This document shows, one piece after another, positions 1-64,000 of a stretch of DNA of 64,000 nucleotides. The notes under the pieces were generated by a model. The model was not told the DNA's origin. It saw nothing but the letters and a program-made list of their open reading frames with translations, and did not search any database. The stretch is from positions 2,144,001 through 2,208,000 of the forward strand of contig OZ245006.1 of assembly GCA_965223545.1 (NCBI GenBank), read 5' to 3'. Position numbers and translations under genes: made by a program. This DNA comes from Planctomycetota bacterium. Lineage in GTDB: Bacteria; Planctomycetota; UBA1135; UBA2386. Within the stretch, counting starts at the first letter, position 1. Every line of letters begins with the position of its first letter.

Positions 1-1
1 A

Positions 2-586
2 ACGCTGCCGTCGACCCACGCCCCCGATCCTGGGCAGCCATCGCTGCTGCTGCGCGAAATCGCCGGCGGGACCCATCTGGTCGTGGCCGGCGGGCATTTC
101 TATCACCTGACGCTGAGCGAAGACGCCACCCCGATGCCGCGCCTGCGCCCCATCGGAAACCACGTGCTCCCCGTGCACGACCTCTGCAGCTACGCCGGCA
201 TGCTCGCGGTCGCGTTCGGCGGCGTGCGCGCCTCGGCGGGCCAGCCGCAGACCAACCTCTGGCTGGGCCGGGCCGACGACCTCGGCGATCCGGCGCCGTG
301 CTCGGCGGGGATCTGGCACCGCGCGGACCTCGCCGCCGGGGCGCAGTCCGATCCGGTCTCGCTGACGGGGTTCCAGCCGCAGAGCGTGTTGGTAGCCGCC
401 GCTGATCAGAGTGGAGTCGTGCACGTCGAGATCGACGCCAGTGGAGCCGGCGACTGGCTGACGTTCGCGACGATGCAGGTGGACGGTGGCGCCACGCTGT
501 CCTTCCCGGCCGGGTTTGCCGCGCACTGGCTGCGCTTGCGCACCGAAGATGCGCTGACCTTGAGCGCCTGGGTGCATTGTCGCTGA
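2..586 (+). CDS. Hypothetical protein, 5'-truncated by window edge
   Basis: Frame of ORF 83..586 stays open to the window start; host-like codon usage; no recognised family. Confidence 0.6.
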   Translation, partial: TLPSTHAPDPGQPSLLLREIAGGTHLVVAGGHFYHLTLSEDATPMPRLRPIGNHVLPVHDLCSYAGMLAVAFGGVRASAGQPQTNLWLGRADDLGDPAPCSAGIWHRADLAAGAQSDPVSLTGFQPQSVLVAAADQSGVVHVEIDASGAGDWLTFATMQVDGGATLSFPAGFAAHWLRLRTEDALTLSAWVHCR

Positions 587-651
587 GCCGAGCCTACGCT
601 GTCGCGTGTGCGACACGCTCGGCCGGCCCCTGACAACCCCGCAGGCGCGCG

Positions 652-1104
652 GTGAAGACCGTCGTCCAGCGGGTGGCCCGCGCACGCGTCGACGTCGGTG
701 ACGACTGCGTCGGTCGCATCGACGCCGGCCTGCTGCTGCTGGTCGGAATCGAACGCGGCGATACCGAAGCGGACGCCGACGCAACCGCGCAGAAGATCGC
801 CAACCTGCGCTGCTTCCCCGGTCGCACGCCGATGGACCGCACCGTCGCAGAGATCGGTGGCGCCTGCCTGGTGGTCAGCCAGTTCACCCTGGCCGGCTCG
901 GTGCGCAAGGGCAACCGCCCGAGCTTCACCGACGCCGAAGACCCCGCCGCCGCCGAACGGCTGTACGAGCGCGTCTGCGCGCGGTTGCGCGCCACCGGGC
1001 TGCCGGTCGCCAACGGACGATTCGCGGCCGACATGCAGGTCGAGCTGATCAACGACGGGCCGGTGACCCTGTTGGTGTTCTGCCGCGACGGCCGCGTCGG
1101 CTGA
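652..1104 (+). CDS. dtd: D-aminoacyl-tRNA deacylase
   Basis: MKTVVQRV start, VSQFTL motif, GNRPSF, FAADMQVELINDGPVT. Confidence 0.95.
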   Translation: MKTVVQRVARARVDVGDDCVGRIDAGLLLLVGIERGDTEADADATAQKIANLRCFPGRTPMDRTVAEIGGACLVVSQFTLAGSVRKGNRPSFTDAEDPAAAERLYERVCARLRATGLPVANGRFAADMQVELINDGPVTLLVFCRDGRVG

Positions 1105-1130
1105 CAGTTCCCGCGCCGTCGAAGACCCCC

Positions 1131-1979
1131 TCAGCAACCGAAGGTGCGCAGCGTGGAATCCACGCTGCCGACGTAGCTACCGCCGAACAACCGCACGTGC
1201 ACCAGCAATGGGTAGAGGTTGTACAGCTGCCAACGGCGCTCGAACTCCGGCGCGATGGGGCGGCACTCGCGGTAGGCGGCGAAGAAGCGCTCGCCGAAGG
1301 TGTGGAACAGCGTCACGAAGGCAAGCTCGACCTCGGCGTCGGCGTAGTAGATGGCGGGATCCAAGAACGCCGTGACGCGGCCGCCGCGGCTGAGCACATT
1401 GCCCGACCAGACATCGCCGTGCACCAGCGACGGCGTCGGCGCATCATCGATCCAACGCTCCAAGCGACCCGCCAGAGACTCGACGCGCTGCACCATCGCC
1501 GCCGGCAAGCGGCCGGCCTCGCGCGCTTCGTTGGCCATGAACCGCAGCCGTCGCTCGGCGAAGAACTCGCACCAGGACGCCGACCGGTCGTTGGGCTGCC
1601 GCAACCCGCCGATGCGCGTGTCGCGGTGCAAGCCAAATCCGTCGGCCGGCGGCCCAGTCGAGTGCAGCGCCGCCAGCAGTCGGGCGGCGTGCTCTTCCGC
1701 TGCACCCGACGCACCGGTAGTGCCCTCCATCCATTGCATCAACAGGAGATCGGACTCGGCGTGCCACACCCGCGGCACCGGCAACCGGTCCGCGAGCTCG
1801 GCCAACATGAACGCCTCGTCGAGGAGGCCGGCGCTCGCTCGGCGATCGAGCTTGGCGACGCAGCACCGGCCATCGGCCAGCCAGACGCGGCGCACGTCGG
1901 CAACACAACCTCCACCCAGCGCCGCCGAGCGCAGCATACCGACGCCGAGCGCCCGCTCGATTCGCTCGCCCAACCGCAC
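1131..1979 (-). CDS. Fructosamine/ribulosamine kinase family protein
   Basis: LGGGCVAD, LVHGDVWSGN, FLDPAIYYADAEVELA, LYNLYPLLVH; GTG start chosen just downstream of the ptp stop. Confidence 0.9.
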   Translation of the reverse strand: MRLGERIERALGVGMLRSAALGGGCVADVRRVWLADGRCCVAKLDRRASAGLLDEAFMLAELADRLPVPRVWHAESDLLLMQWMEGTTGASGAAEEHAARLLAALHSTGPPADGFGLHRDTRIGGLRQPNDRSASWCEFFAERRLRFMANEAREAGRLPAAMVQRVESLAGRLERWIDDAPTPSLVHGDVWSGNVLSRGGRVTAFLDPAIYYADAEVELAFVTLFHTFGERFFAAYRECRPIAPEFERRWQLYNLYPLLVHVRLFGGSYVGSVDSTLRTFGC

Positions 1980-1986
1980 GATGCGA

Positions 1987-2478
1987 TCAGCCGGCAAGGA
2001 ACTCGGCGCGCACGTGGTCGAGGACGGCCCTGGCGCCGATCTCCACCATGTCGAACACGGAGTCGAACCCGCCCGCGCCGCCGTAGTAGGGATCGGGCAC
2101 GTCACCGCGCGGCAGCCGCGGTGAGAAACTGGTGAACTGCCGGATCTTGTGCTGATGCTCCGGCGGCGCGGCGGAGCGCATGACCTGCTCGTGCTCACCC
2201 CCCATCGCGACCAGCAAGTCGAAGCGCACGTAGTCGTCATCGCGCAGCTGGCGCGCGCGCAGCTGCTGCATGGCGATGCCGCGCGCCGCCGCGGTACGCT
2301 GCGTGCGCGGATCCGGAGCCGAGCCCGTGTGGAAGTCGATGGTGCCGGCGGAATCGACCTCGACCCGCGATTGCAGACCGGCCTCCTGCACCATTGCAGC
2401 GAACACGGCCTCCGCGGTCGGCGAGCGGCAGATGTTGCCTGTGCATACGAACAAGACCCGGACAGGGGCAGCGGCCAT
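1987..2478 (-). CDS. Low-molecular-weight protein-tyrosine phosphatase
   Basis: VCTGNICRSP active-site loop, DSAGT, DVPDPYYG. Confidence 0.93.
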   Translation of the reverse strand: MAAAPVRVLFVCTGNICRSPTAEAVFAAMVQEAGLQSRVEVDSAGTIDFHTGSAPDPRTQRTAAARGIAMQQLRARQLRDDDYVRFDLLVAMGGEHEQVMRSAAPPEHQHKIRQFTSFSPRLPRGDVPDPYYGGAGGFDSVFDMVEIGARAVLDHVRAEFLAG

Positions 2479-2565
2479 GCGCCCCACTTCAGCGCGTGCG
2501 GCTCCCGGACGCCAGACTCCGACGGCGACGGCGACCCACGTGGCGCGTCGCGCCTTCGGGTGCCA

Positions 2566-5500
2566 TCAGTGAAAATCGCGGCTGCCGGAGGTCGCCGGCG
2601 CGGCCACCTGCGGCACCCAAATGTGCCGGGCGATCAAGTGCACGACCTTGTCCTGGCACTGCACGACGCCGCGCACGCCGAGGAACGGCTCCGCCTTGAC
2701 CAACACCGCGAAGCGGTCGAAGACCTTCTCCCAGACCACGACGTTGACGAAACCGGTCTCGTCTTCGAGGGTCATGAACACCACCCCCTTGGCGGTGCCC
2801 GGCCGCTGCCGGCAGATGACCAAACCGGCGTAGCGCGCGCGCGCGCCATCGCGCATGGCGTTGAGAGTGACCGCATCCGGCAAGCCTTGGCCGGTGAGCG
2901 CGGCGCGCAGCGGCTCGAGCGGGTGCGCACGGGGACTGTGCTGGCTGGCTCGATAGTCCCAGGCCACGGTCTCGAGCGGATCGAGCTGGGCGAACTCGGG
3001 CCGGGGCTCGCTCGCCACCAACGGCAACCGCCGGCGCGGCTCACGCGCCACTTCGAGCACCTCCCACAGCGCCTGCCGGCGCCCGGGCTCGAGACCATCG
3101 AGCGCTCCGCACTCGGCCAACGCCGACAGCTGGCGCGCGTCGAGCTGCGCGCGCCGCCGCAGATCCGCGACGTCGGCGAACGCCGCCTGCCGCCGCTCCT
3201 CTTCGAGCCGGCGACCCGCTTCTTCGCCCAGCCCTTTCACATAGCGCAACCCCATGCGCAGCGCCCACCGCCAGCGATGCTTGTGCCCCGGCCGCGGCTC
3301 CAACCCACAGTCCCAGTCACTGCGCAACACGCAGACCGGCCGCACCTCGACGCCGTGCCGCTTGGCGTCCTCGACCAACGTCGCTGGCGCGTAGAAGCCC
3401 ATCGGCTGGGAATTGAGCAGCGCGCAGGTGAACACGTCGAGGTGGTGGCAACGCAGCCATGCCGTGGCGTAGGCGATCAACGCGAAGCTCGCCGCGTGGC
3501 TCTCGGGAAAGCCGTACTCACCGAAACCGCGGATCTGCTCGAACACGCGCTCGGCGAACTCCGCCGCGATCCCCTTCTCCCGCATGCGGCCGACCAGTCG
3601 CTCGCGGTGGCGCTCGATGCGGCCGCTGCGACGCCATGCCGCCATGTCTCGCCGCAGCTGATCGGCCTCCCCCGGCGTGTAGTCGGCGGCGACCATCGCC
3701 AGCTTCATCACCTGCTCCTGGAACAGGGGAACCCCCAGCGTCTTCTCCAGCACCGGCACCAGACAGGGGTGCGCGTAGACGACGTCTTCGGTGCCGTGCC
3801 GGCGGCGCAGGTAGGGATGCACCATGTCCCCGGCGATCGGCCCCGGCCGCACGATGCTGATCTCGATCACCAAGTCGTAGAAGTTGACCGGCCGCAGCCG
3901 CGGCAGCATCGCCATCTGCGCCCGACTCTCGATCTGGAACACGCCGACGGTGTCGCCGCGCCCGATCATCCGGTAGGTGTCGCGGTCCTCCTTCGGGATG
4001 CTGGCCAGGTTCGCATCGAGTCCTTCGTACCGGCGCAGCAGCGCGAGCGCCTTGTCGACCATGGTCAGCGCGCCGAGCCCGAGCAGATCGACCTTGAACA
4101 ACCCCAAGGCCTCGAGGTCGTCCTTGTCCCACTGGATCACGGTGCGGTCCTGCATCGCGCCGTTCTCGATCGGCACCAGCCGACTCACCGGCTCGTGGCC
4201 GAGCAAGAAGCCGCCGGGATGGATCGACAAGTGCCGCGGAAAGTCCTGGATCTCCTCGACCAGCGCGGCGAACCACCGGTGCTCGGTCGCGCCCGCATCC
4301 CACCCGGCCTCGGCCAACGACGGCTCCAGCGCTCCGCCCCACCGCGACGACAGCTTGGCCAAGCGGTCGAGGGAGGTCTCCGGCAACCCCAACACCTTGC
4401 CGACATCGCGGATCGCCGACCGCGTCCGGTAGCGGATCACGTTGGCCACCATCGCTGCGTGGGCGCGGCCGTACTTCGCGTACAGCCACTGGATCACCTC
4501 CTCGCGTCGCTCGTGCGCGATGTCCAGGTCGATGTCCGGTGGCTCGTGCCGCTCGCGCGACAAGAATCGCTCGAACAAGAGATCGATGCGCGCCGGATCC
4601 ACCGCGGTGATGCCGAGGCAGTAGCACACGGCCGAGTTGGCCGCCGAGCCACGCCCCTGGCACAGGATGTCGCGTTCTCGACAGAAGGAGACGATCTCCC
4701 ACATGGTCAAGAAATAGCCCGGGTACTCGAGCTCTTCGATCAAGTCGAGCTCGACCTCGATCTGCGCCGCGATCGCGGCCGGCACCGCGTCGCCGTAGCG
4801 CGCGCGCGCGCCGCGCCGCGCCAGCGTGCGCAGGTGTTGCGCCGACGTGGTGCCGTCGGGCAGCGCCTCGGAAGGGTAGCGGTAGCGCAGCTGCTGCAGG
4901 CCGAACGCGCAGCGCGCGCCGATCTCGAGGGTGCGGTGCACGGCGGCCCGGTCGTCGGCGAAGCGCGCCGCGAACGCGCGCGGCGCGACCAACGCGTGCT
5001 CGGCGTTGGCGCGGGTGAGATCGCCGGCGTCGTGCAAGGAGACGCCATGCCGGATGCACGTCAGCACATCCTGCAGCGGCCGGCGCAACGGCGTGTGGTA
5101 GAGCACCTCGATGGCGGCGGCAACCGGCACCGACAGCCGCCGCGCGCGGGTGCGCAGCGCATGCTCGCGCTCGTGGTCGGCGGCACCGGCGTGGCGCGCG
5201 ACAACGGCGTAGAGGCGATCGTCGAACGCCTCGCGCAGCGGCCGCAGCGACCGCGGCTCGGGCGCCAACGCCAGAAGGCCACGGGCGTGGGCGCAGACGT
5301 CCTCGAGCTGCAGCCAGCACTCCCCCTTCGGCGCCCGGCGCCGCCCCAGGGTCAGCAGCTCGCACAGGTTGCCGTAGCCGTCGCGATCGGTCGCCAGCAG
5401 CAACACGCGGCGGCCGCGCGGCAGGTTGACCTCACTGCCCAGCAACAAACGAACGCCGAGCTCGGCGGCGCGCACGTGCGCGCGCGGCGCGCCGTAGAGG

Positions 5501-5634
5501 CCGTCGCGGTCGGTGATCGCCAGCGTGTCGATGCCGTAGGCATGCGCCTGCTCGACCAGCTCTTCGGGGTGGCTGGCTCCGTGCAAGAACGAGAAGTTGG
5601 TCTTGCACCACAGCGGTACGTAGGCGTCGACCAC
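2566..5634 (-). CDS. dnaE2: Error-prone DNA polymerase DnaE2/ImuC
   Basis: PHP start ([16 protein letters not shown]), [25 protein letters not shown] fold, C-terminal SRDFH typical of DnaE2; GTG start at 5634. Confidence 0.95.
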
Positions 5635-5640
5635 CGCGAC

Positions 5641-5669
5641 ACGATGGAAGACAAATGTCTTCCACGCAA
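5641..5669 (-). promoter_or_regulatory. dnaE2 promoter (TTGCGT-17bp-CATCGT) containing candidate LexA operator TGGAAGACA-TT-TGTCTTCCA (5645-5664)
   Basis: Perfect 9-bp-arm palindrome; same core upstream of imuA and lexA. Confidence 0.8.
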
Positions 5670-5760
5670 GAACCCTTCCCATCGGCCCGGGCGCAGTGCC
5701 CGACCCGTGCCGGTCACGTTGACAACGCTTGGAGTAGCACATCAAAATCGCCCGGGCCCC

Positions 5761-8700
5761 ATGCCCCAGAACCATTTCCCCGTTCTGGCGACGCTGGCCT
5801 GCCTGCAGCCCGCGCTCGCGCAGAATCCCGCTCCTCGTTTCGAACGCGTCGATCCGCCGTCGGCGGGGATTCACTTCCGCACCGACGTCGCTGCCGACCA
5901 CCCCCTCGCCCGGCTCTACCACGCCGGGTTCTCCGCCGGCGCGGTCGCCATCGGCGACGTCGACGGCGATGGCCGGCCCGACCTGTTCTTCGCCGCCGGC
6001 CCCGAGGACAACGCCCTCTACCGGCAGACCGCTCCGTTCGAGTTCGACGACATCACCGCGCGCTCCGGCGTCGCCGGCGCCGGTCGCTGGAGCGCCGGCG
6101 CCTGTCTGGTGGACATCGACGACGACGGCGATCTCGACCTCTACGTCTGCAACTACGACAGTGAGAACCAGCTGTTCGTCAACGACGGCAGCGGCGTGTT
6201 CGCCGAGCGCGCGGCGGAGTTCGGCGTCGATCTGGTCGACTCCTGCGTCAACGCCACGTTCGGCGACTACGATCGGGACGGCGATCTCGACCTGTACGTC
6301 GTCACCTACCGCTACTACCGGGAAGGCGGCAAGCCTGCCACCGCACCGATCGAGATGGTCGACGGAGTGCCGCACATCGTCGACGACGAGCAGAAGCACT
6401 ATCGCGTCGCCGAGAACCCCAGGCCGCCGGGCTCGGACGAGCACCCCGGCTATCGGCTGCGCACCTACGGCCGCCACGACTACCTGCTGCGCAACGACGG
6501 CGGCCGGTTCACCGACGTCACCGAAGCAGCCGGCGTCCAGCACGAAGGCTTCGGCCTGTCGGCGACGTGGTGGGACTACGACGAGGACGGTTGGCCGGAC
6601 CTGTACGTGTGCAACGACTTCGATGGCCCGGACAAGCTGTTCCGCAACCACGGCGACGGCACCTTCTCCGACGTCCTGGTCGACGTCGTTCCGCACACGA
6701 CCTGGTTCTCGATGGGCTCGGCCGCGGGAGACCTCAACAACGACGGCCACATCGATCTGCTCGCCACCGACATGTCGGCGACGACGCATTTCATGCAGAA
6801 GACCACGATGGGGGCGATGAACGTCGCCAAGCTGAAGTCCGTCGCCGGCCCGCCGCCGCAGTACATGCGCAACACGGTGTACCTCAACACCGGCACCGGC
6901 CGAATGCTGGAAGCCGCCTATCTGCTCGGCTTGGCGGACAGCGACTGGTCGTGGTGCGTCCAGCTGGGTGATCTCGACAACGACGGCTGGACCGACGCGT
7001 TCATCACCAACGGCATGACGCGGAGCTTCAACGACTCCGACTTCGCCTTCCGCGAAGACATGCTGATCGGCCGCACGCACTGGGACGTCTATCGCGACAC
7101 GCCGCCGCGCCGCGAGCAGAACCTGGCGTTCCGCAACACCGGCGACCTCGGTTTCGACGACGCCAGCGCCGAATGGGGACTGGCCCATGTCGGCATCAGC
7201 TTCGGCGCCGCGCAGGGCGACCTCGACGGCGACGGCGATCTCGATCTGGTGGTCGGCAACCTCGACGAGCCGCCGAGCCTCTACCGCAACACCACCGATA
7301 CCGAGAACAAGGACTGGGTCGGGCTGCGGCTGCGGGGCACGCGCAGCAACCGGTTCGGCTTGGGCACGCGCATCGAGATCGAGCACGCCGGAGGCCGGCA
7401 GGTGCGCGTGTTGACGCCGTACATGCTGCACGGCAGCAACCAACCGGTGGTGCACTTCGGACTCGGCAAGGTGGAGGGTCTCGTGCGCGCCCGCTTGTCT
7501 TGGCCGAGCGGCATCGTGCAAGAGCTGGCCGACCTCGGCGTCTGCCAGTTCCACACCGTCGAGGAGGCCGGCGAGCCGGTGGAAGTGGCGCGCGCGGCAG
7601 CGACGCCGTGGCTCGCACCATCGACGGCGTTGGCCGACGTTCGGCACGAAGAAACCGAGTTCGACGATTTCCGCTTGCAGCCGCTGCTGCCCAACCAGCT
7701 CTCGCAGCTGGGCCCGGGGATGGCGTGGGGCGACATCGACGGCGACGGCGACGACGATGTGTACGTCGGCGGCGCCGGCGGACAGGCCGGCCAGCTGCGG
7801 CGCAACCTGGGTGACGGGAAGTTCGAAGCGGTGCGTTGCTTCGAGCTGCGACGCAGCGAGCGCTGCGAAGACATGGGCGCCTTGTTCTTCGACGCCGACA
7901 GCGACGGTGATCAGGACTTGTTCGTCGTCAGCGGCGGCGTCGAGATCCCGCCCGGCCTACCGTTCTTGAGCGACCGCCTCTACATCAACGACGGCACCGG
8001 CAACTTCGCCAGCGCGCCGCGTGGCTCCCTGCCGCGCGCCACCGACAGTGGCAGCGTCGTCTGCGCCGCCGACTTCGACCGCGACGGCGATCTCGACCTG
8101 TTCGTCGGCGGGCGCGTGGTGCGCGGCGAGTACCCGCTCGCCGCCAACAGCCGCTTGCTGCGCAACGACGGCGGCCGCTTCACCGAGGTCGACGGCACGC
8201 CGGAGACCCTGCGGCGCGCCGGGTTGGTGACGTCGGCGCTCTGGTCCGACGTCGACGCCGACGGCTGGTGCGATCTCTTGGTGACGCTGGAGTGGGGCCC
8301 CGTGCGGCTGTTCCGCAACCGCGACGGCACGCTCGCCGACGGCACCAATGAAGCCGGGCTGGCACGACACACCGGCTGGTGGAACGGCATCGCCGGCCGT
8401 GACCTCGACGGTGACGGCGACATCGACTACGTGGTCACCAACAACGGCTACAACACCAAGTACCACGCTTCGAACGAGCATCCAGCGCTGCTCTACTACG
8501 GCGACTTCGAGGGCAACGGGGTCAAGCGACTGGTCGAGGCCGAGTTCGAGCAGGACCACCTATTTCCGGTGCGTGGCCGCAGCTGCTCGACGCATGCGAT
8601 GCCCTCGCTGGGCGAGAAGATCAGCAGCTATCGCGAGTTCGCGCTCGCCAACCTCAGCGAGATCTACACCGAGCAATGTCTCGACGACGCCGTCCGGCTG

Positions 8701-9354
8701 GCGGCGACCACGCTGGCGTCCTCCGTCTTGCGCAACGACGGCGCCGGTCGCTTCACGGTCGAGCCTCTGCCGCGGTTGGCGCAGATCTCGCCCGGGTTCG
8801 GCGTCGTCGTCACCGAGTTGAACGGTGACGTCCACCCCGACGTCGTGTTGGCACAGAACTTCTTCACACCACAGGCCGAGACCGGTCGGTTCGACAGCGG
8901 CCTCGGCCTGGTGCTGCGCGGAACCGAGAGCGGGCTCGCACCGATGTGGCCGGCGGAGAGCGGCCTGTCGGTCCCCGGCGACGCCAAGGCGCTGACCACG
9001 GCCGACCTCGACGGCGATGGCGCCCTGGACCTGGTGATCACTGTCAACGACGGCCCGGTCGTCGCGTTCGCGAGCCGCGCCGGCACAGGCGGCTCGGTGA
9101 CGGTCGACCTGCAGGGCGCCGCCGGCAATCTCGACGCCGCCGGCAGCCGCGTCACTCTGCGGTTGGCAGACGGGCGCACCCAGACCGCCGAGGTCTACGC
9201 CGGCGGTGGCTACTTGTCGCAGTCGTCGAGCACTCTGGCGTTCGGCACCGGCGGCGCCGCGGTGGAGGGCATCGACGTGACGTGGCCCGACGGCAGCCGG
9301 TCGTCGACCGCGGGCGCGGCGGGCGTGCACCACTATCGCATCACGCAGCCCTGA
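5761..9354 (+). CDS. Secreted FG-GAP/VCBS repeat protein with two ASPIC/UnbV domains (CRTAC1-like)
   Basis: Signal peptide MPQNHF...PALAQ; many DxDGDGDLD repeats; two UnbV-type segments (VVHFGLG..WPSG; LAFGTG..VTWPDG). Confidence 0.88.
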
Positions 9355-9366
9355 CGGCCGACGCGC

Positions 9367-10869
9367 TCAATCGACGACTCCCTGCAGGAACCACCGCCGG
9401 CGCCGGCGGTCGTAGTACACCCACAGCACGTCACCGCCGCGGGTCTCGGCAAAGTAGTACTCGCGGTGCTGCTCGCGCCGCCACCAGCCGCCGGAGACGA
9501 CGAACGGTCCCGACAGGCCCTGCACGTCGGGCACCGGCTCGCCACGCCCATGGTCGTCCGCGCTCGCCGGTGCCAGCAGGCGCGGGCGGTCGAGCACCCG
9601 CCGCACCAACCGCGGTGAGATCACTTCTTCCGGCTGCGGAGCGCGCATGCGCTGCAGGGGCTGCCAGGCGAACTTCGCCTCCGGCAAATGTCCGTCGCGC
9701 ACCACGGCGCAGACCACGGCCGCGTCGCCGAGCTCGGCCCGCAGGCGCGCCAGCGCTCGATTGGCCGCCGCCAAATCGCGCCGCCGCGCGGCGGCGAACA
9801 GCTGCCGCTGCACGACGCCCGCCGGCGCGGTCTCGGCCGTCAGCTCGAAGCCCTCGACCTCGGCTTCGAGCTGCACGCTCTCCAGCCGTAGCCGCAACAG
9901 GTCGATGAGCTGCACCTCATCGAGAGTCGGCTCTGCCGGCCGCACCGTTTCGCGGTGCGGCGCGGCGCGTTCCAACCGCAGAGTCAAGTGCAACGCCGCC
10001 ACCGCCTCCCCTCGCCCACTCAAGCCCGCTGCCAGCCGCGCCAGCCGCTGCTTGCAGAGGAACAACAACCCCTGCACATCGAAGCCACTGGCACCTGGCT
10101 CGCACTCCATCTGCTCGCGCAGCGGATCGCGCACCGGCGCGGGCGACAGCGGCGCTCCGCCACCGCACGCCGCGCGGTGCACGCGATCGGCCTCTGCTCC
10201 GAAGCGGGTGCGCAGCGACCCCGCCGGCAACCGACGCAAGCCACCGACATCCTCGACGCCGAGCTGCAGCAACGCATCGCGCAGGCTCGGTTCGATCGCC
10301 GTGCGATGCAGCGGCACGCGGTCGCTGGCCTCGCGCTCGTCGGCCGCGCTACCGCAGACCGTGACGCGCCCCGGCGCACTAGCGCGCGCCAAGGCGTAGG
10401 TCGCGAAGCGATCGAACCCCACCACGGCGGCGGCCCGCAGCTGCAGGTCTGCCAACCGCGACAGTAGCTTCTGCCCCCACCGCGCGAACGCGTTCTCACC
10501 GGAGTCCGACCGACTGCCGTACAGCCGCTCCACGCCGGAAGCGTTCAGCCAGTGGACGCCGGGATCCGCCCCCGGCTCGATCTCCGGCGAGAACGCGCGC
10601 AACGCCCGCAGCAGCTCGGCGGCGGCAGCCTCGATCTCCGCCGCCGGTACCACCCCCGCGCGCAGATCGGCGAGCAGCGACAAGCCTTCGGCGTAGCGCC
10701 GCCCCGGCCAGATCCGCGCGCGGCGCGCGCGTTCGTTGACCCACAGGATCCGGCCCTGCGGCCGGTCCTCGTCGACGACCGCCACCGCGTGCCGCCGCCA
10801 CTCCGGCCGCCGGCGCAGCAAGAGCTGCAACGCCAAGGCCGGGACGTCAACGCAAGCCCAGCGGTCCAC
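9367..10869 (-). CDS. imuB: ImuB, Y-family DNA polymerase homologue
   Basis: WACVDVPALALQ N-terminus, C-terminal SGGWW..REYYFAE..LWVYYD..WFLQG; directly downstream of imuA. Confidence 0.88.
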   Translation of the reverse strand: MDRWACVDVPALALQLLLRRRPEWRRHAVAVVDEDRPQGRILWVNERARRARIWPGRRYAEGLSLLADLRAGVVPAAEIEAAAAELLRALRAFSPEIEPGADPGVHWLNASGVERLYGSRSDSGENAFARWGQKLLSRLADLQLRAAAVVGFDRFATYALARASAPGRVTVCGSAADEREASDRVPLHRTAIEPSLRDALLQLGVEDVGGLRRLPAGSLRTRFGAEADRVHRAACGGGAPLSPAPVRDPLREQMECEPGASGFDVQGLLFLCKQRLARLAAGLSGRGEAVAALHLTLRLERAAPHRETVRPAEPTLDEVQLIDLLRLRLESVQLEAEVEGFELTAETAPAGVVQRQLFAAARRRDLAAANRALARLRAELGDAAVVCAVVRDGHLPEAKFAWQPLQRMRAPQPEEVISPRLVRRVLDRPRLLAPASADDHGRGEPVPDVQGLSGPFVVSGGWWRREQHREYYFAETRGGDVLWVYYDRRRRRWFLQGVVD

Positions 10870-11506
10870 GCAACACCCGCACGCTTTCCCACGCCATCCC
10901 CCGCCGCTTGTCCTTCTGCGCCTGCACCGACACCGCGAAGCGGCCGGCTGCCAGTCGCACCCGCACCGACCGCACGCGCAGCGAAGCCATCGATCCCCCG
11001 CGCTCGACCGCCGCCCGGCCGGCACCCGCGGTCAGCAACAAGAGCGCGCTGTCGTGCTGCTTGGCCAGGCCGGCCAGCCGCACCTGCGCCGCGAGCGGCA
11101 CCGCGCCTTCGCCGCGCAGACGCGCACCGCGCTGGTCGACGACCGTCAGGCCGAACGCCCCCGAGCGCAGCAGGTGGTCCGCAGACCGCAGCATCGCCGC
11201 CATGCCGTCGGCGCACACGACCGCCAGAGCCTCGAGGTCGACCCCCATGCGCACCACGTCGGGGGGAAAGAAGGTCACCCCTGGCTCCGTCACCCAGGCC
11301 ACCGGCTCACGGCGTTGCTGCGCGTCGCGCACCATCGCCACCGCCGCCGTCGACACGCCCGCCGACGCACCGCCGACCAGCTCGACATAGCGCCCCGCCA
11401 GCTCCGCCAGACACCACGAGGGCGCATCGGACGCCACCGAAGAGGTCGCCCCCCACCACACCCGGCCGGACGCCAGCAGGCCATTCAGCTCCAACGCACT
11501 TGCCAT
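10847..11506 (-). CDS. imuA: ImuA / RecA-like mutagenesis protein
   Basis: GRYVEL, VAWV..FFPPD..GVDLEALAVV, LLRSGAFGLTVVD; degenerate Walker A; overlaps imuB start. Confidence 0.8.
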   Translation of the reverse strand: MASALELNGLLASGRVWWGATSSVASDAPSWCLAELAGRYVELVGGASAGVSTAAVAMVRDAQQRREPVAWVTEPGVTFFPPDVVRMGVDLEALAVVCADGMAAMLRSADHLLRSGAFGLTVVDQRGARLRGEGAVPLAAQVRLAGLAKQHDSALLLLTAGAGRAAVERGGSMASLRVRSVRVRLAAGRFAVSVQAQKDKRRGMAWESVRVLRGPLGLR

Positions 11507-11513
11507 CGGAACC

Positions 11514-11533
11514 GTTTTAGCAGACATTTGTCC
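11514..11533 (-). promoter_or_regulatory. imuA promoter with candidate LexA operator GGACA-AA-TGTCT (11522-11533) followed by -10-like TAAAAC
   Basis: 11/12 match to the operator core, same position relative to the -10 as at lexA and dnaE2. Confidence 0.72.
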
Positions 11534-11540
11534 ACCATCA

Positions 11541-11627
11541 GGAGTCGGGCTCGATTTTCTCGCTTCGCCGGCGCGCCGCCGCCTGGCGGCGGCGCGCCGG
11601 CGAAGCGAGAAAATCGAGCCTGACTCC
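11541..11627. repeat. 87-bp near-perfect palindrome (43-bp arms, 1-nt loop, one mismatch)
   Basis: GGAGTCGGGCTCGATTTTCTCGCTTCGCCGGCGCGCCGCCGCC-T-GGCGGCGGCGCGCCGGCGAAGCGAGAAAATCGAGCCTGACTCC. Confidence 0.95.
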
Positions 11628-11642
11628 GTACCGGCCGAGATC

Positions 11643-14600
11643 ATGGCGCCCATGTTCCCAAGGCCCCCCTCGTTACGAGCCTCTCTCTACGGGTTGTCGG
11701 TCGCGTTCGCCGCAGCCGCGCCAACGAGTTCGCAGACCCACACGCTCGACATCGCAGTCCGCACTGGAGCGACGTTCAGCTCGATCGACGCGCAGGTTGC
11801 GGTCAACGATCAGCGCACCATCGCGTTCACCGGCGCGGATGCCAAAGGCAACGGTGTGTTCGCGATGCCCGACCAGGGACAACCAAGAGCCCTCGCGCCA
11901 CAGGCCAGCAGCCGCAACTACTCGGCTGCCGCGATCAACGACACCCTGGTTCCTGAGGTCACCACGCGCGAACGCGCTTCGGGAGCGCCGCCGGTGTACT
12001 TCTTCCGTCGCTGGAGCACTTCCGGGCTGACCGCGACCATCGTCGGGCGTTCGCCCGGAGATTTCGACTCGGCCGTGTCTCGCCTCGACATCAACAACCG
12101 CTCGACGGTCGTTGGAGTCGCACTCGTCGGGGGTCTTTCGTCGACCGCACTCGTCGCCGGATCGGCGTCTCCTCCGACTCGGCTAGCGACCTACTCCGGC
12201 CTGCAGCAGCTGTGGCCGCAGATCTCCGACGACGACGTGGTGGTGGTCACCGATCCGCAGTCGCGGGTCGTCACCTGGCCGTATCCCACGGGGACCGGCG
12301 AAGTCTTTGCCAGCCCAGGGAGCGGCTTCTCCTCGGTCGGAGTGAAGCCCGGCATCAGCGATGACGGGAGCACCGTCGCTTACATCGGCGACAAGGGCGC
12401 GGGCTCGGGGATCTTCATCGGGCTGCGCGGCATGGGAGCCTCCTACCAGTTGCTGGTCGCTGGCGCCGGCACCGAGAACTTCACCGCCATCGACGGCAAC
12501 CACCGCGCAGGAGTCACCGCATCCGGCTCTCTCAGCACGGGCAAGTGGGTCATGCTCGCGTTCCATGGAACGCGCAGCGGCAAGAGCGGGGTGTACTTCG
12601 CACAGCTGCGAGTTCGCGACGTGTCGGGCACGCTGATGGTCGACCGCAAGTCGATCACCGAGATCGCGACGATCAGCACCGCGGTCGGCGGCGCCAACCT
12701 GACCTACGTCGATCTACATCACCCGATCAACGACCGCGGGGACGTCTGCTGTTTCGCCAGCCTCGATGACGGCTCGTCGGCGATCCTGTTGGCCCGCCGC
12801 ACCACGACCGAGATCCGCGACGCCGTGGACTTCGTCGACCCCGCGACGCTGACCGTGTACAGCTCGCCACAGAAGCTCGACGGCGAAGACGGCCAAGAAC
12901 GGATCGGCGTAGCCGCCGATGGCGCTGCACAGCTGTTGTTGCGCGCCACCGTGCCGGGGCCCGGCACGGTGACGTTCAAGTTCGCCGAGCCTAGCGCCAG
13001 CGGGCAAGGCGAGCTGGCTGCGCCCGGCAGTGCGTTCGGCACCGGTGCGGTCACCGCCGCCGCGACGAACGCGAATCCCACCGGCAACTACCGCGGCTAT
13101 TGCCTGTATCGGGGGCCCGCCGACTTCGTCCGGCCGGCGACCAACGACGACGGCGAGGCAACCCGAGCTGTCCCCATCGACGTCGAGTTCCAACCCACGG
13201 CGGGACCGACTACCGGAGACCGCGTCGAGATCGAGCTCTGCCGCCCACCCGTGGTCCTGGCGCACGGGCTGTGGTCCGATGCCGCGACCTGGAAGGGGTC
13301 GTTCGCCGCTCTGCAATCCGGCAGCGAGCCGCGCTTCTTCAGCCATGCAATCGATTACAGCGGCCCACTCGCATCGGCGCCGTTCTCGGCGAACGTGCCG
13401 ACCGTCCGGCTCGGCATTCAGATTGCGCGCAAACTCGCGCACGATGCCGGATTCGCCGCATCCCAGGTCGACTGGGTCGGGCACAGCATGGGCGGTGTGC
13501 TGCCACGCGTCTACTACGAGCGCGCTGCACGCAACGTCGGGGTCGCCTGGAAGAACGCGGCCAACTTCGGCGGCGGTGAGATCCACAAGCTGATCGTGCT
13601 CAACTCGCCGCAGTGGGGCTCACCGTTCGGCAACATGCTGCCCATCGTCACCCAGAATCTCGCGATCAAGGGCTTCGTCCAGGAGTACCTGGAGGGGTAT
13701 GAGGACAATGGAGCCATCGCCAATCTGGCCGAGGGCAGTCCGGCGTATCAATCGATCGGCGCCACTCCGATCCCCACCCACGCACTCGTCGGAGTCGGAG
13801 TGGAGACCCAGATCGCGGGCGCGACGACGACGGTGAATGCTCTGGCCAGGTTTGTGCCACCGCCAACCAGCACGTTTCTGCGGATTGCCGGGCTGTTCGC
13901 GCGCCTGACCAACTCGCTGGTCTACCGCGGCCACCGCCACGACCTGATCGTGCTCGAGAACAGCCAATCCGCGGGCCTCCCCACGAACGCCGTCACGATC
14001 TACAACGGCGGCCTGACCTACCTCCACATGGGCGTCACCAGCAACCAGAGCTACTACGACAAAACCGTCGACCTGTTGCACGCGCCGGTCGCCGGGCCCG
14101 AGTTCGCGCCGCTGCCGGCGCCCAACCTCAATCCCGCGCGTCTGGCGACACCGCCCACCCCCACAGCCACGGCCAACTTGAGCTTCGTGACACCTGCGCT
14201 GGGCGCGACGCTGCAGCCCAACCAATCGGTGACCGTCGAGGTCACACCGACCGGGGGCTTCACCCCGACCTCGGTGGACCTCTTCCTCGGCAGCGACTAC
14301 GCCACCGTGACCTCCCCGCCGTGGCGACACACGTTCACCGTGCCGGCCGAATCGGTGGGCGCGATCGACATCTTGGCGATCGGGGTCGATGCCGGAGGAT
14401 CGCCGGCACTCGCAGGCCCACAGGCGCACGGCATCAACGTCAACGCAACCCTCCAATCAGTGACGGTCGGGCCGCAGGGCACCGCCCTGGTGGAGCCACT
14501 CGAGGAAACCCGGCTCCAAGTCCTCGGCCAGTACTCCGACGGCGTGACGCGCGATCTGACGCGCGCCGCGACCGGCACGACGTACTCGGCCGCGCCAGCC

Positions 14601-15122
14601 GGGATCGTTCGCGTCTCCGCGGATGGACACGTCACCGTGTCCGGCCAAGGCACGGCGACGATCACCGCGTCGAACGCGGGCTTGTCGGGCAACACCGACG
14701 TCGACGTCGCTTTCCCTGCGACGACCGGCTACGGCACGGGAACCGCCGGTGCCGGCGGATTGGTGCCCACCCTCAATGCTCGCGGCGGCCTACCACAACC
14801 CGGCAATCCCGGCTTTCAGCTCGTCTTCGACCGGATCCGCGGCGGCGCACCGGGACAGCTCATCATCGCCGCCCAACCGGCGGACCTGAGCTGGCAGGGT
14901 CTCCGCATCCTGTTCCTACCCATACTGCTGATCAACTTCCCGATGGTCGCGAGCGGGCCGACGGGACAAGCCGGGGCAGGGCAAGTCGTCGTGCCGATCC
15001 CGATCCCCGCACGACCGAGTCTCATCGGCGGCAGCTTCTTCGTGCAGGGCTTCTTCGCCGACGCCGCCGCTGCGCCAGGGCTGTCCCACACGCAAGGACT
15101 CGCCGTCACGATCCAACCCTGA
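11643..15122 (+). CDS. Large secreted protein with alpha/beta-hydrolase (lipase/PGAP1-like) domain and Ig-like domains
   Basis: Signal peptide; VLAHGLWS oxyanion motif; WVGHSMGG nucleophile elbow; Big_2-like segment (GQYSDGVTRDLT..GTATITAS). Confidence 0.8.
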   Translation: MAPMFPRPPSLRASLYGLSVAFAAAAPTSSQTHTLDIAVRTGATFSSIDAQVAVNDQRTIAFTGADAKGNGVFAMPDQGQPRALAPQASSRNYSAAAINDTLVPEVTTRERASGAPPVYFFRRWSTSGLTATIVGRSPGDFDSAVSRLDINNRSTVVGVALVGGLSSTALVAGSASPPTRLATYSGLQQLWPQISDDDVVVVTDPQSRVVTWPYPTGTGEVFASPGSGFSSVGVKPGISDDGSTVAYIGDKGAGSGIFIGLRGMGASYQLLVAGAGTENFTAIDGNHRAGVTASGSLSTGKWVMLAFHGTRSGKSGVYFAQLRVRDVSGTLMVDRKSITEIATISTAVGGANLTYVDLHHPINDRGDVCCFASLDDGSSAILLARRTTTEIRDAVDFVDPATLTVYSSPQKLDGEDGQERIGVAADGAAQLLLRATVPGPGTVTFKFAEPSASGQGELAAPGSAFGTGAVTAAATNANPTGNYRGYCLYRGPADFVRPATNDDGEATRAVPIDVEFQPTAGPTTGDRVEIELCRPPVVLAHGLWSDAATWKGSFAALQSGSEPRFFSHAIDYSGPLASAPFSANVPTVRLGIQIARKLAHDAGFAASQVDWVGHSMGGVLPRVYYERAARNVGVAWKNAANFGGGEIHKLIVLNSPQWGSPFGNMLPIVTQNLAIKGFVQEYLEGYEDNGAIANLAEGSPAYQSIGATPIPTHALVGVGVETQIAGATTTVNALARFVPPPTSTFLRIAGLFARLTNSLVYRGHRHDLIVLENSQSAGLPTNAVTIYNGGLTYLHMGVTSNQSYYDKTVDLLHAPVAGPEFAPLPAPNLNPARLATPPTPTATANLSFVTPALGATLQPNQSVTVEVTPTGGFTPTSVDLFLGSDYATVTSPPWRHTFTVPAESVGAIDILAIGVDAGGSPALAGPQAHGINVNATLQSVTVGPQGTALVEPLEETRLQVLGQYSDGVTRDLTRAATGTTYSAAPAGIVRVSADGHVTVSGQGTATITASNAGLSGNTDVDVAFPATTGYGTGTAGAGGLVPTLNARGGLPQPGNPGFQLVFDRIRGGAPGQLIIAAQPADLSWQGLRILFLPILLINFPMVASGPTGQAGAGQVVVPIPIPARPSLIGGSFFVQGFFADAAAAPGLSHTQGLAVTIQP

Positions 15123-15175
15123 TGGTACGGAGCCTGGCTCCGTACCTTCGATCCAACCCTGATGGTACGGAGCCT
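15109..15175. repeat. 40-bp-period tandem duplication containing REP-like palindrome GGTACGGAGCC-T-GGCTCCGTACC; second copy interrupted by IS110
   Basis: CGATCCAACCCTGATGGTACGGAGCCTG at 15109 and 15149; intact palindrome 15124-15146; missing half resumes at 16822-16835. Confidence 0.92.
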
Positions 15176-15185
15176 GACCTGAAAC

Positions 15186-16568
15186 TCACCCAGCCTCGAC
15201 GATCGGTATGAGCTTGTACCCGAGGGATTTAGCGTTCTGTCGGAGTCCGACGATGCGTCGCTGGGTGAAGCGCTCCTCGTAGGCCTTGGCGCCTTCGTCT
15301 ACGTAGTCCTGGCCGAACTTCAGCATGCGGTAGATGAGCAGGGCCAGTTTGCGGGCGATGGCAAAGATGGCGACGTTGCCGTCCTTCGCGCGGGCGATCT
15401 TGCGGAAGTGTGCGCCGAGAGCTGTCTGAGTACGTTGGAGGGACAGGGCGGCCATCCGGAGGACCGTGGCGATCCTGCTGACCGCGATGTTGTTGCGGTG
15501 CTTCTTGATGCGCTTTCCACCCGAGACGGCTTGACGTGGGCACAGGCGTAGCCAGGAGACGAAGTGCTTCTCGGTCGGGAAAGCATCGAGGTCGTAGCCG
15601 ACCTCGGTGAGCACGATCATGGCCGTGCTCGGGCTGATACCGTCGATTCGCGTGAGATCACACCCGACGAGCCGGCAGAGGGCATCGCGAAGCTCCCGGC
15701 CGCCCTTCGTTCGGATGCTCCTCTCCTTGCGGGGGTCTGGATGCTCGGGGACGTCGGCCGTCTTGGCTTCCTCCGGTTGCAGGTCCTCGATCATCGCCAT
15801 CAATCGCTTCTCGACCGACTCGATCTCGTGGTCGGTGTGCTCGAGCATCCGCAAGCCCGAAGCGAGAGTGAAGATGTGCTCCTCGATCCAGGTCCCTTGC
15901 AAGTGATCCGCGAGCTCCTTCTCGGAGATCTTGCAGCGCGGATCACGCAGTCTGGCGAGCGCTCGAGGGTCGCGTTCACCAGCGAGAATCGCGCGGATGA
16001 TCGCGAGGCCGGTCTTGCCGGTGATGTCCGTTACCGCGCGATGGATCGCCACGTTCATCTGATCCAGTGACCGCTGCATCAACTGCGTGTGGCGCGTGCG
16101 CTGCGCGATCAAAGACGCGGCATGGCGTTGCAGGGTCCGCAACGCACAGATGTCCTTCGGAGGCCGGAACGAAGCGCGAATGAGGCCATAGGTGTGTAGC
16201 TTCTGCAGCCAACTGCAATCGCTGGCATCGGACTTGGAGCGGCCCGGCACGTTCTTCACCTCGCGGGCATTCGCGAGGATGACCTCGAAGCCTCTCGACT
16301 CGAGTAGCTCGTAGACGGGAATCCAGTAGACATAGGTGCTCTCCATCGCGACGGATCGCACTCCGAGCTCCTCCAGCCAGTCCGCGAGCGCCTCTAGTTG
16401 GGGCGTCGTCGTTCCGAATCGCTTGATCGGACGACTGCCGTCGGGTGCTGCTGCGCACACCCAGTGCTCGCGGCTGCCGATGTCGATTCCGGCGGCGTTG
16501 GGCTTCACGACTGGTAATACTTCCGCTGCGGGCTTCTTGCCCTTCCTCGTTCTGCCCTTCCGAGCCAT
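15186..16568 (-). CDS. IS110 family transposase/recombinase (DEDD + Tnp20 domains)
   Basis: GIDIG, AMEST, KSDASD catalytic motifs; IDGIS..VLTEVG..CPRQAVSGG; AIARKL; AAGGAGG RBS. Confidence 0.95.
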   Translation of the reverse strand: MARKGRTRKGKKPAAEVLPVVKPNAAGIDIGSREHWVCAAAPDGSRPIKRFGTTTPQLEALADWLEELGVRSVAMESTYVYWIPVYELLESRGFEVILANAREVKNVPGRSKSDASDCSWLQKLHTYGLIRASFRPPKDICALRTLQRHAASLIAQRTRHTQLMQRSLDQMNVAIHRAVTDITGKTGLAIIRAILAGERDPRALARLRDPRCKISEKELADHLQGTWIEEHIFTLASGLRMLEHTDHEIESVEKRLMAMIEDLQPEEAKTADVPEHPDPRKERSIRTKGGRELRDALCRLVGCDLTRIDGISPSTAMIVLTEVGYDLDAFPTEKHFVSWLRLCPRQAVSGGKRIKKHRNNIAVSRIATVLRMAALSLQRTQTALGAHFRKIARAKDGNVAIFAIARKLALLIYRMLKFGQDYVDEGAKAYEERFTQRRIVGLRQNAKSLGYKLIPIVEAG

Positions 16569-16819
16569 ACTTCATCCTCCTTGTTGTGGTGGGCCCGGCC
16601 CGAGGCGGCGATCAAACGAATCTGACCTGCGGGAGTGGGCACGGCGACGTGCCCCTCACCAGTGAAGGATGGCCAACTCGGACCCAGACTGGCTCTGGGG
16701 CAAACGTGCTCCAGTGGCTATTGGGGGCGTAGCTGCCGGGCCCCTCACACGTTCCCCGCCCCCTTCCTCAGCGGCTAGTTTCCTGCCCTGAAGGGCCGAC
16801 AAAATCTGTCGGGGCAGGA
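16569..16819 (-). ncRNA. Predicted IS110 bridge/seek RNA region
   Basis: Several hairpins; GAGCCAG (16695-16689) matches target flank plus core; CAGGTCAG (16629-16622) matches the donor end plus core; RNA boundaries unknown. Confidence 0.65.
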
Positions 16820-16833
16820 CTGGCTCCGTACCT

Positions 16834-19536
16834 TCAGAAGGGGCGGTAGAAGACGCGGAGCTCCTGGACCGACACGGATTGGGCCAGGCCGCGGTCGAAC
16901 AGGAGCTGGAAGCGCAGGACGGTGGCGTCGGCGGTGTCCAGCACCACTTCGCCGGCCGGGGCAAAGCCGCCGACATAGCGCAGCCATCCGCTCACGGTCG
17001 TCGGGTCGACGTTGCCGCCGGGGTCGTACTGGGCACCTTGGATCCACAGACGCACGGGCTGACCATCGGTCGCCAACACGCCCACAGTGGGATCGTCGCT
17101 GTAGGTGATCGGCACGCCATCGACGATCGCGTCCAGCTCGTAGCGCAAGAACTCCGGCGGGAACAGCTGCTGCGTGCCGATCCAGAGCGACTGCGATGCG
17201 ACGACGGGATCGCGGTCGACGAGCCCGGCGATGCTGGTGCCCGGGCCACTCGCCGGCGTCACGCTCCCGATCAACGACGCCGCGCCGCCGCCGGCGACCT
17301 CGACGCGCACCTGACCGCGACCGCCCGCTCCCCCGCGCGCCTCCATCGTGGCCGCCGGCGGGCCGAACGTCGTGCCCGCCGACCCGCCGGCGACGTCCAA
17401 CCCACCGTCCTGGTCGATGCGTTGGCCCACTTGCAACAGGATGCTGCCGCCCGAGCCGCCGCCGCCGGGCACCGCGTAGGCGTTGGTCGGCGCCAACACG
17501 CCGGCCATGCCGGTGGTGGAACCGCCGGAGGCGTCGATGGCACCCGTATCCGACACGCTCAGATCGCGGCCCGCGCGCACCGCGACCGCGCCGCCCCCGG
17601 CGGCACCACCGCCGCCCGACCGCCAGGAAACCAACGCCGCGATCGAGAAGAACGGGTGGCCGCCCGCGCCGCCGCCGCCCGCCCCGCCGACCACGAAGTG
17701 GTCCAACGAGCTCGACCCCGCCGGCCGCGGCAACAAAGAGAACTCGCGGCCGGCACGCCCGTCGGGGCCGGCTTCGGCCGGGTCGCCGTTGTGGGTCGCG
17801 ACGACCGTGCCGGCCTCTCCGGGCGCCATGAGCGCGCCCCCACCCCCACCCGCCGCGACCTGCGACGAGTACAACCCCGCCACCTGCGTGGTGACCACCG
17901 ACGCGTTGCGTCCATCGGCGGGAAACAACGCAGAACCCCGTCCGCCGCTGCCCGCGGCGCGCGCCGCATAGGCGTGGCCGGCCGACAAGACCGCGTCCCG
18001 CCCCCTCTCGCCGGAGAAGCGCGGCAGGGCGCCGAGTCCGTTGCATCGATCCGCGCCGGCCCCACCGCGTGCGCTCCCGGCCGCCCCACCCGCGGCGCCG
18101 CCATCGGCACCGGGCTGCCCGGTGACGGAGTCGCCGTCCGGCATCGGCCGCCCGACGCCCGACAGGTCCAGCACGCCGTCGATGACGGCGTTGCCGCTGA
18201 CCGAGATGCGCGCCGGGTGGGCTCCCACGAAGCGCACCGTCGTGCCCGCGCCGATGTGGAACTGGGAGAAACGGTAAACGCCATCGGTCACGCGCAGGTC
18301 GGTGCCGGTGCGCGTGCGAACGCGGGAGATCAGCGAGTCCTCGGTGTTCCACTCGTAGACCCCCGGCGCGATTTCGGTGCCGTCGGCCGGGTCGAACACG
18401 CCGTGGATCGCGTCGCCGCCAATGGCACCGGGCAGGGCTTCACCGTTGGCCCAGACCCCGGAAGACGCCCGGTGGTCCAGCTGCAAGTCGTTGTCGAAGG
18501 TCTCGACCAGCGCCACCTCCGCGCGCTGGGAGGGCGCCGTGACGAAGGAGAACACTTTCTCAGCGGCGGGCTTGCCGGACAGATCGACGACGCGCGGCGT
18601 CACCCGGACTTCGACACAGAGCCCACCGGGGACTTCCGAGTCGGGCCGGAAGCTGCCGACCGTCAGCTGACGCAAGGGGTCGTTGAACAGGTCCCAAGTG
18701 CCGGGCACCACGACGGGCGCCGAGGCCGGGTCGCACTGCACACCGCCGCCCGGGGCCGGGCGAGTGTCGCGCACCGTGACCGCCACCGGCTGCGCGCGGT
18801 TGCTCGACGTGATGAACGGAGCCTGGTCGATCACCTCGGAAAACTCGAGCACGATCGGGGTCAGCGGATCGACGCCGGTCGCCAACACCGGCGACAGCAG
18901 CTCGGCACTCGGCGGCTGGCCGTCGAAATCGACGACGCCAAGGGTGACGCTCAACGAGCACCGATAGTCCTCGAGCAACGGATCGCCCGCCGTCGAGCGC
19001 AAGACGCCGACCTGATTGCCGCCACGCACGTAGAGCTGATAGGTCTCCGCCGGACGAAAGCCGAAGAAGCTCTGGGAACCCACGACGCGGATCTCGGGCA
19101 CGAACATCACCGTCGGGCCATTGGTCAGCAACTGACCCACCGGCTCCTCACCGGTCGTCGTGCGCAGCGAAACCGTCGCCGACGACACCGTCGCGGGATC
19201 GACATCCTGACTGAACACCAGCACGATCGGCTGGTTCTGCGCAATCTGGTTGATGCCGCATCCGGCCTGCGTGCAGCCCAGGTTGCACGACTGCAAACAC
19301 AGAGCCGGCCCCGCGGCCGAGGGGGCCGTGCACGACGACTGCAACACCGGTCCAGCACTGCCGCCGCCAGAGCACCCGACACCACCGAGCGCCATCGTGA
19401 CTCCGAGGAGCCCGGCCAAGGAGCGGCCGGCCCGAAGGGCAGGGCGGGACTCGACCACGCGATCAGGGGAGCGCTCGGGCATGAGAACCTGGGACCGGAT
19501 CGGCACCATCGCCAAGGAGGCGAGCACCGGAGACAT
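16834..19536 (-). CDS. Large exported (probable lipo)protein with Ig-like (Big_5-type) domains and glycine-rich region
   Basis: LGGVGC lipobox-like; IVLVFSQDVDPATV and IVLEFSEVID Ig-like motifs; GGGGSGGSILL repeats; start uncertain. Confidence 0.7.
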   Translation of the reverse strand: MSPVLASLAMVPIRSQVLMPERSPDRVVESRPALRAGRSLAGLLGVTMALGGVGCSGGGSAGPVLQSSCTAPSAAGPALCLQSCNLGCTQAGCGINQIAQNQPIVLVFSQDVDPATVSSATVSLRTTTGEEPVGQLLTNGPTVMFVPEIRVVGSQSFFGFRPAETYQLYVRGGNQVGVLRSTAGDPLLEDYRCSLSVTLGVVDFDGQPPSAELLSPVLATGVDPLTPIVLEFSEVIDQAPFITSSNRAQPVAVTVRDTRPAPGGGVQCDPASAPVVVPGTWDLFNDPLRQLTVGSFRPDSEVPGGLCVEVRVTPRVVDLSGKPAAEKVFSFVTAPSQRAEVALVETFDNDLQLDHRASSGVWANGEALPGAIGGDAIHGVFDPADGTEIAPGVYEWNTEDSLISRVRTRTGTDLRVTDGVYRFSQFHIGAGTTVRFVGAHPARISVSGNAVIDGVLDLSGVGRPMPDGDSVTGQPGADGGAAGGAAGSARGGAGADRCNGLGALPRFSGERGRDAVLSAGHAYAARAAGSGGRGSALFPADGRNASVVTTQVAGLYSSQVAAGGGGGALMAPGEAGTVVATHNGDPAEAGPDGRAGREFSLLPRPAGSSSLDHFVVGGAGGGGAGGHPFFSIAALVSWRSGGGGAAGGGAVAVRAGRDLSVSDTGAIDASGGSTTGMAGVLAPTNAYAVPGGGGSGGSILLQVGQRIDQDGGLDVAGGSAGTTFGPPAATMEARGGAGGRGQVRVEVAGGGAASLIGSVTPASGPGTSIAGLVDRDPVVASQSLWIGTQQLFPPEFLRYELDAIVDGVPITYSDDPTVGVLATDGQPVRLWIQGAQYDPGGNVDPTTVSGWLRYVGGFAPAGEVVLDTADATVLRFQLLFDRGLAQSVSVQELRVFYRPF

Positions 19537-19616
19537 TGCTGGAGGACCGGGAAACCCCGATTGTAGTCCCGCTGCGGCCCGATCTGGGGGGGCAACTTCA
19601 GCCCGACCGAGCCCCG

Positions 19617-20216
19617 CTACATCGAACGCCGCAGTTCGACCACGACACCGAGGATCTGAAGCACCGCCGGGTCCGGAACGATCGGCGCGAAGCGGGAGTT
19701 CTCGGGGTGCAACTCCACCCGGCGGCCCCGGCGCCGCAGCGTCTTCACCGTCGCCTCGTCCCCGACCATGGCGACCACCACCTGGCCACTCTGCGCTTCG
19801 GACTGCCGCCGCACCACCACGACGTCACCGTCGAGGATGGACAAGCCGATCATGCTGTCGCCGCGCACTCGCAGGGCGAAGAACGCCTCGCCCGGCAAGC
19901 GCGCATCGATCGCGACAAACCCGTCTGGCGCCTCGATCGCCGCCTGCAGATCGCCAGCCGGCACATCGCCCAAGACCGGCACCAGCCGGGGCGGAACGCC
20001 CGCCGCCCCCGGCAGCCGATAGCCGCGCGCGCCGGCCGCCTGCTCGAGCCGCCCAGCGGCGACCAACGCCGCCAGGTGTTTGCGCGCCGACTCCACCGCG
20101 CGAAAGCCCAATGCCTGCTGTACTTCGCGAACCGTTGGCGGAGCGCCCGCCGCCAAACGGTCGCGGACGTAGGTGAAGACTCTCTCTCGGTTGAGGCCGG
20201 GGGGAGAGTACGCCAT
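19617..20216 (-). CDS. lexA: SOS repressor LexA
   Basis: wHTH PPTVREV..LGF; Ala-Gly cleavage site (VPAG); catalytic Ser (RGDSM) and Lys (ATVK). Confidence 0.93.
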   Translation of the reverse strand: MAYSPPGLNRERVFTYVRDRLAAGAPPTVREVQQALGFRAVESARKHLAALVAAGRLEQAAGARGYRLPGAAGVPPRLVPVLGDVPAGDLQAAIEAPDGFVAIDARLPGEAFFALRVRGDSMIGLSILDGDVVVVRRQSEAQSGQVVVAMVGDEATVKTLRRRGRRVELHPENSRFAPIVPDPAVLQILGVVVELRRSM

Positions 20217-20224
20217 CGGCCGAG

Positions 20225-20253
20225 AGTATGTCAGACATTTGTCTTCCGGCCAA
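20225..20253 (-). promoter_or_regulatory. lexA promoter (TTGGCC-17bp-CATACT) containing candidate LexA operator AGACA-AA-TGTCT (20233-20244)
   Basis: Perfect 12-bp palindromic core inside the spacer; autoregulatory position. Confidence 0.82.
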
Positions 20254-20316
20254 GCTTCGCGCGGCGTTTCGACAGCTCGCCCGCCGGGGCGCGACGGCCA
20301 CACCCCCGCGGTTCGC

Positions 20317-22941
20317 CTACTGCACTTCGGCCGGAGCTCGCTGGCGCAAGCGCAGCTCCCCGTCTTCGACCTCGACGAGCAAGGTGGTGCCGTCGCCCAC
20401 CTCGCCGGCGATCAAGGCGCGACCGATGCGCGTCTCGAGCTCGCGCTGCAAGAACCGCTTCAGCGGCCGCGCGCCGTAGACCGGGTCGTAGCCGCGGTTG
20501 GCGATGAACGTCCGCGCCCCGTCGGTGAGCTCCAAGCCGAGGCCGCGATCTTCCAGCCGGCCGCGCAGCTGCGCCACCAGGAGGTCGACGATCTGCTCGA
20601 TCTCACTGCGCTGCAGCGGTCGGAACAGCACCGTTTCGTCGATGCGGTTGAGGAACTCCGGGCGGAACGCGCGCCGCAGCTCGGTCATCACCGCGCCCCG
20701 CGCCTGCTCGTCGATCTCGCCGTCCGCCGAGATTCCCTCGAGGAGGTGCGCCGCGCCCAAGTTGCTGGTCATGATCAGCACCGTGTTCTTGAAGTCCACG
20801 GTGTGGCCCTGGCTGTCGGTCACGCGGCCGTCGTCGAGAATCTGCAGCAGCACGTGGAACACGTCGGGGTGCGCCTTCTCGATCTCGTCGAACAAGACGA
20901 CCGAGTACGGCCGGCGGCGGATCGCTTCGGTCAGCTGCCCGCCTTCGTCGTAGCCGACGTAGCCGGGCGGAGCGCCGATCAGCCGCGACACCGAGTGCTT
21001 CTCCATGTACTCCGACATGTCGATGCGAACGATGTTGTCCTCGCTGTCGAACAGAGCCTCCGCCAGCGCGCGCGCGAGCTCGGTCTTGCCGACACCGGTC
21101 GGTCCGAGGAACAGGAACGAACCGATCGGGCGGCGCGGGTCCTTGATGCCCGCCCGGCTGCGGATCACCGCGTCGGCGACCAGCTGCACGGCCTCGTCCT
21201 GTCCGACGACCCGCTGGTGCAAGATTCCGTCGAGGTGCAGCAGCTTCTCGCGCTCGCCTTCGACCAGCCGCGCCACCGGCACGCCCGTCCAACGGCTGAT
21301 GATCTCGGCGATCTCCTGGTCGGTGACCTCTTCGCGCAGCAGCGCGTCGCCGGTATCGCGCTCGGCGAGCTTGGCCTCCTCGTAGGCGAGCAGCTTCTCG
21401 GCCTCGGGAAGCTTGCCGTGCTTGATCTCCGCGGCGCGGTTCAAGTCGTAGGCGCGCTCCGCCGCCGCCATCTCGCGGCGCAGCTCCTCGATCCGCTCGC
21501 GCAGATCGCGCACCGTCTGGATCGCCGCCTTCTCGGCCTCGTAGCGTGCGCGCTGGGCGTCGGCCTGCGCGCGCAGGTCGGCGAGCTCGCGGCGCAAGTC
21601 CTCGAGCCGCTGCCGGCTGGCCTTGTCCTTCTCCTTTGCCAACGCCGCTTCCTCGATCTCCAGCTGCATCACACGGCGGGTCGAGGCGTCGAGCTCCGCC
21701 GGCATCGAGTCGATCTCGGTGCGGATCATCGCGCACGCCTCGTCGACCAGATCGATCGCCTTGTCCGGCAAGAACCGATCGGTGATGTAGCGGTGGGACA
21801 GGGTGGCGGCCGCCACCAGCGCGTTGTCCTGGATGCGCACTCCGTGGTGCACTTCGTAGCGCTCCTGGAGCCCGCGCAGGATCGAGATCGTGTCCTCGAC
21901 GGTCGGCTGCTCGACCATCACCGGCTGAAAGCGACGCTCGAGCGCGGCGTCCTTCTCGACGTACTTGCGGTACTCGTCGAGGGTGGTCGCGCCGATGCAG
22001 TGCAGCTCGCCCCGGGCCAACATCGGCTTCAGCAGATTGCCGGCGTCCATCGCGCCGTCCGCCTTGCCGGCGCCGACGATGGTGTGCATCTCGTCGATGA
22101 ACAGCACGATCCGTCCCTCGGCGTCGCGGACTTCGTTGAGCACCGCCTTGAGCCGTTCCTCGAACTCGCCGCGGTACTTGGCGCCCGCGACCAGCGCACC
22201 GAGATCCAGCGCGAACACCGTGCGATCGCGCAGCGAGTCCGGCACGTCACCCCGCACGATGCGCTGCGCCAGTCCCTCGGCGATCGCGGTCTTGCCCACT
22301 CCGGGCTCGCCGATCAACACCGGGTTGTTCTTCGTCTTGCGGCTGAGGATGCGAATCACCCGACGGATCTCTTCGTCGCGGCCGATGACCGGATCGAGGG
22401 CGCCGTCGCGCGCCGCCTTGACCAGGTCCCGCCCGTAGCGGCCGAGCGCCTCGTAGGTGGCCTCCGGATTCGCGCTCTGCACGCGCTGGCTCCCGCGCAC
22501 TTCCTTCAGGGCGTGCAGGAACCCGTCCGGTGACACCCCGTGCTTCTGCAGCAGTACTCCGACCGGCGTGCCGCTGCTGACGCCCAAGATCGCCAACACC
22601 AGGTGCTCGACCGACACGTACTCGTCCTTCATCCGCTGTGCCTGCCGCTCGGCGTCGACCAGCACCTTGGAGAGCGCTTGCGAGACGTAGATCTTGCCGG
22701 CCTCGTAGCCCGGACCGGACATGCTGGGCCGCTTGCGCAGCTCGGCCTCGAGCTCCCGGACCATCGCGTCCGGGGCAACGTCCATCTTGGCCAACAAGCG
22801 CGGCACCAGACCATCGCCTTGCTCGAGCAGGGCTGCGAGCAGATGCGGCAGATCCACCTCTTGGTGGCCGAAGGTGACGGCCTTGTTCTGCGCGGCGGCC
22901 ATCGCTTCCTGCGACTTCTGGGTGAGCTTGTTCATGTCCAT
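20317..22941 (-). CDS. clpB: ATP-dependent disaggregase ClpB
   Basis: Clp N domain, two AAA+ modules ([16 protein letters not shown]), coiled-coil M domain, GARPLKR. Confidence 0.97.
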
Positions 22942-23089
22942 GTGTGGGCCCTCAATCCTGAGACGGTTGCGTGTCGCTGCACCACCCAACACATCCCGTG
23001 CCGCGCGAATGAAGACCTCAAGCCACTGCTAATACGTGACTTATGGCGTCGGTGGAACCTCGAAACGGGGCCCGGATTACGCCAAAATG

Positions 23090-24535
23090 TCAGACTTTGA
23101 TCTCTGCTGACAATTCGGCAGTGTCCGCGCTTGCCCGCAGCCGGGGCTCGACCTGTTCGACCAAGAACGCCTCGACCTGCGCCGCGGCGCAGCCGACAAA
23201 GCGCTCGGCAGCCACCAGCTCCGGCAACCGGTCTCGCAGCGGAGCAAACGCCTCGTCGGCTGCGATCCGCTCCAACAGCGTGTTGGCAGCGCCCTCTTCC
23301 TGAATCGCCGCGACCGCCGCCATGCTGTGCACGCGGATCCGTTCGTGCAGGTGCTGGCGGTCCCCGCCCGCGCGCACGCCCGCCATCAGAATCTCTTCCG
23401 CCGCCAGGAACGGCAGGGACTCGGCCAGCTTGCGCTCGATGACCTTGGGGTAGACCTGCAGGCCACGGGCGACGTTCTCCACCAGCAGCAAGATCGCATC
23501 GACGGCGAGGAAGCTCTCCGGGATCGCGATGCGGCGGACGGCGGAATCGTCGAGGGTCCGCTCGAGCCACTGGCTCGCCGCGGTCTGGGCGCTGGTGTCC
23601 GCCGCCGCCAAGACGTATCGAGCCAGCGAGCCGATCCGCTCGCTGCGCATCGGATTGCGCTTGTACGGCATTGCCGAAGAGCCGATCTGCCGGGTTTCCC
23701 GCGGCTCGCCGAGCTCTCCCTCATGCGACAGCAAGCGGACGTCGTTGGCGAACTTCGCCGCCGATTGGGCGACTCCGGACAGCGCGGCGTGGACGGTCCA
23801 ATCGAGCTTGCGCGTGTAGGTCTGCCCGCAGACCGGCAACCGGCGCTCGAAGTCGAACGCCCGCGCCACCTGTCGGTCGAGTTCTTCGACGCGGTCTCGG
23901 TCACCATCGAACAGGGCCAAGAAGGACGCCTGGGTGCCGGTGGTGCCCTTGACGCCACGGAACGGCAGCCACGCCGCCACTCGCTCGACCTCGTCCAAGT
24001 CGAGGAGAAGGTCGTGCAGCCAAAGGCTGGCCCGCTTGCCGACGGTGACCGGCTGTGCCACCTGAAAATGGGTGTAGCCGAGGCACGGGAGCGCGCGGTG
24101 AGTGTTGGCGAACTCCGCCAACGGCGCGATCGCGCGCCGCAGACGCGCCGCGACCAGCCGCAGCGCGGAGCGGTAGATCACCAAATCGGCGTTGTCGGTG
24201 ACGTAGCAGCTGGTCGCGCCGAGGTGGAGGATGGCCTTCGCCTCGGGCACCAGCTCACCGTAGTGGTGCACGTGCGCCATCACGTCGTGGCGCAGCTCGC
24301 GCTCCAACTCGGCGACGCGCTCCCAGTCGAACTCATCGCGCCGCGCGCGCAAGCCCGCGACCTGCGCCTTGCTGATCGGCAACCCCAGCTCACCCTGCGC
24401 TTCGGCCAAGGCGATCCAGAGGTCGCGCCACGTGCCGTGGCGCGTGCGCGCCGAGAACAGCCGCGACATCTCGGCGCTGGCGTAGCGCTCGGTCAGCGGG
24501 TTCTGGAACCGATCGGCGGCGTCGGAGCTGTGCAT
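23090..24535 (-). CDS. purB: Adenylosuccinate lyase
   Basis: RHDVMAH, HLGATS, GSSAMPYKRNP signature. Confidence 0.95.
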   Translation of the reverse strand: MHSSDAADRFQNPLTERYASAEMSRLFSARTRHGTWRDLWIALAEAQGELGLPISKAQVAGLRARRDEFDWERVAELERELRHDVMAHVHHYGELVPEAKAILHLGATSCYVTDNADLVIYRSALRLVAARLRRAIAPLAEFANTHRALPCLGYTHFQVAQPVTVGKRASLWLHDLLLDLDEVERVAAWLPFRGVKGTTGTQASFLALFDGDRDRVEELDRQVARAFDFERRLPVCGQTYTRKLDWTVHAALSGVAQSAAKFANDVRLLSHEGELGEPRETRQIGSSAMPYKRNPMRSERIGSLARYVLAAADTSAQTAASQWLERTLDDSAVRRIAIPESFLAVDAILLLVENVARGLQVYPKVIERKLAESLPFLAAEEILMAGVRAGGDRQHLHERIRVHSMAAVAAIQEEGAANTLLERIAADEAFAPLRDRLPELVAAERFVGCAAAQVEAFLVEQVEPRLRASADTAELSAEIKV

Positions 24536-24618
24536 CTGGGCTGCGCTCGAGGTCGAGCGCATCCCAACGGTAGCGCATGCGCTGGCCTATGGCCATCGCG
24601 GCGCGGTGCCCGACTCAC

Positions 24619-25047
24619 TCAGCAGTCGGCCAGCACGCGGCGCGCGACGCGCTTGTAGTAGCCCGGGTGCCACACGCGCTTGCAGTAGCCAGCGGCGACC
24701 AGCACCGTGTACGGCCGCCCACAGGAGTCGTAGCGGGTCTCGTAGCGCGGCGGCACCGACACGTCCTCCCAGTAGCCCGGCACCCACACGCGTTCGTACA
24801 CCGTGCGGTAGGCGTGCACGACGGGTCGGAAGTGGCGGTGCGGTGTGGCGTGGCGGTGGGAGCGGTACCCGCGCCGCAGGCCCGACTGCCGCGGGACGCG
24901 ATAGTGCGTGGCTGCCAGCCCGTGGACACGGTGCGCGGCGTGCGCGCGGCTGACGCCGCGCTCGTGAGCTCCCCGCCGCGCTTGCGCAGTCGAAACCGCA
25001 GACAACGCGAGCAGAGAGACGATCAGCATCAGGGTGGTTCTCAACAT
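24619..25047 (-). CDS. Small secreted His/Arg-rich protein with WxxGxW-type repeats
   Basis: Signal peptide; RVWVPGYW and RVWHPGYY repeats. Confidence 0.7.
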   Translation of the reverse strand: MLRTTLMLIVSLLALSAVSTAQARRGAHERGVSRAHAAHRVHGLAATHYRVPRQSGLRRGYRSHRHATPHRHFRPVVHAYRTVYERVWVPGYWEDVSVPPRYETRYDSCGRPYTVLVAAGYCKRVWHPGYYKRVARRVLADC

Positions 25048-25061
25048 GACCCCCGACATGG

Positions 25062-25077
25062 AGCGAACGGCGTGCCA
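25062..25077 (-). promoter_or_regulatory. Putative sigma-54 (-24/-12) promoter TGGCACGCCGTTCGCT
   Basis: TGGCACG start and GG-N10-GC spacing, just upstream of ATG 25047. Confidence 0.55.
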
Positions 25078-25194
25078 AGCGCCGAAACGGCCGTGAGAGG
25101 GCGTACACGGGCTGTTCGGCGGCACCGACCCGCCGGGTTGTACGCTCCGCGAGACACCGGTGACCCCACCGAGCGTCGCGCCACCAGACCGCGA

Positions 25195-25650
25195 TCAGAC
25201 GCCGGCGATGCGACCGGTCAGGCGCAGGCCACCGGTGTTCGAGACCGCCACCTGCAGGTCCTCGATCGCGGCGGCGATCAGAAACAGGCCGCGACCGCGG
25301 GGGCTGTCCACCGGCGGCGGAGTCCCGTTGCGCGACGCCGACAGCCGGCCCTCGATCTCCCGCACGATGTCGCCCGGCACTTCCGGGTCTTCGAACAGGA
25401 GTCGAACCTCGTCGCGCTCCAGTGCGATCGCCAGCCGCAAGCGCGCATCGCCCGCCCGGTAGTCCCCACCGTGGTCGATGGCGTTGTTGACCAACTCGTC
25501 GATCACCAGCACGACCGAGTCGACCAAGTCCTCGTCGGCTCCCAACCACTCGAGCCGCGAGCGCACCGCGCCGCGCACCAGACCCAGGGTCTGCCGTCGC
25601 GCCGGGAACTCCAGCTCGAACCGCGCGCCCGCCGGCATGGGCAGGCTCAC
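25195..25650 (-). CDS. RsbW-like anti-sigma factor / HATPase_c_2 protein
   Basis: LVIDELVNNAIDHG, RGRGLFLI; GTGA overlap with nadC stop. Confidence 0.85.
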   Translation of the reverse strand: MSLPMPAGARFELEFPARRQTLGLVRGAVRSRLEWLGADEDLVDSVVLVIDELVNNAIDHGGDYRAGDARLRLAIALERDEVRLLFEDPEVPGDIVREIEGRLSASRNGTPPPVDSPRGRGLFLIAAAIEDLQVAVSNTGGLRLTGRIAGV

Positions 25651-26519
25651 CGTTCGACCTCGATCAGCATCGACAGATCCAGCGCGCGCACCGAGTGCGT
25701 CAACGCCCCGACCGACACCCGATCGATGCCGCACGCGGCGAACTGGCGAATGTTGTCCAGCCGGATGCCACCCGAGGCCTCGATCTCGACCGAGCGCCCG
25801 GCTGCACTGGCTGCTTCGCGCACCGCCGACACCGCCCGCCGCAGCTCGTCACCCGGGGCGAAGTTGTCGAGCATGACGACCGCGGCACCGCCGTCGACGG
25901 CGTGCAGCGCTTCCTCCAAGGTCCGCGCCTCGGCAACCACCGGCGCGGAGCTGCCGCGCACCGCGGCGCGCACCACGTCGACGTACGACGTCGGCGCCGC
26001 CAAGGCGAAGTGGTTCTCCTTCAGCAGCGCCTGATCGAACAAACCGAACCGGTGATTGCTGCCACCACCGACCGCGACCGCGTACTTCTCGAGGGCGCGC
26101 AGTCCGGGCGTGGTCTTGCGCGTATCGTAGATGCGGACGCCGGCTTCGCCGACCGCGTCGACGTAGGTGCGCGCCATCGTGGCGATGCCCGACAACCGCT
26201 GCAGGAAGTTCAGCGCGGTGCGCTCGCCGGCGAGCAGAGCCACCGCGGGGCCGACCAGGCTCACCACGATCTGCCCGGGCGTCACCCGCGCTCCTTCTTG
26301 ACAATGCCGCTCCAATTCGATGGCGTCGTCGACCGCGGCAAAGCAGTGCTCGACGACGTCCAGGCCAGCGAGGACGCCGGGCTCGCGCGCTTCGATCCAC
26401 CCCTTCGCACGCACCTCGGGCGGCACGCACAACCGCGTCGTCAAGTCGCCCTCGGCGCCAAGATCCTCGTCGAGGGCGCGCTGGACGACTTGGCGTAGGA
26501 GGTCGACATCGATCGGCAT
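25647..26519 (-). CDS. nadC: Nicotinate-nucleotide pyrophosphorylase (quinolinate phosphoribosyltransferase)
   Basis: ALDEDLG..GDLTT, ERTALNFLQRLSGIAT, DTRKTTPGLR, EASGGI, SVGALTHS. Confidence 0.96.
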   Translation of the reverse strand: MPIDVDLLRQVVQRALDEDLGAEGDLTTRLCVPPEVRAKGWIEAREPGVLAGLDVVEHCFAAVDDAIELERHCQEGARVTPGQIVVSLVGPAVALLAGERTALNFLQRLSGIATMARTYVDAVGEAGVRIYDTRKTTPGLRALEKYAVAVGGGSNHRFGLFDQALLKENHFALAAPTSYVDVVRAAVRGSSAPVVAEARTLEEALHAVDGGAAVVMLDNFAPGDELRRAVSAVREAASAAGRSVEIEASGGIRLDNIRQFAACGIDRVSVGALTHSVRALDLSMLIEVER

Positions 26520-26574
26520 CGCCGCGCACGGTACCGTGCGGCGCGACCGCGGCAAAGGGCGATCCCGGACGCCG

Positions 26575-27513
26575 TCACCGCTCCCCGCGCGGCGTCGGCA
26601 ACGGCGGCCTCGGTGGCGCCGGCAGGTAGTGGATCCCGTGCTCCGACCGAGTGGAGTCGAACGCGAACGCGTCGCGGTTGCGCAGGAAATCCACCAAGTA
26701 CTTGGCGGGGATCGCGAAATTGAGACCTTCGATACCGACGCCCACCATCTTTGCGTTGACCACGCCGACGACCTGCGAGCGCAGATTGAACAGCGGCCCG
26801 CCCGAGTTTCCGGGATTGACCGCAGCAGTGATCTGGAAGTGCGGAAACCCGCCGAACGACCGGTTGGTGACCGACACGATGCCGGCACTCACGGTGCGCT
26901 CCAAGCCGATCGGAGCGCCGATGGCGTAGACGCGATCACCGGTCTCGACGGTCTCGCTGTCGCCGATGTGCGCGATCGCCAACTCGACGTCGTCCGGCGG
27001 CTCCATCTTGACCATGGCCAAGTCGAGATGCGGATTGATGGCGACGACCTCGGCACCTCGCACGGTGCGCACGTCGAACCCATCACGGCTGCGGAGATAG
27101 ATGATCACGTCGGCGGCGACTTCGCCGGCGACCACGTGGAAGTTGGTGACCACGTAGCCGTCCTCGCTGATGACGAACCCCGACCCCTGGCCCGAACCGG
27201 TTTCGATCTTGACCACCGCCTGCTCGACCCGGCGCACTCCTTCGGGGATCGACTCCTCGGGATGACTGCCGCGCGAGAAGATCTCCTCGCGCACGACGGC
27301 CTCGGGCTGCTCGCCCGCCGCCTCGCGCTGCAACACCGCCTGCCGCGGGATCTTCAAGATGTCGAAGCCGACATCCAAGAACAGCGACTCGGCGGTCTCC
27401 TTGACCAGGCGGCCGACGACTTGCCGCCCCTGGCTCAAATGCAGGCGAACATCGACATCGACTGCCGCCGCTGGCGCCTGCAGCAAACAAAGAGTGGTCA
27501 GCATCGACAGCAT
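26575..27513 (-). CDS. S1C/HtrA-like trypsin serine protease without PDZ domain
   Basis: GSGFVI, VTNFHVV, DLAMVK, VNPGNSGGPL. Confidence 0.9.
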   Translation of the reverse strand: MLSMLTTLCLLQAPAAAVDVDVRLHLSQGRQVVGRLVKETAESLFLDVGFDILKIPRQAVLQREAAGEQPEAVVREEIFSRGSHPEESIPEGVRRVEQAVVKIETGSGQGSGFVISEDGYVVTNFHVVAGEVAADVIIYLRSRDGFDVRTVRGAEVVAINPHLDLAMVKMEPPDDVELAIAHIGDSETVETGDRVYAIGAPIGLERTVSAGIVSVTNRSFGGFPHFQITAAVNPGNSGGPLFNLRSQVVGVVNAKMVGVGIEGLNFAIPAKYLVDFLRNRDAFAFDSTRSEHGIHYLPAPPRPPLPTPRGER

Positions 27514-27540
27514 CGACCGCAGCTTATAGTGATCTGCGGA

Positions 27541-29754
27541 ATGAATCTCCGGGGCCAGCAATCTTCGATCGTCGACGCCTCCCGCCGCTTGGCCGTGGCA
27601 GCCACCGCGACTGCCGCGCTGGTGGCAACGATGGCGGCCGCCGCCGCCCAGCGCCGCGCGGAGCCGGTCCCCGCCGCGCTGCGCGCGCGTTTCGGCTTCT
27701 CGGGTCCCCTGATGCACAAGGCTGGCTGGGGTGTTCGGCTGCTGCGCATCGCCCGGCTGGACGGCGCCGACAAGCCGGCCGCCATCGTGGTCGCCAACCC
27801 GCGGCGGTCGCGGCTCGAGGTGCTGCGGTGTCGGGACGGGTCGCTCGAAGTGGAGCACCTGCAGACCGACGGCGCGCTCGCGGGCCTGGCGACCGGCGAC
27901 GTCGATGGCGATGGGGTAATCGACCTGCTCACGCTGACAGCACGGGGACGACTGGTGGTCTGGGGCGGCGCCGACCCCTCGCGCACCACCGCGGCGATCG
28001 ATGTCGGCGATCCAGCCGACGGCGACGCGCTGCGGGCTGCCGACCTCGATAGCGACGGCCGCTGCGACGCATTGGTGCGCACCGCGACCGGCTTTCGGCG
28101 CGTCACCCACATCGCCGCCGCCCCGCGGGTCGCCCCGGCCGACCCCATGCTCGGACGAAAGCTGCGCGATGTGCACCTGCTGGACGCCGACGGCGACACC
28201 CGGCCAGACGTGGTGGTCGCCGTCAATGACGATACGCACGGCCTGTGGATCCAACGCACGATCGAGGACGGGACCGGAGGCCCATGGCTGGCGATGCCGG
28301 TGGCGGCGATGACCAACGCGTTCCCCGGCACCCACCGCGACGGTCCGACGCTGGCGACCATCGAGGGCCGCCATGGCCGCGTGGTCGAGTCACGCCTGCG
28401 GCGCGTCGACGGCACCGTGCGGCCCGGACTCGAGCTCCTGCCGCTGCCGACCGACACCAGCCGCGGCGCGCGGGCGTTCGCGCACGGCGACCTCGACGGC
28501 GACGGTGACGCCGATCTGGTGATTGCCGATGCCGAGCGCGCGCAACTGCGCACCTACCTGTTTGGCGAAGACGGCGTTTCGGTGCACACCACCCCCTCCC
28601 TCGCCGGCATCGACAGCCTCTCGATCACCGACTTGGACGGCGACGGCGCCGCCGACCTGCTGCTCACCAGCGCCGAGGAAGGCGCCTTGGCTTGGAAGTC
28701 GGGCACCGCGCCAGCGGACGCGTTTCCCGCTCGGCTGCCCGTCGAAGACAAGCCCCTCGTGGCGGTCGCGACCGGCGGCGACGTGCTCTACTTGGCGCAG
28801 AAGGATCGCAAGGTCGCCCTGTGGCGGATGCGCCAACCGACCGCGCAACCCGGCAACCAGCGCGTACTCGACCTCGGCCGCATGCCCGACGCACCACTGC
28901 GGCTGATGGCCGCCGACCTCGACGGCGACGGCCACACCGACCTGGCCTTCGTGCAACCCAAGAAGGGGCTTCGCGTGCTCCGGGGAAAGGCCAACGGCGA
29001 CTTCCACATGCCGAAGGGCGGTGACCGCGGACCCGCGATGCTCGAGGTGGCGGACGGTGCGGTCGAGCTGATCGAGCACGCCGGTCGGCCAGCACTGCTC
29101 GTGGTGCAGCCGCGGTTCACGCGCGTGCTGCGACTCGATGCCAATGGCGATGCCGAGGTGCTGGCACAGGACAACGGCCCCGAGGGTGCCGAGCGGCTCG
29201 ATCTGGCGACGGAGCTGCCGGCGGGCGGGCGGGCCTACGCCGATCTCGCCGCTGGCAAGATCTGGCTCGCCCGACCGGAGAACGCGCCGGTATCGGTCGA
29301 CATCCCGCAGCTCGGCATCACGCATCTGCTCGCACAGGACGACGCCGTGCTACTGCTGGCGATCGCCGGCATCCTGCGGGTGCCGCTCGCCGGCACCGCC
29401 TGGGAGCTGCAACGCCTGCGCGACCACGAGCCTCCGACCGACGACACGAGCTACTACGGCGGCACCACCGGTGACTGGGACAACGATGGTGTTCGCGAGC
29501 TGGCCGTCGCTTGCGACGACCTGCACGGCTTCCACGTGCTCACCACCGACGGGCGCCGGCTCGCGCGGGCGCTGTCGTTCCCGATCTTCGAGCTGACCGA
29601 GGGCAGCGACGGCAACAACGAGCCACACGAGTTCGCCGCCGGTGACGTCGACGGCGACGGCGCCGACGACCTCGTCGTCCTCTGCCACGACCGTGCACTG
29701 GTCTACCTGCAAGCCAGGGCGACTCCTGAGGAACCCCGCCAAACTGGGCGCTGA
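27541..29754 (+). CDS. Secreted FG-GAP/VCBS repeat protein
   Basis: Ala-rich signal peptide; repeated GDxDGDG motifs. Confidence 0.82.
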   Translation: MNLRGQQSSIVDASRRLAVAATATAALVATMAAAAAQRRAEPVPAALRARFGFSGPLMHKAGWGVRLLRIARLDGADKPAAIVVANPRRSRLEVLRCRDGSLEVEHLQTDGALAGLATGDVDGDGVIDLLTLTARGRLVVWGGADPSRTTAAIDVGDPADGDALRAADLDSDGRCDALVRTATGFRRVTHIAAAPRVAPADPMLGRKLRDVHLLDADGDTRPDVVVAVNDDTHGLWIQRTIEDGTGGPWLAMPVAAMTNAFPGTHRDGPTLATIEGRHGRVVESRLRRVDGTVRPGLELLPLPTDTSRGARAFAHGDLDGDGDADLVIADAERAQLRTYLFGEDGVSVHTTPSLAGIDSLSITDLDGDGAADLLLTSAEEGALAWKSGTAPADAFPARLPVEDKPLVAVATGGDVLYLAQKDRKVALWRMRQPTAQPGNQRVLDLGRMPDAPLRLMAADLDGDGHTDLAFVQPKKGLRVLRGKANGDFHMPKGGDRGPAMLEVADGAVELIEHAGRPALLVVQPRFTRVLRLDANGDAEVLAQDNGPEGAERLDLATELPAGGRAYADLAAGKIWLARPENAPVSVDIPQLGITHLLAQDDAVLLLAIAGILRVPLAGTAWELQRLRDHEPPTDDTSYYGGTTGDWDNDGVRELAVACDDLHGFHVLTTDGRRLARALSFPIFELTEGSDGNNEPHEFAAGDVDGDGADDLVVLCHDRALVYLQARATPEEPRQTGR

Positions 29755-29770
29755 TGCCACCGCCGAACCG

Positions 29771-31522
29771 ATGAACAAGCACGCCACACGAACCCACCGC
29801 TCCGCCCGTCTGCAGCCCTTCTCTGCGGCGATGGCGCTGACCGCCATTGCCGGCGCAGCGCCGCTTTCGGCGCAGGGACCGTTCGAGCTGCTCCCCGCCG
29901 ACACGCTGGCGGTCGCGTGGGTCGACGCACCGAGCGAGTTCGCCGACGACCTGTCGCGGACACGGCTGGCCAGAGTGCTGCGCGATCCGACCCTGTGGCG
30001 GGCCGCCGGCGTCGACGAAGACTGGATGGCGCCGATGCGTGCCGCGCTGGAAGACGCGCACATCGATGCCGACGAGCTGCTCGAACAGCTCGCCGAGTAC
30101 TCCGGGCGCGTCGTGATCGGCGCCGGCATCGACATCGGCGCGGTGCGCGCGGCGATTGCCGAAGGCACCACGGCCAACAGCATCGACTTCGCACCGTGGT
30201 GCGCGCTGATCCTCGGTGCCACCGACGGCATCGACCTCGGCGAAGTCGCCCTGACCCTCCGCGACGTCGGCCAAGCGACGGATCCGGATCGCATCACCGA
30301 GATCGATGCGGCCGGGCACACGATCGAGGTGCTCCAGCCGGGCGACGTCGAGATCACGCTGCCGTTCCTCGTCGACGACCACTTGATGGTGCTGGTCGGC
30401 GAGAACGTCGAACGCACCGCTCAGCGCCTGCTGTCGGAACCGCGCGGCGGCTTTCTCGAGCGCTGCACCCCGCCCGACGAATCCGCTGCCGTGTGGATCG
30501 ACGCCGCGGCAGTATCGCAACTCGCGCAGTCTCTGCTCCAGGCTCAGGACGACACCGCGGCGACGGTTGCCGACCTCTTGGGCATCGACGCGCTGCGCGC
30601 CGCGTGGCTCGCGCTGAGCACGCGCGAAGACCGCGTCGTGCTGCGCACCAACCTGACGCTGGACCACACCGACGGCCTGATCTCCGCGCTCACCGACATC
30701 AGCAAAGGGCCGCCATCGCTGCTGCGCGCGATCCCGACCGAGCGCGACTACTGGTCGATCGGCAAGTACAACCTACACGCCCTGTACGACGCGGCCGTCG
30801 CCACCGCGGACGCGCTGGCGGACGTCACCGGCGAAACCGCCGCCGAACTCGAGGACCAGTTCGCCGCGATGTTTCGCGTGCGGCTGCGCGAGGACCTCCT
30901 GGACCACGTCGGCGAGGAGCTCCTCTCGGTCGGCGCCGGCACCAACGCCGGGCTCGACCCCGATGCGGCCGACGACGGCGGCGAGGGCACCTGCTGGGGC
31001 CTGCAGCTGCGCGACGGCAGGACCTTCGGCGAGCACTTGGAACGCGCACTCCGCAGCCGAGGCCTGCACGCGACGCGGAGGAAGGAGGTCTATCGCGACG
31101 AGGAGGTCTTCGACCTGTCGCTGTTCGGCGCGTTTCGCTTGTTCTACTGCGTCACCGACGACCTCTTGCTGCTCGGCTTCGGCGAACCGGGTGCCGGCGA
31201 GCTCCGCGCGATCCTCGATGCGGCCAAGAGACAGCCGTCGGCAGGTGACTCCATCGCCCCCCCAGCGCACGTGGCCGCACTCCTGGAGCAGGTGACCCCG
31301 GGCTGGCAGGGGATCACGGTGACCCGGCTTCCACCGATCCTCGAGGGAACCCAATCGCTCCTGTTCGACGAAGCAGAAGGCGAGGAATGGGGGCAGGTCG
31401 CCGCAGTGGTCGGTTCCTGCTTGCAGCGCATTGCCGAGCTCACCCAGCAGTACGGCGCCCACACCATGGTGGGCACGACCTACGCCGATCAACGCGGCGT
31501 GCGCAGCGAAGTCATCTGGTAG
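29771..31522 (+). CDS. Secreted hypothetical protein
   Basis: Signal peptide (..APLSAQ), LLPADTLAVAW start of mature chain, acidic; follows the FG-GAP gene. Confidence 0.7.
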   Translation: MNKHATRTHRSARLQPFSAAMALTAIAGAAPLSAQGPFELLPADTLAVAWVDAPSEFADDLSRTRLARVLRDPTLWRAAGVDEDWMAPMRAALEDAHIDADELLEQLAEYSGRVVIGAGIDIGAVRAAIAEGTTANSIDFAPWCALILGATDGIDLGEVALTLRDVGQATDPDRITEIDAAGHTIEVLQPGDVEITLPFLVDDHLMVLVGENVERTAQRLLSEPRGGFLERCTPPDESAAVWIDAAAVSQLAQSLLQAQDDTAATVADLLGIDALRAAWLALSTREDRVVLRTNLTLDHTDGLISALTDISKGPPSLLRAIPTERDYWSIGKYNLHALYDAAVATADALADVTGETAAELEDQFAAMFRVRLREDLLDHVGEELLSVGAGTNAGLDPDAADDGGEGTCWGLQLRDGRTFGEHLERALRSRGLHATRRKEVYRDEEVFDLSLFGAFRLFYCVTDDLLLLGFGEPGAGELRAILDAAKRQPSAGDSIAPPAHVAALLEQVTPGWQGITVTRLPPILEGTQSLLFDEAEGEEWGQVAAVVGSCLQRIAELTQQYGAHTMVGTTYADQRGVRSEVIW

Positions 31523-31901
31523 TCGGCCACAAGAGCCACGGCCGCAGACCCTCGACCGTTGCCACGCCGAGCCCATCCACGGCGGCGAGGTCCGCGGCAG
31601 TGGAGAACGGGCCGTGGCGCACTCGGTGCAAGACGATGGCCCGCGCCCGGCCGCGCCCGATCCCCGGCAGCGCGCTGAGCTCTGCCACCGTGGCGCGGTT
31701 CACGTCGATGCACACCGGCTGCAGCAGCGGTGGTCCACCCGACGCGAGGCGCTCGCACCCGCGCCAGAACGCACCCCACGCGCACCACACCGTGAGCGCG
31801 AGCCAGGCCCACAACAGCCGCCGTCGCCGACTGGCCGAGAGCGGCTGACGGCCCGCCGCCGGCTCGTCGGCCACCGTGACGCTGGCGGATGGACTCGTCA
31901 T
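31512..31901 (-). CDS. ComEA-like helix-hairpin-helix DNA-binding membrane protein
   Basis: TM segment then IDVNRATVAELSALPGIG..GPF..DLAAVDGLG; GGAGG RBS. Confidence 0.88.
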   Translation of the reverse strand: MTSPSASVTVADEPAAGRQPLSASRRRRLLWAWLALTVWCAWGAFWRGCERLASGGPPLLQPVCIDVNRATVAELSALPGIGRGRARAIVLHRVRHGPFSTAADLAAVDGLGVATVEGLRPWLLWPTTR

Positions 31902-31969
31902 CCACCTCCGATGGTCACCGCCAGCGTGATTCCGGCCGGATTTGGCCAGCGGCGCTCGAGCGGGCGACG

Positions 31970-32881
31970 TCAGCGGCGCGTCAGGTGGCTGCGCAGTCGC
32001 TGCACCAGCGCGCGCTCCGGTGGCGTCGGCCGGCGGCCCAAGCCATCGCCGCGCCGGATCATCTCGGCGGCGATGCGGTTCAGGCTGTGTGACGATGCAC
32101 TGCGCGGCGCCGAGACGGTGATCGGCGGCTGCCCCAGCCGGCGTTGGGTCACCGCCGGATCCTCGAGCACTTCGCCGAGGTAGCAGAGCTCACAGCCGGC
32201 AAACCGGCGCGCTACGGTGCGCAGCTTGTCGAACGTCAGCCGGCCGAAGCCGGCGTGCGGCGAGCGGTTGACGACCACCCAGATCGCAGGCCGCGACGGC
32301 TGCCGCGCCAAGCACTTGACCAGCGCGTATGCGTCGGTCAGCGCGGCGATCTCCGGGTTGGTCACCAGCACGATGTGGTCCGCCAGCAGCAGCGTCAGCA
32401 AGCTCTGTGGCGAGATGCCGGCGGCGGTGTCCAGCAGCAGTAGATCGTCGCCGGCAGCCAGGTGCTCCAACGCGTGGGCGAGCGCCAACAGCTCGCGTTC
32501 GCCGAGGTCGGCCAGCCGGCTGATCCCGGAACCCGCGGGGATCAGGTCGGGGCCGTGCTCGGTCCGACAGCGCGCATCGTCGACCGACACTTGACCGTTG
32601 AGCACGTGCTGCAGGGTGAGGCGTGGGTTGAGACCGAGCAGCAGATGGGCGTTGCCGAGACCGAAGTCACAGTCCACGAGCGTCGTTTGCTGGCCGCGGC
32701 GGTGGAACAACACGGCGAGGTTGCTGGCGACGAAAGACTTGCCGGTACCACCCTTGCCGCTGCAGATCGCCACCACCGACGCCTGGCCGCGCGGCGCGCC
32801 GACGGCCGCGCGTTGGCCAAACAGACGGCGCAGGACGCCGCCGCCCACTGGCTCGCTGTCGGCGCGTCGCACCACCTTCAT
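31970..32881 (-). CDS. MinD/FlhG(FleN)-family ATPase
   Basis: Deviant Walker A SGKGGTGKS, DCDFGLGN, LIPAGSG, LDTAAGI, PEIAALTDAYA. Confidence 0.9.
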   Translation of the reverse strand: MKVVRRADSEPVGGGVLRRLFGQRAAVGAPRGQASVVAICSGKGGTGKSFVASNLAVLFHRRGQQTTLVDCDFGLGNAHLLLGLNPRLTLQHVLNGQVSVDDARCRTEHGPDLIPAGSGISRLADLGERELLALAHALEHLAAGDDLLLLDTAAGISPQSLLTLLLADHIVLVTNPEIAALTDAYALVKCLARQPSRPAIWVVVNRSPHAGFGRLTFDKLRTVARRFAGCELCYLGEVLEDPAVTQRRLGQPPITVSAPRSASSHSLNRIAAEMIRRGDGLGRRPTPPERALVQRLRSHLTRR

Positions 32882-32911
32882 TGCCTCGCGCAAGGGTGCA
32901 TTGCGGTCGGC

Positions 32912-33844
32912 TCAGCCCTCGCGTTCGAACACCTTGATCTCACCCTCGACGAGGTGCTGCGCACCCTCGATCGAACGGCGTAACGGCTCCAGTGAGAGCT
33001 CCTGGCCGGCGGCCCCGCGGCCATTGGTACAGCCCTCGGCACCGTCGCCGGGGTCGGCACCCTCCTCGGTGCCACCTCCCCCGAGCAGCGCCAGGTAGCG
33101 GCGCGCGACCGCGTCCACGGCGACCGCACGTTCGCGGGCAGTGACCAACGGCAGCGGCGCCGGCTCGGCATCGCCTTCGCCGCAGACCACGACGAGCACG
33201 TCACGGCCGCGCACGCGCAGCTCACACAACTGCTCCCCGCTGAGCCGCACGCGGCGCGTGTAGCGATCTCCCTCCGCCAACAAGTCCGGATCCAATGCCT
33301 GCACGCGGGACAGAAAGGCCTCGGCAGCCGCGCGCACCGCGACGCCGTCCAGACCGCCGGGCACCGAGAAGCCATCCTCGGCGCTCAGTGCCGATGGCCC
33401 CAGCAGCGCGCGCACGCCGATGATCGTCTCGCTGCCGACCCGGAACGACATCAGGTCGTAGAGCTCGACGGCACCCGCAGGTAGCTGTTCGAGCTGCTCG
33501 ATCAAGCCCGACGAGACGTTGAACCCCAACGCCACGTAGCGGGGCGGCAAGGCGTAGTCGATCGACGCGTCCGGGCAGGCCCGACTGAGCAGCTCAATGC
33601 GCCGCGACACCCAGGCGCGCGTGCCGAGCACCGCCGCGGCAACGCTGCGGCCGACGCGCTCATCGGCGACGAACAGAAACACCGGGCGGCCGGCGGCGTC
33701 GGCGGCCAGCGCCTCGACCGAGCAGCCAGTTGCCAGCTCGAGATCGCGGCGCACCACTGTGATGCCCCGTTCAACGTCCGCCAGGTAGCGCTCGATCAAC
33801 TCCCCCGCGCTACGCTGGGGGTGGCTGAGTGGGCCGGAGATCAT
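32912..33844 (-). CDS. Hypothetical protein, possibly degenerate PD-(D/E)xK (NucS-like) fold
   Basis: ATG with GGAGG RBS; VEALAADAAGRPVFL resembles IDxLAxDxxGxxVxxExK. Confidence 0.55.
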   Translation of the reverse strand: MISGPLSHPQRSAGELIERYLADVERGITVVRRDLELATGCSVEALAADAAGRPVFLFVADERVGRSVAAAVLGTRAWVSRRIELLSRACPDASIDYALPPRYVALGFNVSSGLIEQLEQLPAGAVELYDLMSFRVGSETIIGVRALLGPSALSAEDGFSVPGGLDGVAVRAAAEAFLSRVQALDPDLLAEGDRYTRRVRLSGEQLCELRVRGRDVLVVVCGEGDAEPAPLPLVTARERAVAVDAVARRYLALLGGGGTEEGADPGDGAEGCTNGRGAAGQELSLEPLRRSIEGAQHLVEGEIKVFEREG

Positions 33845-34071
33845 GCATCCCTCCCTTGGAGAACCCACCGGCCCTCCCCGATACGGACACCGCGTCCCGT
33901 CGAGCACCCTGACCGGTGCATCGCGAACGCAGGCTTGCCCGAGTTTTTTGCAAACGCGAAGTCGTTTCTCTTGACGGAACCCGATCGGCTCCGTTGACGC
34001 CATTCTCGGCGGAGGAGAGGGGTCTTGACAACCCCATGGGGAGGGGTTTTGACGCCCCCCGCCCACCACTC

Positions 34072-34734
34072 CTAGCCGCCGTCGGTCCGGCGGCGGCGAA
34101 GTCGGTGGTTTCCCGAAGTCCGGTCGTCCGGATGCCCCGCGGTGCCGCCCTGTTGCGCGCGGCAGTAGGCCGCCGCCAACGCATCGGTGATATCCCGCGG
34201 CCCCGCCGCGGCGGGCAACGCCAGCTGCCGGCAGACCATCTCCGCGACCGCGTCCTTGTTCGCCTGGCCGTGGCCGGCCACCGCGCGCTTGATGCGGGCC
34301 GGCGCGAACTGATGGACGACGAGGCCGTGCTCTCGCGCTCCGGCGAGGATCACCCCGCGCGCCTCACCGATGCGCAGTGCCGCCGCGACGCTCTTGCCGT
34401 AGAACGCCCCTTCGATCGCCAGCTCGTCGGGGGCCAACCGCTGCAGCAACTCGGTGAGCAGCTGGCGCAGGCGCAGGAGTCGATCTTCGAGCGCGACGGC
34501 CCGGCCGCCCAACGAGAGCACGCCGGCGTCCACCACCCGCATACCCACGAGGGACGCCCCGCGGCGCACGACGTTGCCGGCCGCCAACGCCAGCGGCGGC
34601 GCGGCGCGGTCGGCGACCGAGTCCGCCACCGCGGCGGCGAGCTCTAGGCAGCCATAACCCACGACCTGACTGCCCGGATCGATGCCGAGAATCCGCAGCC
34701 CGCGTGCTCCGCCCGCGTTGATCGCCGCCTCCAT
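34072..34734 (-). CDS. ruvC: Holliday junction resolvase RuvC
   Basis: ILGIDPGS, AIEGAF, IGEARGV, GHGQANKDAV, DITDALA. Confidence 0.93.
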   Translation of the reverse strand: MEAAINAGGARGLRILGIDPGSQVVGYGCLELAAAVADSVADRAAPPLALAAGNVVRRGASLVGMRVVDAGVLSLGGRAVALEDRLLRLRQLLTELLQRLAPDELAIEGAFYGKSVAAALRIGEARGVILAGAREHGLVVHQFAPARIKRAVAGHGQANKDAVAEMVCRQLALPAAAGPRDITDALAAAYCRAQQGGTAGHPDDRTSGNHRLRRRRTDGG

Positions 34735-34830
34735 GTGCCACCGAGCATTGTGCGCTGCGGCCGCCGGTGAGGCAAAGTGCTTGTGAAACGCGGTTGGCGC
34801 CGGCGCCGCCGGCGGTAGGTTGCCGGCAGC

Positions 34831-35526
34831 GTGAAGGTCGCCATTCTGCTTCTGGCCGCGGGTCGCGGCACCCGGCTCGGTGCCGCTGTGCCCAAGGCAT
34901 TCCTGCGCTGCGCCGGCGTGTCGCTGCTCGAGCGGTGCGTGGTGCGCCTCGCGCAGCTGCCGGTCGACCGGGAGATCATCGCCGCGGTGCATCCCGACGA
35001 CCGGGCACCGCATCTCGCGCCGATCCTCGACGCTCTGCGCGCCGCCGGGCTGCACCGCTGCGTCGACGGCGGCGACAGCCGACAGGTCTCGATGCGCCGC
35101 GCGCTGGCGGCGAGCGCGGCCGACTGCGACCTCGTCCTGGTGCACGACGCAGCGCGCCCGTTCTTTCCGCTGCGGGCGACCGAGCAGGCCATTTCGCGCG
35201 CCGCGGCCGTCGGCGCGGCGTTGGTGGCGATCCCGGTGCCGGACACGCTGAAACGAGTCGGCCCGGGCCAGCGCGTGCAAGAAACGGTCGACCGCGCCGA
35301 CCTCTGGTTGGCACAAACCCCACAAGTCGCCCAACGGCATTTGCTCGAGGACGCCTTGCGACGCGCCGAGCGGGAGGGCTTTGCCGGCACCGACGACGTC
35401 TCGCTGCTCGAGCGCTGTGGCGTGCCGGTCGAGGTCGTGCCCGGCAGCCCCACCAACATCAAGATCACCAGCCCGGCGGATCTACCGCTCGCCGAGCGGA
35501 TCGCGCAGGAGATCGAACGACCATGA
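34831..35526 (+). CDS. ispD: 2-C-methyl-D-erythritol 4-phosphate cytidylyltransferase
   Basis: AAGRGTRL..PKAF, VHDAARP, AQTPQ, TDD, NIKITSPADL. Confidence 0.95.
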   Translation: MKVAILLLAAGRGTRLGAAVPKAFLRCAGVSLLERCVVRLAQLPVDREIIAAVHPDDRAPHLAPILDALRAAGLHRCVDGGDSRQVSMRRALAASAADCDLVLVHDAARPFFPLRATEQAISRAAAVGAALVAIPVPDTLKRVGPGQRVQETVDRADLWLAQTPQVAQRHLLEDALRRAEREGFAGTDDVSLLERCGVPVEVVPGSPTNIKITSPADLPLAERIAQEIERP

Positions 35527-36014
35527 ACAAGCTCCGCATCGGACTCGGCATCGACACGCACCGTCTGGCGGAAGGCCGCCGCTGCGTGCTGGGCGGCGTC
35601 GAGATCGAGTCCCCGGTCGGACCGGTCGGCCACAGCGACGGCGACGCCGTGCTACACGCGATCTGCGACGCAGTGCTCGGCGCCGCCGGCCTCGATGATC
35701 TCGGCACCGTGTTCGCGGACGACGACCCCGCCCACCGCGATCGCGACTCGGCCGAGTTCTGCGCCGCGGTCACCGAGCGAATCACGGCCGCGGGACTGGC
35801 AGTGGGCTCGCTCGATGTCGTCGTGGAGTGCGAACGGCCGGTCTTGAAGCCGCACCGAAGCGCGATGCGAGCCCGCATCGCCGCCCTGTTCGCGGCGCCC
35901 CCCGAGGCGGTCAACATCAAGGGCAAGAGCGGCGAAGGGCTGGACGACCCGATCGGCCGCCGCCAGGCGCTGCGCGCCACCGCGGTCGCCCTGCTCCACG
36001 CGACCGACGGTTGA
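35523..36014 (+). CDS. ispF: 2-C-methyl-D-erythritol 2,4-cyclodiphosphate synthase
   Basis: RIGLGIDTH, GHSDGDAVLHAICDAVLGA; ATGA overlap with ispD. Confidence 0.95.
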   Translation: MNKLRIGLGIDTHRLAEGRRCVLGGVEIESPVGPVGHSDGDAVLHAICDAVLGAAGLDDLGTVFADDDPAHRDRDSAEFCAAVTERITAAGLAVGSLDVVVECERPVLKPHRSAMRARIAALFAAPPEAVNIKGKSGEGLDDPIGRRQALRATAVALLHATDG

Positions 36015-36029
36015 CGCAGACGAAAGGCC

Positions 36030-38315
36030 TCACCGAGACGGGAGCTTGGCCTCGTCGACGGCGCCACCCGCGTCGGCGACGACCCAGACGAAGTCCAGGC
36101 TAGGCGGCAGCGTGCTGAGTCCGCGCGGCAACCGCAGCGCCCGGCGCACGGTGCGCTGGCTGTTCGGGCCAAGCCGGATCGGCCGGCCGGGGTCCGACCA
36201 CAACACCGCCCCTCCGCTTTGCCCGGTGGCCGCGCTCGAGTGCGCTGCGCGCAGCTGGGAGGTGTAGACAGCCGTCGCCGCGGCCTCTCCCACGTTGCGC
36301 AGATCGGCCGAGAACAACAGGACCGCGCCCGACGGCCCGCCCACGGCGCGGACGCTTGCGGCGACGATGTCGATCGAGGGCTCGGCGAACGCCAAGGCGT
36401 GGTCGACGGGAAGATCGTGGATGGCCTGCTCGACTCCCGAAGGCCAGCGCAACGAGACCTGCTCGACGATGCGGGCGGGACCGAGCCCCCAGTGCAGGCG
36501 CGGCGACGACGAGGCCTCGAACGAGTGGTTTCGGCTGAGCTCGCGGACCAACGTCACGCCGCCAGCGATCAGGCTGGCGTGCACGCCGAGGGCATCGCGA
36601 TTGCTGCTGCGTCCGGTCAAGTCCAGGCCGAACCAGCTGCCGCGGCGCGGAGAGTCGTTGCGGAGCAAGACCTGCGCTCCCGAGACGTTGCACTGCAGGA
36701 CATCGACATCGCCATCGTTGTCGTAGTCGCCGAACGCCGCGCCCCGACCGATGCCGTCGTCGAGCTGCAGCGGCACCTCGGAAAACGTCAGCGCAGGGCC
36801 GTTGTGATGGAACAGCGTGTTGCGGGTGTTGGTGCCGTTCACCAATGGTGGCGACGCCGGCACGAAGCCGTTGGACACGTACAGGTCGAGCCAACCGTCG
36901 TGGTCGAAATCGACGAAGCCGCAACCCCAGCTCGTCGCCAACAACGGCGGCGAGGTACTCGGGTCGTAGGTGACCTCGGTGCCGGTCTGCGTGGTGATAT
37001 CGACGAACGTCGGCCCGTCGTTGCGCAGCATCACGTTGCGGCCGAGGTTGGTGAAGTAGTAGTCGAAGTCGCCGTCGCGGTCGCAGTCGCCGATCGCGAT
37101 CCCCATGCAGTAGATGGCGATGTTGGCGCCCATTGCCGCGCCGCACTCGGTGAAGTTCCACCCCCCGGCCCGGGCGCCGTCGTTGCGGTAGATCTGGTTG
37201 GGCTCGACCGTGGAGCCGAAGTCGTTGCCCAACAGGATGTCGGCGTCACCATCGCCGTCGAAGTCGGACCAAGTCGTCGCCAGCGCAGTTCCGGCACCGG
37301 CGAGCACCGGGTCGGTGACGTCGGTGAACGTGCCGTCGCCATGCCCGCGGAACAGGAAGTTGGCCGACGGCGTGTGCACCGGCGGGGATGAGCCGGGCGC
37401 GATGTAGTTGCCGACGTACAGATCGAGGTTGCCGTCGCGGTCGTAGTCCCCGAACGCCGCCGCGGTGGTGAACGTGTAGATCCCCATCGCCAGTGCCGGC
37501 GTCGTGATGTCGACGAACCGACCACCACCATCGTTCCGGTACAGCAGGTTGGGCCCGTAGCGGGCGAAGAACACGTCCGGATCGCCGTCGTTGTCGAAGT
37601 CGGCGACCGCGGTGCAGAGGTATTCCTCGCCGAGCGAGACCGCGAACGGCGACGGCGACACCTCGGCAAAGGTGCCGTCCCGCAGATTGCGATACAGCCC
37701 TGGCGTCGAGACCCCGCCCGCCAGCAGCACGTCGAGCCAGCCGTCCCCGTCGAAGTCGAGGAAGGCCCCACCGGCGCCCATCATCGTGTTGTCGTCCTGC
37801 TGCACCCAATCGATGCCGGCTGCCGCAGTGACATCCGTCAGCACGAGCTGCGGCCCCTGAGCCTCCGGCGCCTCGAATCTTCGAGCTTCGACAACATTTT
37901 CGAGGCGACGCCGCTGACATGGCAACGTCGCCGCCGCGCCGGAGGCTCGGAGAGACAGTGCCTCCTGGCTCAGCGCGGCGGCGGATGTGTCAGAACTTCC
38001 AACCCGCTCCGGCAAGAGCGGCATCCGAGTTTGGTTGCGGCCGTGGCCGCGCTGAGCCTCGGGGTCCGAGAATGTTCGAGCGGCAACAACCTTTCGGAAG
38101 GCCCGTCGTCGCCGGGACTTCGATACCGCAACTCCCGGAGGCTCGAAGACAACACTGGCGTCTGCGCTCAGCGCGGCGGCGGATGTGTCAGAACTTCCAA
38201 CCCGCTCCGGCAAGAGCGGCATCCGAGTTTGGTTGCGGCCGTGGCCGCGCTGAGCGACGGCTGCCGCCGCGATCAACGGGACGACGACCGAGACCGACGC
38301 CACGCGCCGCATCAC
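36030..38315 (-). CDS. Secreted FG-GAP + ASPIC/UnbV (CRTAC1-like) protein with in-frame repeat insertion after the signal peptide
   Basis: DFDGDGWLD repeats, RLHWGLG..WPSG; duplicated 30-aa segment near the N-terminus. Confidence 0.85.
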   Translation of the reverse strand: MMRRVASVSVVVPLIAAAAVAQRGHGRNQTRMPLLPERVGSSDTSAAALSADASVVFEPPGVAVSKSRRRRAFRKVVAARTFSDPEAQRGHGRNQTRMPLLPERVGSSDTSAAALSQEALSLRASGAAATLPCQRRRLENVVEARRFEAPEAQGPQLVLTDVTAAAGIDWVQQDDNTMMGAGGAFLDFDGDGWLDVLLAGGVSTPGLYRNLRDGTFAEVSPSPFAVSLGEEYLCTAVADFDNDGDPDVFFARYGPNLLYRNDGGGRFVDITTPALAMGIYTFTTAAAFGDYDRDGNLDLYVGNYIAPGSSPPVHTPSANFLFRGHGDGTFTDVTDPVLAGAGTALATTWSDFDGDGDADILLGNDFGSTVEPNQIYRNDGARAGGWNFTECGAAMGANIAIYCMGIAIGDCDRDGDFDYYFTNLGRNVMLRNDGPTFVDITTQTGTEVTYDPSTSPPLLATSWGCGFVDFDHDGWLDLYVSNGFVPASPPLVNGTNTRNTLFHHNGPALTFSEVPLQLDDGIGRGAAFGDYDNDGDVDVLQCNVSGAQVLLRNDSPRRGSWFGLDLTGRSSNRDALGVHASLIAGGVTLVRELSRNHSFEASSSPRLHWGLGPARIVEQVSLRWPSGVEQAIHDLPVDHALAFAEPSIDIVAASVRAVGGPSGAVLLFSADLRNVGEAAATAVYTSQLRAAHSSAATGQSGGAVLWSDPGRPIRLGPNSQRTVRRALRLPRGLSTLPPSLDFVWVVADAGGAVDEAKLPSR
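37857..38255. repeat. Two tandem composite units (195 and 198 bp) built from about 90-bp palindromic elements
   Basis: Identical 90-mers at 37968-38057 and 38166-38255 (ends GCTCAGCGCGGC/GCCGCGCTGAGC); related elements at 37859-37948 and 38054-38144 (ends GAGCCTC/GAGGCTC). Confidence 0.92.
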
Positions 38316-39955
38316 AGTCCGACCTGTGCCAGGTCGTTGTTGATTCGTTTCAGCTCGCCGGTGCGCGACGTTCCGTCGGCGAAAGTCACGGTCACCACGA
38401 GCCCCTCCATCGCGCCGCCGTTGCCCGGGCCAGTGTCGGTGTCGACGTCGAACTCGAACACCTCACCCGGGTTGAAGTCGTTGAACTTGAAGTCCAACGT
38501 GCGGAAGTCGCCCGGTGAACGGCCGAAGTTGGACCCGACCCACCCGGTCGTGCCGGCGCCGCACGGCGTGGCGGGAGTGGCCGTGTAGTCCAGACCGACG
38601 TCGACGTCGGAGCCGTTGCGATAGGTGCCCATGCACAACGGGACGTTGCTGCCGCCGCCGTCGAAGCGATCCGCCATGCCGGTCTGATTGGTGTCGAAGT
38701 AGGTCGTGTTGGGAATCGACGACCGCACCCAGTCGAGACGCAGCCCGACGACGTTCTGCGTCGAGGCATTGATCACCTTCCAGAATCCGTCGCTGTCGTC
38801 GGAATTGAAGTTGTCCGCGCCCTCGGCGCGCACGATCACCGGCGCCGCCAAGTCACCGACGAGCAAGGACCCGCGATTGGAGGTCTCCAGGACGCCGGGG
38901 TTGACCGTCGGCGAGACCACCGCGGCCTGCGTCTCGACGATCGCGCCGGCGAACTGAGGACCGGCCGGCAACGGCAGCGTCACGCTGCCGGTGCGGGCGG
39001 GAATGTTGAGAGCAGCCGGCAACGACAGCAGCGGCGTCCCCACCAAGAGGTCGCAGCCGGTCATCCCCAGCGGGGTCAGGCTGAGCTGCAGCTGGCTCGC
39101 ACCGAAGATCACCGCACCGAGCACCGCATCCGGCGGCAGGCGGGTGATGTCGATGGTGAACGGCTGTCCCAGAGTCGGCACCCGGGACACGGGCGCACCC
39201 ACGGTGAGTGGTCCGTACGACGGCCCCATGTCGTGCGGCAACCCCGCGGAGAAATCGAACGGTCCATCGTCATCGACGCCGTTGCCCCCCGACCACCCGA
39301 CGAGCGCCGTGTGCGCCATCACCGAGGCACCGTAGATCAGGCTGACCTGACCGCTGGCGTGGAACTGGATCTGCATGTTGTTGGGCGAGGTCTGCCCCCA
39401 CTCGGGCACGTTCTCCCACGTCACCCACGCCACGCTCGCCGTCTGGTCGAAGTAGACCGCGCCCATGTTGGTCGGGTCGAGGTTCATGCCGAGCACCGCC
39501 CAGCTCGGCGCGTCCTCGAAGAACTCGCGCAGCAGCTGCGGCGTCGCCGAGCAGCAGCGCGGGCTGGTGATGGTCCCCGGCTCGAGATAGACGTAGCCGT
39601 TCGACGACACTTCGATCTGGTTGGTCGACTGCAGGCCCGTGGGGTAGGGGAAGTTGAAGAGCAACGACTGCGGCGTCGAGATCTGCTCGTCGACCAAACC
39701 CAGGTCGACCGCGGTGGTGGTCGGCAGGAAGGCGGTCGAGCCGGCAAAGACCGTGTACCCGCGCCGGCCGTTGGGCACCCAATCGAGCGAGCCGACGGCG
39801 TTGAGGTCGAACGACCCCGGGGCGAAGGTCTCGTACAGCAAGCTGTCGTCCGGGCAGCCCTCGAACGTCAGCTGGTATGCCCCGGCGATTTGCGCTCGGC
39901 AGGGCCAGACGGCGACCGTCAACGCGGCCGTGGCCGCGAGCAGAGAGATGCGCAT
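38312..39955 (-). CDS. Secreted hypothetical protein (nidogen-like beta region)
   Basis: Signal peptide MRISLL..CRAQ; FNFPYP..IEVSSNGYV..VTWENVPEW; overlaps start of the downstream gene. Confidence 0.75.
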   Translation of the reverse strand: MRISLLAATAALTVAVWPCRAQIAGAYQLTFEGCPDDSLLYETFAPGSFDLNAVGSLDWVPNGRRGYTVFAGSTAFLPTTTAVDLGLVDEQISTPQSLLFNFPYPTGLQSTNQIEVSSNGYVYLEPGTITSPRCCSATPQLLREFFEDAPSWAVLGMNLDPTNMGAVYFDQTASVAWVTWENVPEWGQTSPNNMQIQFHASGQVSLIYGASVMAHTALVGWSGGNGVDDDGPFDFSAGLPHDMGPSYGPLTVGAPVSRVPTLGQPFTIDITRLPPDAVLGAVIFGASQLQLSLTPLGMTGCDLLVGTPLLSLPAALNIPARTGSVTLPLPAGPQFAGAIVETQAAVVSPTVNPGVLETSNRGSLLVGDLAAPVIVRAEGADNFNSDDSDGFWKVINASTQNVVGLRLDWVRSSIPNTTYFDTNQTGMADRFDGGGSNVPLCMGTYRNGSDVDVGLDYTATPATPCGAGTTGWVGSNFGRSPGDFRTLDFKFNDFNPGEVFEFDVDTDTGPGNGGAMEGLVVTVTFADGTSRTGELKRINNDLAQVGL

Positions 39956-40139
39956 CGGGGCCCAGTCTAGCTCGTTCCGCGCGACCCGGAGGGCAGGCGG
40001 GCAAAGATACGCAGATACGTAATGAGGCCAGGGAGGCCCACGGGGATCTCCGGGAAGCTCTAAGATCCGAGGCCTCCGTGCCCCGGCGAACGCTTCGTCC
40101 GGGCACCCACCTCCGATTCCAACGAGAGAAGCCACGCCG

Positions 40140-41117
40140 ATGCTCGCCAAGACCGCGCTCTCCATCGCCGCCCTCGCGGCCCTCGTCCACAGCCAAACCG
40201 CACCGTGCGAGGCGCGCAACGATTCCAACACGAACGTCAGCACGAGTCTCACCGCCAGTCCGTTCGTCGGACTCAACCCGAGCTCGCGCGCGTACCAGTT
40301 CTCGCCGCAGTCCACCGTCACCGTCGAGAGCGCTGCCGTGTTCAGCGGCTCGCCGAACCGCGACGACTTCTATCGCCTCGAGATCTGGGACAACGACGCC
40401 GCCCAGAACGAGCCCGCCAACCGGTTGGCCGTGGGCACCGGCTTTTCGCCAATGTCGGCGACCGCCAGCTGGCTGGGCACGAACTTCGACGCCGCCGTCA
40501 CGCTCAACGCCGGCACCAACTACTGGTTCGTGATGATCGAGCCGGGCGCGTTCATCCTGCCGGAGGAGCCGGGGGGCACCCCCTTGCCGCGGCGCACCCG
40601 CGCCACGACCAACCCCTGGGGCTCACTCGGCAGCGGCGAGATCAAGTTCCGCTTGTTCTGCAATCTGCTCGACCGCCAAAACGTGGCCGCGTTCGGTCCG
40701 CCGACCACCAGCTCGGTCGGCCAGCTGCCGACCGTGTTCACCAACGACGACCCGGTCGCCGGCGCGAACGACTTCCGCCTGCAAGGCACCAACCTGAGGC
40801 CGGGGGCCACCGTTGTGCTGGTCATCGGCGTCAACCCGACCTGGCCGAGCGCGCCGCTCGGCAGTCTGTTCCCGCCCGGCGCCGCGCTCAACACCGACAT
40901 CGCCGCCAGCGTGTTCAGCGCGACCGGCGTCGCCGAGATCGGTGACCAGCCGACCACGCCGCGGCCCTCCCCGTTCGGCCACGTGGTGTTCAACATCCCG
41001 CTCGCCAACGTCGGCTCGGGGGCGTTCTTCTCTGCGCAGTTGTTCGGCCTGGACACCGGCTTCTCGGTGGCGATTCCGGTGATCGGCACCAACGCCCTGC
41101 GCGTCACGACTCTCTGA
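40140..41117 (+). CDS. Secreted hypothetical protein
   Basis: Signal peptide MLAKTALS..HSQ; strong codon bias. Confidence 0.78.
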   Translation: MLAKTALSIAALAALVHSQTAPCEARNDSNTNVSTSLTASPFVGLNPSSRAYQFSPQSTVTVESAAVFSGSPNRDDFYRLEIWDNDAAQNEPANRLAVGTGFSPMSATASWLGTNFDAAVTLNAGTNYWFVMIEPGAFILPEEPGGTPLPRRTRATTNPWGSLGSGEIKFRLFCNLLDRQNVAAFGPPTTSSVGQLPTVFTNDDPVAGANDFRLQGTNLRPGATVVLVIGVNPTWPSAPLGSLFPPGAALNTDIAASVFSATGVAEIGDQPTTPRPSPFGHVVFNIPLANVGSGAFFSAQLFGLDTGFSVAIPVIGTNALRVTTL

Positions 41118-41126
41118 GCGAGCGGC

Positions 41127-43004
41127 TCACGCCAGCCGCTGCAGCTGGCTGAGCCGAGAGTACAACCCACCCTCCTGCAACAACTGGTGGTGGGTGCCCT
41201 TCTCGACGATGCAGCCGTTCTGCATCACCAAGATCAGGTCGGCACTGCTGATCGTCGACAGGCGGTGCGCGATGACGAAAGAAGTTCGGCCGCGCATCAA
41301 GTTCTGTAACGCCGTCTGCACCGCCGCCTCGTGCTCGGCGTCGAGCGCCGACGTGGCCTCGTCGAGGATCAAGATCGCGGGATCCCGCAAGATCGCGCGC
41401 GCGATCGCCACGCGCTGGGTCTGACCGCCGCTGAGATTGCTGCCGCGTTCGCCCGCGACCGTGGCGTACCCCTGCGGCAGCGACGCGATGAAGTCGTGGA
41501 TCTGCGCCGCCCGCGCCGCCTCCTCGACCTCGTCTTGCGTCGCCGTCGGCCGGCCGTGCCGGATGTTCTCGGCCAGCGTCGTGTTGAAGAGGAACGGCTC
41601 CTGCGTGACGATCGCGATGTTGCGCCGGTAGCCCGCGACGTCGAGGGTCTGGATGTCCGTCCCGTCGACCGACACCCGGCCGCTGGTCGGCCGATAGAAC
41701 CGCGCCAGCACATCGAGCGCTGTGGTCTTGCCCGCCCCCGAGGGCCCGACCAACGCCACGGTCTGCCCCGCCTCCACCGCGAACGTGACGTCGGTCAGCA
41801 CCGGCTCGTGCCCGTACGAGAACCCGACGCCCTCGAACTTGACGTCACCCCGCACGCGGCCCACCGGTGCGCCCGGCTCCGGCGCGTCGGGCAACTCGCC
41901 GAGGATCGACTCGATGCGATCCATCGCGCCACTGGACTCCAGCAGGGTGTTGTACGCGCGCGCCAGGCGCTTGACGTGCGTGTAGGTCGTGCTGATCGCG
42001 ATCAGCGCAACCGACAGGTACTTGAGCGGGTAGTTCTCGCCGACCACCAGCCAGCCGGTGCCGAGCAGCATGACCGCGAAGCCGACCTGGTAGCCCGAGA
42101 ACACCATCGCCTGCGACAGCGCCTTGGCGTGCAGCAAGCGCCGCGTGCGGTGCAGGTAGCGCGCGTTGCTGTCGGCAAACTCGGCGTGGCGCTCCTCTTC
42201 GAGTTGGAATGCCTTGACGGTCTTGATGCCCGACAGCATCTGATTCATCGCCTCGGTGGCATCCCCCATCGCCGCCAGGCTCTTGCGCGAGTTCTTGTGC
42301 ACCTGCTTGCCGAGGCGGACCAGCGGCAGCGCCATCACCGGCACCAAGAAGACCAGCAACCAGACCGCCTCCGGCACCGCCCAGATGATCACCAGCACGT
42401 TGCCCAGGATCAGCAATGGATCCATGACCACGTGGTCGGCAGCCAGCTGGAACGCGCGCGTCAACACCGTCGTGTCCGTGGTCACGTTGGAGATCAGCTC
42501 GCCCATCCGGCGCCGGCCGAAGAACCCCAGCGGCAGCCGCAGCAAGTGGGCGGCGATGTCGTTGCGCAAGTCGACGACGATCTTCGCCGCGAAGTAGCGA
42601 GTCAGCAGCAGCGTGGCATACATCGACACCGCGCCGATCACGCCGAGCACGATGGCGATCACCGCGCATGCCAGACACAGACGCATCGGCCGCATCGCAT
42701 TCCCTTCGAGGATGCCGAGCGCGGCACTGAGGTCGCGGGCCACGCCGTCGAACCACTGCATGAAGCGGTCCTGGTTCTCGGCAACGACACCCGCTGCCGG
42801 CTCCGCGGCAGGCGCCAAGGCCTCGAGCAGCGGACCGACCAGTACGAACGAGCCCTTCGCGCAAAACGCCTGCACCACACCGGCGAGGACGATCGCGGCC
42901 ACCAGACCGCGGTTGGCCAGCACCGCCTGCCAGATGCGACTCAGCAGGAGGCGCAGACCGCGCTCGGAGCGCGGCGGCAGTTGGGCAGCACCGGAAGTGG
43001 TCAC
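41127..43004 (-). CDS. ABC exporter, fused permease/ATPase (MsbA-like)
   Basis: TM domain, GPSGAGKT, LSGGQ, ILDEATSALD, IAHRLST. Confidence 0.93.
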   Translation of the reverse strand: MTTSGAAQLPPRSERGLRLLLSRIWQAVLANRGLVAAIVLAGVVQAFCAKGSFVLVGPLLEALAPAAEPAAGVVAENQDRFMQWFDGVARDLSAALGILEGNAMRPMRLCLACAVIAIVLGVIGAVSMYATLLLTRYFAAKIVVDLRNDIAAHLLRLPLGFFGRRRMGELISNVTTDTTVLTRAFQLAADHVVMDPLLILGNVLVIIWAVPEAVWLLVFLVPVMALPLVRLGKQVHKNSRKSLAAMGDATEAMNQMLSGIKTVKAFQLEEERHAEFADSNARYLHRTRRLLHAKALSQAMVFSGYQVGFAVMLLGTGWLVVGENYPLKYLSVALIAISTTYTHVKRLARAYNTLLESSGAMDRIESILGELPDAPEPGAPVGRVRGDVKFEGVGFSYGHEPVLTDVTFAVEAGQTVALVGPSGAGKTTALDVLARFYRPTSGRVSVDGTDIQTLDVAGYRRNIAIVTQEPFLFNTTLAENIRHGRPTATQDEVEEAARAAQIHDFIASLPQGYATVAGERGSNLSGGQTQRVAIARAILRDPAILILDEATSALDAEHEAAVQTALQNLMRGRTSFVIAHRLSTISSADLILVMQNGCIVEKGTHHQLLQEGGLYSRLSQLQRLA

Positions 43005-43129
43005 GGCGCCGCGGATTCTAGTGGCGTGCTGCCCGGAAAGTCCGGCCGATTTGTCGACCGCCCAGCCCTCCGCAGCCGAGCACCACCGCGCGCGGGACTC
43101 GGTCCCGTCGGCGCTGGGCCGTCAGCGGC

Positions 43130-44725
43130 TCATTCGATGACGGTTTCGGCCAACACTTGGTTGGCCCACTCCTGGAACCGGTGCGTGACGAAGTCCTGCC
43201 GCACCAGCTCGCGCGTGCGCGCCTCTTCGATCGACGCCGTCGAGCGCGCCGGCGAGCGCGAGTTGACGCGGGCGACGTAATAGCCGCTGGGGCCGCGCAG
43301 CGGACCGACGATGGTGCCGGGCTCGGCGTCGTAGAACAGGTGGTTGCCGATCGAGTAGCCGAACAACAGATCGGTGAACTCGTTCTCGTGCAGCTGCTGA
43401 CGCAGCTGGTTGAGCGACTTCGAGCCCAGGCGGCCCTTGCTCTCGTCGTTCGCGTAGTACTCGCCACGCTGCTTCATCAGATCGTCGAACGACGCGCCGC
43501 CCTCGATCTCGGCGAACGCCGCTTCCGCGCGCTGCTTCGCGCCCGCGAAGCCGTCCGGCACCCAGCCGCCGGTCTTGACATCCCGCGCCATGAACTGGAT
43601 GAGGTCGACGTTGACCTGACCGTCGGAGAAGAACCGGTTGAAGCGCTCGGCGTGCGCCGCGAGGCTCTCGTCGTTCATGTCGTCGGCGATCATCTTCTCG
43701 AACGAACGGATCAGCCGCCAGCGCTGCCGGTAGGCCTCGAGGCTGGGGTATCCCTTGAACGCCGTGGCGATCACCTCGGTGGTGAACGGGGTCTCGTCGT
43801 ACTCCTTGCGGTACTCGGCGAACTCGTCGCGGAACTCTTCGTCGCTCAGGTATGCGCCTTCGGACTGCAAGCGCTGCTTCAGCGCCTCGCGCACCACGAC
43901 CTCGGTCATCGCGCGCTCGATGTCCTGCAGGAACACTCCGGGCCGCACCAACTCGAAGGCCTGGTCCGTGCGCCACTCGCGGCCGTTGACGCTGAGTACC
44001 AGCTCGGGCGGCAGCCCGTCCGCCGGATAGCGGATGTCGCTCCACTTCTTCAGCTGGTTCTGCACCCAACCGCGGCACAGCTGCATCCAGAACGGCGGCA
44101 GTGGTCTCGGGTTGCCCTCTTCGTCCACCGAGCTCTTGACGATGTTCTCCCAGAACTGGGGGCCGTTGTCGCCCTGGGCGGCGGACATGATCGCTTCCTT
44201 GGTGATCGTCGGCCACTCACTGGCCGGCCCAGGGAAGAACACGCGGTTGAACAGCTCGGTCTGCCGCCGCTGCTGCATGTACCCGTCTTTGCTGAGGCCG
44301 GTCAGCGAGCGCACCGCCTCCCAGAACTCGACGCCGGGATTCTGCGCGAGGAACTCGGCCACGCTGGCCTGCAGCTCCTTCATCACCTGCTCTTCGGAGA
44401 TCTCGAACTCGGCCGGGTCGCGCCCTTCTTCGATGGCGCGCTCCTTCCACTCCTCGACGAAGAAGTCCGCGATCTTGGCGTCGACGATCTTGGCGCCGAC
44501 CAAGAAGATCGCCTCCCGGCGCACGGTCTCGGGCGGCAGGGTCACGCCGTTGACGGTCACCGACGACAGGCCGGAGGCACGGGCGATCGACAGCTCCTGC
44601 TCGAGCTCCTGCACACTGTCCCGCAGCGCGGCCTCGACTTCGGGCGAAGGCTCGGACTGAGCCGCGGAGACCGGCGCGAGGCCGACAACGGCGAGAACCG
44701 CCGTGGACACATAGCGTTGGATCAT
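43130..44725 (-). CDS. Exported parvulin-type (SurA/PrsA-like) peptidyl-prolyl isomerase/foldase
   Basis: Signal peptide; C-terminal GASFDDL..KGRLG..VGPLRGPSGYYV rotamase-like segment. Confidence 0.7.
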   Translation of the reverse strand: MIQRYVSTAVLAVVGLAPVSAAQSEPSPEVEAALRDSVQELEQELSIARASGLSSVTVNGVTLPPETVRREAIFLVGAKIVDAKIADFFVEEWKERAIEEGRDPAEFEISEEQVMKELQASVAEFLAQNPGVEFWEAVRSLTGLSKDGYMQQRRQTELFNRVFFPGPASEWPTITKEAIMSAAQGDNGPQFWENIVKSSVDEEGNPRPLPPFWMQLCRGWVQNQLKKWSDIRYPADGLPPELVLSVNGREWRTDQAFELVRPGVFLQDIERAMTEVVVREALKQRLQSEGAYLSDEEFRDEFAEYRKEYDETPFTTEVIATAFKGYPSLEAYRQRWRLIRSFEKMIADDMNDESLAAHAERFNRFFSDGQVNVDLIQFMARDVKTGGWVPDGFAGAKQRAEAAFAEIEGGASFDDLMKQRGEYYANDESKGRLGSKSLNQLRQQLHENEFTDLLFGYSIGNHLFYDAEPGTIVGPLRGPSGYYVARVNSRSPARSTASIEEARTRELVRQDFVTHRFQEWANQVLAETVIE

Positions 44726-44917
44726 GATCAGGGTCGAGCTGGCTGAGGGGAGGGCGTCGCGCCCGTTGGCACCCGAGAAGCAGCCGAGCAGCTTACCCAC
44801 CAGGCCTCGGCTCGCGGCCAATCTGCTCGGATTCCCACAACGGCACCGGCGCCGAGATTCCTCCCGGAAATCCCGCCCCAGTGTTACCGTCTGGCGCCCG
44901 TTCGGCCAACCTCCCCA

Positions 44918-45601
44918 ATGAGCTACGACCCCCGCACCATCGCCTTCATGGCCGAGGTCCTGTTCCCGCCGATCGAACTCAAGGCGCCTGCCGTGCAGGA
45001 GATCCACAACGCCCTGTTCAAGCAACCGGAGATCAGCTACCAGAACTTCCAGATCGGGCCCGACGGGATCCACCTGACCAACACGGCACAGACCCCCGGC
45101 GCGGTCTCGGCCGCCTCGTTCGCCCCCGACCGCTTGGTGATCCGCGAGGAGCTCCGCGCGACCACGGTCGAGGACTTCGCCACGCGATTGGTCAACGTCG
45201 GCAGCATCGCGTTCCGCACCCTCGGCGTGCAGGCCAGCGTCGCCCAGCAGTTCGTGGTACGCTCCCTGATCAGCCCCCGGCACACCGAGAACAGCACCGA
45301 GTTCATCGTCGGCCGGATGATCGGCGCCCCGGACGAAGCCTGGGCGCAGTTCGGACGGCCGATGCAGCGGGCCGGACTGTCGTTCACCTTCCCCCAGACC
45401 GGGGAGCATCCCCAGGTCTACAACATCCGCATCGAGACTTGGACGCAGGACCCGCGCTCGCTCTGGATCGAAAACGTCGGCAGCTTCACCGGGCAAGTCG
45501 CCGCCGAACGGCTGCCGGACCTCAGCAACTTGATGTTCTCGACCTACAAGTTCGCCACCAGCCAGGCGATGGCGTTCATCGGGCACTTCGACCGACCGTG
45601 A
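44918..45601 (+). CDS. Hypothetical cytoplasmic protein
   Basis: Strong codon bias; first gene of an overlapping 4-gene operon. Confidence 0.75.
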   Translation: MSYDPRTIAFMAEVLFPPIELKAPAVQEIHNALFKQPEISYQNFQIGPDGIHLTNTAQTPGAVSAASFAPDRLVIREELRATTVEDFATRLVNVGSIAFRTLGVQASVAQQFVVRSLISPRHTENSTEFIVGRMIGAPDEAWAQFGRPMQRAGLSFTFPQTGEHPQVYNIRIETWTQDPRSLWIENVGSFTGQVAAERLPDLSNLMFSTYKFATSQAMAFIGHFDRP

Positions 45602-46293
45602 CGCGGCTGCAGCTGGCGGCGTGCTGCGCTGCGCTATCGATGCTCGCTGCGGGCTGCGGCGACAGCGACACGCCAGCGGGTGATGCCCCACCCGGCGTGG
45701 TGCTCGAGCTCGACGGTATCCAAGTCACCGAGGCCGAGATCTCCGAATACGTCGACTACATCCTCTCGGTCGACAAGCGCACCGGCAAACGCGAGATGGT
45801 GCGCGCGATTCTCGACCAGCACATTCTGCCGGTGCGGCTGGCGCAGCGGGCGTTTGCCGAGCAGCGCCAAGCGCTGCGCGCGCAGTGCGAAGCGCTCGCC
45901 CACGCCGTCGGCAACGGTGGCTATCCCGCGCTGCTGCGCAAGGGAGGACCGTTGGTCGGCAATCAGGACAACCTGGTGCTGTCCCGCTACGAGCTGCCGC
46001 TCGCGATCCAGCGCTACGCATTCGACGAGACCCGGATCGGCCTCCTCAGTCCGGTGATCGAGACGCCGCAGGGTTTCTCGTTGGTTTCGGTGTTCAACAT
46101 CGAGCGCGGCATGGCGCGCCCGGCCGACCGCGTGGAGTTCTTCCAGGTGCCGTTCTACGTGCTCGGCCCAACCGAGTTCGACGCGTGGCTGCGACAGCAC
46201 CAGGTGGAGGTTGCCGCCAAGCTGACCTACGTGCATCCTGACTACGCCGAGGCGCTGCCCCCATGGCTGCAGGGAAAGACGAGCTCTCCATGA
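45598..46293 (+). CDS. Lipoprotein with rotamase-like segment
   Basis: LAAGC lipobox; LSPVIETPQGFSLV; GTGA overlap. Confidence 0.7.
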   Translation: MTRLQLAACCAALSMLAAGCGDSDTPAGDAPPGVVLELDGIQVTEAEISEYVDYILSVDKRTGKREMVRAILDQHILPVRLAQRAFAEQRQALRAQCEALAHAVGNGGYPALLRKGGPLVGNQDNLVLSRYELPLAIQRYAFDETRIGLLSPVIETPQGFSLVSVFNIERGMARPADRVEFFQVPFYVLGPTEFDAWLRQHQVEVAAKLTYVHPDYAEALPPWLQGKTSSP

Positions 46294-47126
46294 TCCACCG
46301 ATGCCTCATCGCCGCTGCGCTGGCGGTCCTCGCCATCCGTGGCCCGAGCCAGGATGCCGCACCCGAGCCCCCGGCGTGGCCGGAGCTCTCGCGCCGCGAG
46401 CAGACCCAGGTCAAGCAGACGTGCGACCAGCTGCGCAAGACCGGCAAGGCCGAGCGCATCGCCGACCTCGAGCAGCGGCTGCAGCAGTTCGGCGCGGGCG
46501 CGGCGCCGCTGCTGATCGACCGGCTCAGCGACATGCGCAAGAACATCAACGCGCCGTTGCAACGCGTCTTGGAGCACCTGGTCACCGACGCCGACGCACC
46601 GCTGCTCGCGCGCCGCGCCCAGGACGACCGGCTGGCGATCCGGCGCTACGTCGTCGGCAGGCTCGAGCGCACTGGCAACCGCGACATGCTGCCGGTGTTC
46701 CGGCATGCGCTGGGCGATGACGACGACGAGGTGCGCCTCGCGGCCGTGCTCGGCATCACGCGCTGTGGCGACACCGCGGCGCTGCCGCAGCTGCTGGAGC
46801 ACTGCATCGCCGATTGGCACGCCGTGCGCGCGCGCGCCGAGCCCGCGCTGGCAGGAGTCAAGGGCCGGGCGGCCGCCGAGTGGCTCGCCACACCGTTGAG
46901 CGACGACAGTGAGCCGCGCAAGGTGGCCGCACTGCGCATGCTGCGCGTGGCCGGCGACCGGCAGTCCACCGCGCTGATCGCCCCCCTCCTCGATTCGGAG
47001 AACCACAACCTGAAGCGCGCGGCGATCAACGCGCTGCGGGGCATCGTCGATGGCGACCCGCCACTCGACAAGCTCTCGGTGTTTCAGGCGATCGAGATGG
47101 CGAAGACGTGGAAGGCGCGGTTGTGA
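46290..47126 (+). CDS. Exported HEAT-repeat protein
   Basis: Signal peptide; ALGDDDDEVRLAAV, LLDSENHNLKRAAINAL; ATGA overlap. Confidence 0.8.
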   Translation: MIHRCLIAAALAVLAIRGPSQDAAPEPPAWPELSRREQTQVKQTCDQLRKTGKAERIADLEQRLQQFGAGAAPLLIDRLSDMRKNINAPLQRVLEHLVTDADAPLLARRAQDDRLAIRRYVVGRLERTGNRDMLPVFRHALGDDDDEVRLAAVLGITRCGDTAALPQLLEHCIADWHAVRARAEPALAGVKGRAAAEWLATPLSDDSEPRKVAALRMLRVAGDRQSTALIAPLLDSENHNLKRAAINALRGIVDGDPPLDKLSVFQAIEMAKTWKARL

Positions 47127-48382
47127 TCCGGGCCGGCAGCACGTTTGCGCGGCGGCAGATGCCCGCCGTCGCAGCCGCGCTCGCCCTGGCGGCGGGCGGC
47201 TGGGCGCAGGTCAAAGAGCGACTGCCGCGCTGGCAACTCGATCCGTACACGGACAACGAGCCCGAACGCATGGCGCGGGCGGGCTACGTCTCCTACGGCC
47301 CGTTCGAGTTCGGCCAGCGTGGCACCGCGATCGCCACGACCGAGGACATCGAGGCCACCGTGCCCTATGCGCAGATCCTGTGGGTCGAGACCGCGCATTT
47401 TCGCATTGGACTCAGCTTGCGCACGTGGCCCTTGCCACAGGAGGCAAAGACCAAGAAGAAGATCCGCGCCGAGCTGACCGAGCTGCAAAAGGTGCTGCCG
47501 AAGATCAACCCGAAGACGCGCAGACTCGACCCGTGGCTGCGCCTGCACCTCACCGCCTATCGGTTGGAGAAGCTGTATCGCGAGTTCTTGGAGCTGATCG
47601 GCGTCGAGGAGAGCGAGTTTCCGACCAGCATGGACAAGGTCGTCGTCGGCCAGGGCCGCTACCTGGGCTACGGGCCGTATCTCGGCATGCGGCAGAAGTA
47701 TCTCGTCTTCGTGACCACCGAAGGCGGCACCTATCTCGACTACCAAACGGCCTTCATCGGCAAGACTTCGGCGTTCGGCCAACGCTGGCACTTCAAGGAC
47801 ATCGGCGGACTGTTCTACGGCGTGGCGACGAAGTTCGACGACAACGCGCTGAAGCACGACACAGCGCTGCACTGCGACCTGACGTTCAACGTCAGCCACC
47901 TGCTGTTGGCCGGCTTCCGCTACTACGCCTACGACCTACCAGTGTGGATCTCGGAGGGGATTGCCCACTGGTTCGAGCGACGCGTCGATCCGCGCTGGAA
48001 CACGTTCACCCTCAGCGAGGGCGGCGGTCTGCAACGCCGCAAGGAGTGGCAGTGGGAGGCGGAGACGCGCAAGCTGCTCGCCGCCGGCAAAGTGACGCCG
48101 TTTTCCGAGGTCTACACGTGGCGCAACTTCAGCGCGATCTCGTTCAACGACCACGTGCTGCTGTGGTCGCGCTGGGACTACTTGATGTCACGCGGCGTGC
48201 CCGACTTCCAGAGCTTCCTGTTCGAGGTCAAGGGCCGCGTCCGCCCGGACACCTGGTTGGCGGACCAAGACGATTTGGTTGGCGCCACGCGCCAAGCACT
48301 GCAGAAGGTCTACGGCCTCTCGCCCATCAACTTCGATGAGCACTGGCGCGAGTGGGTGCTGGCCAACTACGCGGTCAAGTGA
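47123..48382 (+). CDS. Exported hypothetical protein with gluzincin-like motif
   Basis: LPVWISEGIAHWFE preceded by FNVSH in place of HExxH; GTGA overlap. Confidence 0.65.
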   Translation: MIRAGSTFARRQMPAVAAALALAAGGWAQVKERLPRWQLDPYTDNEPERMARAGYVSYGPFEFGQRGTAIATTEDIEATVPYAQILWVETAHFRIGLSLRTWPLPQEAKTKKKIRAELTELQKVLPKINPKTRRLDPWLRLHLTAYRLEKLYREFLELIGVEESEFPTSMDKVVVGQGRYLGYGPYLGMRQKYLVFVTTEGGTYLDYQTAFIGKTSAFGQRWHFKDIGGLFYGVATKFDDNALKHDTALHCDLTFNVSHLLLAGFRYYAYDLPVWISEGIAHWFERRVDPRWNTFTLSEGGGLQRRKEWQWEAETRKLLAAGKVTPFSEVYTWRNFSAISFNDHVLLWSRWDYLMSRGVPDFQSFLFEVKGRVRPDTWLADQDDLVGATRQALQKVYGLSPINFDEHWREWVLANYAVK

Positions 48383-48395
48383 GCGCGGCCGGCGA

Positions 48396-49175
48396 TCAGC
48401 CGGCTTGCACGGAGACCGGCAACAGTCGGGCCAGCGCGCGCGTCAGCTCTTTCTGCAAGTGGTGCAGGGCGCGCGGCCGACCGGCCAACGCGCGCCACAG
48501 CCGGCGCGCCAGTCGTCGGTCACCATCGGCATAGGCGAGCAGCAGCCGCATTCGCTCCGCCCGGGTGCACGATGACCGGCGGCGCGCCGAGAACGCCATG
48601 TCGTACACGTCCACCTGCGCCAAGCGGCCACCGACGATCGAGCCGCGGCAGGCCAGCAGCACGGGCTGGTCGCACAGCCGCAACGCGCCGTTGGCGACCT
48701 CGCCCTCGACCAGCACGTTGCGCGGTTGCAACGTCGTGCTGGCCATCCCACCGCGGTGCAGCGCGCCGACGATGCTGCCGTAGCACTGCAGCAAGCGGCG
48801 CCGGCACTTGGACCGCGTGTCACCGCCCACGGCCAGCGCGCCGAGCGCGCGCTCCAGACTCGGCGCTTCGCCGAGATACTCGGTCACCAAGTAGGAGACC
48901 GCCACGCAGCCCCAGCGCCGGTGTTCGCCCCATGCGATCGGCCGGACGCAGGGCACGCCGGCCGCCCGGATCCGAGCGAGATTGGCGAACTCGCGACCGC
49001 CGCGTGAGCGCACGCCAAAGCTACGCCATCGCAGCCACCGGGGCGTGCGGTACCACTTGCGCACCACGCGTCCGTCCGGGCTGTCGATCTGCTCGACCCG
49101 CGAATCGGGGTCCTCTTGCAGCACGCGTAGAGCGAACGGCTCGCGCAACTCGAACGGTGCGGGCAAGGGACTCAT
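48396..49175 (-). CDS. Kdo/WaaP-type lipopolysaccharide kinase family protein
   Basis: VVRKWY, SRGGREFANL, YLVTEYL, LHRGG..LQPRNVL; catalytic Asp positions look altered. Confidence 0.72.
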   Translation of the reverse strand: MSPLPAPFELREPFALRVLQEDPDSRVEQIDSPDGRVVRKWYRTPRWLRWRSFGVRSRGGREFANLARIRAAGVPCVRPIAWGEHRRWGCVAVSYLVTEYLGEAPSLERALGALAVGGDTRSKCRRRLLQCYGSIVGALHRGGMASTTLQPRNVLVEGEVANGALRLCDQPVLLACRGSIVGGRLAQVDVYDMAFSARRRSSCTRAERMRLLLAYADGDRRLARRLWRALAGRPRALHHLQKELTRALARLLPVSVQAG

Positions 49176-49882
49176 GGCTGCCAGAGGACCGACCGGTAGA
49201 TCGGCAGGAGGGCGAGGAGCGAGGTCACGATCCACTGCGGCGCGTCGAGACCGAGCTCGACCGCGTCCTCTTTCGGCAGCTCTCGCACCAAGTGGAGCCA
49301 ATGCTCACCGGGTGTGTACGAACCGACGTACTCGGCCAAGTCGTGCGGCTTCACCGACGACGCCCAGTACACCTTGCGCCAGTCGTGCAGCTTGAGCCCG
49401 AACCCGGGTGGCAGCGCGTTGAGCATCGCGCACCACTCGTGGCGGCCCGCATCGTCGGCGAGCCGCTTCTTCAAGTGCTCGCCATCCCACCACGCCAGCG
49501 GGTGGATGCGGAACGCCGCCTCCACGACCTGGTCGTCCAGCGAGACCTCGAGCACCGGCTGGATGTAGTGGGTCTCGGCATCCTTGCCCAGCGCCTCGCC
49601 GAAGAACGCCGCCAACTTCTTTCGTTCGGCGGGATTGCGGCAGAGGTAGGCGCGTTGCTCGCGAACGCGAAAGCTGTTGAATACGTACGGGTGGTGGAGG
49701 CCCGCCTGGCTCGAGAGCTCGACCTTGGCCTCGGTCTTGGCCCTCTTCTTGACGGCGTCGGCGATCTTCTTCAGCTTGCGACGCACCGACAGACGCAGCG
49801 CGTTGTACTCCGGGTCCCTCTGCCGGTGTTTCTCGTAGGCGAGGAAGTCGCGCACGAGAAACGGCTCGAGGTCGGCTGCCAT
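49172..49882 (-). CDS. Hypothetical protein
   Basis: Good codon bias; ATGA overlap with the kinase gene. Confidence 0.7.
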   Translation of the reverse strand: MAADLEPFLVRDFLAYEKHRQRDPEYNALRLSVRRKLKKIADAVKKRAKTEAKVELSSQAGLHHPYVFNSFRVREQRAYLCRNPAERKKLAAFFGEALGKDAETHYIQPVLEVSLDDQVVEAAFRIHPLAWWDGEHLKKRLADDAGRHEWCAMLNALPPGFGLKLHDWRKVYWASSVKPHDLAEYVGSYTPGEHWLHLVRELPKEDAVELGLDAPQWIVTSLLALLPIYRSVLWQP

Positions 49883-49970
49883 GCGCGAACGATACCGCGG
49901 CGCACGCCGCACGCCAGCAAACGCCGAAACCATCTCGGGACGCGTGCGGCCTGCCGTTATCATCGCTTGC

Positions 49971-50792
49971 GTGATCACTCGGCAGGTGGCGTTGCTCCTG
50001 CCGCTCGCCTCGCTGTGCGCGGGGTGCAGCGGACTGCCCGGCCTGGATGCGCCACAGGTCGAGCTGATCCCCAAGCTCGCGATCCTGCGCGTGAAGGGAG
50101 ACGCGGCGATGCAGTCGACCACCACCGGTGGCGCGGTGCGCTCGAATGCGCGCATCGGTCTGTCCGAGCTGGGGGTCGATGACCGCGACGAGGACGTCGG
50201 CGGCACGATCGCGATGGGCGACGGTTTTTCGGGGTTCGAAATCGACTACCAGCGACTCGACCAGAAGTCCTCGCGCACCGGCACCCTGGGCGCCGCCTTC
50301 GGCGCCATCGAGGCGGGCGACGTGGTGCAGACCAAGGTCTTCATGGACGAGTTCCGGCTGCGCTACACCGCCGGCATCGTCGACTGGGAGCCAGTCGACG
50401 GGGCGAGGCTCCGCGCCGGCCCCGCGGTGGCGCTCACCCACCGCGAGATCGAGTTCCAGACCATCGAACAGACTCTGGCCCGGGCGCAGACGCTCGAGAT
50501 CAAGGACGACGGCGTGGCCTACATCGGCGCGCGCGCGCGCCTCGACGTCGGCCCCCTCGGCTTCCAGATCGACTGGGGGGTCAGCCCGGACTGGACCTTC
50601 GGCGGCGATTTTCGCGGCACCATGCACGATCTGGAGGCCACCGTGGCCTACCGGTTCGCGGACCACGACGTGACCGCGTTCGGCGGCTACCGGCGCAGTG
50701 AGCTGGAGGCGGAGGGCTACCGCGACGACCGGCGCTTCGACGCCGACCTGCTGATCGACGGCTACGTCTTCGGTCTGCGGCTGTCGTTCTAA
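49971..50792 (+). CDS. Probable outer-membrane beta-barrel (lipo)protein
   Basis: LCAGC lipobox-like; alternating beta strands; C-terminal GYVFGLRLSF. Confidence 0.72.
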   Translation: MITRQVALLLPLASLCAGCSGLPGLDAPQVELIPKLAILRVKGDAAMQSTTTGGAVRSNARIGLSELGVDDRDEDVGGTIAMGDGFSGFEIDYQRLDQKSSRTGTLGAAFGAIEAGDVVQTKVFMDEFRLRYTAGIVDWEPVDGARLRAGPAVALTHREIEFQTIEQTLARAQTLEIKDDGVAYIGARARLDVGPLGFQIDWGVSPDWTFGGDFRGTMHDLEATVAYRFADHDVTAFGGYRRSELEAEGYRDDRRFDADLLIDGYVFGLRLSF

Positions 50793-50821
50793 AGCCAGCG
50801 CGGGCGTGCGGCGCGAGGTGA

Positions 50822-50849
50822 TGAACGGGAGCCTGGCTCCGTACGTTCA
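50822..50849. repeat. REP-like palindrome copy (GGAGCC-T-GGCTCCGTAC) between convergent genes
   Basis: 17-nt identity to the 15124-15146 palindrome; outer arms TGAACG/CGTTCA include the sulfotransferase stop codon. Confidence 0.8.
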
Positions 50850-51758
50850 GCGGTGGAGGCGGCGGAGGGCGCGGCGCCAGAGGGGGGCGTTGGCGGCGTT
50901 GCGCCAGCGGCGGGCTTGGGCGCGCGCGGTGCGGCGCTCGGCGAGCAGGGCGGCGGCCCAGCCGGTGGGGGGCGGCAGGTCTGGGGGCTCGAAGTCGGTG
51001 ACGCAGTCGGTCAGCGCGCACGATTGCTCGTAGAGGCGCTGCTGCTCATCGGACACCGACGAGCTGCGCCGCAGGTCGTCGCTGTCGTAGGCCGAGTGCC
51101 GAAAGCTGCGGTCGGCGAACTCGGCAGCGGCGTCGCCGGGGTCGTTCAGCTGGAGACCGGCATCGGCGAAGCGTTCGCGTGCCGCCGCCAGCCAGGCCAC
51201 GGGGTCGGCCAGCACTCGCTCGTAGGTGGTCGGTAGCACCCAGTGGCCGGCCGCCGACCGCAGGGCGGCGCGGTGGTAGCACTCCCACAGCGCGACCGAG
51301 TGGGCCGGGTGGAAGCGGTCGCGCCGGGCCAGCGAGTCGGCAGTCTCCAGCGGGTTGCGGACAACCAGCACGATCATCGGCCGCACCGCCAACAGGCGCT
51401 CCCAGTACGGCAGCAGCAAGCACAGCCGCGGGTCCTTCCACAGCCAAGGACGGGACGGGAAGTTGCGGCGGAAGGCGGCGGACGCTTCGCCGACGAGAGC
51501 CTGCGCCCGCGGATCGTCGGCGAAGTCCTCCGCCAGCTCCGGCGGCGCCGACCATTCGCCATCGAACGCGGCGAACAGCCGCTCGTTGGTGGCGGTCAAC
51601 TCCATCACTTCTTGGTTGCCGCGCGGATTGAACTCGGTCGGCGCGTACAGCGTGGACGCACCGGGCAAGTACAGGCCGAGCTTGCTCAGCAAGCCGGTGA
51701 CCAAGGATGTGCCGCTGCGGTGCATGCCGAGCACGACGACGGCGTCCCGCGCAGTCAT
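50847..51758 (-). CDS. Sulfotransferase family protein
   Basis: VLGMHRSGTS PAPS-binding loop, WKDPR, VRNPLE..SL. Confidence 0.88.
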   Translation of the reverse strand: MTARDAVVVLGMHRSGTSLVTGLLSKLGLYLPGASTLYAPTEFNPRGNQEVMELTATNERLFAAFDGEWSAPPELAEDFADDPRAQALVGEASAAFRRNFPSRPWLWKDPRLCLLLPYWERLLAVRPMIVLVVRNPLETADSLARRDRFHPAHSVALWECYHRAALRSAAGHWVLPTTYERVLADPVAWLAAARERFADAGLQLNDPGDAAAEFADRSFRHSAYDSDDLRRSSSVSDEQQRLYEQSCALTDCVTDFEPPDLPPPTGWAAALLAERRTARAQARRWRNAANAPLWRRALRRLHR

Positions 51759-52864
51759 CGCCGCAGCTCCTCGAACGCCGGCGCGGTGGCGATCGTCTCG
51801 GCGCCGAGGGCGTTGCCGGCGGCGTTCCAATGCGAATCGTCGACCAGATAGAGCGCTTCGCCGGCCGCGGTGCGCCGCCGCAGCTCCGGCAGCGGATCGA
51901 CGTACTGCAGCCCCAGGCCTTCACACACCGCCCGCAGCAGACGTTGCGGCCGGTCGAAGTCGAACTCGTCGGCCGTCCGGCCACGCTGCGACAGCAGCTC
52001 CAGCACCTCGGCGCGGAGCTCCAGGTTGACCTGGAACTCGTCGGGAATGGCGAGCACCACGACCGGTCGCGGAGCGACCGCATCGCGAATCCGGCGCAGC
52101 TCTTGGGCAGAGATCTGCCAGGCGCGGTCGTAGTCGTCGGCAGCGCGCTCCGGGTCCGCGCAGATGTCCATCCGCTTGCACTCGACGTCCAAGTACCAGG
52201 CGTGCCGGTCCGGCGGCGGGGTCAAGACCGACGCGATCAACCGGTAGAGGTGCGACCGGCGCAGCTGCCGGCGCCACCAGGGCGGCGGCGCAAAGCCCTC
52301 GGGCGCCAGCTCGCCGTTGACGACCACGGTGCGCCGCAGGCCGAGATTCTCCCACAGGTCGTTGCCCACGAAGAACGCCACCACGACGACGTCGGGCTCG
52401 TAGGCGAGGCCGAACTTCTCCAGCCACGCGCGCTGCTGGACCGTCGAGAAGCCGGGCACGCCGGCATTGACGACGTCGACCGAGTCGGCCAAGCGCGTCT
52501 GCAGCTGGCGGGCAAAGGTGTCCTCCAACCGCATGCCCGAACCGAACGCGAACGAGTCGCCGAGCACCAACACGCGCCGCACGCCGGACGGCTTCTGCAC
52601 GGCGCGCTCGATGTCGCGCAGCCCCTGTGCATTGGTCTGCACGTTGCCCCATCGGTGATCCGGGCGCAGCCGGTAGCCGGTGTCCGGATCGGCTTGGTAC
52701 ATGCCGTGGCCGGTGAAGGTCCCGGCCTGCGGTGCCAGCCAGCGCACCGCCAGCTCCGCTACGATCAGGCTGACCAGCCCTGCCGCGGCACACGCCGCCA
52801 GCCGAGCAACCCACGAGCGGCGCCGAGCGAGCACGGGCGCGGTTGACGTCGTCGCGCTCGCCAA
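51755..52864 (-). CDS. Membrane-anchored SGNH/GDSL hydrolase (AlgJ/X-like)
   Basis: VLGDSFAFG, NAGVPG, GND, DSHWN. Confidence 0.88.
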   Translation of the reverse strand: MASATTSTAPVLARRRSWVARLAACAAAGLVSLIVAELAVRWLAPQAGTFTGHGMYQADPDTGYRLRPDHRWGNVQTNAQGLRDIERAVQKPSGVRRVLVLGDSFAFGSGMRLEDTFARQLQTRLADSVDVVNAGVPGFSTVQQRAWLEKFGLAYEPDVVVVAFFVGNDLWENLGLRRTVVVNGELAPEGFAPPPWWRRQLRRSHLYRLIASVLTPPPDRHAWYLDVECKRMDICADPERAADDYDRAWQISAQELRRIRDAVAPRPVVVLAIPDEFQVNLELRAEVLELLSQRGRTADEFDFDRPQRLLRAVCEGLGLQYVDPLPELRRRTAAGEALYLVDDSHWNAAGNALGAETIATAPAFEELRR

Positions 52865-52868
52865 CGCG

Positions 52869-54125
52869 CTACCCGTTGCCGGTCGGCGCCCCGTCGGGGG
52901 CCGGTTTCAGCACTTCGACCTGCCAGCGGCGCGGCGCATAGAACAGGCCGAGCTCCTTGTCGCGGTTCTGGATGACCAGGTTTTGCCGGCAGGGCATCTC
53001 GTGGAAGCGGTGCACACCGCGCGCGTCCAAGAGCCAGACCGGCACCACGAACTTGCCCGACAGCAGGCTGATCTGCGGCAACACCAAGGTGACCACCGCC
53101 TCCTCGGCTTCGATCACCACCGAGTCGAACTCCGAGGTCATCGCCAAACACAGAGTGCCATCCGAACGAGTGAAACCGACGGCGAGCGTCAACGGCTCGT
53201 AGACGGCGCCGTTCTTCACGTGCACGCGGACGCCGACGTCTTCGCGCGGAGCGAACACGTTGCGCGGCTTGCCGGTGCGCGGATCGACGAGCTCGGCCGA
53301 CATGATGCAGGCCGGATCGGGGCGGTCGACGCGCTGCGGCTCGGGCCGGCCGCTCTCCTCGTTGAACGGCGAGATGTCCTCCGGCTCCGCCGACCGCGAC
53401 TTCTGGAACGTGGCGTACTCGTTGGTAACCACCACCGAACTGTCGTGCAGCGCGATCTCGCCATCGCGCATCCACAGTGCCTGGTCGCAGATCTGGCGCA
53501 CGTCGTAGAGCGAGTGCGAGCAGAAGAACATGGTCTTGCCGCGCGCGCGGTAGCTCATGATCCGCTCGACACACTTGCGGCGGAAGTGCATGTCGCCCAC
53601 CGCCAGGATCTCGTCGAGGATCAGCACATCGGGCTCCACGGCGACGGCGACGCTGAAGCCCAGCCGGCAGACCATGCCCGAGGAGTAGGTGCGGATCGGC
53701 GCGTCGATGAAGTCGTGCAGCTCGGAGAAGTCGAGGATCTCGTTGAACTTGCCCTTGGCCTCCTTGCGGGTGAAACCCATCAAGGCGGCGTTCATGTAGA
53801 TGTTCTCACGCCCGGTGAAGTTGCGGTTGAAGCCGGCGCCGAGCTCGAGCAAGCTCGCGACGCGGCCGCGCAACGTGTAGCTGCCCGACGTCGGGTACGA
53901 CGTGCCGGTCAGGATCTTGAGCAGCGTCGACTTGCCGGCGCCGTTGGCCCCCACCAACCCGACGCAGGAGCCCGGCTCGACCTCGAACGACACGTTCTTC
54001 AGCGCGTGCACCTCGCGGTAGCGCTTGGTCTTGTCCCACGGCAGCTTCTCCTGCAACCGCCCCCAGGGGCTGCGGTAGAGCCGGTAGACCTTGGAGACGT
54101 CGACGACTTTGATCGCGGGGTCCAT
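52869..54125 (-). CDS. wzt: Polysaccharide ABC exporter ATPase with Wzt C-terminal domain
   Basis: GANGAGKST, LLELGAGF, YSSGM, DEILAVGD, C-terminal carbohydrate-binding extension. Confidence 0.92.
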   Translation of the reverse strand: MDPAIKVVDVSKVYRLYRSPWGRLQEKLPWDKTKRYREVHALKNVSFEVEPGSCVGLVGANGAGKSTLLKILTGTSYPTSGSYTLRGRVASLLELGAGFNRNFTGRENIYMNAALMGFTRKEAKGKFNEILDFSELHDFIDAPIRTYSSGMVCRLGFSVAVAVEPDVLILDEILAVGDMHFRRKCVERIMSYRARGKTMFFCSHSLYDVRQICDQALWMRDGEIALHDSSVVVTNEYATFQKSRSAEPEDISPFNEESGRPEPQRVDRPDPACIMSAELVDPRTGKPRNVFAPREDVGVRVHVKNGAVYEPLTLAVGFTRSDGTLCLAMTSEFDSVVIEAEEAVVTLVLPQISLLSGKFVVPVWLLDARGVHRFHEMPCRQNLVIQNRDKELGLFYAPRRWQVEVLKPAPDGAPTGNG

Positions 54126-54130
54126 CGCCT

Positions 54131-55120
54131 TCACACCAGGTCCGAGAACTTGTGCTTGCGGCTCATGAACAGGCCGTAGCCGATCACGAAAGTGAGCACC
54201 GCCCAGCCGGCACCGACTGCCAAGACCGTGCCGAGCGAATGCGGGATGTAGCCTGCGCGCATGGCGGGATCGAGGTCCGCGCCGACGCCGAACACCAGGC
54301 GCTGCCCAGCGAGCAAGGGGTACGCCGGGTTGAGGAACAACAGGTCGTACGGGTTGTCGGGCGCGATCTTCTCCAAGAACGGTCGCACCTGACTGGCCGG
54401 CCAGAACACGGGCGAGCCGAAAAACCACGCCAGCGACAAGATCGGCCACAGCTGCGACACGTCGCGCACGAAGACGTTGACCGTCGCCAGGATCAGCCCG
54501 AGCCCGAGGCAGAAGACCAGCAGACAGACGATCAGCAGCGGCCACGCCAGCATCGGCCAACCGAGCGCCGAGACTCCGGTCAGCCCACCGAACAGCAAGA
54601 GGATGCCGCAGGCGACGACGTACACGGCGACCGCGACCAGCACCGGCGTCAGCGGCAGCAGCTCACAGGGAAACGCGACCCGTTTCACCAGGTTGGCATT
54701 GCCGACGATCGCCGTCAGGCCCTGGTTGGCCGACTCCTGGATGGTGCCGAACAGCAGCACCCCGGCGAACAGGTAGACCGCGAACATGACGCTCGGCGAT
54801 GCCCCGCCCTCGCCCTTGCCGCCGAACAGGTAGCCGAAGACGAAGAAGTAGACCAAGAACTGGAACACCGGCTGCACCAGCACCCAGAGCAACCCGCCGG
54901 CGCTGCCGCGGAAGCGGCCGAGCAGCGCGCGCCGGGCAAAGTGCCAGACCAGGATCCGCGAATCCGCGACCAGCGAGGGATAGCGGTAGGACCACAGGGC
55001 GTGCCGCAGCACTCCCCGCGGCGCGGTCTCGGCCGAGTAGTGGTGGACGATCGACGAGCTGCTGGTCACGGTCTGCGCTGGCCCCAGGGCGAACCTCTCA
55101 GAGTACCTCGGCGCCGGCAA
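54131..55120 (-). CDS. wzm: Polysaccharide ABC exporter permease
   Basis: RFRGSAGGLLW..QP, NANLVKRVAFP, VFVRDV, NP, FSDLV; start uncertain. Confidence 0.9.
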   Translation of the reverse strand: MPAPRYSERFALGPAQTVTSSSSIVHHYSAETAPRGVLRHALWSYRYPSLVADSRILVWHFARRALLGRFRGSAGGLLWVLVQPVFQFLVYFFVFGYLFGGKGEGGASPSVMFAVYLFAGVLLFGTIQESANQGLTAIVGNANLVKRVAFPCELLPLTPVLVAVAVYVVACGILLLFGGLTGVSALGWPMLAWPLLIVCLLVFCLGLGLILATVNVFVRDVSQLWPILSLAWFFGSPVFWPASQVRPFLEKIAPDNPYDLLFLNPAYPLLAGQRLVFGVGADLDPAMRAGYIPHSLGTVLAVGAGWAVLTFVIGYGLFMSRKHKFSDLV

Positions 55121-55183
55121 TGGCGGAAGGCGGACCCTGGGTGAGGCTCCGCGATCCGCCCCTGGCGACGCCGAGTCCCACCT

Positions 55184-55999
55184 CTAGTCGCTGTCGGCGC
55201 CCTCCAGGACGATCTTGAGAACGTCCAGCTGGCGGCAATCGCAGGCGACGCCGAGGAGGTCCGCCAGCGCGGGCCGGGTGCGGCCGCCGTCCCCGCTGAT
55301 CCACTCCTTAACGTAGGTGCCGTGCGCGCAGCGCACGTCGATCTGCAGGGCGCCACTGTCGAGAACCGCGACGCCGACGATCTCGACGCGGCGTTCCCGA
55401 TCGAGATCGGCGCGCCGGTGGGCCACCCGCTGGGGCGTCCGCTGGCTGATGTCCAGGGCTTGCCCGATCAGCTCTTGGGCGGCGGTGGGGTCGACGGCGG
55501 CACCGAGCTCGACCTCGGCGCGGTAGACCTTGTCGAAGCGAGATTCCTTCCAATACGCCACCCGGGCGCGCGGCACACGCACGAACGGTGCCAGCTGGAT
55601 GCGGTCGCCGTCCCGCTCGTGGATGCGCCGGCGCAGCTCCTCCAGGTCGACCTCGAGAGCACGCGCACCGACCACCTCGAAGACGAACGGCCGCCCATCG
55701 CCGAGCATGCGCACGTCGATGTCCTCGCGGCCGGCGCCGTGGAATTTGCCGTCGCGGGCGCGGAATGCGGGCAACGCCTGGCGCCCGATCAGCTCCTGCA
55801 CGGATTCGTCGGTGAGCTTGCCCCGGCCCCCGCACCGCGCGCATCCCTGCCGGCGCCGCCGGTGCCCCTTGCACTCGGGACAGTAGAAGATCGTCTGCGG
55901 CAGCCCGCGCACCAGCTTCTGGTAGGCGGACTCGAGATAGATCGACACCTTGGGCCGCGGTCGGTGCCCGACCGGCCGCGTCTGCTGCTCGGCACTCAC
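55184..55999 (-). CDS. Pus10-type tRNA pseudouridine synthase, catalytic domain only
   Basis: YQKLVRGLPQT, CxxC..CxxC, FHGAGREDIDVRMLGDGRPF, QRTPQRVAHRRAD, GTYVKEWISGDGGRTRP. Confidence 0.88.
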   Translation of the reverse strand: MSAEQQTRPVGHRPRPKVSIYLESAYQKLVRGLPQTIFYCPECKGHRRRRQGCARCGGRGKLTDESVQELIGRQALPAFRARDGKFHGAGREDIDVRMLGDGRPFVFEVVGARALEVDLEELRRRIHERDGDRIQLAPFVRVPRARVAYWKESRFDKVYRAEVELGAAVDPTAAQELIGQALDISQRTPQRVAHRRADLDRERRVEIVGVAVLDSGALQIDVRCAHGTYVKEWISGDGGRTRPALADLLGVACDCRQLDVLKIVLEGADSD

Positions 56000-56076
56000 G
56001 CCGCCAGGCTATTCCCGGCGGGCGCAGGCCGCAAACCGCGGTTCTCGGGCCGCCCCACGGCCGGCGGAGGGCCGGC

Positions 56077-56460
56077 TCAGCGACGCGCCGGCTCTTCCTT
56101 GCGACGGGAGTGCAACCGACTCACCAGCCGGAAGAAGTCGGTCACATCGAGCGGCGTATGGAGGAAGGAGCCGATGTTGAGCCGAGACTTCTCACCCGCC
56201 AGATCCCGGGCCTGGCGCTCCTCGGTGACGACGACCACGTCGGTGTGCTTGTCGAAGGTGCGCAGGTGCTCGAGCAGCCGCAGGCCATCCCGGTTGCGCG
56301 GGTCGATGGCCAAGAACACGCAGTCGTATTGGTGCTGGCGCACCTCGTTGATCGATGCGTATCCTTCGCCGACGGTGATGTTGAACTCGGGGAACTGCTG
56401 TAGGCCGACCTTGATCTGGTCGCGCACCAGGTTGTCCCGAACGACGAGCAGGATGTCCAT
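56077..56460 (-). CDS. Stand-alone atypical (pseudo-)receiver domain protein
   Basis: REC fold pattern (YDCVFL..DGLRLL..VVVVT..FLHTP) lacking the phospho-Asp and conserved Lys. Confidence 0.75.
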   Translation of the reverse strand: MDILLVVRDNLVRDQIKVGLQQFPEFNITVGEGYASINEVRQHQYDCVFLAIDPRNRDGLRLLEHLRTFDKHTDVVVVTEERQARDLAGEKSRLNIGSFLHTPLDVTDFFRLVSRLHSRRKEEPARR

Positions 56461-56538
56461 GATCTGGCTTTCGGCGAGGGCGCCCGCACCCCGGATCGGG
56501 GCACTCCGTCTCTATCTTCGGCGACCCGCGGACGGCGC

Positions 56539-57486
56539 TTGAACTGGCTCGCCGGAGTCGACGAGGCCGGACTCGGGCCGATCCTGGGCCCGCTGGTCGT
56601 CGGCGGCGTGGCGATGGCCGGCCCCGCCGGGGTCGACCCGTGGCGGGCGCTGCGGACGACGGTCTGCCGGCACAAGGCCGAGAAGGACAAGATCCGGGTC
56701 GCCGACAGCAAGAAGGTCAACCAGGGCCCACACGGCCTGCTGCGCCTGGAGCAGACGGTGCTGACGTTCCTCGGCGCGATGCAGGGGGCCCCACCCGCCA
56801 CCGTCGCGGACTTGTTGTCCGGGCTTGGCGTGGACGTCGCCCCACTGCGCCAATGCCCTTGGTATCGGGACTTGTCCCAGCCACTCCCGCTGCGGGACGC
56901 AGCAGACACCCTGGAGCTGCGCGCCCACAACCTGGCCCGCAGCATGGCGCGCCGCGACCTGCGCGTCGGCCACCTTGTCGCCGCGGTGATCGACGCCAAG
57001 GAGTTCAACGATCTCATCGCCGAGACGGACAACAAGAGCCGGACTCACTTCGCCGCCTACTCCCGCGTGCTCGGCACCCTGCTCGACGTGCTGCCGGCGG
57101 GCGCGCACCTGGTGGCCGACCGGTGCGGCGGCATCACCCACTACGTGCCCGCCCTGCGGCGAGGCCTGGGCCGCGTCCGGCTGCGCACGGTCGAGGAGAG
57201 CGCCGGTCAGTCTCGATATGAGATCGGCGCCGATGCCGATCCGGTGCGCGTGACGTTTGCGGTGCAGGGTGAGGACCGCTCCTTCCCCACCGCGCTGGCG
57301 AGCTGTGTGGCGAAGTACGTCCGCGAGCTGCTGATGCATCTGCTCAACCGCTGGTTCCAGGAGCGCGTGCCCGACCTTGCCCCGACCGCCGGCTATTACT
57401 CCGACGGGCACCGATTCGTGCGCGCGATCCAGCCGGTCCTCGCGCACGGGGAATTCCCGGAAGAGCTGCTGATTCGCTGTCGCTGA
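56539..57486 (+). CDS. rnhB: Ribonuclease HII
   Basis: AGVDEAGLGPILGPLVV, VADSKK, ALASCVAKYVRE, GYYSD. Confidence 0.85.
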   Translation: MNWLAGVDEAGLGPILGPLVVGGVAMAGPAGVDPWRALRTTVCRHKAEKDKIRVADSKKVNQGPHGLLRLEQTVLTFLGAMQGAPPATVADLLSGLGVDVAPLRQCPWYRDLSQPLPLRDAADTLELRAHNLARSMARRDLRVGHLVAAVIDAKEFNDLIAETDNKSRTHFAAYSRVLGTLLDVLPAGAHLVADRCGGITHYVPALRRGLGRVRLRTVEESAGQSRYEIGADADPVRVTFAVQGEDRSFPTALASCVAKYVRELLMHLLNRWFQERVPDLAPTAGYYSDGHRFVRAIQPVLAHGEFPEELLIRCR

Positions 57487-57709
57487 ATTGGCTGTAGAAC
57501 GAGGCGCCCCCGCCGGAAGCCCGGCCTCCCGCCGCCGGACGGGGTAGAATGGGATGGGGAAACGGGGATCGACGGTCCCACCCAGCGGGTGTACGATCCG
57601 TCCTCTCGCCCCTCCGGTCACGACCGGCCACCAACGGACCGCCAATCCGGTGGCTCGGCCCGCGCCGAGTGCGTTTCTCCACCCTCGCTCGCCAACACGG
57701 AATGCGCAC

Positions 57710-59290
57710 GTGAAGATTCAGCTGATCCACCCGCCGGTCTATCTGAACGTCTATGCGATGACCGCGCTGCGGCCGAGTCTGCCGCTCGGTCTCGCCTACG
57801 TCGCGGCAGCGCTCCGCAAAGCCGGCCACGACGTCAGCGTGCTCGACGCCGTCGGCGAGGCCCCCGACCAGGTGACCCCGGGCCTGCGCCGGCAGATCTC
57901 CGCGCTCGGCCTCACGGCCGACGAGATCGTCGAGCGGTTGGCGCCGGACGCGGACGCCTTCGCGCTGACCAACACGTGGTCGTTCTCCTGGCCGATCGTG
58001 CGCGAGATCCTGATCAAGATCAAAGCGGCCCGGCCGGACGTGCCGATCGTCTGTGGCGGCGAGCACTTCACCGGTCTTCCCGAGTTCTCGATGGAGCAGT
58101 CGCCGATCGACTGCATCGTGCTGGGCGAGGGTGAGGAGGGTGCGGTCGAGTTGTTCGGCGCAATGGCACGCGGCGACACCGACCTGGCCAGCATCGCCGG
58201 CATCTGGTACCGCGACGCCGACGGCAAGCCGATCGCGAGCGCCGCGTCGCGCGCCCGCACCAAGGCAGTGGACGACATCCCCTGGCCGGCGTGGGACCTC
58301 TTCGACGTCCGCGCGTACGACGAGCGCAAGCTGGTGACCGGCATCCACTACGGGATGACGATCCCGATCATGGCGACCCGTGGATGCCCGTACCAGTGCA
58401 CCTATTGCTCCAACGCCAACATGTGGGGCACGCGGTGGTACGCGCGAAACCCGGTCGACGTGGTCGACGAAATCCAACACTGGCACGAGACTTACCAGGC
58501 GACCAACTTTCCCTTCCACGACCTCACCGCGATCCTGAAGAAGGATTGGATCCTGCAGTTCTGCCGCGAGTTCCACGCGCGCGGACTGCACGAGAAGGTC
58601 TCGTGGCAGCTGCCTTCCGGAACGCGCGTCGAGGTCATCGACGACGAGGTCGCGATGTGGCTGGCCCGCACCAACGGCAAATCGCTCAACTACGCGCCCG
58701 AGAGCGGCAGCCAGGCCACGCGCAAGCGCATCAAGAAGCACATGAAGGACGAGGCCCTGCTGCGCGCGGTGCGCGCCGCAGCCAAGCACCGTCTCGTGGT
58801 GGCGTCCTTCTTCGTCGCGGGCTTTCCCGAAGACACCGTCGACGACCTCAAGCAGACCGTCAAGCTGGCGCGGCGTCTCGCGTGGCACGGAATCACCGAC
58901 ATGGCGTTCGGCTTCTTCTTCCCGATCCCGAACACCGAGCTCTACTGGCAGCTGAAGAAGGAAGGTCGGATCGAGTTGACCGACGACTTCCTGTTGACCC
59001 CGATCTTCGCCAACGAGGCCAAGGTCGACGAAGCCAACAACTACAGCTACAACCTGTCCGCCAAGCAGCTCACGCGGTGGCGTTACTGGACGCTGCTCAA
59101 CTTCTACGCGATTTCCTACGGCACCCGGCCGTGGCGCTTGCTCTCCACGCTGTGGAACTCGTTCACCGGCAAGGAGACGCGCAAGATGGAGACCTTCCTG
59201 ATCGACATCCGGCGAAAGATCAAGGTCAACATCAAGGGAATGCTGACGGCGCGCAAGGGCAACAAACCCGCGGACAACATCGCCGCCTGA
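57710..59290 (+). CDS. Cobalamin-binding radical SAM protein
   Basis: PLGLAYVAA, GGEH, GEGE, TRGCPYQCTYC, ESGS. Confidence 0.92.
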   Translation: MKIQLIHPPVYLNVYAMTALRPSLPLGLAYVAAALRKAGHDVSVLDAVGEAPDQVTPGLRRQISALGLTADEIVERLAPDADAFALTNTWSFSWPIVREILIKIKAARPDVPIVCGGEHFTGLPEFSMEQSPIDCIVLGEGEEGAVELFGAMARGDTDLASIAGIWYRDADGKPIASAASRARTKAVDDIPWPAWDLFDVRAYDERKLVTGIHYGMTIPIMATRGCPYQCTYCSNANMWGTRWYARNPVDVVDEIQHWHETYQATNFPFHDLTAILKKDWILQFCREFHARGLHEKVSWQLPSGTRVEVIDDEVAMWLARTNGKSLNYAPESGSQATRKRIKKHMKDEALLRAVRAAAKHRLVVASFFVAGFPEDTVDDLKQTVKLARRLAWHGITDMAFGFFFPIPNTELYWQLKKEGRIELTDDFLLTPIFANEAKVDEANNYSYNLSAKQLTRWRYWTLLNFYAISYGTRPWRLLSTLWNSFTGKETRKMETFLIDIRRKIKVNIKGMLTARKGNKPADNIAA

Positions 59291-59431
59291 CGGCCGGCGC
59301 GCCCGATCGGCGTCGAACGCGCGCCGAATCTCCGCAAAGCGTTTCGCTGTCGCGGCGAAGACGCTAAGCAAGAGGGCGGAGCCGCGGCGCTTGGCCGACC
59401 TCCGCTCGATGACGCGTTATCCGGTCGTCCG

Positions 59432-61690
59432 ATGAAGCTCACCGAAGCCCTGCTCGGAGCGATTCGCGCCTGCCTGTTCCTGGTCCCCGCGCTTCCGCTT
59501 CTCTGCGGCAACGACCCGCCGGGCGCGGCGGTGAGTACTCCCGCGCTGTTCTTTCCGGACAGCACCGCCAAGGGGTTCGCGTTCCGCATCTTGGTCGAGC
59601 TCGCGTTCGGAGCATGGCTGCTGTTGGCGTTCTGGGAGCCCCGCTACCGGCCCCGCCGATCGCCGGTCCTGCTCGCCTTGATCGCGTCGACGGCCATCTT
59701 CGGGATCGCAGACCTGTGCGGCATCGACCCCGGACGCTCGGTTTGGGGCAACCTCGAGCGGCTCGGCGGGTTGGCCGGCGAACTGCACCTGCTGGCGCTG
59801 TTCGTCGTGCTCGGCAGCGTCATGGAAACGCGCCGCCTGTGGTGGCGCTACTTCACGTGGTCCTTGGCGGTCAGCGTTGTCGTCGCGATCTTCGCCCTGG
59901 CACAGTCAGCGCGGTTCCACTGGGGCATCGAATGGCTTCCCGATTGGCTGAGCCGCGCCCACGTCTACGACCGGCACGCGGATCTCCGCTTTCGCGCCGA
60001 CGCCCGGCTGGGCAATCCCGTCTGGTTGGGTGTGTACCTGGCACTGCACGTTCTCATCGCCGCCCACTGGGCGCTGCGCCCAGGGGCACACCGTTGGCGA
60101 TACATCGCCGTCGGCACGTTGCTGCTGATCGCGCTCCTGCCGACCGGCACACGCAGCGCCATCTTCGGCCTCGCGCTCGGTGCGCTCGTCGCGACAGCCA
60201 GCGGCTGGCGGAGACTGTCTCGTCGTCACCGCGGCCGCCTGATCGCGATCGCCGCCCTGCTCGGGGTCGGGTTGGTGACGCTCCCATGGTGGCTGCCGGG
60301 ATGGGGATGGGACAGCGACGCACTGGCGCGCTGGGGCAGAATCTCGTTCCACATCGAGCGGCGGCTCAACGTCTGGGACGTCGGGCTGCGGGGCGTCGCC
60401 GAACACCCGTGGCTGGGCTGGGGGCAGGAGTGCTTCCGCTACGCGTACGAGCGCCACTTCATCCCCCCCCTCACCTCTCTGCGCAGCCACTGGGATCGCG
60501 CCCACAACGGGTTGGTCGAGGCGTTGGTGAGTGCCGGCATCCCAGGGCTGCTGGCTTGGCTGGCGGTGCCCGCCGCGGCTCTCGCGATGATCTGGCGCCC
60601 CGCCCGGCCGGCGGCGGCATTCGAAAAGGCCGCCCTCACGGCGATCGTCGTGACCCACTTCTTCTTCAACCAGTTCGAGTTCGACGTCGTCGCGAGCTCT
60701 TCGATCTGGCTCGCAGTGCTCGCGTACTTGCACACGCAGCACGCACCTGCCCGAACTACCCCACGCCGGCGGCCGCACCCCGCGCTGGCGCTGCTGGTCA
60801 CCGTCGCCGCCGTCGGCGCCACCGCGACCGCGTTGCGCGCGTTCGTCCTCGTCGACCTTCGAGTGTGCCACTGGATCGGCCTCGCCCTCACCGAGCGGCG
60901 CCTCGACCAACGACTGCAGCATTTCGAGCGCGCGGTGGAAGTGGACAGCATCGGCCGGGAAGAAGCCCGCATGCAGCTCGCGGCGACGGCACTCGCCATC
61001 GCCGCCGACGAACGCGTGCCGCGCGCGATGGTCACTCGCTTCAACACGCGCGGGATCGAGGAGCTGGAGCAGGCAGCGGCTAAGAGCCCGGTGTCGGTCA
61101 TCCTGCTCCTGCAGCTCTCCCTGCTGTATTCCGAGGCGGCCCGGCACACCGATGCCGCCGCCGTGCTCGAGCGCGCCGTCGAGCTGTCGCCGGGCAACGT
61201 GATGCTGCGGTGCGAGCTGGGTCTGCAGTACCACTTGCTCGGGCGGTTGGACGACGCCGAGCGCGTGCTGCGCAGCGCGCAGGCTCTCAGCAGATCCAAA
61301 GAGCCCCTGGTCCGGATGGTGCTCATGGCGTTGGAGAACGGCCGATCGCAGCTCGAGCAAGAGGCACTCGCCAAGCTGCACCCGCCCGCGCGCCGACCGC
61401 GCCAGCCGGACCCGCGAATCCTCGAGGGCCTCGTGCGCCACGGCCGCGGCGAGACCGCGTTGAGCCTGCAAGAAGACTGGGTCGCGCGGCTCGAAGCGCG
61501 CCACCCGCGCGGCGTGTTCATCGCCGAGCAGCTGCGCCAGTCCTACACCAGCTTGGCCAACCTGTACGCGACGCTGCAAATGTGGGATCGGGCCGAGCAA
61601 ACGCTGGAGCGCGCGGTCGGCAATCTGCCCGAGTTCGCCGACGAGGCGGCGCGCATGCAGAGGAATCTGAGCGCACTCCGCGGTCGCTGA
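59432..61690 (+). CDS. O-antigen ligase (Wzy_C) family membrane protein with C-terminal TPR repeats
   Basis: Multiple TMs, LGNP, TGTRSA, PWLGWG, DRAHN; TPR-like helices. Confidence 0.88.
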   Translation: MKLTEALLGAIRACLFLVPALPLLCGNDPPGAAVSTPALFFPDSTAKGFAFRILVELAFGAWLLLAFWEPRYRPRRSPVLLALIASTAIFGIADLCGIDPGRSVWGNLERLGGLAGELHLLALFVVLGSVMETRRLWWRYFTWSLAVSVVVAIFALAQSARFHWGIEWLPDWLSRAHVYDRHADLRFRADARLGNPVWLGVYLALHVLIAAHWALRPGAHRWRYIAVGTLLLIALLPTGTRSAIFGLALGALVATASGWRRLSRRHRGRLIAIAALLGVGLVTLPWWLPGWGWDSDALARWGRISFHIERRLNVWDVGLRGVAEHPWLGWGQECFRYAYERHFIPPLTSLRSHWDRAHNGLVEALVSAGIPGLLAWLAVPAAALAMIWRPARPAAAFEKAALTAIVVTHFFFNQFEFDVVASSSIWLAVLAYLHTQHAPARTTPRRRPHPALALLVTVAAVGATATALRAFVLVDLRVCHWIGLALTERRLDQRLQHFERAVEVDSIGREEARMQLAATALAIAADERVPRAMVTRFNTRGIEELEQAAAKSPVSVILLLQLSLLYSEAARHTDAAAVLERAVELSPGNVMLRCELGLQYHLLGRLDDAERVLRSAQALSRSKEPLVRMVLMALENGRSQLEQEALAKLHPPARRPRQPDPRILEGLVRHGRGETALSLQEDWVARLEARHPRGVFIAEQLRQSYTSLANLYATLQMWDRAEQTLERAVGNLPEFADEAARMQRNLSALRGR

Positions 61691-61709
61691 GGCCGCACGC
61701 TCGTCGGCC

Positions 61710-63362
61710 TCAGGCGAGACGAGCCAGCGCCGCGCCGAGCTCGTGCAAGTTGGCGGGCTTGGCCAAGCAGTCGTCCATGCCTGCGTCGCGGCAGCGCTGG
61801 CGGTCTTCCGGCTGCGCGCTGGCGGAGAACGCGAGGATCGGCGTGCGCCGCTCGGAGTCCTCCTGGGCGCGGATCTGCCGCGCGGTCTCGAAGCCGTCCA
61901 TCACCGGCATCTGACAGTCCATGAGGATCGCGTCGTAGCGGCGCCCCCGCCAGCGCTCGAGCGCCTGCTGACCATCGGACGCGACGTCGTAGTCACATCC
62001 CAGTCTGCGCAAGTACGCTCCAGCCACCATGCAATTGGCGCGGTTGTCGTCGACCAACAGCACCCGCAGACCGAGGTCCTCGGGCACCTCGCGCTCCTCG
62101 TCGTGGCGATCCGAGGCGCTGGCCAAAGCGAGGACGCTCGTCGGGCGCAGTGGCTTGAGCAGGACCTCGCCCACTGCCGTCGCCACTCCCGGCTCCACCA
62201 GGGTCACCACCCGGGCGCCGGCGTCGAGTGCGCGCGCGGCGATCTCCCCTGCGTCGGCGGCGTCGTCGATCAGCCAGACCTCCCCGGCCTCGATCTCTCC
62301 GACGAGGTCCTCTGCCTGGTCCGGTGTGAGGGCGACCGACACGGCCACTCCCAAGGCCCGACAATGCGCGTTCACCGTGCGCCGCACGTTGAAGTCGCCA
62401 CTGAGGCAGACCACGCGCGGCACCTCCGGCTCGACGACCTGCTCGGTCGCGTCGGCGATGCGAATCCGCGCGCGGAACTCGCTGCCCACGCCGACCCGAC
62501 TCGAAGCCGTGATGTCGCCGCCGAGCAGCTGCGCCAGTCGACGCGAGATGGCCAGTCCCAGGCCAGTGCCGCCGTAACGCCTGGCCGTCGACGGGTCTCC
62601 CTGGCTGAACGGCACGAACAGCCGCTGCATCACGTCCTCGTCGATGCCGCAGCCGGTGTCGCGGACGATGAAGTCCAACATGTCCGGCTCGCTGCAACGC
62701 AGCACCTCCAACGTGACACGGCCTTGCGCGGTGAACTTGATGGCGTTGCCGATCAGGTTGGTCAGGATTTGCCGCAATCGAAGCTCATCGACCCGCGCGC
62801 GGCGGGGCACGGTGGGGTCGATCAGCAGCCCGACTTCAATGCGGCCGGCGGCGCCGAGCCCGAGGACGTGCAGCGCGTTCTCCGCGAGCTGCCAGAGGTC
62901 GATCTCCTGCGGGTCGGGCTCGAGCTTGCCGGCCTCGATCTTGGCGAAATCGAGCACGTCGTTGAGCATCCCGAGGAAGCCGCGGCCGGCCTCGAGCAAA
63001 GTGCTCGCGTACTGCTCCTGTGTCGGACTCAGGCCGGTCTCGAGCAGCAAGGTCGCCAGACCGACGATCGCGTTCAACGGCGTGCGCAACTCGTGGCTCA
63101 GGTTGGCGACGAACTCCGACTTCTGTCGAGAGGCGTGCTCGGCGATGGACAACGCCTCTTCGACCTCGCGCTTGCGTTCCTCGAGATCCCGTTGCCGCGC
63201 CTCACTGAGCTCGACCAGCTGCAGGGCCGCGTGGACGTTGGCCGACGCCACGCCGCGCGCCTGTTCGCGCAGCTTGGCGTTCTCCTTGCGCAGCTCCTCG
63301 ACGACCAGCCAGGGATCGACGTCTTGCCCAACGCGTGGATCCGGTGTCGGCGTGCTCGGCAT
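61710..63362 (-). CDS. Cytoplasmic hybrid histidine kinase/response regulator
   Basis: LSHELRTPLN, NLIGNAIKFT, DTGCGI, GGTGLGL, REC MDCQMPVMDG. Confidence 0.93.
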   Translation of the reverse strand: MPSTPTPDPRVGQDVDPWLVVEELRKENAKLREQARGVASANVHAALQLVELSEARQRDLEERKREVEEALSIAEHASRQKSEFVANLSHELRTPLNAIVGLATLLLETGLSPTQEQYASTLLEAGRGFLGMLNDVLDFAKIEAGKLEPDPQEIDLWQLAENALHVLGLGAAGRIEVGLLIDPTVPRRARVDELRLRQILTNLIGNAIKFTAQGRVTLEVLRCSEPDMLDFIVRDTGCGIDEDVMQRLFVPFSQGDPSTARRYGGTGLGLAISRRLAQLLGGDITASSRVGVGSEFRARIRIADATEQVVEPEVPRVVCLSGDFNVRRTVNAHCRALGVAVSVALTPDQAEDLVGEIEAGEVWLIDDAADAGEIAARALDAGARVVTLVEPGVATAVGEVLLKPLRPTSVLALASASDRHDEEREVPEDLGLRVLLVDDNRANCMVAGAYLRRLGCDYDVASDGQQALERWRGRRYDAILMDCQMPVMDGFETARQIRAQEDSERRTPILAFSASAQPEDRQRCRDAGMDDCLAKPANLHELGAALARLA

Positions 63363-63727
63363 CAGAACACCATGGTCGGCTGCCCCTGGGCGGCGCGCAC
63401 CGCGAGCGGCGTCAGGCCGACCGACTCGAAGCGCGGATCGACGCCACCGACCTGGTCGACGTCGAGCTCTTGACCACACACCTTCTCGAGACACCGCGAG
63501 CAGCACTCGAGCTGCGCGCCGAACCCGCGCAACCGTTCGATCAACTCCGAGAGCGCGGCCGCTTCACCCTCGACCGGCTGCGCGCACGCCCAGCGCGACC
63601 CCCGCAGGGTGAAGAACACGGTGACTTCAACGCCGCTGCACGCCGCGGCCAGGGCAGTCTGCAGGGCGAACTCGGCGCGCGCTACGTCCTCGGGACCGCA
63701 CGAGACCACGACTTGTAGCTGCGACAC
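63362..63727 (-). CDS. DsrE-family sulfur-relay protein
   Basis: EVTVFFTLRG, GAQLECCSRC; TGATG overlap with the kinase. Confidence 0.78.
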   Translation of the reverse strand: MSQLQVVVSCGPEDVARAEFALQTALAAACSGVEVTVFFTLRGSRWACAQPVEGEAAALSELIERLRGFGAQLECCSRCLEKVCGQELDVDQVGGVDPRFESVGLTPLAVRAAQGQPTMVF

Positions 63728-63740
63728 CGGAGTCCATCCC

Positions 63741-63998
63741 TCAACAGAACAGCGAGACGTCGGATTCGCTGGCGTCAGCCATGCAGGCCGCCGCGCCCGC
63801 CACCTCGATCCCAGGCAACAGCTCGTCGATGCCGATGCCCATCACCGCGGTCGAGGTCTCGCAAGCCACCATGCGGACCCCCAGCTGGCGGGCGCTCTCG
63901 ACCAGACTTGAGAGGTCGGCAACTCCCTCTCGCCGCATCAGGTGGCGGAACAGGATCGGCCCCGCACCGCCGAAGTTCATCCTCGACGCCGGCACCGA
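63741..63998 (-). CDS. DsrE/DsrF/DrsH-like (DsrE2-type) protein, C-terminal part, truncated by window edge
   Basis: MNFGGAGP, GVRMVACETSTAVMGI..EL..AGAA..SLF. Confidence 0.8.
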   Translation of the reverse strand, partial: SVPASRMNFGGAGPILFRHLMRREGVADLSSLVESARQLGVRMVACETSTAVMGIGIDELLPGIEVAGAAACMADASESDVSLFC

Positions 63999-64000
63999 CT

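Follow-up and report, generated by a model that had tools for sequence, protein, structure and literature searches.

The locus poses two questions: which regulator reads a short palindrome that recurs at three promoters of a mutagenesis cassette, and whether this palindrome serves the whole organism or the cassette alone. The original prediction had placed it in front of dnaE2, imuA and lexA, and nowhere else in the window (the complete 64,000-nucleotide stretch of Planctomycetota DNA that was analyzed). The features concerned are the following.

2566-5634, minus strand: dnaE2 (imuC), error-prone C-family polymerase, 1022 aa, GTG start
5641-5646, minus strand: -10-like hexamer of dnaE2, CATCGT, 6 nt before the GTG; function suggested by orthologue position
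5645-5664, no strand: candidate dnaE2 operator, 20-bp palindrome with 9-bp arms; core 12-mer 5649-5660
5664-5669, minus strand: -35-like hexamer of dnaE2, TTGCGT, 17-bp spacer; weak consensus, below the strict scan
9367-10869, minus strand: imuB, putative Y-family-like scaffold, ~500 aa, overlapping the end of imuA
10847-11506, minus strand: imuA, RecA-like, ImuA'-type, 219 aa
11514-11519, minus strand: -10-like hexamer of imuA, TAAAAC, TGn in front, 7 nt before the ATG
11518-11537, no strand: candidate imuA-imuB operator, core 12-mer 11522-11533; one flank deviates
19617-20216, minus strand: second lexA paralogue, encoding P0001, 199 aa, winged-helix and S24 peptidase
20225-20230, minus strand: -10-like hexamer of lexA, CATACT, TGn in front, 8 nt before the ATG
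20229-20248, no strand: candidate operator of the second lexA, core 12-mer 20233-20244
20248-20253, minus strand: -35-like hexamer of lexA, TTGGCC, 17-bp spacer

Exact matches to RGACANNTGTCY in the window numbered three, at the core positions listed above; shuffled windows held a mean of 0.16 matches, and none of 100 shuffles reached three. Allowing one mismatch added a single site, at 16144 inside an IS110 gene. The flanks, the 2-nt gap to each -10-like hexamer, the 17-bp spacers of dnaE2 and lexA and the distances to the start codons were as originally described, and the dnaE2 palindrome proved longer than first given, at 20 bp. In a genome-wide PWM ranking, the sites at the second lexA, dnaE2 and imuA-imuB scored 23.0 (rank 2), 20.1 (rank 3) and 14.7 (rank 10). 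None of the three promoters passes a strict sigma-70 scan, so the -35 and -10 assignments rest on orthologues, where TTGACA and TATAAT-like elements clearly flank the box. The strict scan gave one hit, that of the divergent ASPIC gene; it lies 59 bp from the dnaE2 box and probably escapes regulation.

Gene identities agreed with those first proposed. DnaE2 scored 1329 bits against NF004225 (cut-off 939) and contains the Pfam PHP, NTPase, finger, HhH and OB domains; ImuB matched Pfam IMS above the cut-off. ImuA matched Pfam RecA, with a weak match to NF033429 (ImuA) below the cut-off, and its orthologues sit between lexA and imuB; it was accepted as RecA-like and syntenic despite that score. 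The genes imuA, imuB and dnaE2 are all present. P0001 scored 146 bits against TIGR00498 (cut-off 110.95), with PF01726 (N-terminal winged-helix) and PF00717 (C-terminal S24 peptidase) above their cut-offs. Its Ala87-Gly88 cleavage site, Ser121 and Lys158 line up with E. coli LexA, and these Ala-Gly, Ser and Lys residues are invariant in 42 members of the P0001 clade; by domains, cleavage site and Ser/Lys dyad, P0001 qualifies as a predicted LexA. The genome encodes two LexA proteins, a primary LexA1 and P0001. Genes inserted between the parts of the cassette are absent beside it in relatives' loci and were not counted as cassette parts. An Rfam search of positions 1-26000 of the window gave no match.

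The P0001 clade is well separated and comprises MAGs of ~11 phyla, with the order lexA-imuA-imuB-dnaE2 in 55 of 80 loci; none of the 10 clade clusters examined included a named cultured member. De novo motif discovery upstream of orthologues, which the original prediction had proposed, returned the same palindrome, as CAGAC-N4-GTCTG (written CAGAC-A-WW-T-GTCTG) with a footprint of ~20 bp, and de novo EM recovered it without a symmetry constraint. An unbiased count of spaced palindromes ranked ACA-N2-TGT first (65/90 upstream regions, 5/90 downstream, 0/17 lexA1 controls). Scores of at least 10 bits were obtained at 75 of 90 orthologue promoters, a training set that includes kin and whose counts are hence not independent, versus 5/90 downstream controls and 0/16 lexA1 regions; all five downstream matches lie directly 3' of lexA, where the next cassette gene begins. 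In a held-out set of phyla, the PWM found 14 of 19 promoters versus 0 of 19 controls. The two half-sites change together: at position 4/13, 47 distinct 16-mers gave 27 G/G, 10 T/T, one C/C and nine mixed pairs, and the held-out set held further symmetric variants. An exact search for the 12-mer AGACAWWTGTCT in 61 relatives matched only five genomes, two of these at control level, and was thus too strict for this bacterial family. Collectively, a LexA operator-like site stands at each of the three cassette promoters and is conserved in orthologues. As originally proposed, the LexA of the window very probably has this palindrome as its operator.

The original prediction also took the palindrome for the SOS box of the lineage. 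On the corresponding rival reading, it serves the whole organism, and the LexA of the window would run a genome-wide regulon including recA, uvr and recN. Three distant genomes (G062, G063 and G064), in which the clade LexA is the only full-length LexA found, and the 12 PWM matches of at least 14 bits in the present genome speak for this, but the remaining evidence makes it very unlikely. No SOS gene accompanies the highest match (23.7), and the nine other top matches examined lie in coding or unrelated regions with no recognizable SOS promoter, as judged from ORF context. Both recA and lexA1 carry a different box, a direct repeat, which is present at all 14 family- or order-level recA regions (its training set); none of these 14 regions reaches 10 bits for the palindrome, which is absent from recA. 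Ten distant genomes held zero to two pattern sites each, and the two extra sites examined fell in or before non-SOS genes. The 12-mer occurs six times genome-wide, where an order-4 Markov model predicts 5.18; this is no enrichment, and its signal is therefore its position. The 10-mer GACAAATGTC occurs on either strand three times in 8.1 Mb (1.03 expected), each time in the window.

In four family genomes, lexA adjoins imuA with no intervening box, and the palindrome precedes lexA only (18.5, 14.1, 16.8 and 7.3 bits, versus at most 2.8 at imuA and dnaE2). In eight other family genomes it was found before imuA in 8/8 (5.6-18.3) and before dnaE2 in all six examined (7.6-17.4). Four of those imuA scores, at 5.6-7.0, barely exceed background (random 95th percentile, 5.4). 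Seven of the eight split-cassette relatives have no box at the second lexA, indicating that autoregulation has often been lost in this family. The palindrome was absent at the cassette (at most 3.4) in three single-LexA genomes and in G031, whose second LexA has lost the Ala-Gly and the catalytic Lys. Of the six cassette promoters examined in these four genomes, five carry the LexA1 direct repeat, scoring 15.2-26.0 against a random 99th percentile of 10.0. In G026 (58% complete) and G036 (75%), absence of a second LexA may reflect assembly loss. The dnaE2 promoter of G036 carries neither box, and the imuA promoter of G028 carries both.

The direct repeat is found at recA and lexA1 and also at the cassettes of relatives that have no intact second LexA. 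The palindrome is thus very probably an operator private to the cassette and not the general SOS box of the organism. Judged by motif, its regulon comprises the cassette alone, with a primary LexA alongside. Binding of the palindrome by LexA1 or by another dimeric regulator, such as a BlaI/CopY-like winged-helix protein, was also considered. The ACA-N2-TGT geometry is not unique to LexA, the BlaI/CopY-like box being TACA-N2-TGTA, and the second lexA often has no box of its own in this family; LexA1, however, has its own direct repeat, and the palindrome travels with the LexA2 gene over ~11 phyla and is replaced in genomes that lack LexA2 or have a decayed copy, which leaves another binder scarcely probable. 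A promoter element (an alternative sigma factor or an extended -10) or a chance palindrome is hardly credible, although the box lies directly against the -10, two of the window promoters take the TG of an extended -10 from it, and the 12-mer is not enriched genome-wide. A sigma element would not be expected to show dyad symmetry with paired half-site changes, the box of orthologues is flanked by ordinary TTGACA and TATAAT-like hexamers, and chance is excluded by the shuffles, the spaced-palindrome ranking and the held-out promoters.

We thus consider it highly likely that the palindrome is the operator of the second LexA, with a regulon private to the mutagenesis cassette, because orthologous promoters have kept it, its two halves vary in step, and its presence or absence follows that of the repressor. 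These are observations of sequence, position, conservation, co-occurrence and intact catalytic residues; binding, repression and RecA-dependent induction are what established LexA biology would predict. A LexA dimer would sit between the -35 and -10 elements of lexA, imuA-imuB and dnaE2 and block RNA polymerase. Upon DNA damage, RecA* would trigger self-cleavage of P0001 at Ala87-Gly88 via Ser121/Lys158, releasing the three units and allowing the ImuA-ImuB-DnaE2 mutasome to be built; recA and lexA1 would answer to the primary LexA through the direct repeat. Most commonly the cassette is a single operon served by one box; when split, as here, it carries a promoter and box for each piece. Spacing suggests that the transcripts could be leaderless.

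A cassette-dedicated repressor has precedent. In P. putida, LexA2 is reported to control lexA2-imuA-imuB-imuC(dnaE2) (Abella 2004, 2007; PMC3901139, PMC5261740). The likeness extends to the four genes, in an order kept in 55/80 clade loci, and to a dedicated second LexA beside a primary LexA with a different box; unlike the P. putida cassette, that of the window is split into three boxed units. In a quick IQ-TREE tree, five gammaproteobacterial LexA2-type proteins, all from Xanthomonadales and serving as stand-ins for P. putida LexA2, form a group with the LexA proteins of E. coli, Ralstonia and Xanthomonas (SH-aLRT 95/98), and the P0001 clade (SH-aLRT 96) stands apart from them. A sister relationship of P0001 to gammaproteobacterial LexA2, considered from the shared ARKH in helix 3, was ruled out by this quick tree. 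The Pseudomonas box, GTAC-N4-GTGC, differs from the window palindrome.

The original prediction held that the palindrome matched none of the boxes it knew of. A text search of the literature found no exact published match. The palindrome is not without kinship to known boxes, however: the top dyad of the cyanobacterial LexA box is also ACA-N2-TGT, with the same 14-bp dyad geometry (PMC2248561). The cyanobacterial box is given as RGTACNNNDGTWCB or AGTACWNWTGTACT (PMC3091678, PMC2248561), and GTAC-N4-GTAC sites of the Ser/Thr-40 clade members L009 and L017 are nearly identical to the cyanobacterial sites reported there. All three window sites agree with the former at only 7/11 positions and with the latter at 8-9/13; the outer pentamer is CAGAC in the clade versus AGTAC in cyanobacteria, and the regulon is the cassette versus recA/ssb/uvrA. 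The Firmicutes/Actinobacteria box, CGAAC-N4-GTTCG (PMC9578287), shares the AC-N4-GT core and 14-bp length, and the clade consensus departs from it by swapping two bases per half-site; the window sites agree with CGAACRNRYGTTYC at 8-9/13 positions, and Bacillus and Nonomuraea LexA fall outside the P0001 clade in quick trees. For Myxococcus xanthus, the box is CTRHAMRYBYGTTCAGS and the direct regulon consists of recA2, lexA and pafBC-cyaA, not the cassette (PMC9705874); the window sites agree at 10-12/17 positions, with partial overlap in register, and Myxococcota MAGs hold members of the P0001 clade. The Geobacter box (GGTT-N2-C-N4-G-N3-ACC / GGTT-N10-AACC) shares a C-N4-G core, and the lexA promoter of Geobacter anodireducens has a GACA left core within the GGTT frame, but the window sites lack GGTT/ACC flanks (5-6/9 positions) and Geobacter LexA has a different recognition helix and lies outside the clade. 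The palindrome therefore shares AC-N4-GT geometry with the Firmicutes, cyanobacterial and Geobacter boxes and fits none of them. Nor do the window sites fit E. coli CTGT-N8-ACAG (1-2/8 positions), Bdellovibrio TTAC-N3-GTAA (3/8) and the Verrucomicrobia box TGTTC-N4-GAACA, as quoted in the original prediction (3-4/10).

Residue 40 of the repressor parallels the operator base: Ala accompanies G/G in 45 of 53 cases, versus 1 of 24 for Ser/Thr. The covariation was not significant after tree correction (five changes, one supported independent pair), and the held-out set contains exceptions, L465 (Ser with G/G) and L456 (Ala with T/G). The P0001 lineage and its site seem undescribed, although the private-LexA arrangement is itself known. 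A broader reading, offered tentatively and at rather less than even chances, is that an undescribed LexA lineage has spread horizontally through at least 11 phyla with its own operator, as a private-repressor mutasome independent of Pseudomonas LexA2; that splitting of the operon brought new operators and decay of the repressor brought the host LexA box; and that the helix-3 residue in the E. coli Ser39 column sets the base (Ala, G; Ser/Thr, T or C). LexA is unusual in its frequent change of operator, and lexA duplication is the proposed route (PMC8565304). If the joint reading is true, the clade would form a natural series of SOS rewiring. The clade contains numerous natural pairs of repressor and operator, symmetric variants among them, and genomes in which one LexA system has taken over from the other, which makes both the specificity code and the hand-over model directly testable. 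As this type of system is known, the gain is a new motif, lineage and test bed, not a new mechanism. For many uncultured lineages, the motif is what annotation of damage-inducible mutagenesis requires. Among viral contigs, none of 121 exact 14-mer matches lay beside cassette genes or recA; a motif-first metagenome scan placed none of 120 matches beside recA and nine beside lexA, imuA or dnaE2.

The pattern RGACANNTGTCY matched the window three times (5649-5660, 11522-11533, and 20233-20244), compared with a mean of 0.16 in shuffled versions, and none of 100 shuffles gave three. The matches lie in the promoters of dnaE2, imuA, and lexA, as originally described, and the gene calls were upheld:

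2566-5634, minus strand, dnaE2
9367-10869, minus strand, imuB
10847-11506, minus strand, imuA
19617-20216, minus strand, lexA, encoding the second LexA (P0001; LexA2)

The flanks and spacings described for the three sites were correct when checked against the sequence; the -35 and -10 elements are weak, and all fail a strict promoter scan. The 10-mer GACAAATGTC has three copies in the 8.1 Mb genome, every one at the dnaE2, imuA, or lexA promoter. The 12-mer showed no genome-wide enrichment (6 observed versus 5.18 expected), so its position constitutes the evidence. Sequence comparisons indicate that the palindrome is a real operator, very probably that of the second LexA of the window and private to the split mutasome cassette (lexA-imuA-imuB-dnaE2). 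The original assignment to this LexA held insofar as the site is conserved at orthologue promoters and follows the presence of the repressor, but the operator is not a general one.

A search with P0001 returned 80 loci from MAGs labeled as approximately 11 phyla; two further labels, Burkholderiales and Nitrosopumilus, are doubtful. The gene order lexA-imuA-imuB-dnaE2 occurred in 55/80 loci, and 74/80 contained at least one cassette gene. The promoter set numbered 90 once three duplicates were dropped. In an unbiased count of spaced palindromes, ACA-N2-TGT ranked first (65/90 upstream, 5/90 downstream, and 0/17 for lexA1, encoding the primary LexA, LexA1), and AGAC-N4-GTCT led the 4-mers (39 upstream versus 4 downstream). 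Motif discovery on lexA, imuA, and dnaE2 orthologue promoters, suggested with the original prediction, recovered the palindrome: EM reached the same site with or without a symmetry constraint, and scores of at least 10 bits (the match threshold) were found upstream in 75/90 and downstream in 5/90, those five being second boxes directly 3' of lexA. A held-out set of 19 phylum genomes gave 14 versus 0, with several misses being symmetric variants. Orthologue boxes typically fill the 17-18 bp that separate a TTGACA-like from a TATAAT-like hexamer. Bases at positions 4 and 13 match in 38 of 47 distinct sites, and variant half-sites change together.

The box follows transcription units. Where lexA lies directly 5' of imuA with no intervening box (G002, G017, G020, and G022), it is found at lexA only. 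In eight other family genomes, with split cassettes, it precedes imuA in 8/8 (four weak, 5.6-7.0 bits; random 95th percentile, 5.4) and dnaE2 in 6/6 examined (truncated G008 and fragmented G029 were left out). Distant split loci (L005, L007, L028, and L033) have a second box 5' of dnaE2. The second lexA lacks its own box in seven of the eight split-cassette family genomes, which counts against full autoregulation; the box is kept in the window and in relative G009.

Two LexA proteins of the source genome score over the family cut-off. Relatives labeled Planctomycetota belong to the same family (G009 and G018 are loci L003 and L004 by identical upstream sequence), and a second LexA of the window type is present in 13/60 relatives. 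When 29 upstream regions of recA and lexA1 were searched de novo by EM, the motif recovered was CCTAACA-N4-CCRAACA, a period-11 direct repeat scoring 23-35 bits in 14/14 recA regions (the training set); its three best source-genome matches are recA and lexA1. The three cassette promoters score ≤0 for this repeat. The proposal that the palindrome is the SOS box was not sustained: it is predicted to serve the cassette alone, and recA and lexA1 carry the direct repeat instead. A genome scan had also been suggested; the cassette sites ranked 2, 3, and 10 by PWM, but the 12-mer was unenriched and 0/29 recA or lexA1 regions reached 10 bits with the palindrome. Nine further top source-genome matches were examined, none at a recognizable SOS promoter. 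Ten distant genomes had 0-2 pattern sites each, chiefly at the lexA cassette, even with a window-type LexA as the sole full-length one found. In a motif-first metagenome scan, 9/120 exact matches adjoined lexA, imuA, or dnaE2 and none neighbored recA; on viral contigs, 0/121 lay beside cassette genes or recA. In G062, G063, and G064, where the cassette LexA is the sole full-length LexA found, its box is present essentially once, so recA would escape LexA control.

Only a single LexA was found in G023, G026, and G036 (89, 58, and 75% complete), and the second LexA of G031 has lost the Ala-Gly site and catalytic Lys. Cassette promoters in these four genomes lack the palindrome, and 5/6 examined carry the LexA1 direct repeat; G036 dnaE2 has neither box, and G028 imuA (LexA2 intact) has both. 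Because kin are non-independent and assemblies incomplete, this association is comparative support rather than a statistical test. The decaying G031 gene (L096, G031:C36:39424-40005) has the LexA1 box at its cassette promoters.

In a quick tree (rows <170 aa excluded), 91 LexA2 rows were separated by a long branch (SH-aLRT 100) from E. coli, Ralstonia, Xanthomonas, Bacillus, Nonomuraea, Geobacter, and family LexA1. The clade remained delimited among the 150 best profile matches from 1.84 billion representatives searched; five gammaproteobacterial LexA2-type proteins clustered with E. coli and Xanthomonas LexA, outside it. These trees were built without P. putida LexA2, M. xanthus LexA, and cyanobacterial LexA. 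Ala at residue 40 (E. coli Ser39 column) accompanied G/G at operator position 4 in 45/53 cases and Ser/Thr in 1/24. Since these data comprise five changes and a single independent pair with support, they no more than hint that the residue tracks that position. LexA2-type HTHs also occur at the N-terminus of ~1340-aa proteins (L182:2971-3183; P0311, P0313, and P0317-P0323); on a Xanthomonas plasmid, this HTH has a GTAC-N4-GTTC site just upstream.

The private-LexA cassette type is already known, and the palindrome with the LexA2 lineage is a new variant. The design is that of P. putida lexA2-imuA-imuB-imuC (PMC3901139, PMC5261740); the window site shares AC-N4-GT geometry with Firmicutes, cyanobacterial, Geobacter, and Myxococcus boxes without fitting the consensus string of any of them (PMC8565304, PMC9578287, PMC9705874, PMC2248561, PMC3091678). 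The Balneolaeota motif, a direct repeat, is of another kind (PMC7739468). No description of the operator was found in the literature, motif strings included; most subscription papers, supplements, the Verrucomicrobia paper, CollecTF, and RegPrecise lay outside the search and could list it. By established LexA biology (PMC9578287, PMC3323433), a LexA dimer in the promoter spacer would block polymerase until RecA* promoted cleavage at Ala87-Gly88 via Ser121/Lys158; lexA, imuA-imuB, and dnaE2 would then be transcribed, their messages probably leaderless. These residues are intact and, with operator position and conservation, are the observed parts of the model.

Other genes lie around the cassette:

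5761-9354, strand opposite to the cassette, FG-GAP/ASPIC-UnbV protein
11643-15122, strand opposite to the cassette, 1159-aa protein, no Pfam match, weak hydrolase-like NCBIfam match
15186-16568, IS110 transposase, 23 near-identical genome copies (98.6-100%)
16834-19536, same strand as lexA, 900-aa Ig-like (Big_5) protein, starting 80 bp past lexA
20317-22992, clpB, directly 5' of the second lexA, as in G009 (L003)

The first two are insertions separating cassette parts, and the IS110 copies point to recent activity. Since the Big_5 gene follows lexA closely in the same orientation and no terminator-like site separates the two, it may be co-transcribed and damage-induced; it was not found adjoining lexA in relatives' loci. 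A hairpin at 11541-11627, with a stem of ~42 bp, stops 8 nt short of the imuA operator and occupies the expected place of the imuA -35; folding of a 115-base stretch gave -102 kcal/mol. The hairpin is a member of a REP/REPIN-like family (166 blastn HSPs in the genome) in which the arms are conserved and the centers vary.

Throughout the family and order, the primary LexA is accompanied by the direct-repeat box at recA and lexA1 (in the source genome, L001, G000:C1:4117921-4117971, and L180, G000:C1:7584658). The box resembles the alphaproteobacterial GTTC-N7-GTTC type, and the literature search found no description of a Planctomycetes LexA motif. In several relatives, a short ORF, hydrophobic at its C-terminus, lies 5' of lexA1 behind LexA1 boxes (L001, about 1295-1470; L097, L100, L106, and L112) and could encode an SOS-induced membrane division inhibitor.

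What the first reader, a model, noticed from the sequence alone, without database searches (positions are those of the whole stretch)
15174..16822. IS110 with readable bridge/seek-RNA guides, inserted at the centre of a REP-like palindrome
Seen: the element splits GGTACGGAGC-CTG-GCTCCGTACC, with CTG (CAG on the IS strand) at both ends, and an intact copy of the target lies 40 bp away. On the IS strand the target is tacggagcCAGgctcc and the predicted circle junction is gtttcaggtCAGtcctgccc. The roughly 250-nt non-coding end contains GAGCCAG (16695-16689, target-left plus core; extends to GAGCCAGTC matching the junction), a nearby GGAGC (could pair with the other target strand), and CAGGTCAG (16629-16622, 8/8 to donor-left plus core). 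These lie amid hairpins (CCGACA/TGTCGG, CCCAGA/TCTGGG, GGGCACG/CGTGCCC). Established: IS110 recombinases such as IS621 use a bridge RNA from the non-coding end and can target REPs. Inference: a 460-aa, long-type member with defined target, donor and an AG/CAG core, i.e. a candidate new programmable recombinase. Caveats: the matches are short, GAGCCAG partly overlaps a predicted stem, and I could not assign a right-donor guide.
Basis: partly seen in the sequence, partly recalled or inferred. Interest (0 to 1): 0.8.

Follow-up and report, generated by a model that had tools for sequence, protein, structure and literature searches.

The report
RNA-guided IS110 element targeting REP palindromes
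This is an active-looking, 23-copy jumping gene of the IS110 family that carries its own guide ("bridge") RNA and lands in the middle of one repeated palindrome; it is a known kind of element, but its guide layout differs from the textbook example.

Summary
Window 15174-16822 (minus strand) is a 1,649-bp IS110-family element. The genome holds 23 full copies, all with an intact 460-aa ORF, and 22 of 23 sit at GTACGGAGC-CAG-GCTCC.

A 168-nt structured RNA lies upstream of the gene at 16580-16747. It is conserved in 82 matches from relatives. 94% of pair cells form standard pairs, and 32 of 37 pairs show compensatory change.

- GAGCCAG (16689-16695) equals the left-flank 5 nt plus AG.
- AGGTCAG (16622-16628) equals the last 5 nt of the right end plus AG.
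- The "GGAGC" is a conserved stem, not a guide.

Corrections:
- The core is AG, which is CT on the gene-antisense strand. The C of CAG is coincidental.
- Both confirmed guides sit on the 3' side of their loops. The target one is followed by a handshake nucleotide, like the RTG and RDG of IS621. The order of strand matches is therefore that reported for IS1111-type seekRNAs, although the RNA lies upstream as in IS110-type elements.
- The ends carry a 6-bp subterminal inverted repeat, 8-9 bp in relatives.

One feature I did not find in the papers I searched: the 5' side of the donor loop copies an internal left-end box placed behind a GC hairpin. Expression and activity are untested.

The parts
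15174..16822 (-). Whole IS110-family element (1,649 bp counting CAG at both ends)
   Evidence: 23 full copies in the genome, 6 of 1,649 bp and 17 of 1,648 bp. Boundaries are fixed by 23 different flanks.
16820..16831 (-). Left target arm GTACGGAGC plus CAG (AG = core)
   Evidence: The same left flank ...GGAGC occurs in 23 of 23 copies. The last 5 nt plus AG equal the RNA segment at 16689-16695.
15157..15173 (-). Right target arm GCTCCGTACC...
   Evidence: GCTCC follows the element in 22 of 23 copies.
15109..15148 (-). Intact 40-bp REP-like unit, an empty target
   Evidence: There are 86 such empty GAGCCAG+GCTCC sites genome-wide.
16796..16812 (-). GC-rich left-end hairpin CCGACA...TGTCGG
   Evidence: A hairpin at the same place, with a different sequence, is seen in relatives.
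16789..16795 (-). Left-end box CCCTTCA, same sense as the 5' side of the donor loop
   Evidence: 21 of 38 distinct donor-loop 5' types have a same-sense match of 6 nt or more at left-end positions 19-31. A common substring of 7 nt or more occurs in 41% of 66 cognate pairs against 0.7% of non-cognate pairs.
16777..16782 (-). Left half of the subterminal inverted repeat (GAAACT)
   Evidence: It pairs with AGTTTC at 15181-15186. The repeat covaries (GTTAC/GTAAC in L031 and L038) and is 8-9 bp in relatives.
15181..15186 (-). Right half of the subterminal inverted repeat (AGTTTC)
16580..16747 (-). [quoted passage not shown]
   Evidence: The covariance model R1 scores it at 156 bits. There are 23 hits in the genome, one per element.
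16713..16724 (-). 5' side of the target loop (CCAATAGCCACT), partner unclear
   Evidence: It ends in CACT like the 5' side of the donor loop. Only AGC(C) can pair with the right arm. There is no general covariation.
16697..16712 (-).
   Evidence: 100% of cells are paired, and the sequence is almost invariant.
16687..16695 (-). Target guide GAGCC+AG (16689-16695) plus 2 nt TC (16687-16688, handshake-like)
   Evidence: Covariation is shown. The first following nt equals the first left-end nt in 42 of 48 cases, against 47.5% for non-cognate pairs.
16661..16672 (-). 5' side of the donor loop (CCATCCTTCACT), matching the left-end box
16631..16660 (-). Inner hairpin of the donor loop (GGGCACG/CGTGCCC and base)
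   Evidence: 10 of 12 pairs show compensatory changes.
16622..16628 (-). Donor guide AGGTC+AG
   Evidence: It equals the last 7 nt of the element (15174-15180). Covariation is shown.
15186..16568 (-). 460-aa DEDD/Ser recombinase gene
   Evidence: Pfam PF01548 and PF02371. D29, E76, D114, D117 and S349 align with the IS621 catalytic residues. The ORF is intact in all 23 copies.

Best explanation
The feature is a recently active IS110-family insertion sequence that chooses its landing site with a bridge (seek) RNA made from its 250-nt left end.

The RNA (about 16747-16580) is a three-way junction. A closing stem carries two similar modules. Each module is a stem, an internal loop and an inner hairpin.

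What is shown by covariation:
- In the target module, the 3' side of the loop reads GAGCC-AG. It pairs with the gene-antisense strand of the left target arm plus the core.
- The next nucleotide matches the first nucleotide of the element, which is handshake-like.
- In the donor module, the 3' side reads AGGTC-AG. It pairs with the same strand of the element's right tip plus the core.

What is inferred:
- The strand these guides pair with reads 5'-CT-3' at the core, as in IS621.
- By their position, the guides correspond to the IS621 right-target and right-donor guides.
- So the recombination site is turned round relative to the direction of the RNA and the gene. This gives the IS1111-type order of strand matches with an IS110-type upstream RNA.
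- The DEDD/Ser recombinase bound to this RNA would synapse the circle junction with GGAGC-CAG-GCTCC and exchange strands at the AG/CT core.

Other points:
- The 5' side of the donor loop copies a box inside the left end, behind a GC hairpin. Most likely it pairs with that box on the same DNA strand.
- What restricts insertion to the REP is unresolved. It may be 3-4 nt of 5'-side pairing with GCT, or the palindrome's structure.
For: - Family: Pfam DEDD_Tnp_IS110 (E 1.3e-26) and Transposase_20 (E 6.3e-14). NCBIfam NF033542 at 248 bits against a cut-off of 140. IS621 and ISCro4 are the only PDB matches, with the catalytic residues aligned.
- Activity proxy: 23 copies differ at 12 positions in all, and all have intact ORFs.
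- Site: 22 of 23 copies are at GGAGC-CAG-GCTCC.
- RNA, hand alignment of 10 sequences: 92.4% of cells are paired, 15 of 37 pairs are compensatory, and slid controls reach at most 54.6%.
- RNA, 82 model-aligned matches: 94.3% of cells are paired, 32 of 37 pairs are compensatory, and slid controls reach at most 55.8%.
- Target guide found in its cognate flank: 28 of 43 against 15 of 1,594; 49 of 70 against 20 of 4,761.
- Donor guide found at its cognate right end: 23 of 27 against 9 of 643; 58 of 68 against 58 of 3,415.
- Handshake nucleotide: 42 of 48 against 47.5%.
- Layout of IS621, with LTG on the 5' side, RTG on the 3' side ending in AG, then a 2-nt handshake guide: passages of PMC11208158.
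- Order of strand matches in IS1111-type versus IS110-type seekRNAs: passages of PMC11187229. I read the same order by eye in IS4321 on R751.
- Left-end box.
- More than the 7-mer is read: GAGCCAG occurs 1,969 times in the genome. Only 86 empty sites plus the occupied ones are REP-type, yet 22 of 23 insertions are there.
Against: - No RNA data. No listed run is RNA, so transcription, RNA ends and processing are unknown.
- No sigma-70-like promoter was found in the linear element.
- No circle junction appears in the assembly or in the contigs of four runs.
- The 5' side of the target loop shows no general complementarity to right flanks. In one relative's genome, three copies have unrelated right flanks. 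A two-sided target read is therefore shown only in an acidobacterial clade (L040, 8 of 8).
- The donor-loop nucleotides after AG do not track the right flank: 19 of 57 against 23%.
- The alignment behind one search was fitted to the model, which leans towards the structure.
- Relatives are not independent samples.
Confidence: 0.85

Rival explanations
1. The RNA works exactly like the IS621 or ISEc21 bridge RNA. The 5' side of each loop reads the left arm's bottom strand, and the 3' side reads the right arm's top strand. GGAGC, or the 5' side of the loop, is the second target guide. The palindromic target only makes the assignment look reversed.
For: The own target is a near-palindrome. GAGCC(A/T)GGCTC therefore reads almost the same on both strands, and AGC(C) in the 5' side of the loop can pair with GCT of the right arm.
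Against: - In relatives with non-palindromic targets, the 3'-side guide still equals the left flank, not the complement of the right flank.
- GGAGC is invariant while targets change.
- The central A, not T, is fixed in the element's orientation in 23 of 23 copies and matches the guide.
Confidence: 0.05
2. The identity between the 5' side of the donor loop and the left-end box does not reflect RNA-DNA pairing. One possibility is that both are read by the same protein surface. Another is that the box lies in a longer primary transcript and acts as an RNA mimic or alternative fold of the donor loop. The rest of the bridge-RNA model stands.
For: - The flanks of the box are conserved (ATC..TCA in the own clade, TTC...GAT in an acidobacterial clade), and there the centres do not always match.
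- If transcription starts at the junction, as in IS621 (passage of PMC11208158), the box would be in the RNA.
- Both DBL sides pairing with one DNA strand has no precedent in the IS621 structures.
Against: - At least 19 different box sequences are matched by their own RNA. That is typical of base-pairing or templating rather than of a fixed protein motif.
- The reverse-complement control shows no enrichment. An RNA-RNA pairing between the two copies is therefore excluded.
Confidence: 0.35
3. REP specificity comes from the protein, or from the cruciform structure of the palindrome. On this view the conserved upstream RNA is a leader or regulatory element of the transposase gene, and the short matches are by-products of repeated insertion next to the same sequence.
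For: - The 7-mer alone cannot explain the REP-only distribution.
- A target stem-loop is an added determinant for ISPpu10 (bioRxiv 10.64898/2026.03.19.712850; abstract and section 7 read).
Against: - Guides change together with flanks and ends across dozens of relatives with unrelated targets.
- The family model is named RNA-guided, and homologues have been shown to need the RNA (passages read).
Confidence: 0.03

Closest known systems
IS621 / ISCro4 bridge recombinases (IS110 group; Durrant 2024 PMC11208160, Hiraizumi 2024 PMC11208158; passages read)
   Same: - DEDD plus Ser recombinase with both Pfam domains.
- The RNA is encoded in a long left end upstream of the gene.
- Two pseudo-symmetric loops, each with an inner hairpin.
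- A 3'-side guide ending in AG that pairs with a CT core, followed by a handshake nucleotide.
- 5' sides ending in C/U-U.
- REP-type targets.
   Different: - Only about 25% local identity, in two short stretches.
- 460 aa against 326 aa.
- The two loops are enclosed by a common closing stem, giving a three-way junction.
- The 3'-side guides pair with the gene-antisense strand of the left flank and the right tip, so the site is inverted relative to the RNA and the gene.
- The guide arms are 5+2 nt.
- No guide was found for the DNA next to the core on the left-end side.
- The donor loop's 5' side matches an internal left-end box instead.
- The subterminal inverted repeat is 6-9 bp, against 2-3 bp.
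IS1111-group elements with seekRNA (ISEc11, ISKpn4, ISPa11, IS4321; Siddiquee 2024 PMC11187229, passages read; IS4321 on R751 inspected)
   Same: - Subterminal inverted repeats.
- A short terminal extension of 7 nt beyond the repeat at one end.
- Order of strand matches in the RNA: a top-strand complement lies 5' of the segment that matches the left flank. This was seen in an acidobacterial clade of this family, and the left-flank match lies on the 3' side in all.
   Different: - The RNA lies upstream of the gene, not downstream.
- The inverted repeat is shorter (6-9 bp against 11-13 bp).
- The left-end extension is about 40 nt, with a hairpin and a box, rather than 3-7 nt.
- The protein aligns with IS4321 only in the C-terminal domain (27% over 127 aa, E 3e-6).
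- The paper mentions rare IS1111 relatives with an upstream non-coding region (ISMtsp17). I could not compare with them.
ISPpu10 (REP-targeting IS110 with a target stem-loop 'gate'; bioRxiv 10.64898/2026.03.19.712850, abstract and section 7 read)
   Same: It targets one REP family, and base pairing alone does not explain site choice. Palindromic or hairpin targets are frequent among relatives here as well.
   Different: - In ISPpu10 the stem-loop is a 5' extension beside the left target and the core is CT in the gene-sense frame.
- Here the core lies in the loop position, at the exact centre of the palindrome.
- A comparable GC hairpin also sits in the donor, in the left end.

Membership tests
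IS110 family (DEDD recombinase insertion sequences) | N-terminal RuvC-like DEDD domain | tested here: met
   PF01548 covers residues 26-171 with E 1.3e-26. D29, E76, D114 and D117 align with IS621 D11, E60, D102 and D105. The IS621 residue numbers are taken from PMC11208158 where the passages name them, with a chain offset of 2.
IS110 family (DEDD recombinase insertion sequences) | C-terminal Tnp domain with the catalytic serine | tested here: met
   PF02371 covers residues 305-383 with E 6.3e-14. S349 in ...AVSGG aligns with the serine of IS621 ...YESGS, which is S241 in the paper.
IS110 family (DEDD recombinase insertion sequences) | Site-specific insertion with a short shared core at both junctions and no terminal inverted repeats | tested here: met
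   23 of 23 copies have the same left junction and 22 of 23 the same right junction, with CAG at both ends. The inverted repeat is subterminal only.
Bridge/seek-RNA-guided elements | Structured RNA in the long non-coding end with two internal loops | tested here: met
   Covariation-supported structure. It lies upstream of the ORF on the same strand in all matches.
Bridge/seek-RNA-guided elements | Loop segments covary with the target flank and with the element's end | tested here: met
   with cognate against non-cognate 7-mer counts.
Bridge/seek-RNA-guided elements | The RNA is made, binds the recombinase and is required | not testable with these tools
   No RNA run is listed, and no Rfam family matches.
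IS110 group in the narrow sense (IS621/ISEc21 type) | Long non-coding region upstream of the gene | tested here: met
   There are 251 nt between the left CAG and the start codon, and 12 nt after the stop codon.
IS110 group in the narrow sense (IS621/ISEc21 type) | The bottom-strand match (left target guide) lies 5' of the top-strand match | tested here: not met
   The segment identical to the left flank lies on the 3' side of the loop in all relatives. Where a top-strand complement exists, it lies on the 5' side (L040 and relatives).
IS1111 group | Subterminal inverted repeats of 7-17 bp | tested here: inconclusive
   The repeat is 6 bp here (AGTTTC/GAAACT) and 8-9 bp in several relatives. It covaries. 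The left half lies about 40 nt from the tip, unlike the 3-7 nt stated in PMC11187229.
IS1111 group | Long non-coding region with the RNA downstream of the gene | tested here: not met
   The RNA is upstream, and only 12 nt lie beyond the stop codon.

The most novel reading that the evidence does not exclude
This clade is a third architecture of RNA-guided IS110 elements, in which the donor is read on one DNA strand only.

- The 3' side of the donor loop pairs with the right tip plus the core.
- The 5' side pairs with a box 20-30 nt inside the left end, on the same strand. This is the strand carrying the CT core.
- The two sites are separated by a GC hairpin and bracketed by the subterminal inverted repeat.

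This arrangement would suit a folded single-stranded or cruciform donor. It fits recent claims of copy-out and single-strand transfer for IS110 elements (bioRxiv 10.1101/2025.10.25.684509, abstract only), rather than the duplex donor seen for IS621.
Probability: 0.25. Interest if true: 0.75.

Novelty: new variant of a known kind. Interest (0 to 1): 0.55.

Why it matters
- **A ready-to-test system.** The element gives a natural RNA-guided recombinase with target, donor, core and two guides fixed by sequence comparison. It also comes with a family of relatives whose guides are already naturally reprogrammed.
- **Cores read from the gene strand can mislead.** AG here is the usual CT on the other strand.
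- **NCR position and guide order can be uncoupled.** The position of the non-coding region is used to split the IS110 group from the IS1111 group. Here it does not go with the order of strand matches.
- **A possible new donor-recognition rule.** The left-end box relation, if functional, would change how donors must be designed for this clade. It also bears on whether IS110 donors are duplex or single-stranded.
- **Consequence for the host.** One REP family of about 108 sites is being colonised, and 22 of those sites are filled.

Tried and rejected
- **Rfam.** The scan of 15000-17000 gave only one sub-threshold chance match, and no bridge-RNA family.
- **Single-sequence fold.** The MFE fold (z -2.5) put GAGCCAG in a CCCAGA/TCTGGG hairpin. 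I rejected that hairpin because relatives do not keep it.
- **RNAalifold.** It paired the donor guide with GGCC at 16673-16676. I rejected this because L036 breaks the pairing.
- **Sequencing runs.** No RNA holder is listed. Contigs of four runs laid on 15100-16900 showed no joint, so no circle junction was seen. The assembly holds no junction word either.
- **Promoter scan.** It gave 0 sites in the linear element.
- **Partner for the 5' side of the target loop.** I tested it against left flank, right flank, left end and right end, in both senses. No combination was enriched.
- **Canonical donor guide for the left-end tip.** The variable stretch 3' of the donor guide is complementary to the first left-end nucleotides in only a few relatives. 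Matches of 5 nt or more occur in 17% against 3.7%, and the listing is inconsistent. I did not adopt it.
- **Orthologous empty site in related genomes.** The 20 relatives held are all of other genera, and none has the locus.
- **Enterobacterial plasmid relatives (43% identity).** Model R1 finds nothing upstream of the Citrobacter copy or in R751. By eye the RNA has diverged too far to read.
- **Earlier findings of this scan.** They held nothing for this genome or this protein.
- **Phylogeny.** No tree against named IS110 and IS1111 references was built, for lack of reference sequences. There are only pairwise comparisons with IS621 and ISCro4 and with IS4321.
Full report
**1. The observation.**
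On the minus strand the sequence reads ...TTCTGAAGGTACGGAGC-CAG-TCCTGCCCC... at 16831-16806 and ...GAGTTTCAGGT-CAG-GCTCCGTACC... at 15187-15164. An uninterrupted 40-bp unit containing GGAGCCAGGCTCC lies at 15109-15148. A 460-aa ORF (15186-16568) fills most of the element.

**2. What it is.**
- The protein has Pfam DEDD_Tnp_IS110 and Transposase_20.
- It scores 248 bits on NCBIfam NF033542, 'IS110 family RNA-guided transposase', against a cut-off of 140.
- Its only matches among solved structures are IS621 (E 7.5e-11) and ISCro4.
- D29, E76, D114, D117 and S349 are aligned to the IS621 catalytic residues.

The genome (8.1 Mb, 2 contigs) holds 23 full copies and one 114-bp fragment.
- The copies fall into six sequence types that differ at 12 positions in all. 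None of these positions lies in a guide.
- All 23 keep the 460-aa frame.
- All 23 have ...GGAGC before the left CAG, and 22 of 23 have GCTCC after the right CAG.
- The exception lies beside a 120-bp local duplication with a second copy.

**3. The RNA.**
I collected 75 related loci from genome contigs and 80 from metagenome contigs.
- A hand-checked alignment of 10 upstream regions gives a three-way junction. Closing stem P1 pairs 16735-16744 with 16591-16599. The target module spans 16682-16728 and the donor module 16600-16681.
- On that alignment, 92.4% of cells form standard pairs and 15 of 37 pairs show changes on both sides. Sliding the partners by one to three columns gives at most 54.6%.
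- The covariance model built from it finds the RNA upstream of the gene, on the gene strand. It gave 48 matches among the first 75 loci and 82 matches among 98 sources.
- On these 82 matches, 94.3% of cells pair, 32 of 37 pairs have compensatory changes, and slid controls reach at most 55.8%. This alignment is fitted to the model, which favours the structure.
- The genome has exactly 23 matches, one per element.
- Rfam has no family for this RNA.

**4. The guides.**
- In every aligned RNA the 3' side of the first loop reads (C/G)N-NNNNN-AG-NN before the closing GGG. The 3' side of the second loop reads NNNNN-AG-A.
- I took the 7-mer (5 nt plus AG) of each RNA and looked for it in the 150 nt upstream of that RNA.
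  - First set: an exact hit in 28 of 43, against 15 of 1,594 non-cognate pairs.
  - Enlarged set: 49 of 70, against 20 of 4,761.
- The second loop's 7-mer is found just downstream of the stop codon.
  - First set: 23 of 27, against 9 of 643.
  - Enlarged set: 58 of 68, against 58 of 3,415.
- Examples of change together:
  - Target: GAGCC here, GTGCC in L025, GCTCT in L034, AAACA in L033.
  - Donor: AGGTC here, TGGTT in L028, ACACT in L036, CTAGC in L038.
- The nucleotide before AG varies among relatives (T, A, G or C). The shared core is therefore AG, and the C of CAG belongs to the arms.
- The first nucleotide after AG in the target guide equals the first nucleotide of the element in 42 of 48 distinct cases, against 47.5% for non-cognate pairs. 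The second does not: 15 of 48 against 23%.
- The donor-loop nucleotides after AG do not follow the right flank: 19 of 57 against 23%.
It is nearly invariant (CAYTGGWGC) in relatives with other targets.

**5. Polarity.**
- In IS621, the left target guide (nt 50-58) is on the 5' side of the loop and pairs with the bottom strand. The right target guide (nt 77-80, ending in A79-G80 opposite the CT core) is on the 3' side. It pairs with the top strand and is followed by the two handshake nucleotides 81-82 (passages of PMC11208158).
- Here the 3'-side segment also ends in AG and is followed by a handshake-like nucleotide. It has the sequence of the gene-sense left flank, so it pairs with the antisense strand, which reads CT at the core.
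- I infer that the complex is built as in IS621 but that the site is turned round relative to the RNA and the gene.
- Siddiquee et al. report that in IS1111-type seekRNAs the top-strand complement lies 5' of the bottom-strand match, and that the order is reversed in the IS110-type ISEc21 (passages of PMC11187229).
- I read that IS1111 order by eye in IS4321 on plasmid R751. There an 8-nt complement of the right flank lies 5' of a 7-nt same-sense match to the left junction.
- In an acidobacterial clade of the present family, the 5' side of the target loop is complementary to core plus right flank (L040, 8 contiguous nt; L046, 6).
- The family therefore has the IS1111 order with an IS110-type upstream RNA.
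- The ends also carry a subterminal inverted repeat: AGTTTC at 15181-15186 and GAAACT at 16777-16782. It covaries (GTTAC/GTAAC in L031 and L038) and is 8-9 bp in several relatives.
- The protein aligns with IS4321 only in the C-terminal domain, and with IS621 in both domains. I built no tree.

**6. The unexpected part.**
- I found no RNA segment that follows the first nucleotides of the left end.
- Instead, the 5' side of the donor loop (16661-16672, ..ATCCTTCA-CT) has the same sense and sequence as a box in the left end (16789-16795). The box lies directly after a GC-rich hairpin (16796-16812) and 6 nt before the left half of the inverted repeat.
- Across relatives, the longest common substring between this loop side and left-end positions 15-60 is 7 nt or more in 41% of 66 cognate pairs, against 0.7% of non-cognate pairs. 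The reverse-complement control gives 0% against 0.4%.
- 21 of 38 distinct loop types have a match of 6 nt or more at left-end positions 19-31, with at least 19 different box sequences. In an acidobacterial clade only the box flanks agree.
- Same sense means the RNA could pair with the antisense DNA strand of the box. That is the same strand the donor guide pairs with.
- The two halves of the inverted repeat bracket both sites. In 14 of 22 relatives the minimum-energy DNA fold of that strand of the modelled junction closes with the repeat stem. The other strand would fold alike, so this does not pick a strand.
- I favour an extra RNA-DNA contact. A shared protein site or an RNA mimic in a longer transcript is not excluded.
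- I did not find this relation in the papers I searched and read in part (searches; passages or outlines). I did not open their supplements.

**7. Site choice in this genome.**
- GAGCCAG occurs 1,969 times on both strands, against about 1,906 expected from composition.
- 86 of these are followed by GCTCC (empty REP-type sites) and 23 are left junctions. All 23 insertions have a REP-type left arm, and 22 also have the right arm.
- So about 22 of about 108 REP-type sites are filled, and none of about 1,860 other sites.
- The 7-mer alone cannot give this. Reading three more bases (GAGCCAGGCT, 104 sites) would nearly do so.
- The 5' side of the target loop offers AGC(C) for this, but there is no comparative support.
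- A structural gate like the ISPpu10 target stem-loop is the alternative (abstract and section 7 of bioRxiv 10.64898/2026.03.19.712850).

**8. What is missing.**
- No RNA run holds the element.
- Contigs of four runs show no joint.
- No promoter-like site was found.
- No related genome with the empty locus is held.
- Expression, circle formation and programmability are therefore inferred from family membership and covariation only.

**9. Verdict.**
The element is a new member of the RNA-guided IS110 family. Its layout differs from both described types: an upstream RNA with IS1111-type strand order, a three-way-junction RNA, a subterminal repeat with a 40-nt left extension, and a donor-loop side that copies an internal left-end box.

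Noticed in passing
L129, L107, L130 (two RNAs at 42-216 and 1690-1856), L136 (505-668 and 2148-2312), L108/L109, L053, L154, L028, L135: Several relatives have a target guide that equals the right-tip 7-mer of a sibling element, with GTTTC + 5 nt + AG directly upstream. They sit head-to-tail behind such a sibling. In L136 the two neighbours' target guides match, or nearly match, each other's right tips. Family members thus appear to aim at each other's ends and build tandem arrays.
   Followed up: partly
window 15109-15173 and 16823-16834: The target here is the second unit of a 40-bp tandem duplication. The unit includes the REP and the last 14-15 nt, with the stop codon, of the plus-strand ORF 11643-15122. 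The minus-strand ORF 16834-19536 ends 2 nt before the REP. The element therefore lies between two convergent genes.
   Followed up: no
G000:C1:4826228-4829693: Two copies in direct orientation lie 170 bp apart. The 120 bp upstream of the first copy are repeated upstream of the second, and the first copy lacks the GCTCC right arm. This looks like a local duplication or rearrangement involving the element.
   Followed up: partly
G000:C1:988112-988225: A lone 114-bp fragment of the element (positions 272-385, 96% identical) lies away from any full copy.
   Followed up: no
L030 (locus 2540-2600) and L031 (locus about 1640-1660): Two relatives have odd right tips. In L030 the last 7 nt equal its own left-target 7-mer rather than its donor guide. 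In L031 the tip ends ...TGGCCAC where the guide predicts ...TGGCCAG.
   Followed up: no
plasmid records; L181 (CP132326.1 107301-109996): Relatives of 42-46% protein identity sit on plasmids of cultured bacteria: 61 Citrobacter records, and also Bradyrhizobium, Paraburkholderia and others. The Citrobacter copy has GAAAC/GTTTC motifs near its ends, but model R1 does not detect its RNA.
   Followed up: partly
L032, L113, L137/L038, L154 (stretch 3' of the donor guide): In a few relatives the variable stretch after the donor guide is complementary to the first 3-6 nt of the left end, sometimes followed by CT. Matches of 5 nt or more occur in 17% against 3.7% of non-cognate pairs. This may be a remnant or an alternative of a canonical donor guide.
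   Followed up: partly

Follow-up and report, generated by a model that had tools for sequence, protein, structure and literature searches.

The window analyzed here (64,000 nucleotides of contig OZ245006.1 from a Planctomycetota bacterium) carries on its minus strand, at 55184..55999, a 271-aa reading frame with a GTG start and no internal stop, which encodes the catalytic domain, and only that domain, of the pseudouridine synthase Pus10. A sequence-only reading had picked out this frame by a set of Pus10 motifs, and every one of them was found in the protein (GREDIDVR at residue 90, GRPF at 102, QRTPQRVAHRR at 186, GTYVKE at 227, SGDGGRTRP at 235, and CxxC-x9-CxxC at 40-56). The profile search proposed in that reading agrees with the assignment: TIGR01213 (Pus10), the sole NCBIfam family matched, scored 264 bits, above its cut-off of 200 (E 2.1e-78), and Pus10_C (PF21238), the sole Pfam family at E<=0.01, scored 190 bits against a cut-off of 27 (E 4.7e-56). 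A sequence search of PDB gave human PUS10 (2v9k) as the one significant match (E 2e-29). The AlphaFold model of the 271-aa protein (pLDDT 95.8) is also closest in fold to this structure (E 1.8e-23, TMq 0.80, rmsd 2.3 A), with much weaker matches to TruA (TMq 0.50-0.53) and to TruB structures (TMq 0.36-0.41). No Pfam or NCBIfam model of the TruB, TruA, RluA/RsuA or TruD families matched the frame, and a planctomycete TruB profile gave E 0.3, so that profiles, PDB match and fold all point to Pus10 rather than to a TruB, TruD or RluA affiliation. The codon usage is host-like, as had been suggested (GC3 0.896; CAI-like index 0.71, compared to 0.65-0.79 in nine of ten other genes of the window and 0.49 in the tenth, whose start is a guess). 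The alignment to TIGR01213 spans profile positions 160-401 of 402, leaving positions 1-159 uncovered. The protein is therefore a variant, rather than a canonical member, of the family, as the N-terminal THUMP region is absent.

The active-site residues are all intact. Their equivalence to residues of the Methanocaldococcus jannaschii enzyme (MjPus10) was assigned by motif position, with definitions and roles of the core residues taken from the accessible part of PMC3753934. The motif H87-GAG-R91-E-D93-I-D95 (55715..55741, minus strand) aligns with GREDVD of human PUS10, and its D93 is the catalytic Asp, matched by position to MjPus10 D275. Y159 (55523..55525, minus strand), placed by motif position and by alignment with the Methanothermococcus protein, is the predicted equivalent of MjPus10 Y339, which is required for psi54 (PMC3753934). 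The thumb loop QRTPQRVAHRR (55412..55444, minus strand) provides H194/R195 for MjPus10 H376/R377; V230/K231 of GTYVKE (55304..55321, minus strand) correspond to I412/K413, a motif that forms a salt bridge to the catalytic Asp (PMC3753934), and L258 (55226..55228, minus strand) corresponds to L440. Among 149 locus-derived sequences (some genomes are in duplicate, and 19 copies are THUMP-bearing and stem from other classes) residues R91, D93, Y159, K231, L258, P189, R191 and R196 are invariant and position 230 is always V or I, while H87 (148/149), R195 (146/149), D95 (144/149) and H194 (131/149) are less strict. In five relatives (L008, L012, L021, L028 and L140) the second conserved Asp (MjPus10 D277) is replaced by Asn, giving GREDVN.

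The Cys-rich segment C40xxC43-KGHRRRRQG-C53xxC56 (55832..55882, minus strand), originally described as an insert, is present but turned out to be the ordinary forefinger loop, as described for Pus10 by Joardar et al. 2013 (PMC3753934). A novel insert was dismissed, as the same four Cys are invariant in 112/112 aligned full-length Pus10s and occur also in Methanothermococcus Pus10; they probably form a Zn site. Only the longer basic linker between the Cys pairs is unusual: nine residues here and in 73/80 close loci, compared to four in 137 of the 147 THUMP-bearing Pus10s that fit the pattern (257 examined).

As claimed in the sequence-only reading, there is no room upstream for a THUMP-containing domain: an in-frame TAG stands 4 codons 5' of the GTG, and the end of the upstream gene is 77 nt away. 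The same TAG begins the hexamer TAGCCT (56006..56011, minus strand), the -10-like element of the gene's own that had been pointed out, located 6 nt before the GTG. This layout is enriched in related THUMP-less loci. A TANNNT hexamer 6-9 nt 5' of a candidate start was found in 25/123 such loci (each giving 0-8 candidate starts, with starts lying 77-119 residues ahead of the catalytic Asp; GenBank loci, being top matches, were taken to come from the host's order), compared to 31/7262 random start-like codons of the host genome (0.4%). The spacing supports the GTG start and a predicted leaderless layout.

The missing part was not found elsewhere either. Three Pus10 N-terminal profiles had no match in the six frames of the host genome (best E 0.08), nor in the upstream frames of relatives (103 with best E 1.5 and another 20 with best E 1.8), which speaks against THUMP being encoded by a second gene anywhere in the genome. 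The N-terminal profile is sensitive, as the one built from 19 planctomycete N-termini matched 60/60 long N-termini at E<1e-3. The THUMP-region families PF22023 and PF02926 had no match in the 271-aa protein. Two THUMP genes that are present in the genome look like RlmL-type methyltransferases.

Upstream of pus10 on the same strand lies a stand-alone response-regulator receiver protein (56077..56460, minus; PF00072), followed by a divergent gene for an RNase HII-like protein (56539..57486, plus; PF01351, 35.8 bits). The two occur within 5 kb of pus10 in 72/80 and 73/80 related loci, respectively, while ABC genes near pus10 recur in only 1/80. Gene order points to co-occurrence of these conserved neighbors with pus10, and we would read nothing further into it. 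The receiver-domain gene stays upstream in 72/80 loci although pus10 seems to own a -10. The RNase HII-like protein (315 aa) stays far short of every NCBIfam RNase HII cut-off (37 bits against 167), and the respective profiles are shorter than the protein (188-251 positions). Four other frames of the window, of 227-424 aa (47108-48382 and 49881-50792, plus; 49172-50206, minus; 44918-45601, plus), had no Pfam match at E<=0.01.

That related records are metagenome-assembled, and that roughly one third of the TIGR01213 profile has no counterpart in the protein, could raise the suspicion of a chimeric assembly, of contaminating archaeal DNA or of the remnant of a decaying gene. We consider such an artefact to have a negligible chance of being true. 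The gene sits on an 8.07-Mb contig with host-like GC content and codon use; the same neighbors flank it at 72-73 of 80 related loci, which excludes the chimera envisaged as a caveat in the sequence-only reading; it is present in 106/106 genera of the host's class with no stop inside the listed matches, and its relatives are equally short.

The host (8.1 Mb, 2 contigs, 91% complete) was compared with 201 genomes of its class, all from one order and spread over ten families. The best 80 related loci are mostly from Planctomycetota or from a family within this phylum, with one from CL500-15 and a few unlabelled or from other taxa; no cultured carrier is named among the matches listed (120 related rows). 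Pus10_C was detected in 200/201 genomes of the class (106/106 genera), with 4/4 archaea and 0/10 bacteria as controls. TruB is the usual bacterial enzyme for psi55, a near-universal tRNA modification. TruB_N was found in 3 of the same 201 genomes, and in 14/14 control genomes. One of these three matches comes from a contig of 1379 bases, possibly a contaminant. The other two are divergent copies in a single genus (g80), with Pus10 kept alongside. This TruB-like gene (SHGGALD, ~100 bits; L113:1123-2196 and L114:1159-2259) may have been acquired later and act on a different target. The search for truB in the host, suggested at the outset, found none with Pfam, nor with a profile based on 25 TruBs of planctomycete genomes (best E 0.3), while the same genome does contain TruA and seven RluA/RsuA-type genes. 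In the host truB is also absent next to rbfA, an observation that we discarded as evidence, since rbfA is within ~2.5 kb of truB in 0/22 TruB-bearing planctomycetes.

A cross-count of Pus10 and TruB results over 301 genomes of the phylum (>=90% complete) gave 48 with Pus10, 160 with TruB, one with both (G433) and 94 with neither. Outside the host's order Pus10 is found in 19 genomes from ten families, 18 of them without TruB. Genomes with neither enzyme (e.g. 23 in family f35, 7/8 in f19 and 3/3 in f32) show that truB loss is common in the phylum without Pus10, and the observed exclusion thus partly reflects shared ancestry; in these planctomycetes psi55 may be absent or made by another enzyme. 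One genome of the class (G172, 94% complete) has neither pus10 nor a detectable TruB, both flanking genes being intact, and so pus10 proved dispensable at least once. At this locus (L169:1-1080) pus10 is cleanly missing after the receiver-domain gene, while the congener G182 (L170) keeps it. The family f77 includes a TruB-only genome (G345, L158), a Pus10-only genome (G367, L151) and the one with both genes (G433, L152 and L153), and may thus show a displacement under way.

Taken together, we assign a probability of about 0.75 to the reading that this stand-alone minimal Pus10 makes tRNA psi55 instead of TruB, the substrate and the position 55 being what we infer from gene distribution and homology. 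The replacement of TruB, raised as a possibility in the sequence-only reading, is thereby supported by the distribution of the two genes (TruB in 3/201 class genomes). In the proposed scenario the gene would have entered before the class diversified, probably from an archaeal donor of the Diapherotrites/Micrarchaeota type, whose Pus10 is short (310-370 aa); what was left of the N-terminal THUMP region would then have been lost, and the gene fixed while truB disappeared. By homology, the thumb and the Zn-forefinger loops would grip the T-arm of tRNA, the target U would flip into a pocket formed by R91, Y159, V230 and L258, and D93, paired with K231, would isomerise it. In truB strains of E. coli archaeal Pus10s yield psi55, and MjPus10 modifies an isolated 17-mer T-arm (both PMC3753934), so that THUMP may be dispensable for the reaction. 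On the substrate side, 45/45 CCA-ending tRNA genes of the host carry GTTCRA (64 ARAGORN calls). One of the calls (number 28, G000:C1 2326454-2326528) is well-formed and CCA-ending with a short anticodon loop, ARAGORN remaining undecided between Arg and Pro.

A different function was also considered, in which the enzyme has moved to another RNA (rRNA, tmRNA or other T-loop RNA) or acts mainly as a tRNA chaperone, truB having been lost separately with no psi55 made. Such a possibility is suggested by the 94/301 phylum genomes that live with neither enzyme, by the disappearance of THUMP, a module that binds the tRNA 3' end, and by the fitness benefit of E. coli TruB being credited to its chaperone activity (PMC11214086, as far as its accessible text goes). 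On the other hand, a chaperone-only role is at odds with the strict conservation of the catalytic set. As for another RNA target, the THUMP-bearing Pus10s of the ten other families likewise exclude TruB in 18/19 genomes, the combinations seen in f77 are those expected for interchangeable enzymes, and MjPus10 is active on the T-arm in isolation (PMC3753934). We therefore hold a shifted function to be distinctly improbable compared to tRNA psi55 synthesis in place of TruB.

The origin of the gene was addressed by three trees (FastTree with 197 rows, a quick IQ-TREE with 98 rows and a careful IQ-TREE with 56 rows and 248 columns), as proposed in the sequence-only reading. In all three the THUMP-less proteins form one clade (100/100 in the careful IQ-TREE), set apart from the Pus10 copies of other planctomycetes. 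Both IQ-TREE analyses join this clade to short proteins of ~310-370 aa (SH-aLRT 95 in the quick one, 100/99 in the careful one). Of the 15 sister rows in the careful tree, six have a named source: four Ca. Diapherotrites, one Ca. ainarchaeum and one Micrarchaeota; of 20 representative proteins looked up, 3 had an organism label. The trees are unrooted, subsampled and without eukaryotes, the bootstrap had not settled (0.923) and several sister rows are skewed in composition. The sequence-only reading had offered either an old transfer from archaea or an unrecognised bacterial clade, and the two merge into one story, with the gene present in 200/201 genomes of the class and with archaeal-labelled nearest relatives in the tree. 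The distribution points to an archaeal source of the class Pus10, with a DPANN-type donor likely.

The ten other planctomycete families that have Pus10 encode proteins of ~330-370 aa with an N-terminal part of 85-105 residues homologous to the archaeal THUMP region; among 11 related representatives, six gave PF22023 or PF02926 matches, all of them below the cut-off. These copies (L119-L122, L129, L131, L133, L139 and L142-L152) are scattered across the tree, which suggests further archaeal transfers. An alternative would be a single ancient acquisition in early Planctomycetota with subsequent losses and a deletion of THUMP in the host's class. It would account for the THUMP-like N-termini in those ten families, and the AU test of one planctomycete Pus10 clade (a constraint on 22 planctomycete rows and three unlabelled neighbors) was non-significant (p 0.12), which is why we do not take separate origins as proven. 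However, the constraint costs 45 log-units, all three trees keep the THUMP-less clade apart, and its grouping with archaeal-labelled proteins has IQ-TREE support of 95 and 100/99; a single acquisition thus seems to us rather doubtful, with perhaps a minority chance, and transfer from a DPANN-type archaeon into the class remains our preferred account.

Compared to archaeal Pus10 (TIGR01213, COG1258), which makes both psi54 and psi55 in M. jannaschii and psi55 only in P. furiosus, the planctomycete protein shares the catalytic domain with GREDxD, the Cys forefinger, the thumb HRR and the full set of seven core residues, with 38% identity over 259 aa to Pus10 of Methanothermococcus okinawensis. 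It differs by the absence of the N-terminal Zn/THUMP region, by the linker of nine basic residues instead of four, by the bacterial host (Planctomycetota records, bacterial neighbor genes) and by the lack of a TrmY partner. The short Diapherotrites/Iainarchaeota and Micrarchaeota Pus10s (310-370 aa) give the top full-length scores with the query (40-46% identity) but still carry a compact THUMP region (PF22023, 30 bits in P0130) that the bacterial clade is without. Human PUS10 (2v9k) is covered only over the C-terminal part of its 530-aa chain, its large accessory domain being absent here. TruB shares the pseudouridine-synthase fold and probably the same product, psi55, but belongs to a different family, with HxGxLD in place of GREDxD. 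The THUMP-bearing planctomycete Pus10 excludes TruB in the same way while keeping its THUMP-like part and branching elsewhere in the tree.

The premise that Pus10 is regarded as an archaeal and eukaryotic enzyme holds in recent reviews: it is stated to be absent from bacteria in the accessible parts of PMC7912444 (2021), PMC9957541 (2023) and PMC12710931 (2025). The literature searched, with most subscription papers outside the search, contained no description of a bacterial Pus10 and no paper testing a THUMP-less one, so that a prior characterization of this type, envisaged in the sequence-only reading, did not surface. A phrase in PMC11214086 ("some archaea and diverse bacteria ... TrmFO and Pus10") was examined and set aside, as in its accessible context it pairs enzymes with modifications rather than reporting a bacterial Pus10. 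Some of these proteins are already annotated, as NCBI and JGI pipelines label them Pus10. Should our reading hold, one of the most highly conserved tRNA modifications would depend on an enzyme of archaeal type throughout a bacterial class, which would be a clear instance of non-orthologous displacement between domains. The size series from 420-450 aa in archaea through ~340 aa in DPANN and other planctomycetes to 270 aa in this clade would provide a direct test of the THUMP contribution. The small mesophilic catalytic core would also suit structure work; no RNA-bound Pus10 structure exists according to the 2025 review (PMC12710931). Cultured OM190/Saltatorellota strains have been described (Poly30, DSM 103386, and Pla133, DSM 103766; bioRxiv 10.1101/817700), which may belong to this class and may carry the gene.

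The status of position 54 bears on whether the enzyme may do more than replace TruB. The check for trmA and trmFO proposed in the sequence-only reading found the host without TrmFO (just a 66-bit cross-match of MnmG) and without a TrmA-level match; the latter was obtained in 0/121 phylum genomes at E<=1e-30, seven of these from the host's order. TrmY is likewise missing from the host and was retrieved from 0/121 class genomes, which eliminates it as a partner for m1-psi54. The host has one presumed RlmD-like gene. RlmD-like enzymes produce m5U54 in Thermococcales (PMC3753934). Within the class TrmFO is present in 32/201 genomes, namely in all 28 of family f3, in 4/6 of f5 and in none of the remaining eight families (f1 0/49, f2 0/106 and f4 0/4 among them). 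The forefinger linker was compared with this distribution: in the sequences read it has 9-10 residues and is basic in the TrmFO-less families f1 (5/5), f2 (30/30) and f4 (4/4), and 4-5 residues in the TrmFO-bearing f3 (20/20). The pattern is broken by the TrmFO-less f8 with four residues (2/2), by f6, f7, f9 and f10 with six, and by the THUMP-bearing f52 with ten. A loss of psi54 residues in the TrmFO-bearing families, as in Pyrococcus, was not seen: the Cys forefinger and the thumb HR are retained in both f3 and f5. As MjPus10 overrides TrmA in E. coli (PMC3753934) while TrmFO is kept in f3 (28/28), the Pus10 of this family fits a psi55-only enzyme.

An extension of psi55 synthesis, rather than a replacement for it, would be a dual psi54 and psi55 synthase in the lineages devoid of a U54 methylase, the host included, whose T-loops would then be archaeal-like; the Arg/Lys-rich forefinger linker would substitute for the basic surface lost with THUMP. 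It is consistent with the retention of all psi54 markers that PMC3753934 defines in the catalytic domain (the Cys forefinger, R91, Y159, L258, H194/R195 and the His six positions ahead of the catalytic Asp, H87), with the lack of TrmFO, a TrmA-level match and TrmY in the host, and with the long basic linker in the large TrmFO-less families f1, f2 and f4 as opposed to the short one in f3. On the other hand, the association of linker and TrmFO is imperfect (f8, f6, f7, f9, f10 and f52) and amounts to about two independent contrasts; basic residues of THUMP, tied to psi54 and not to psi55, count for psi54 along with the Cys (PMC12710931, accessible part); and the RlmD-like gene is present, while U54 may also remain unmodified. 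We regard a dual activity as tentative and on balance unlikely. Its fullest version, in which one DPANN-derived THUMP-less Pus10 of ~270 aa replaced both TruB and the U54 methylase in the TrmFO-less families, with a newly evolved Arg-rich forefinger standing in for THUMP in RNA binding, appears to us slightly less probable again. If true, tRNAs of these families would bear psi54-psi55 in place of T54-psi55, an archaeal T-loop chemistry at the scale of the class. Families with and without TrmFO offer a built-in test of what determines psi54 as opposed to psi55.
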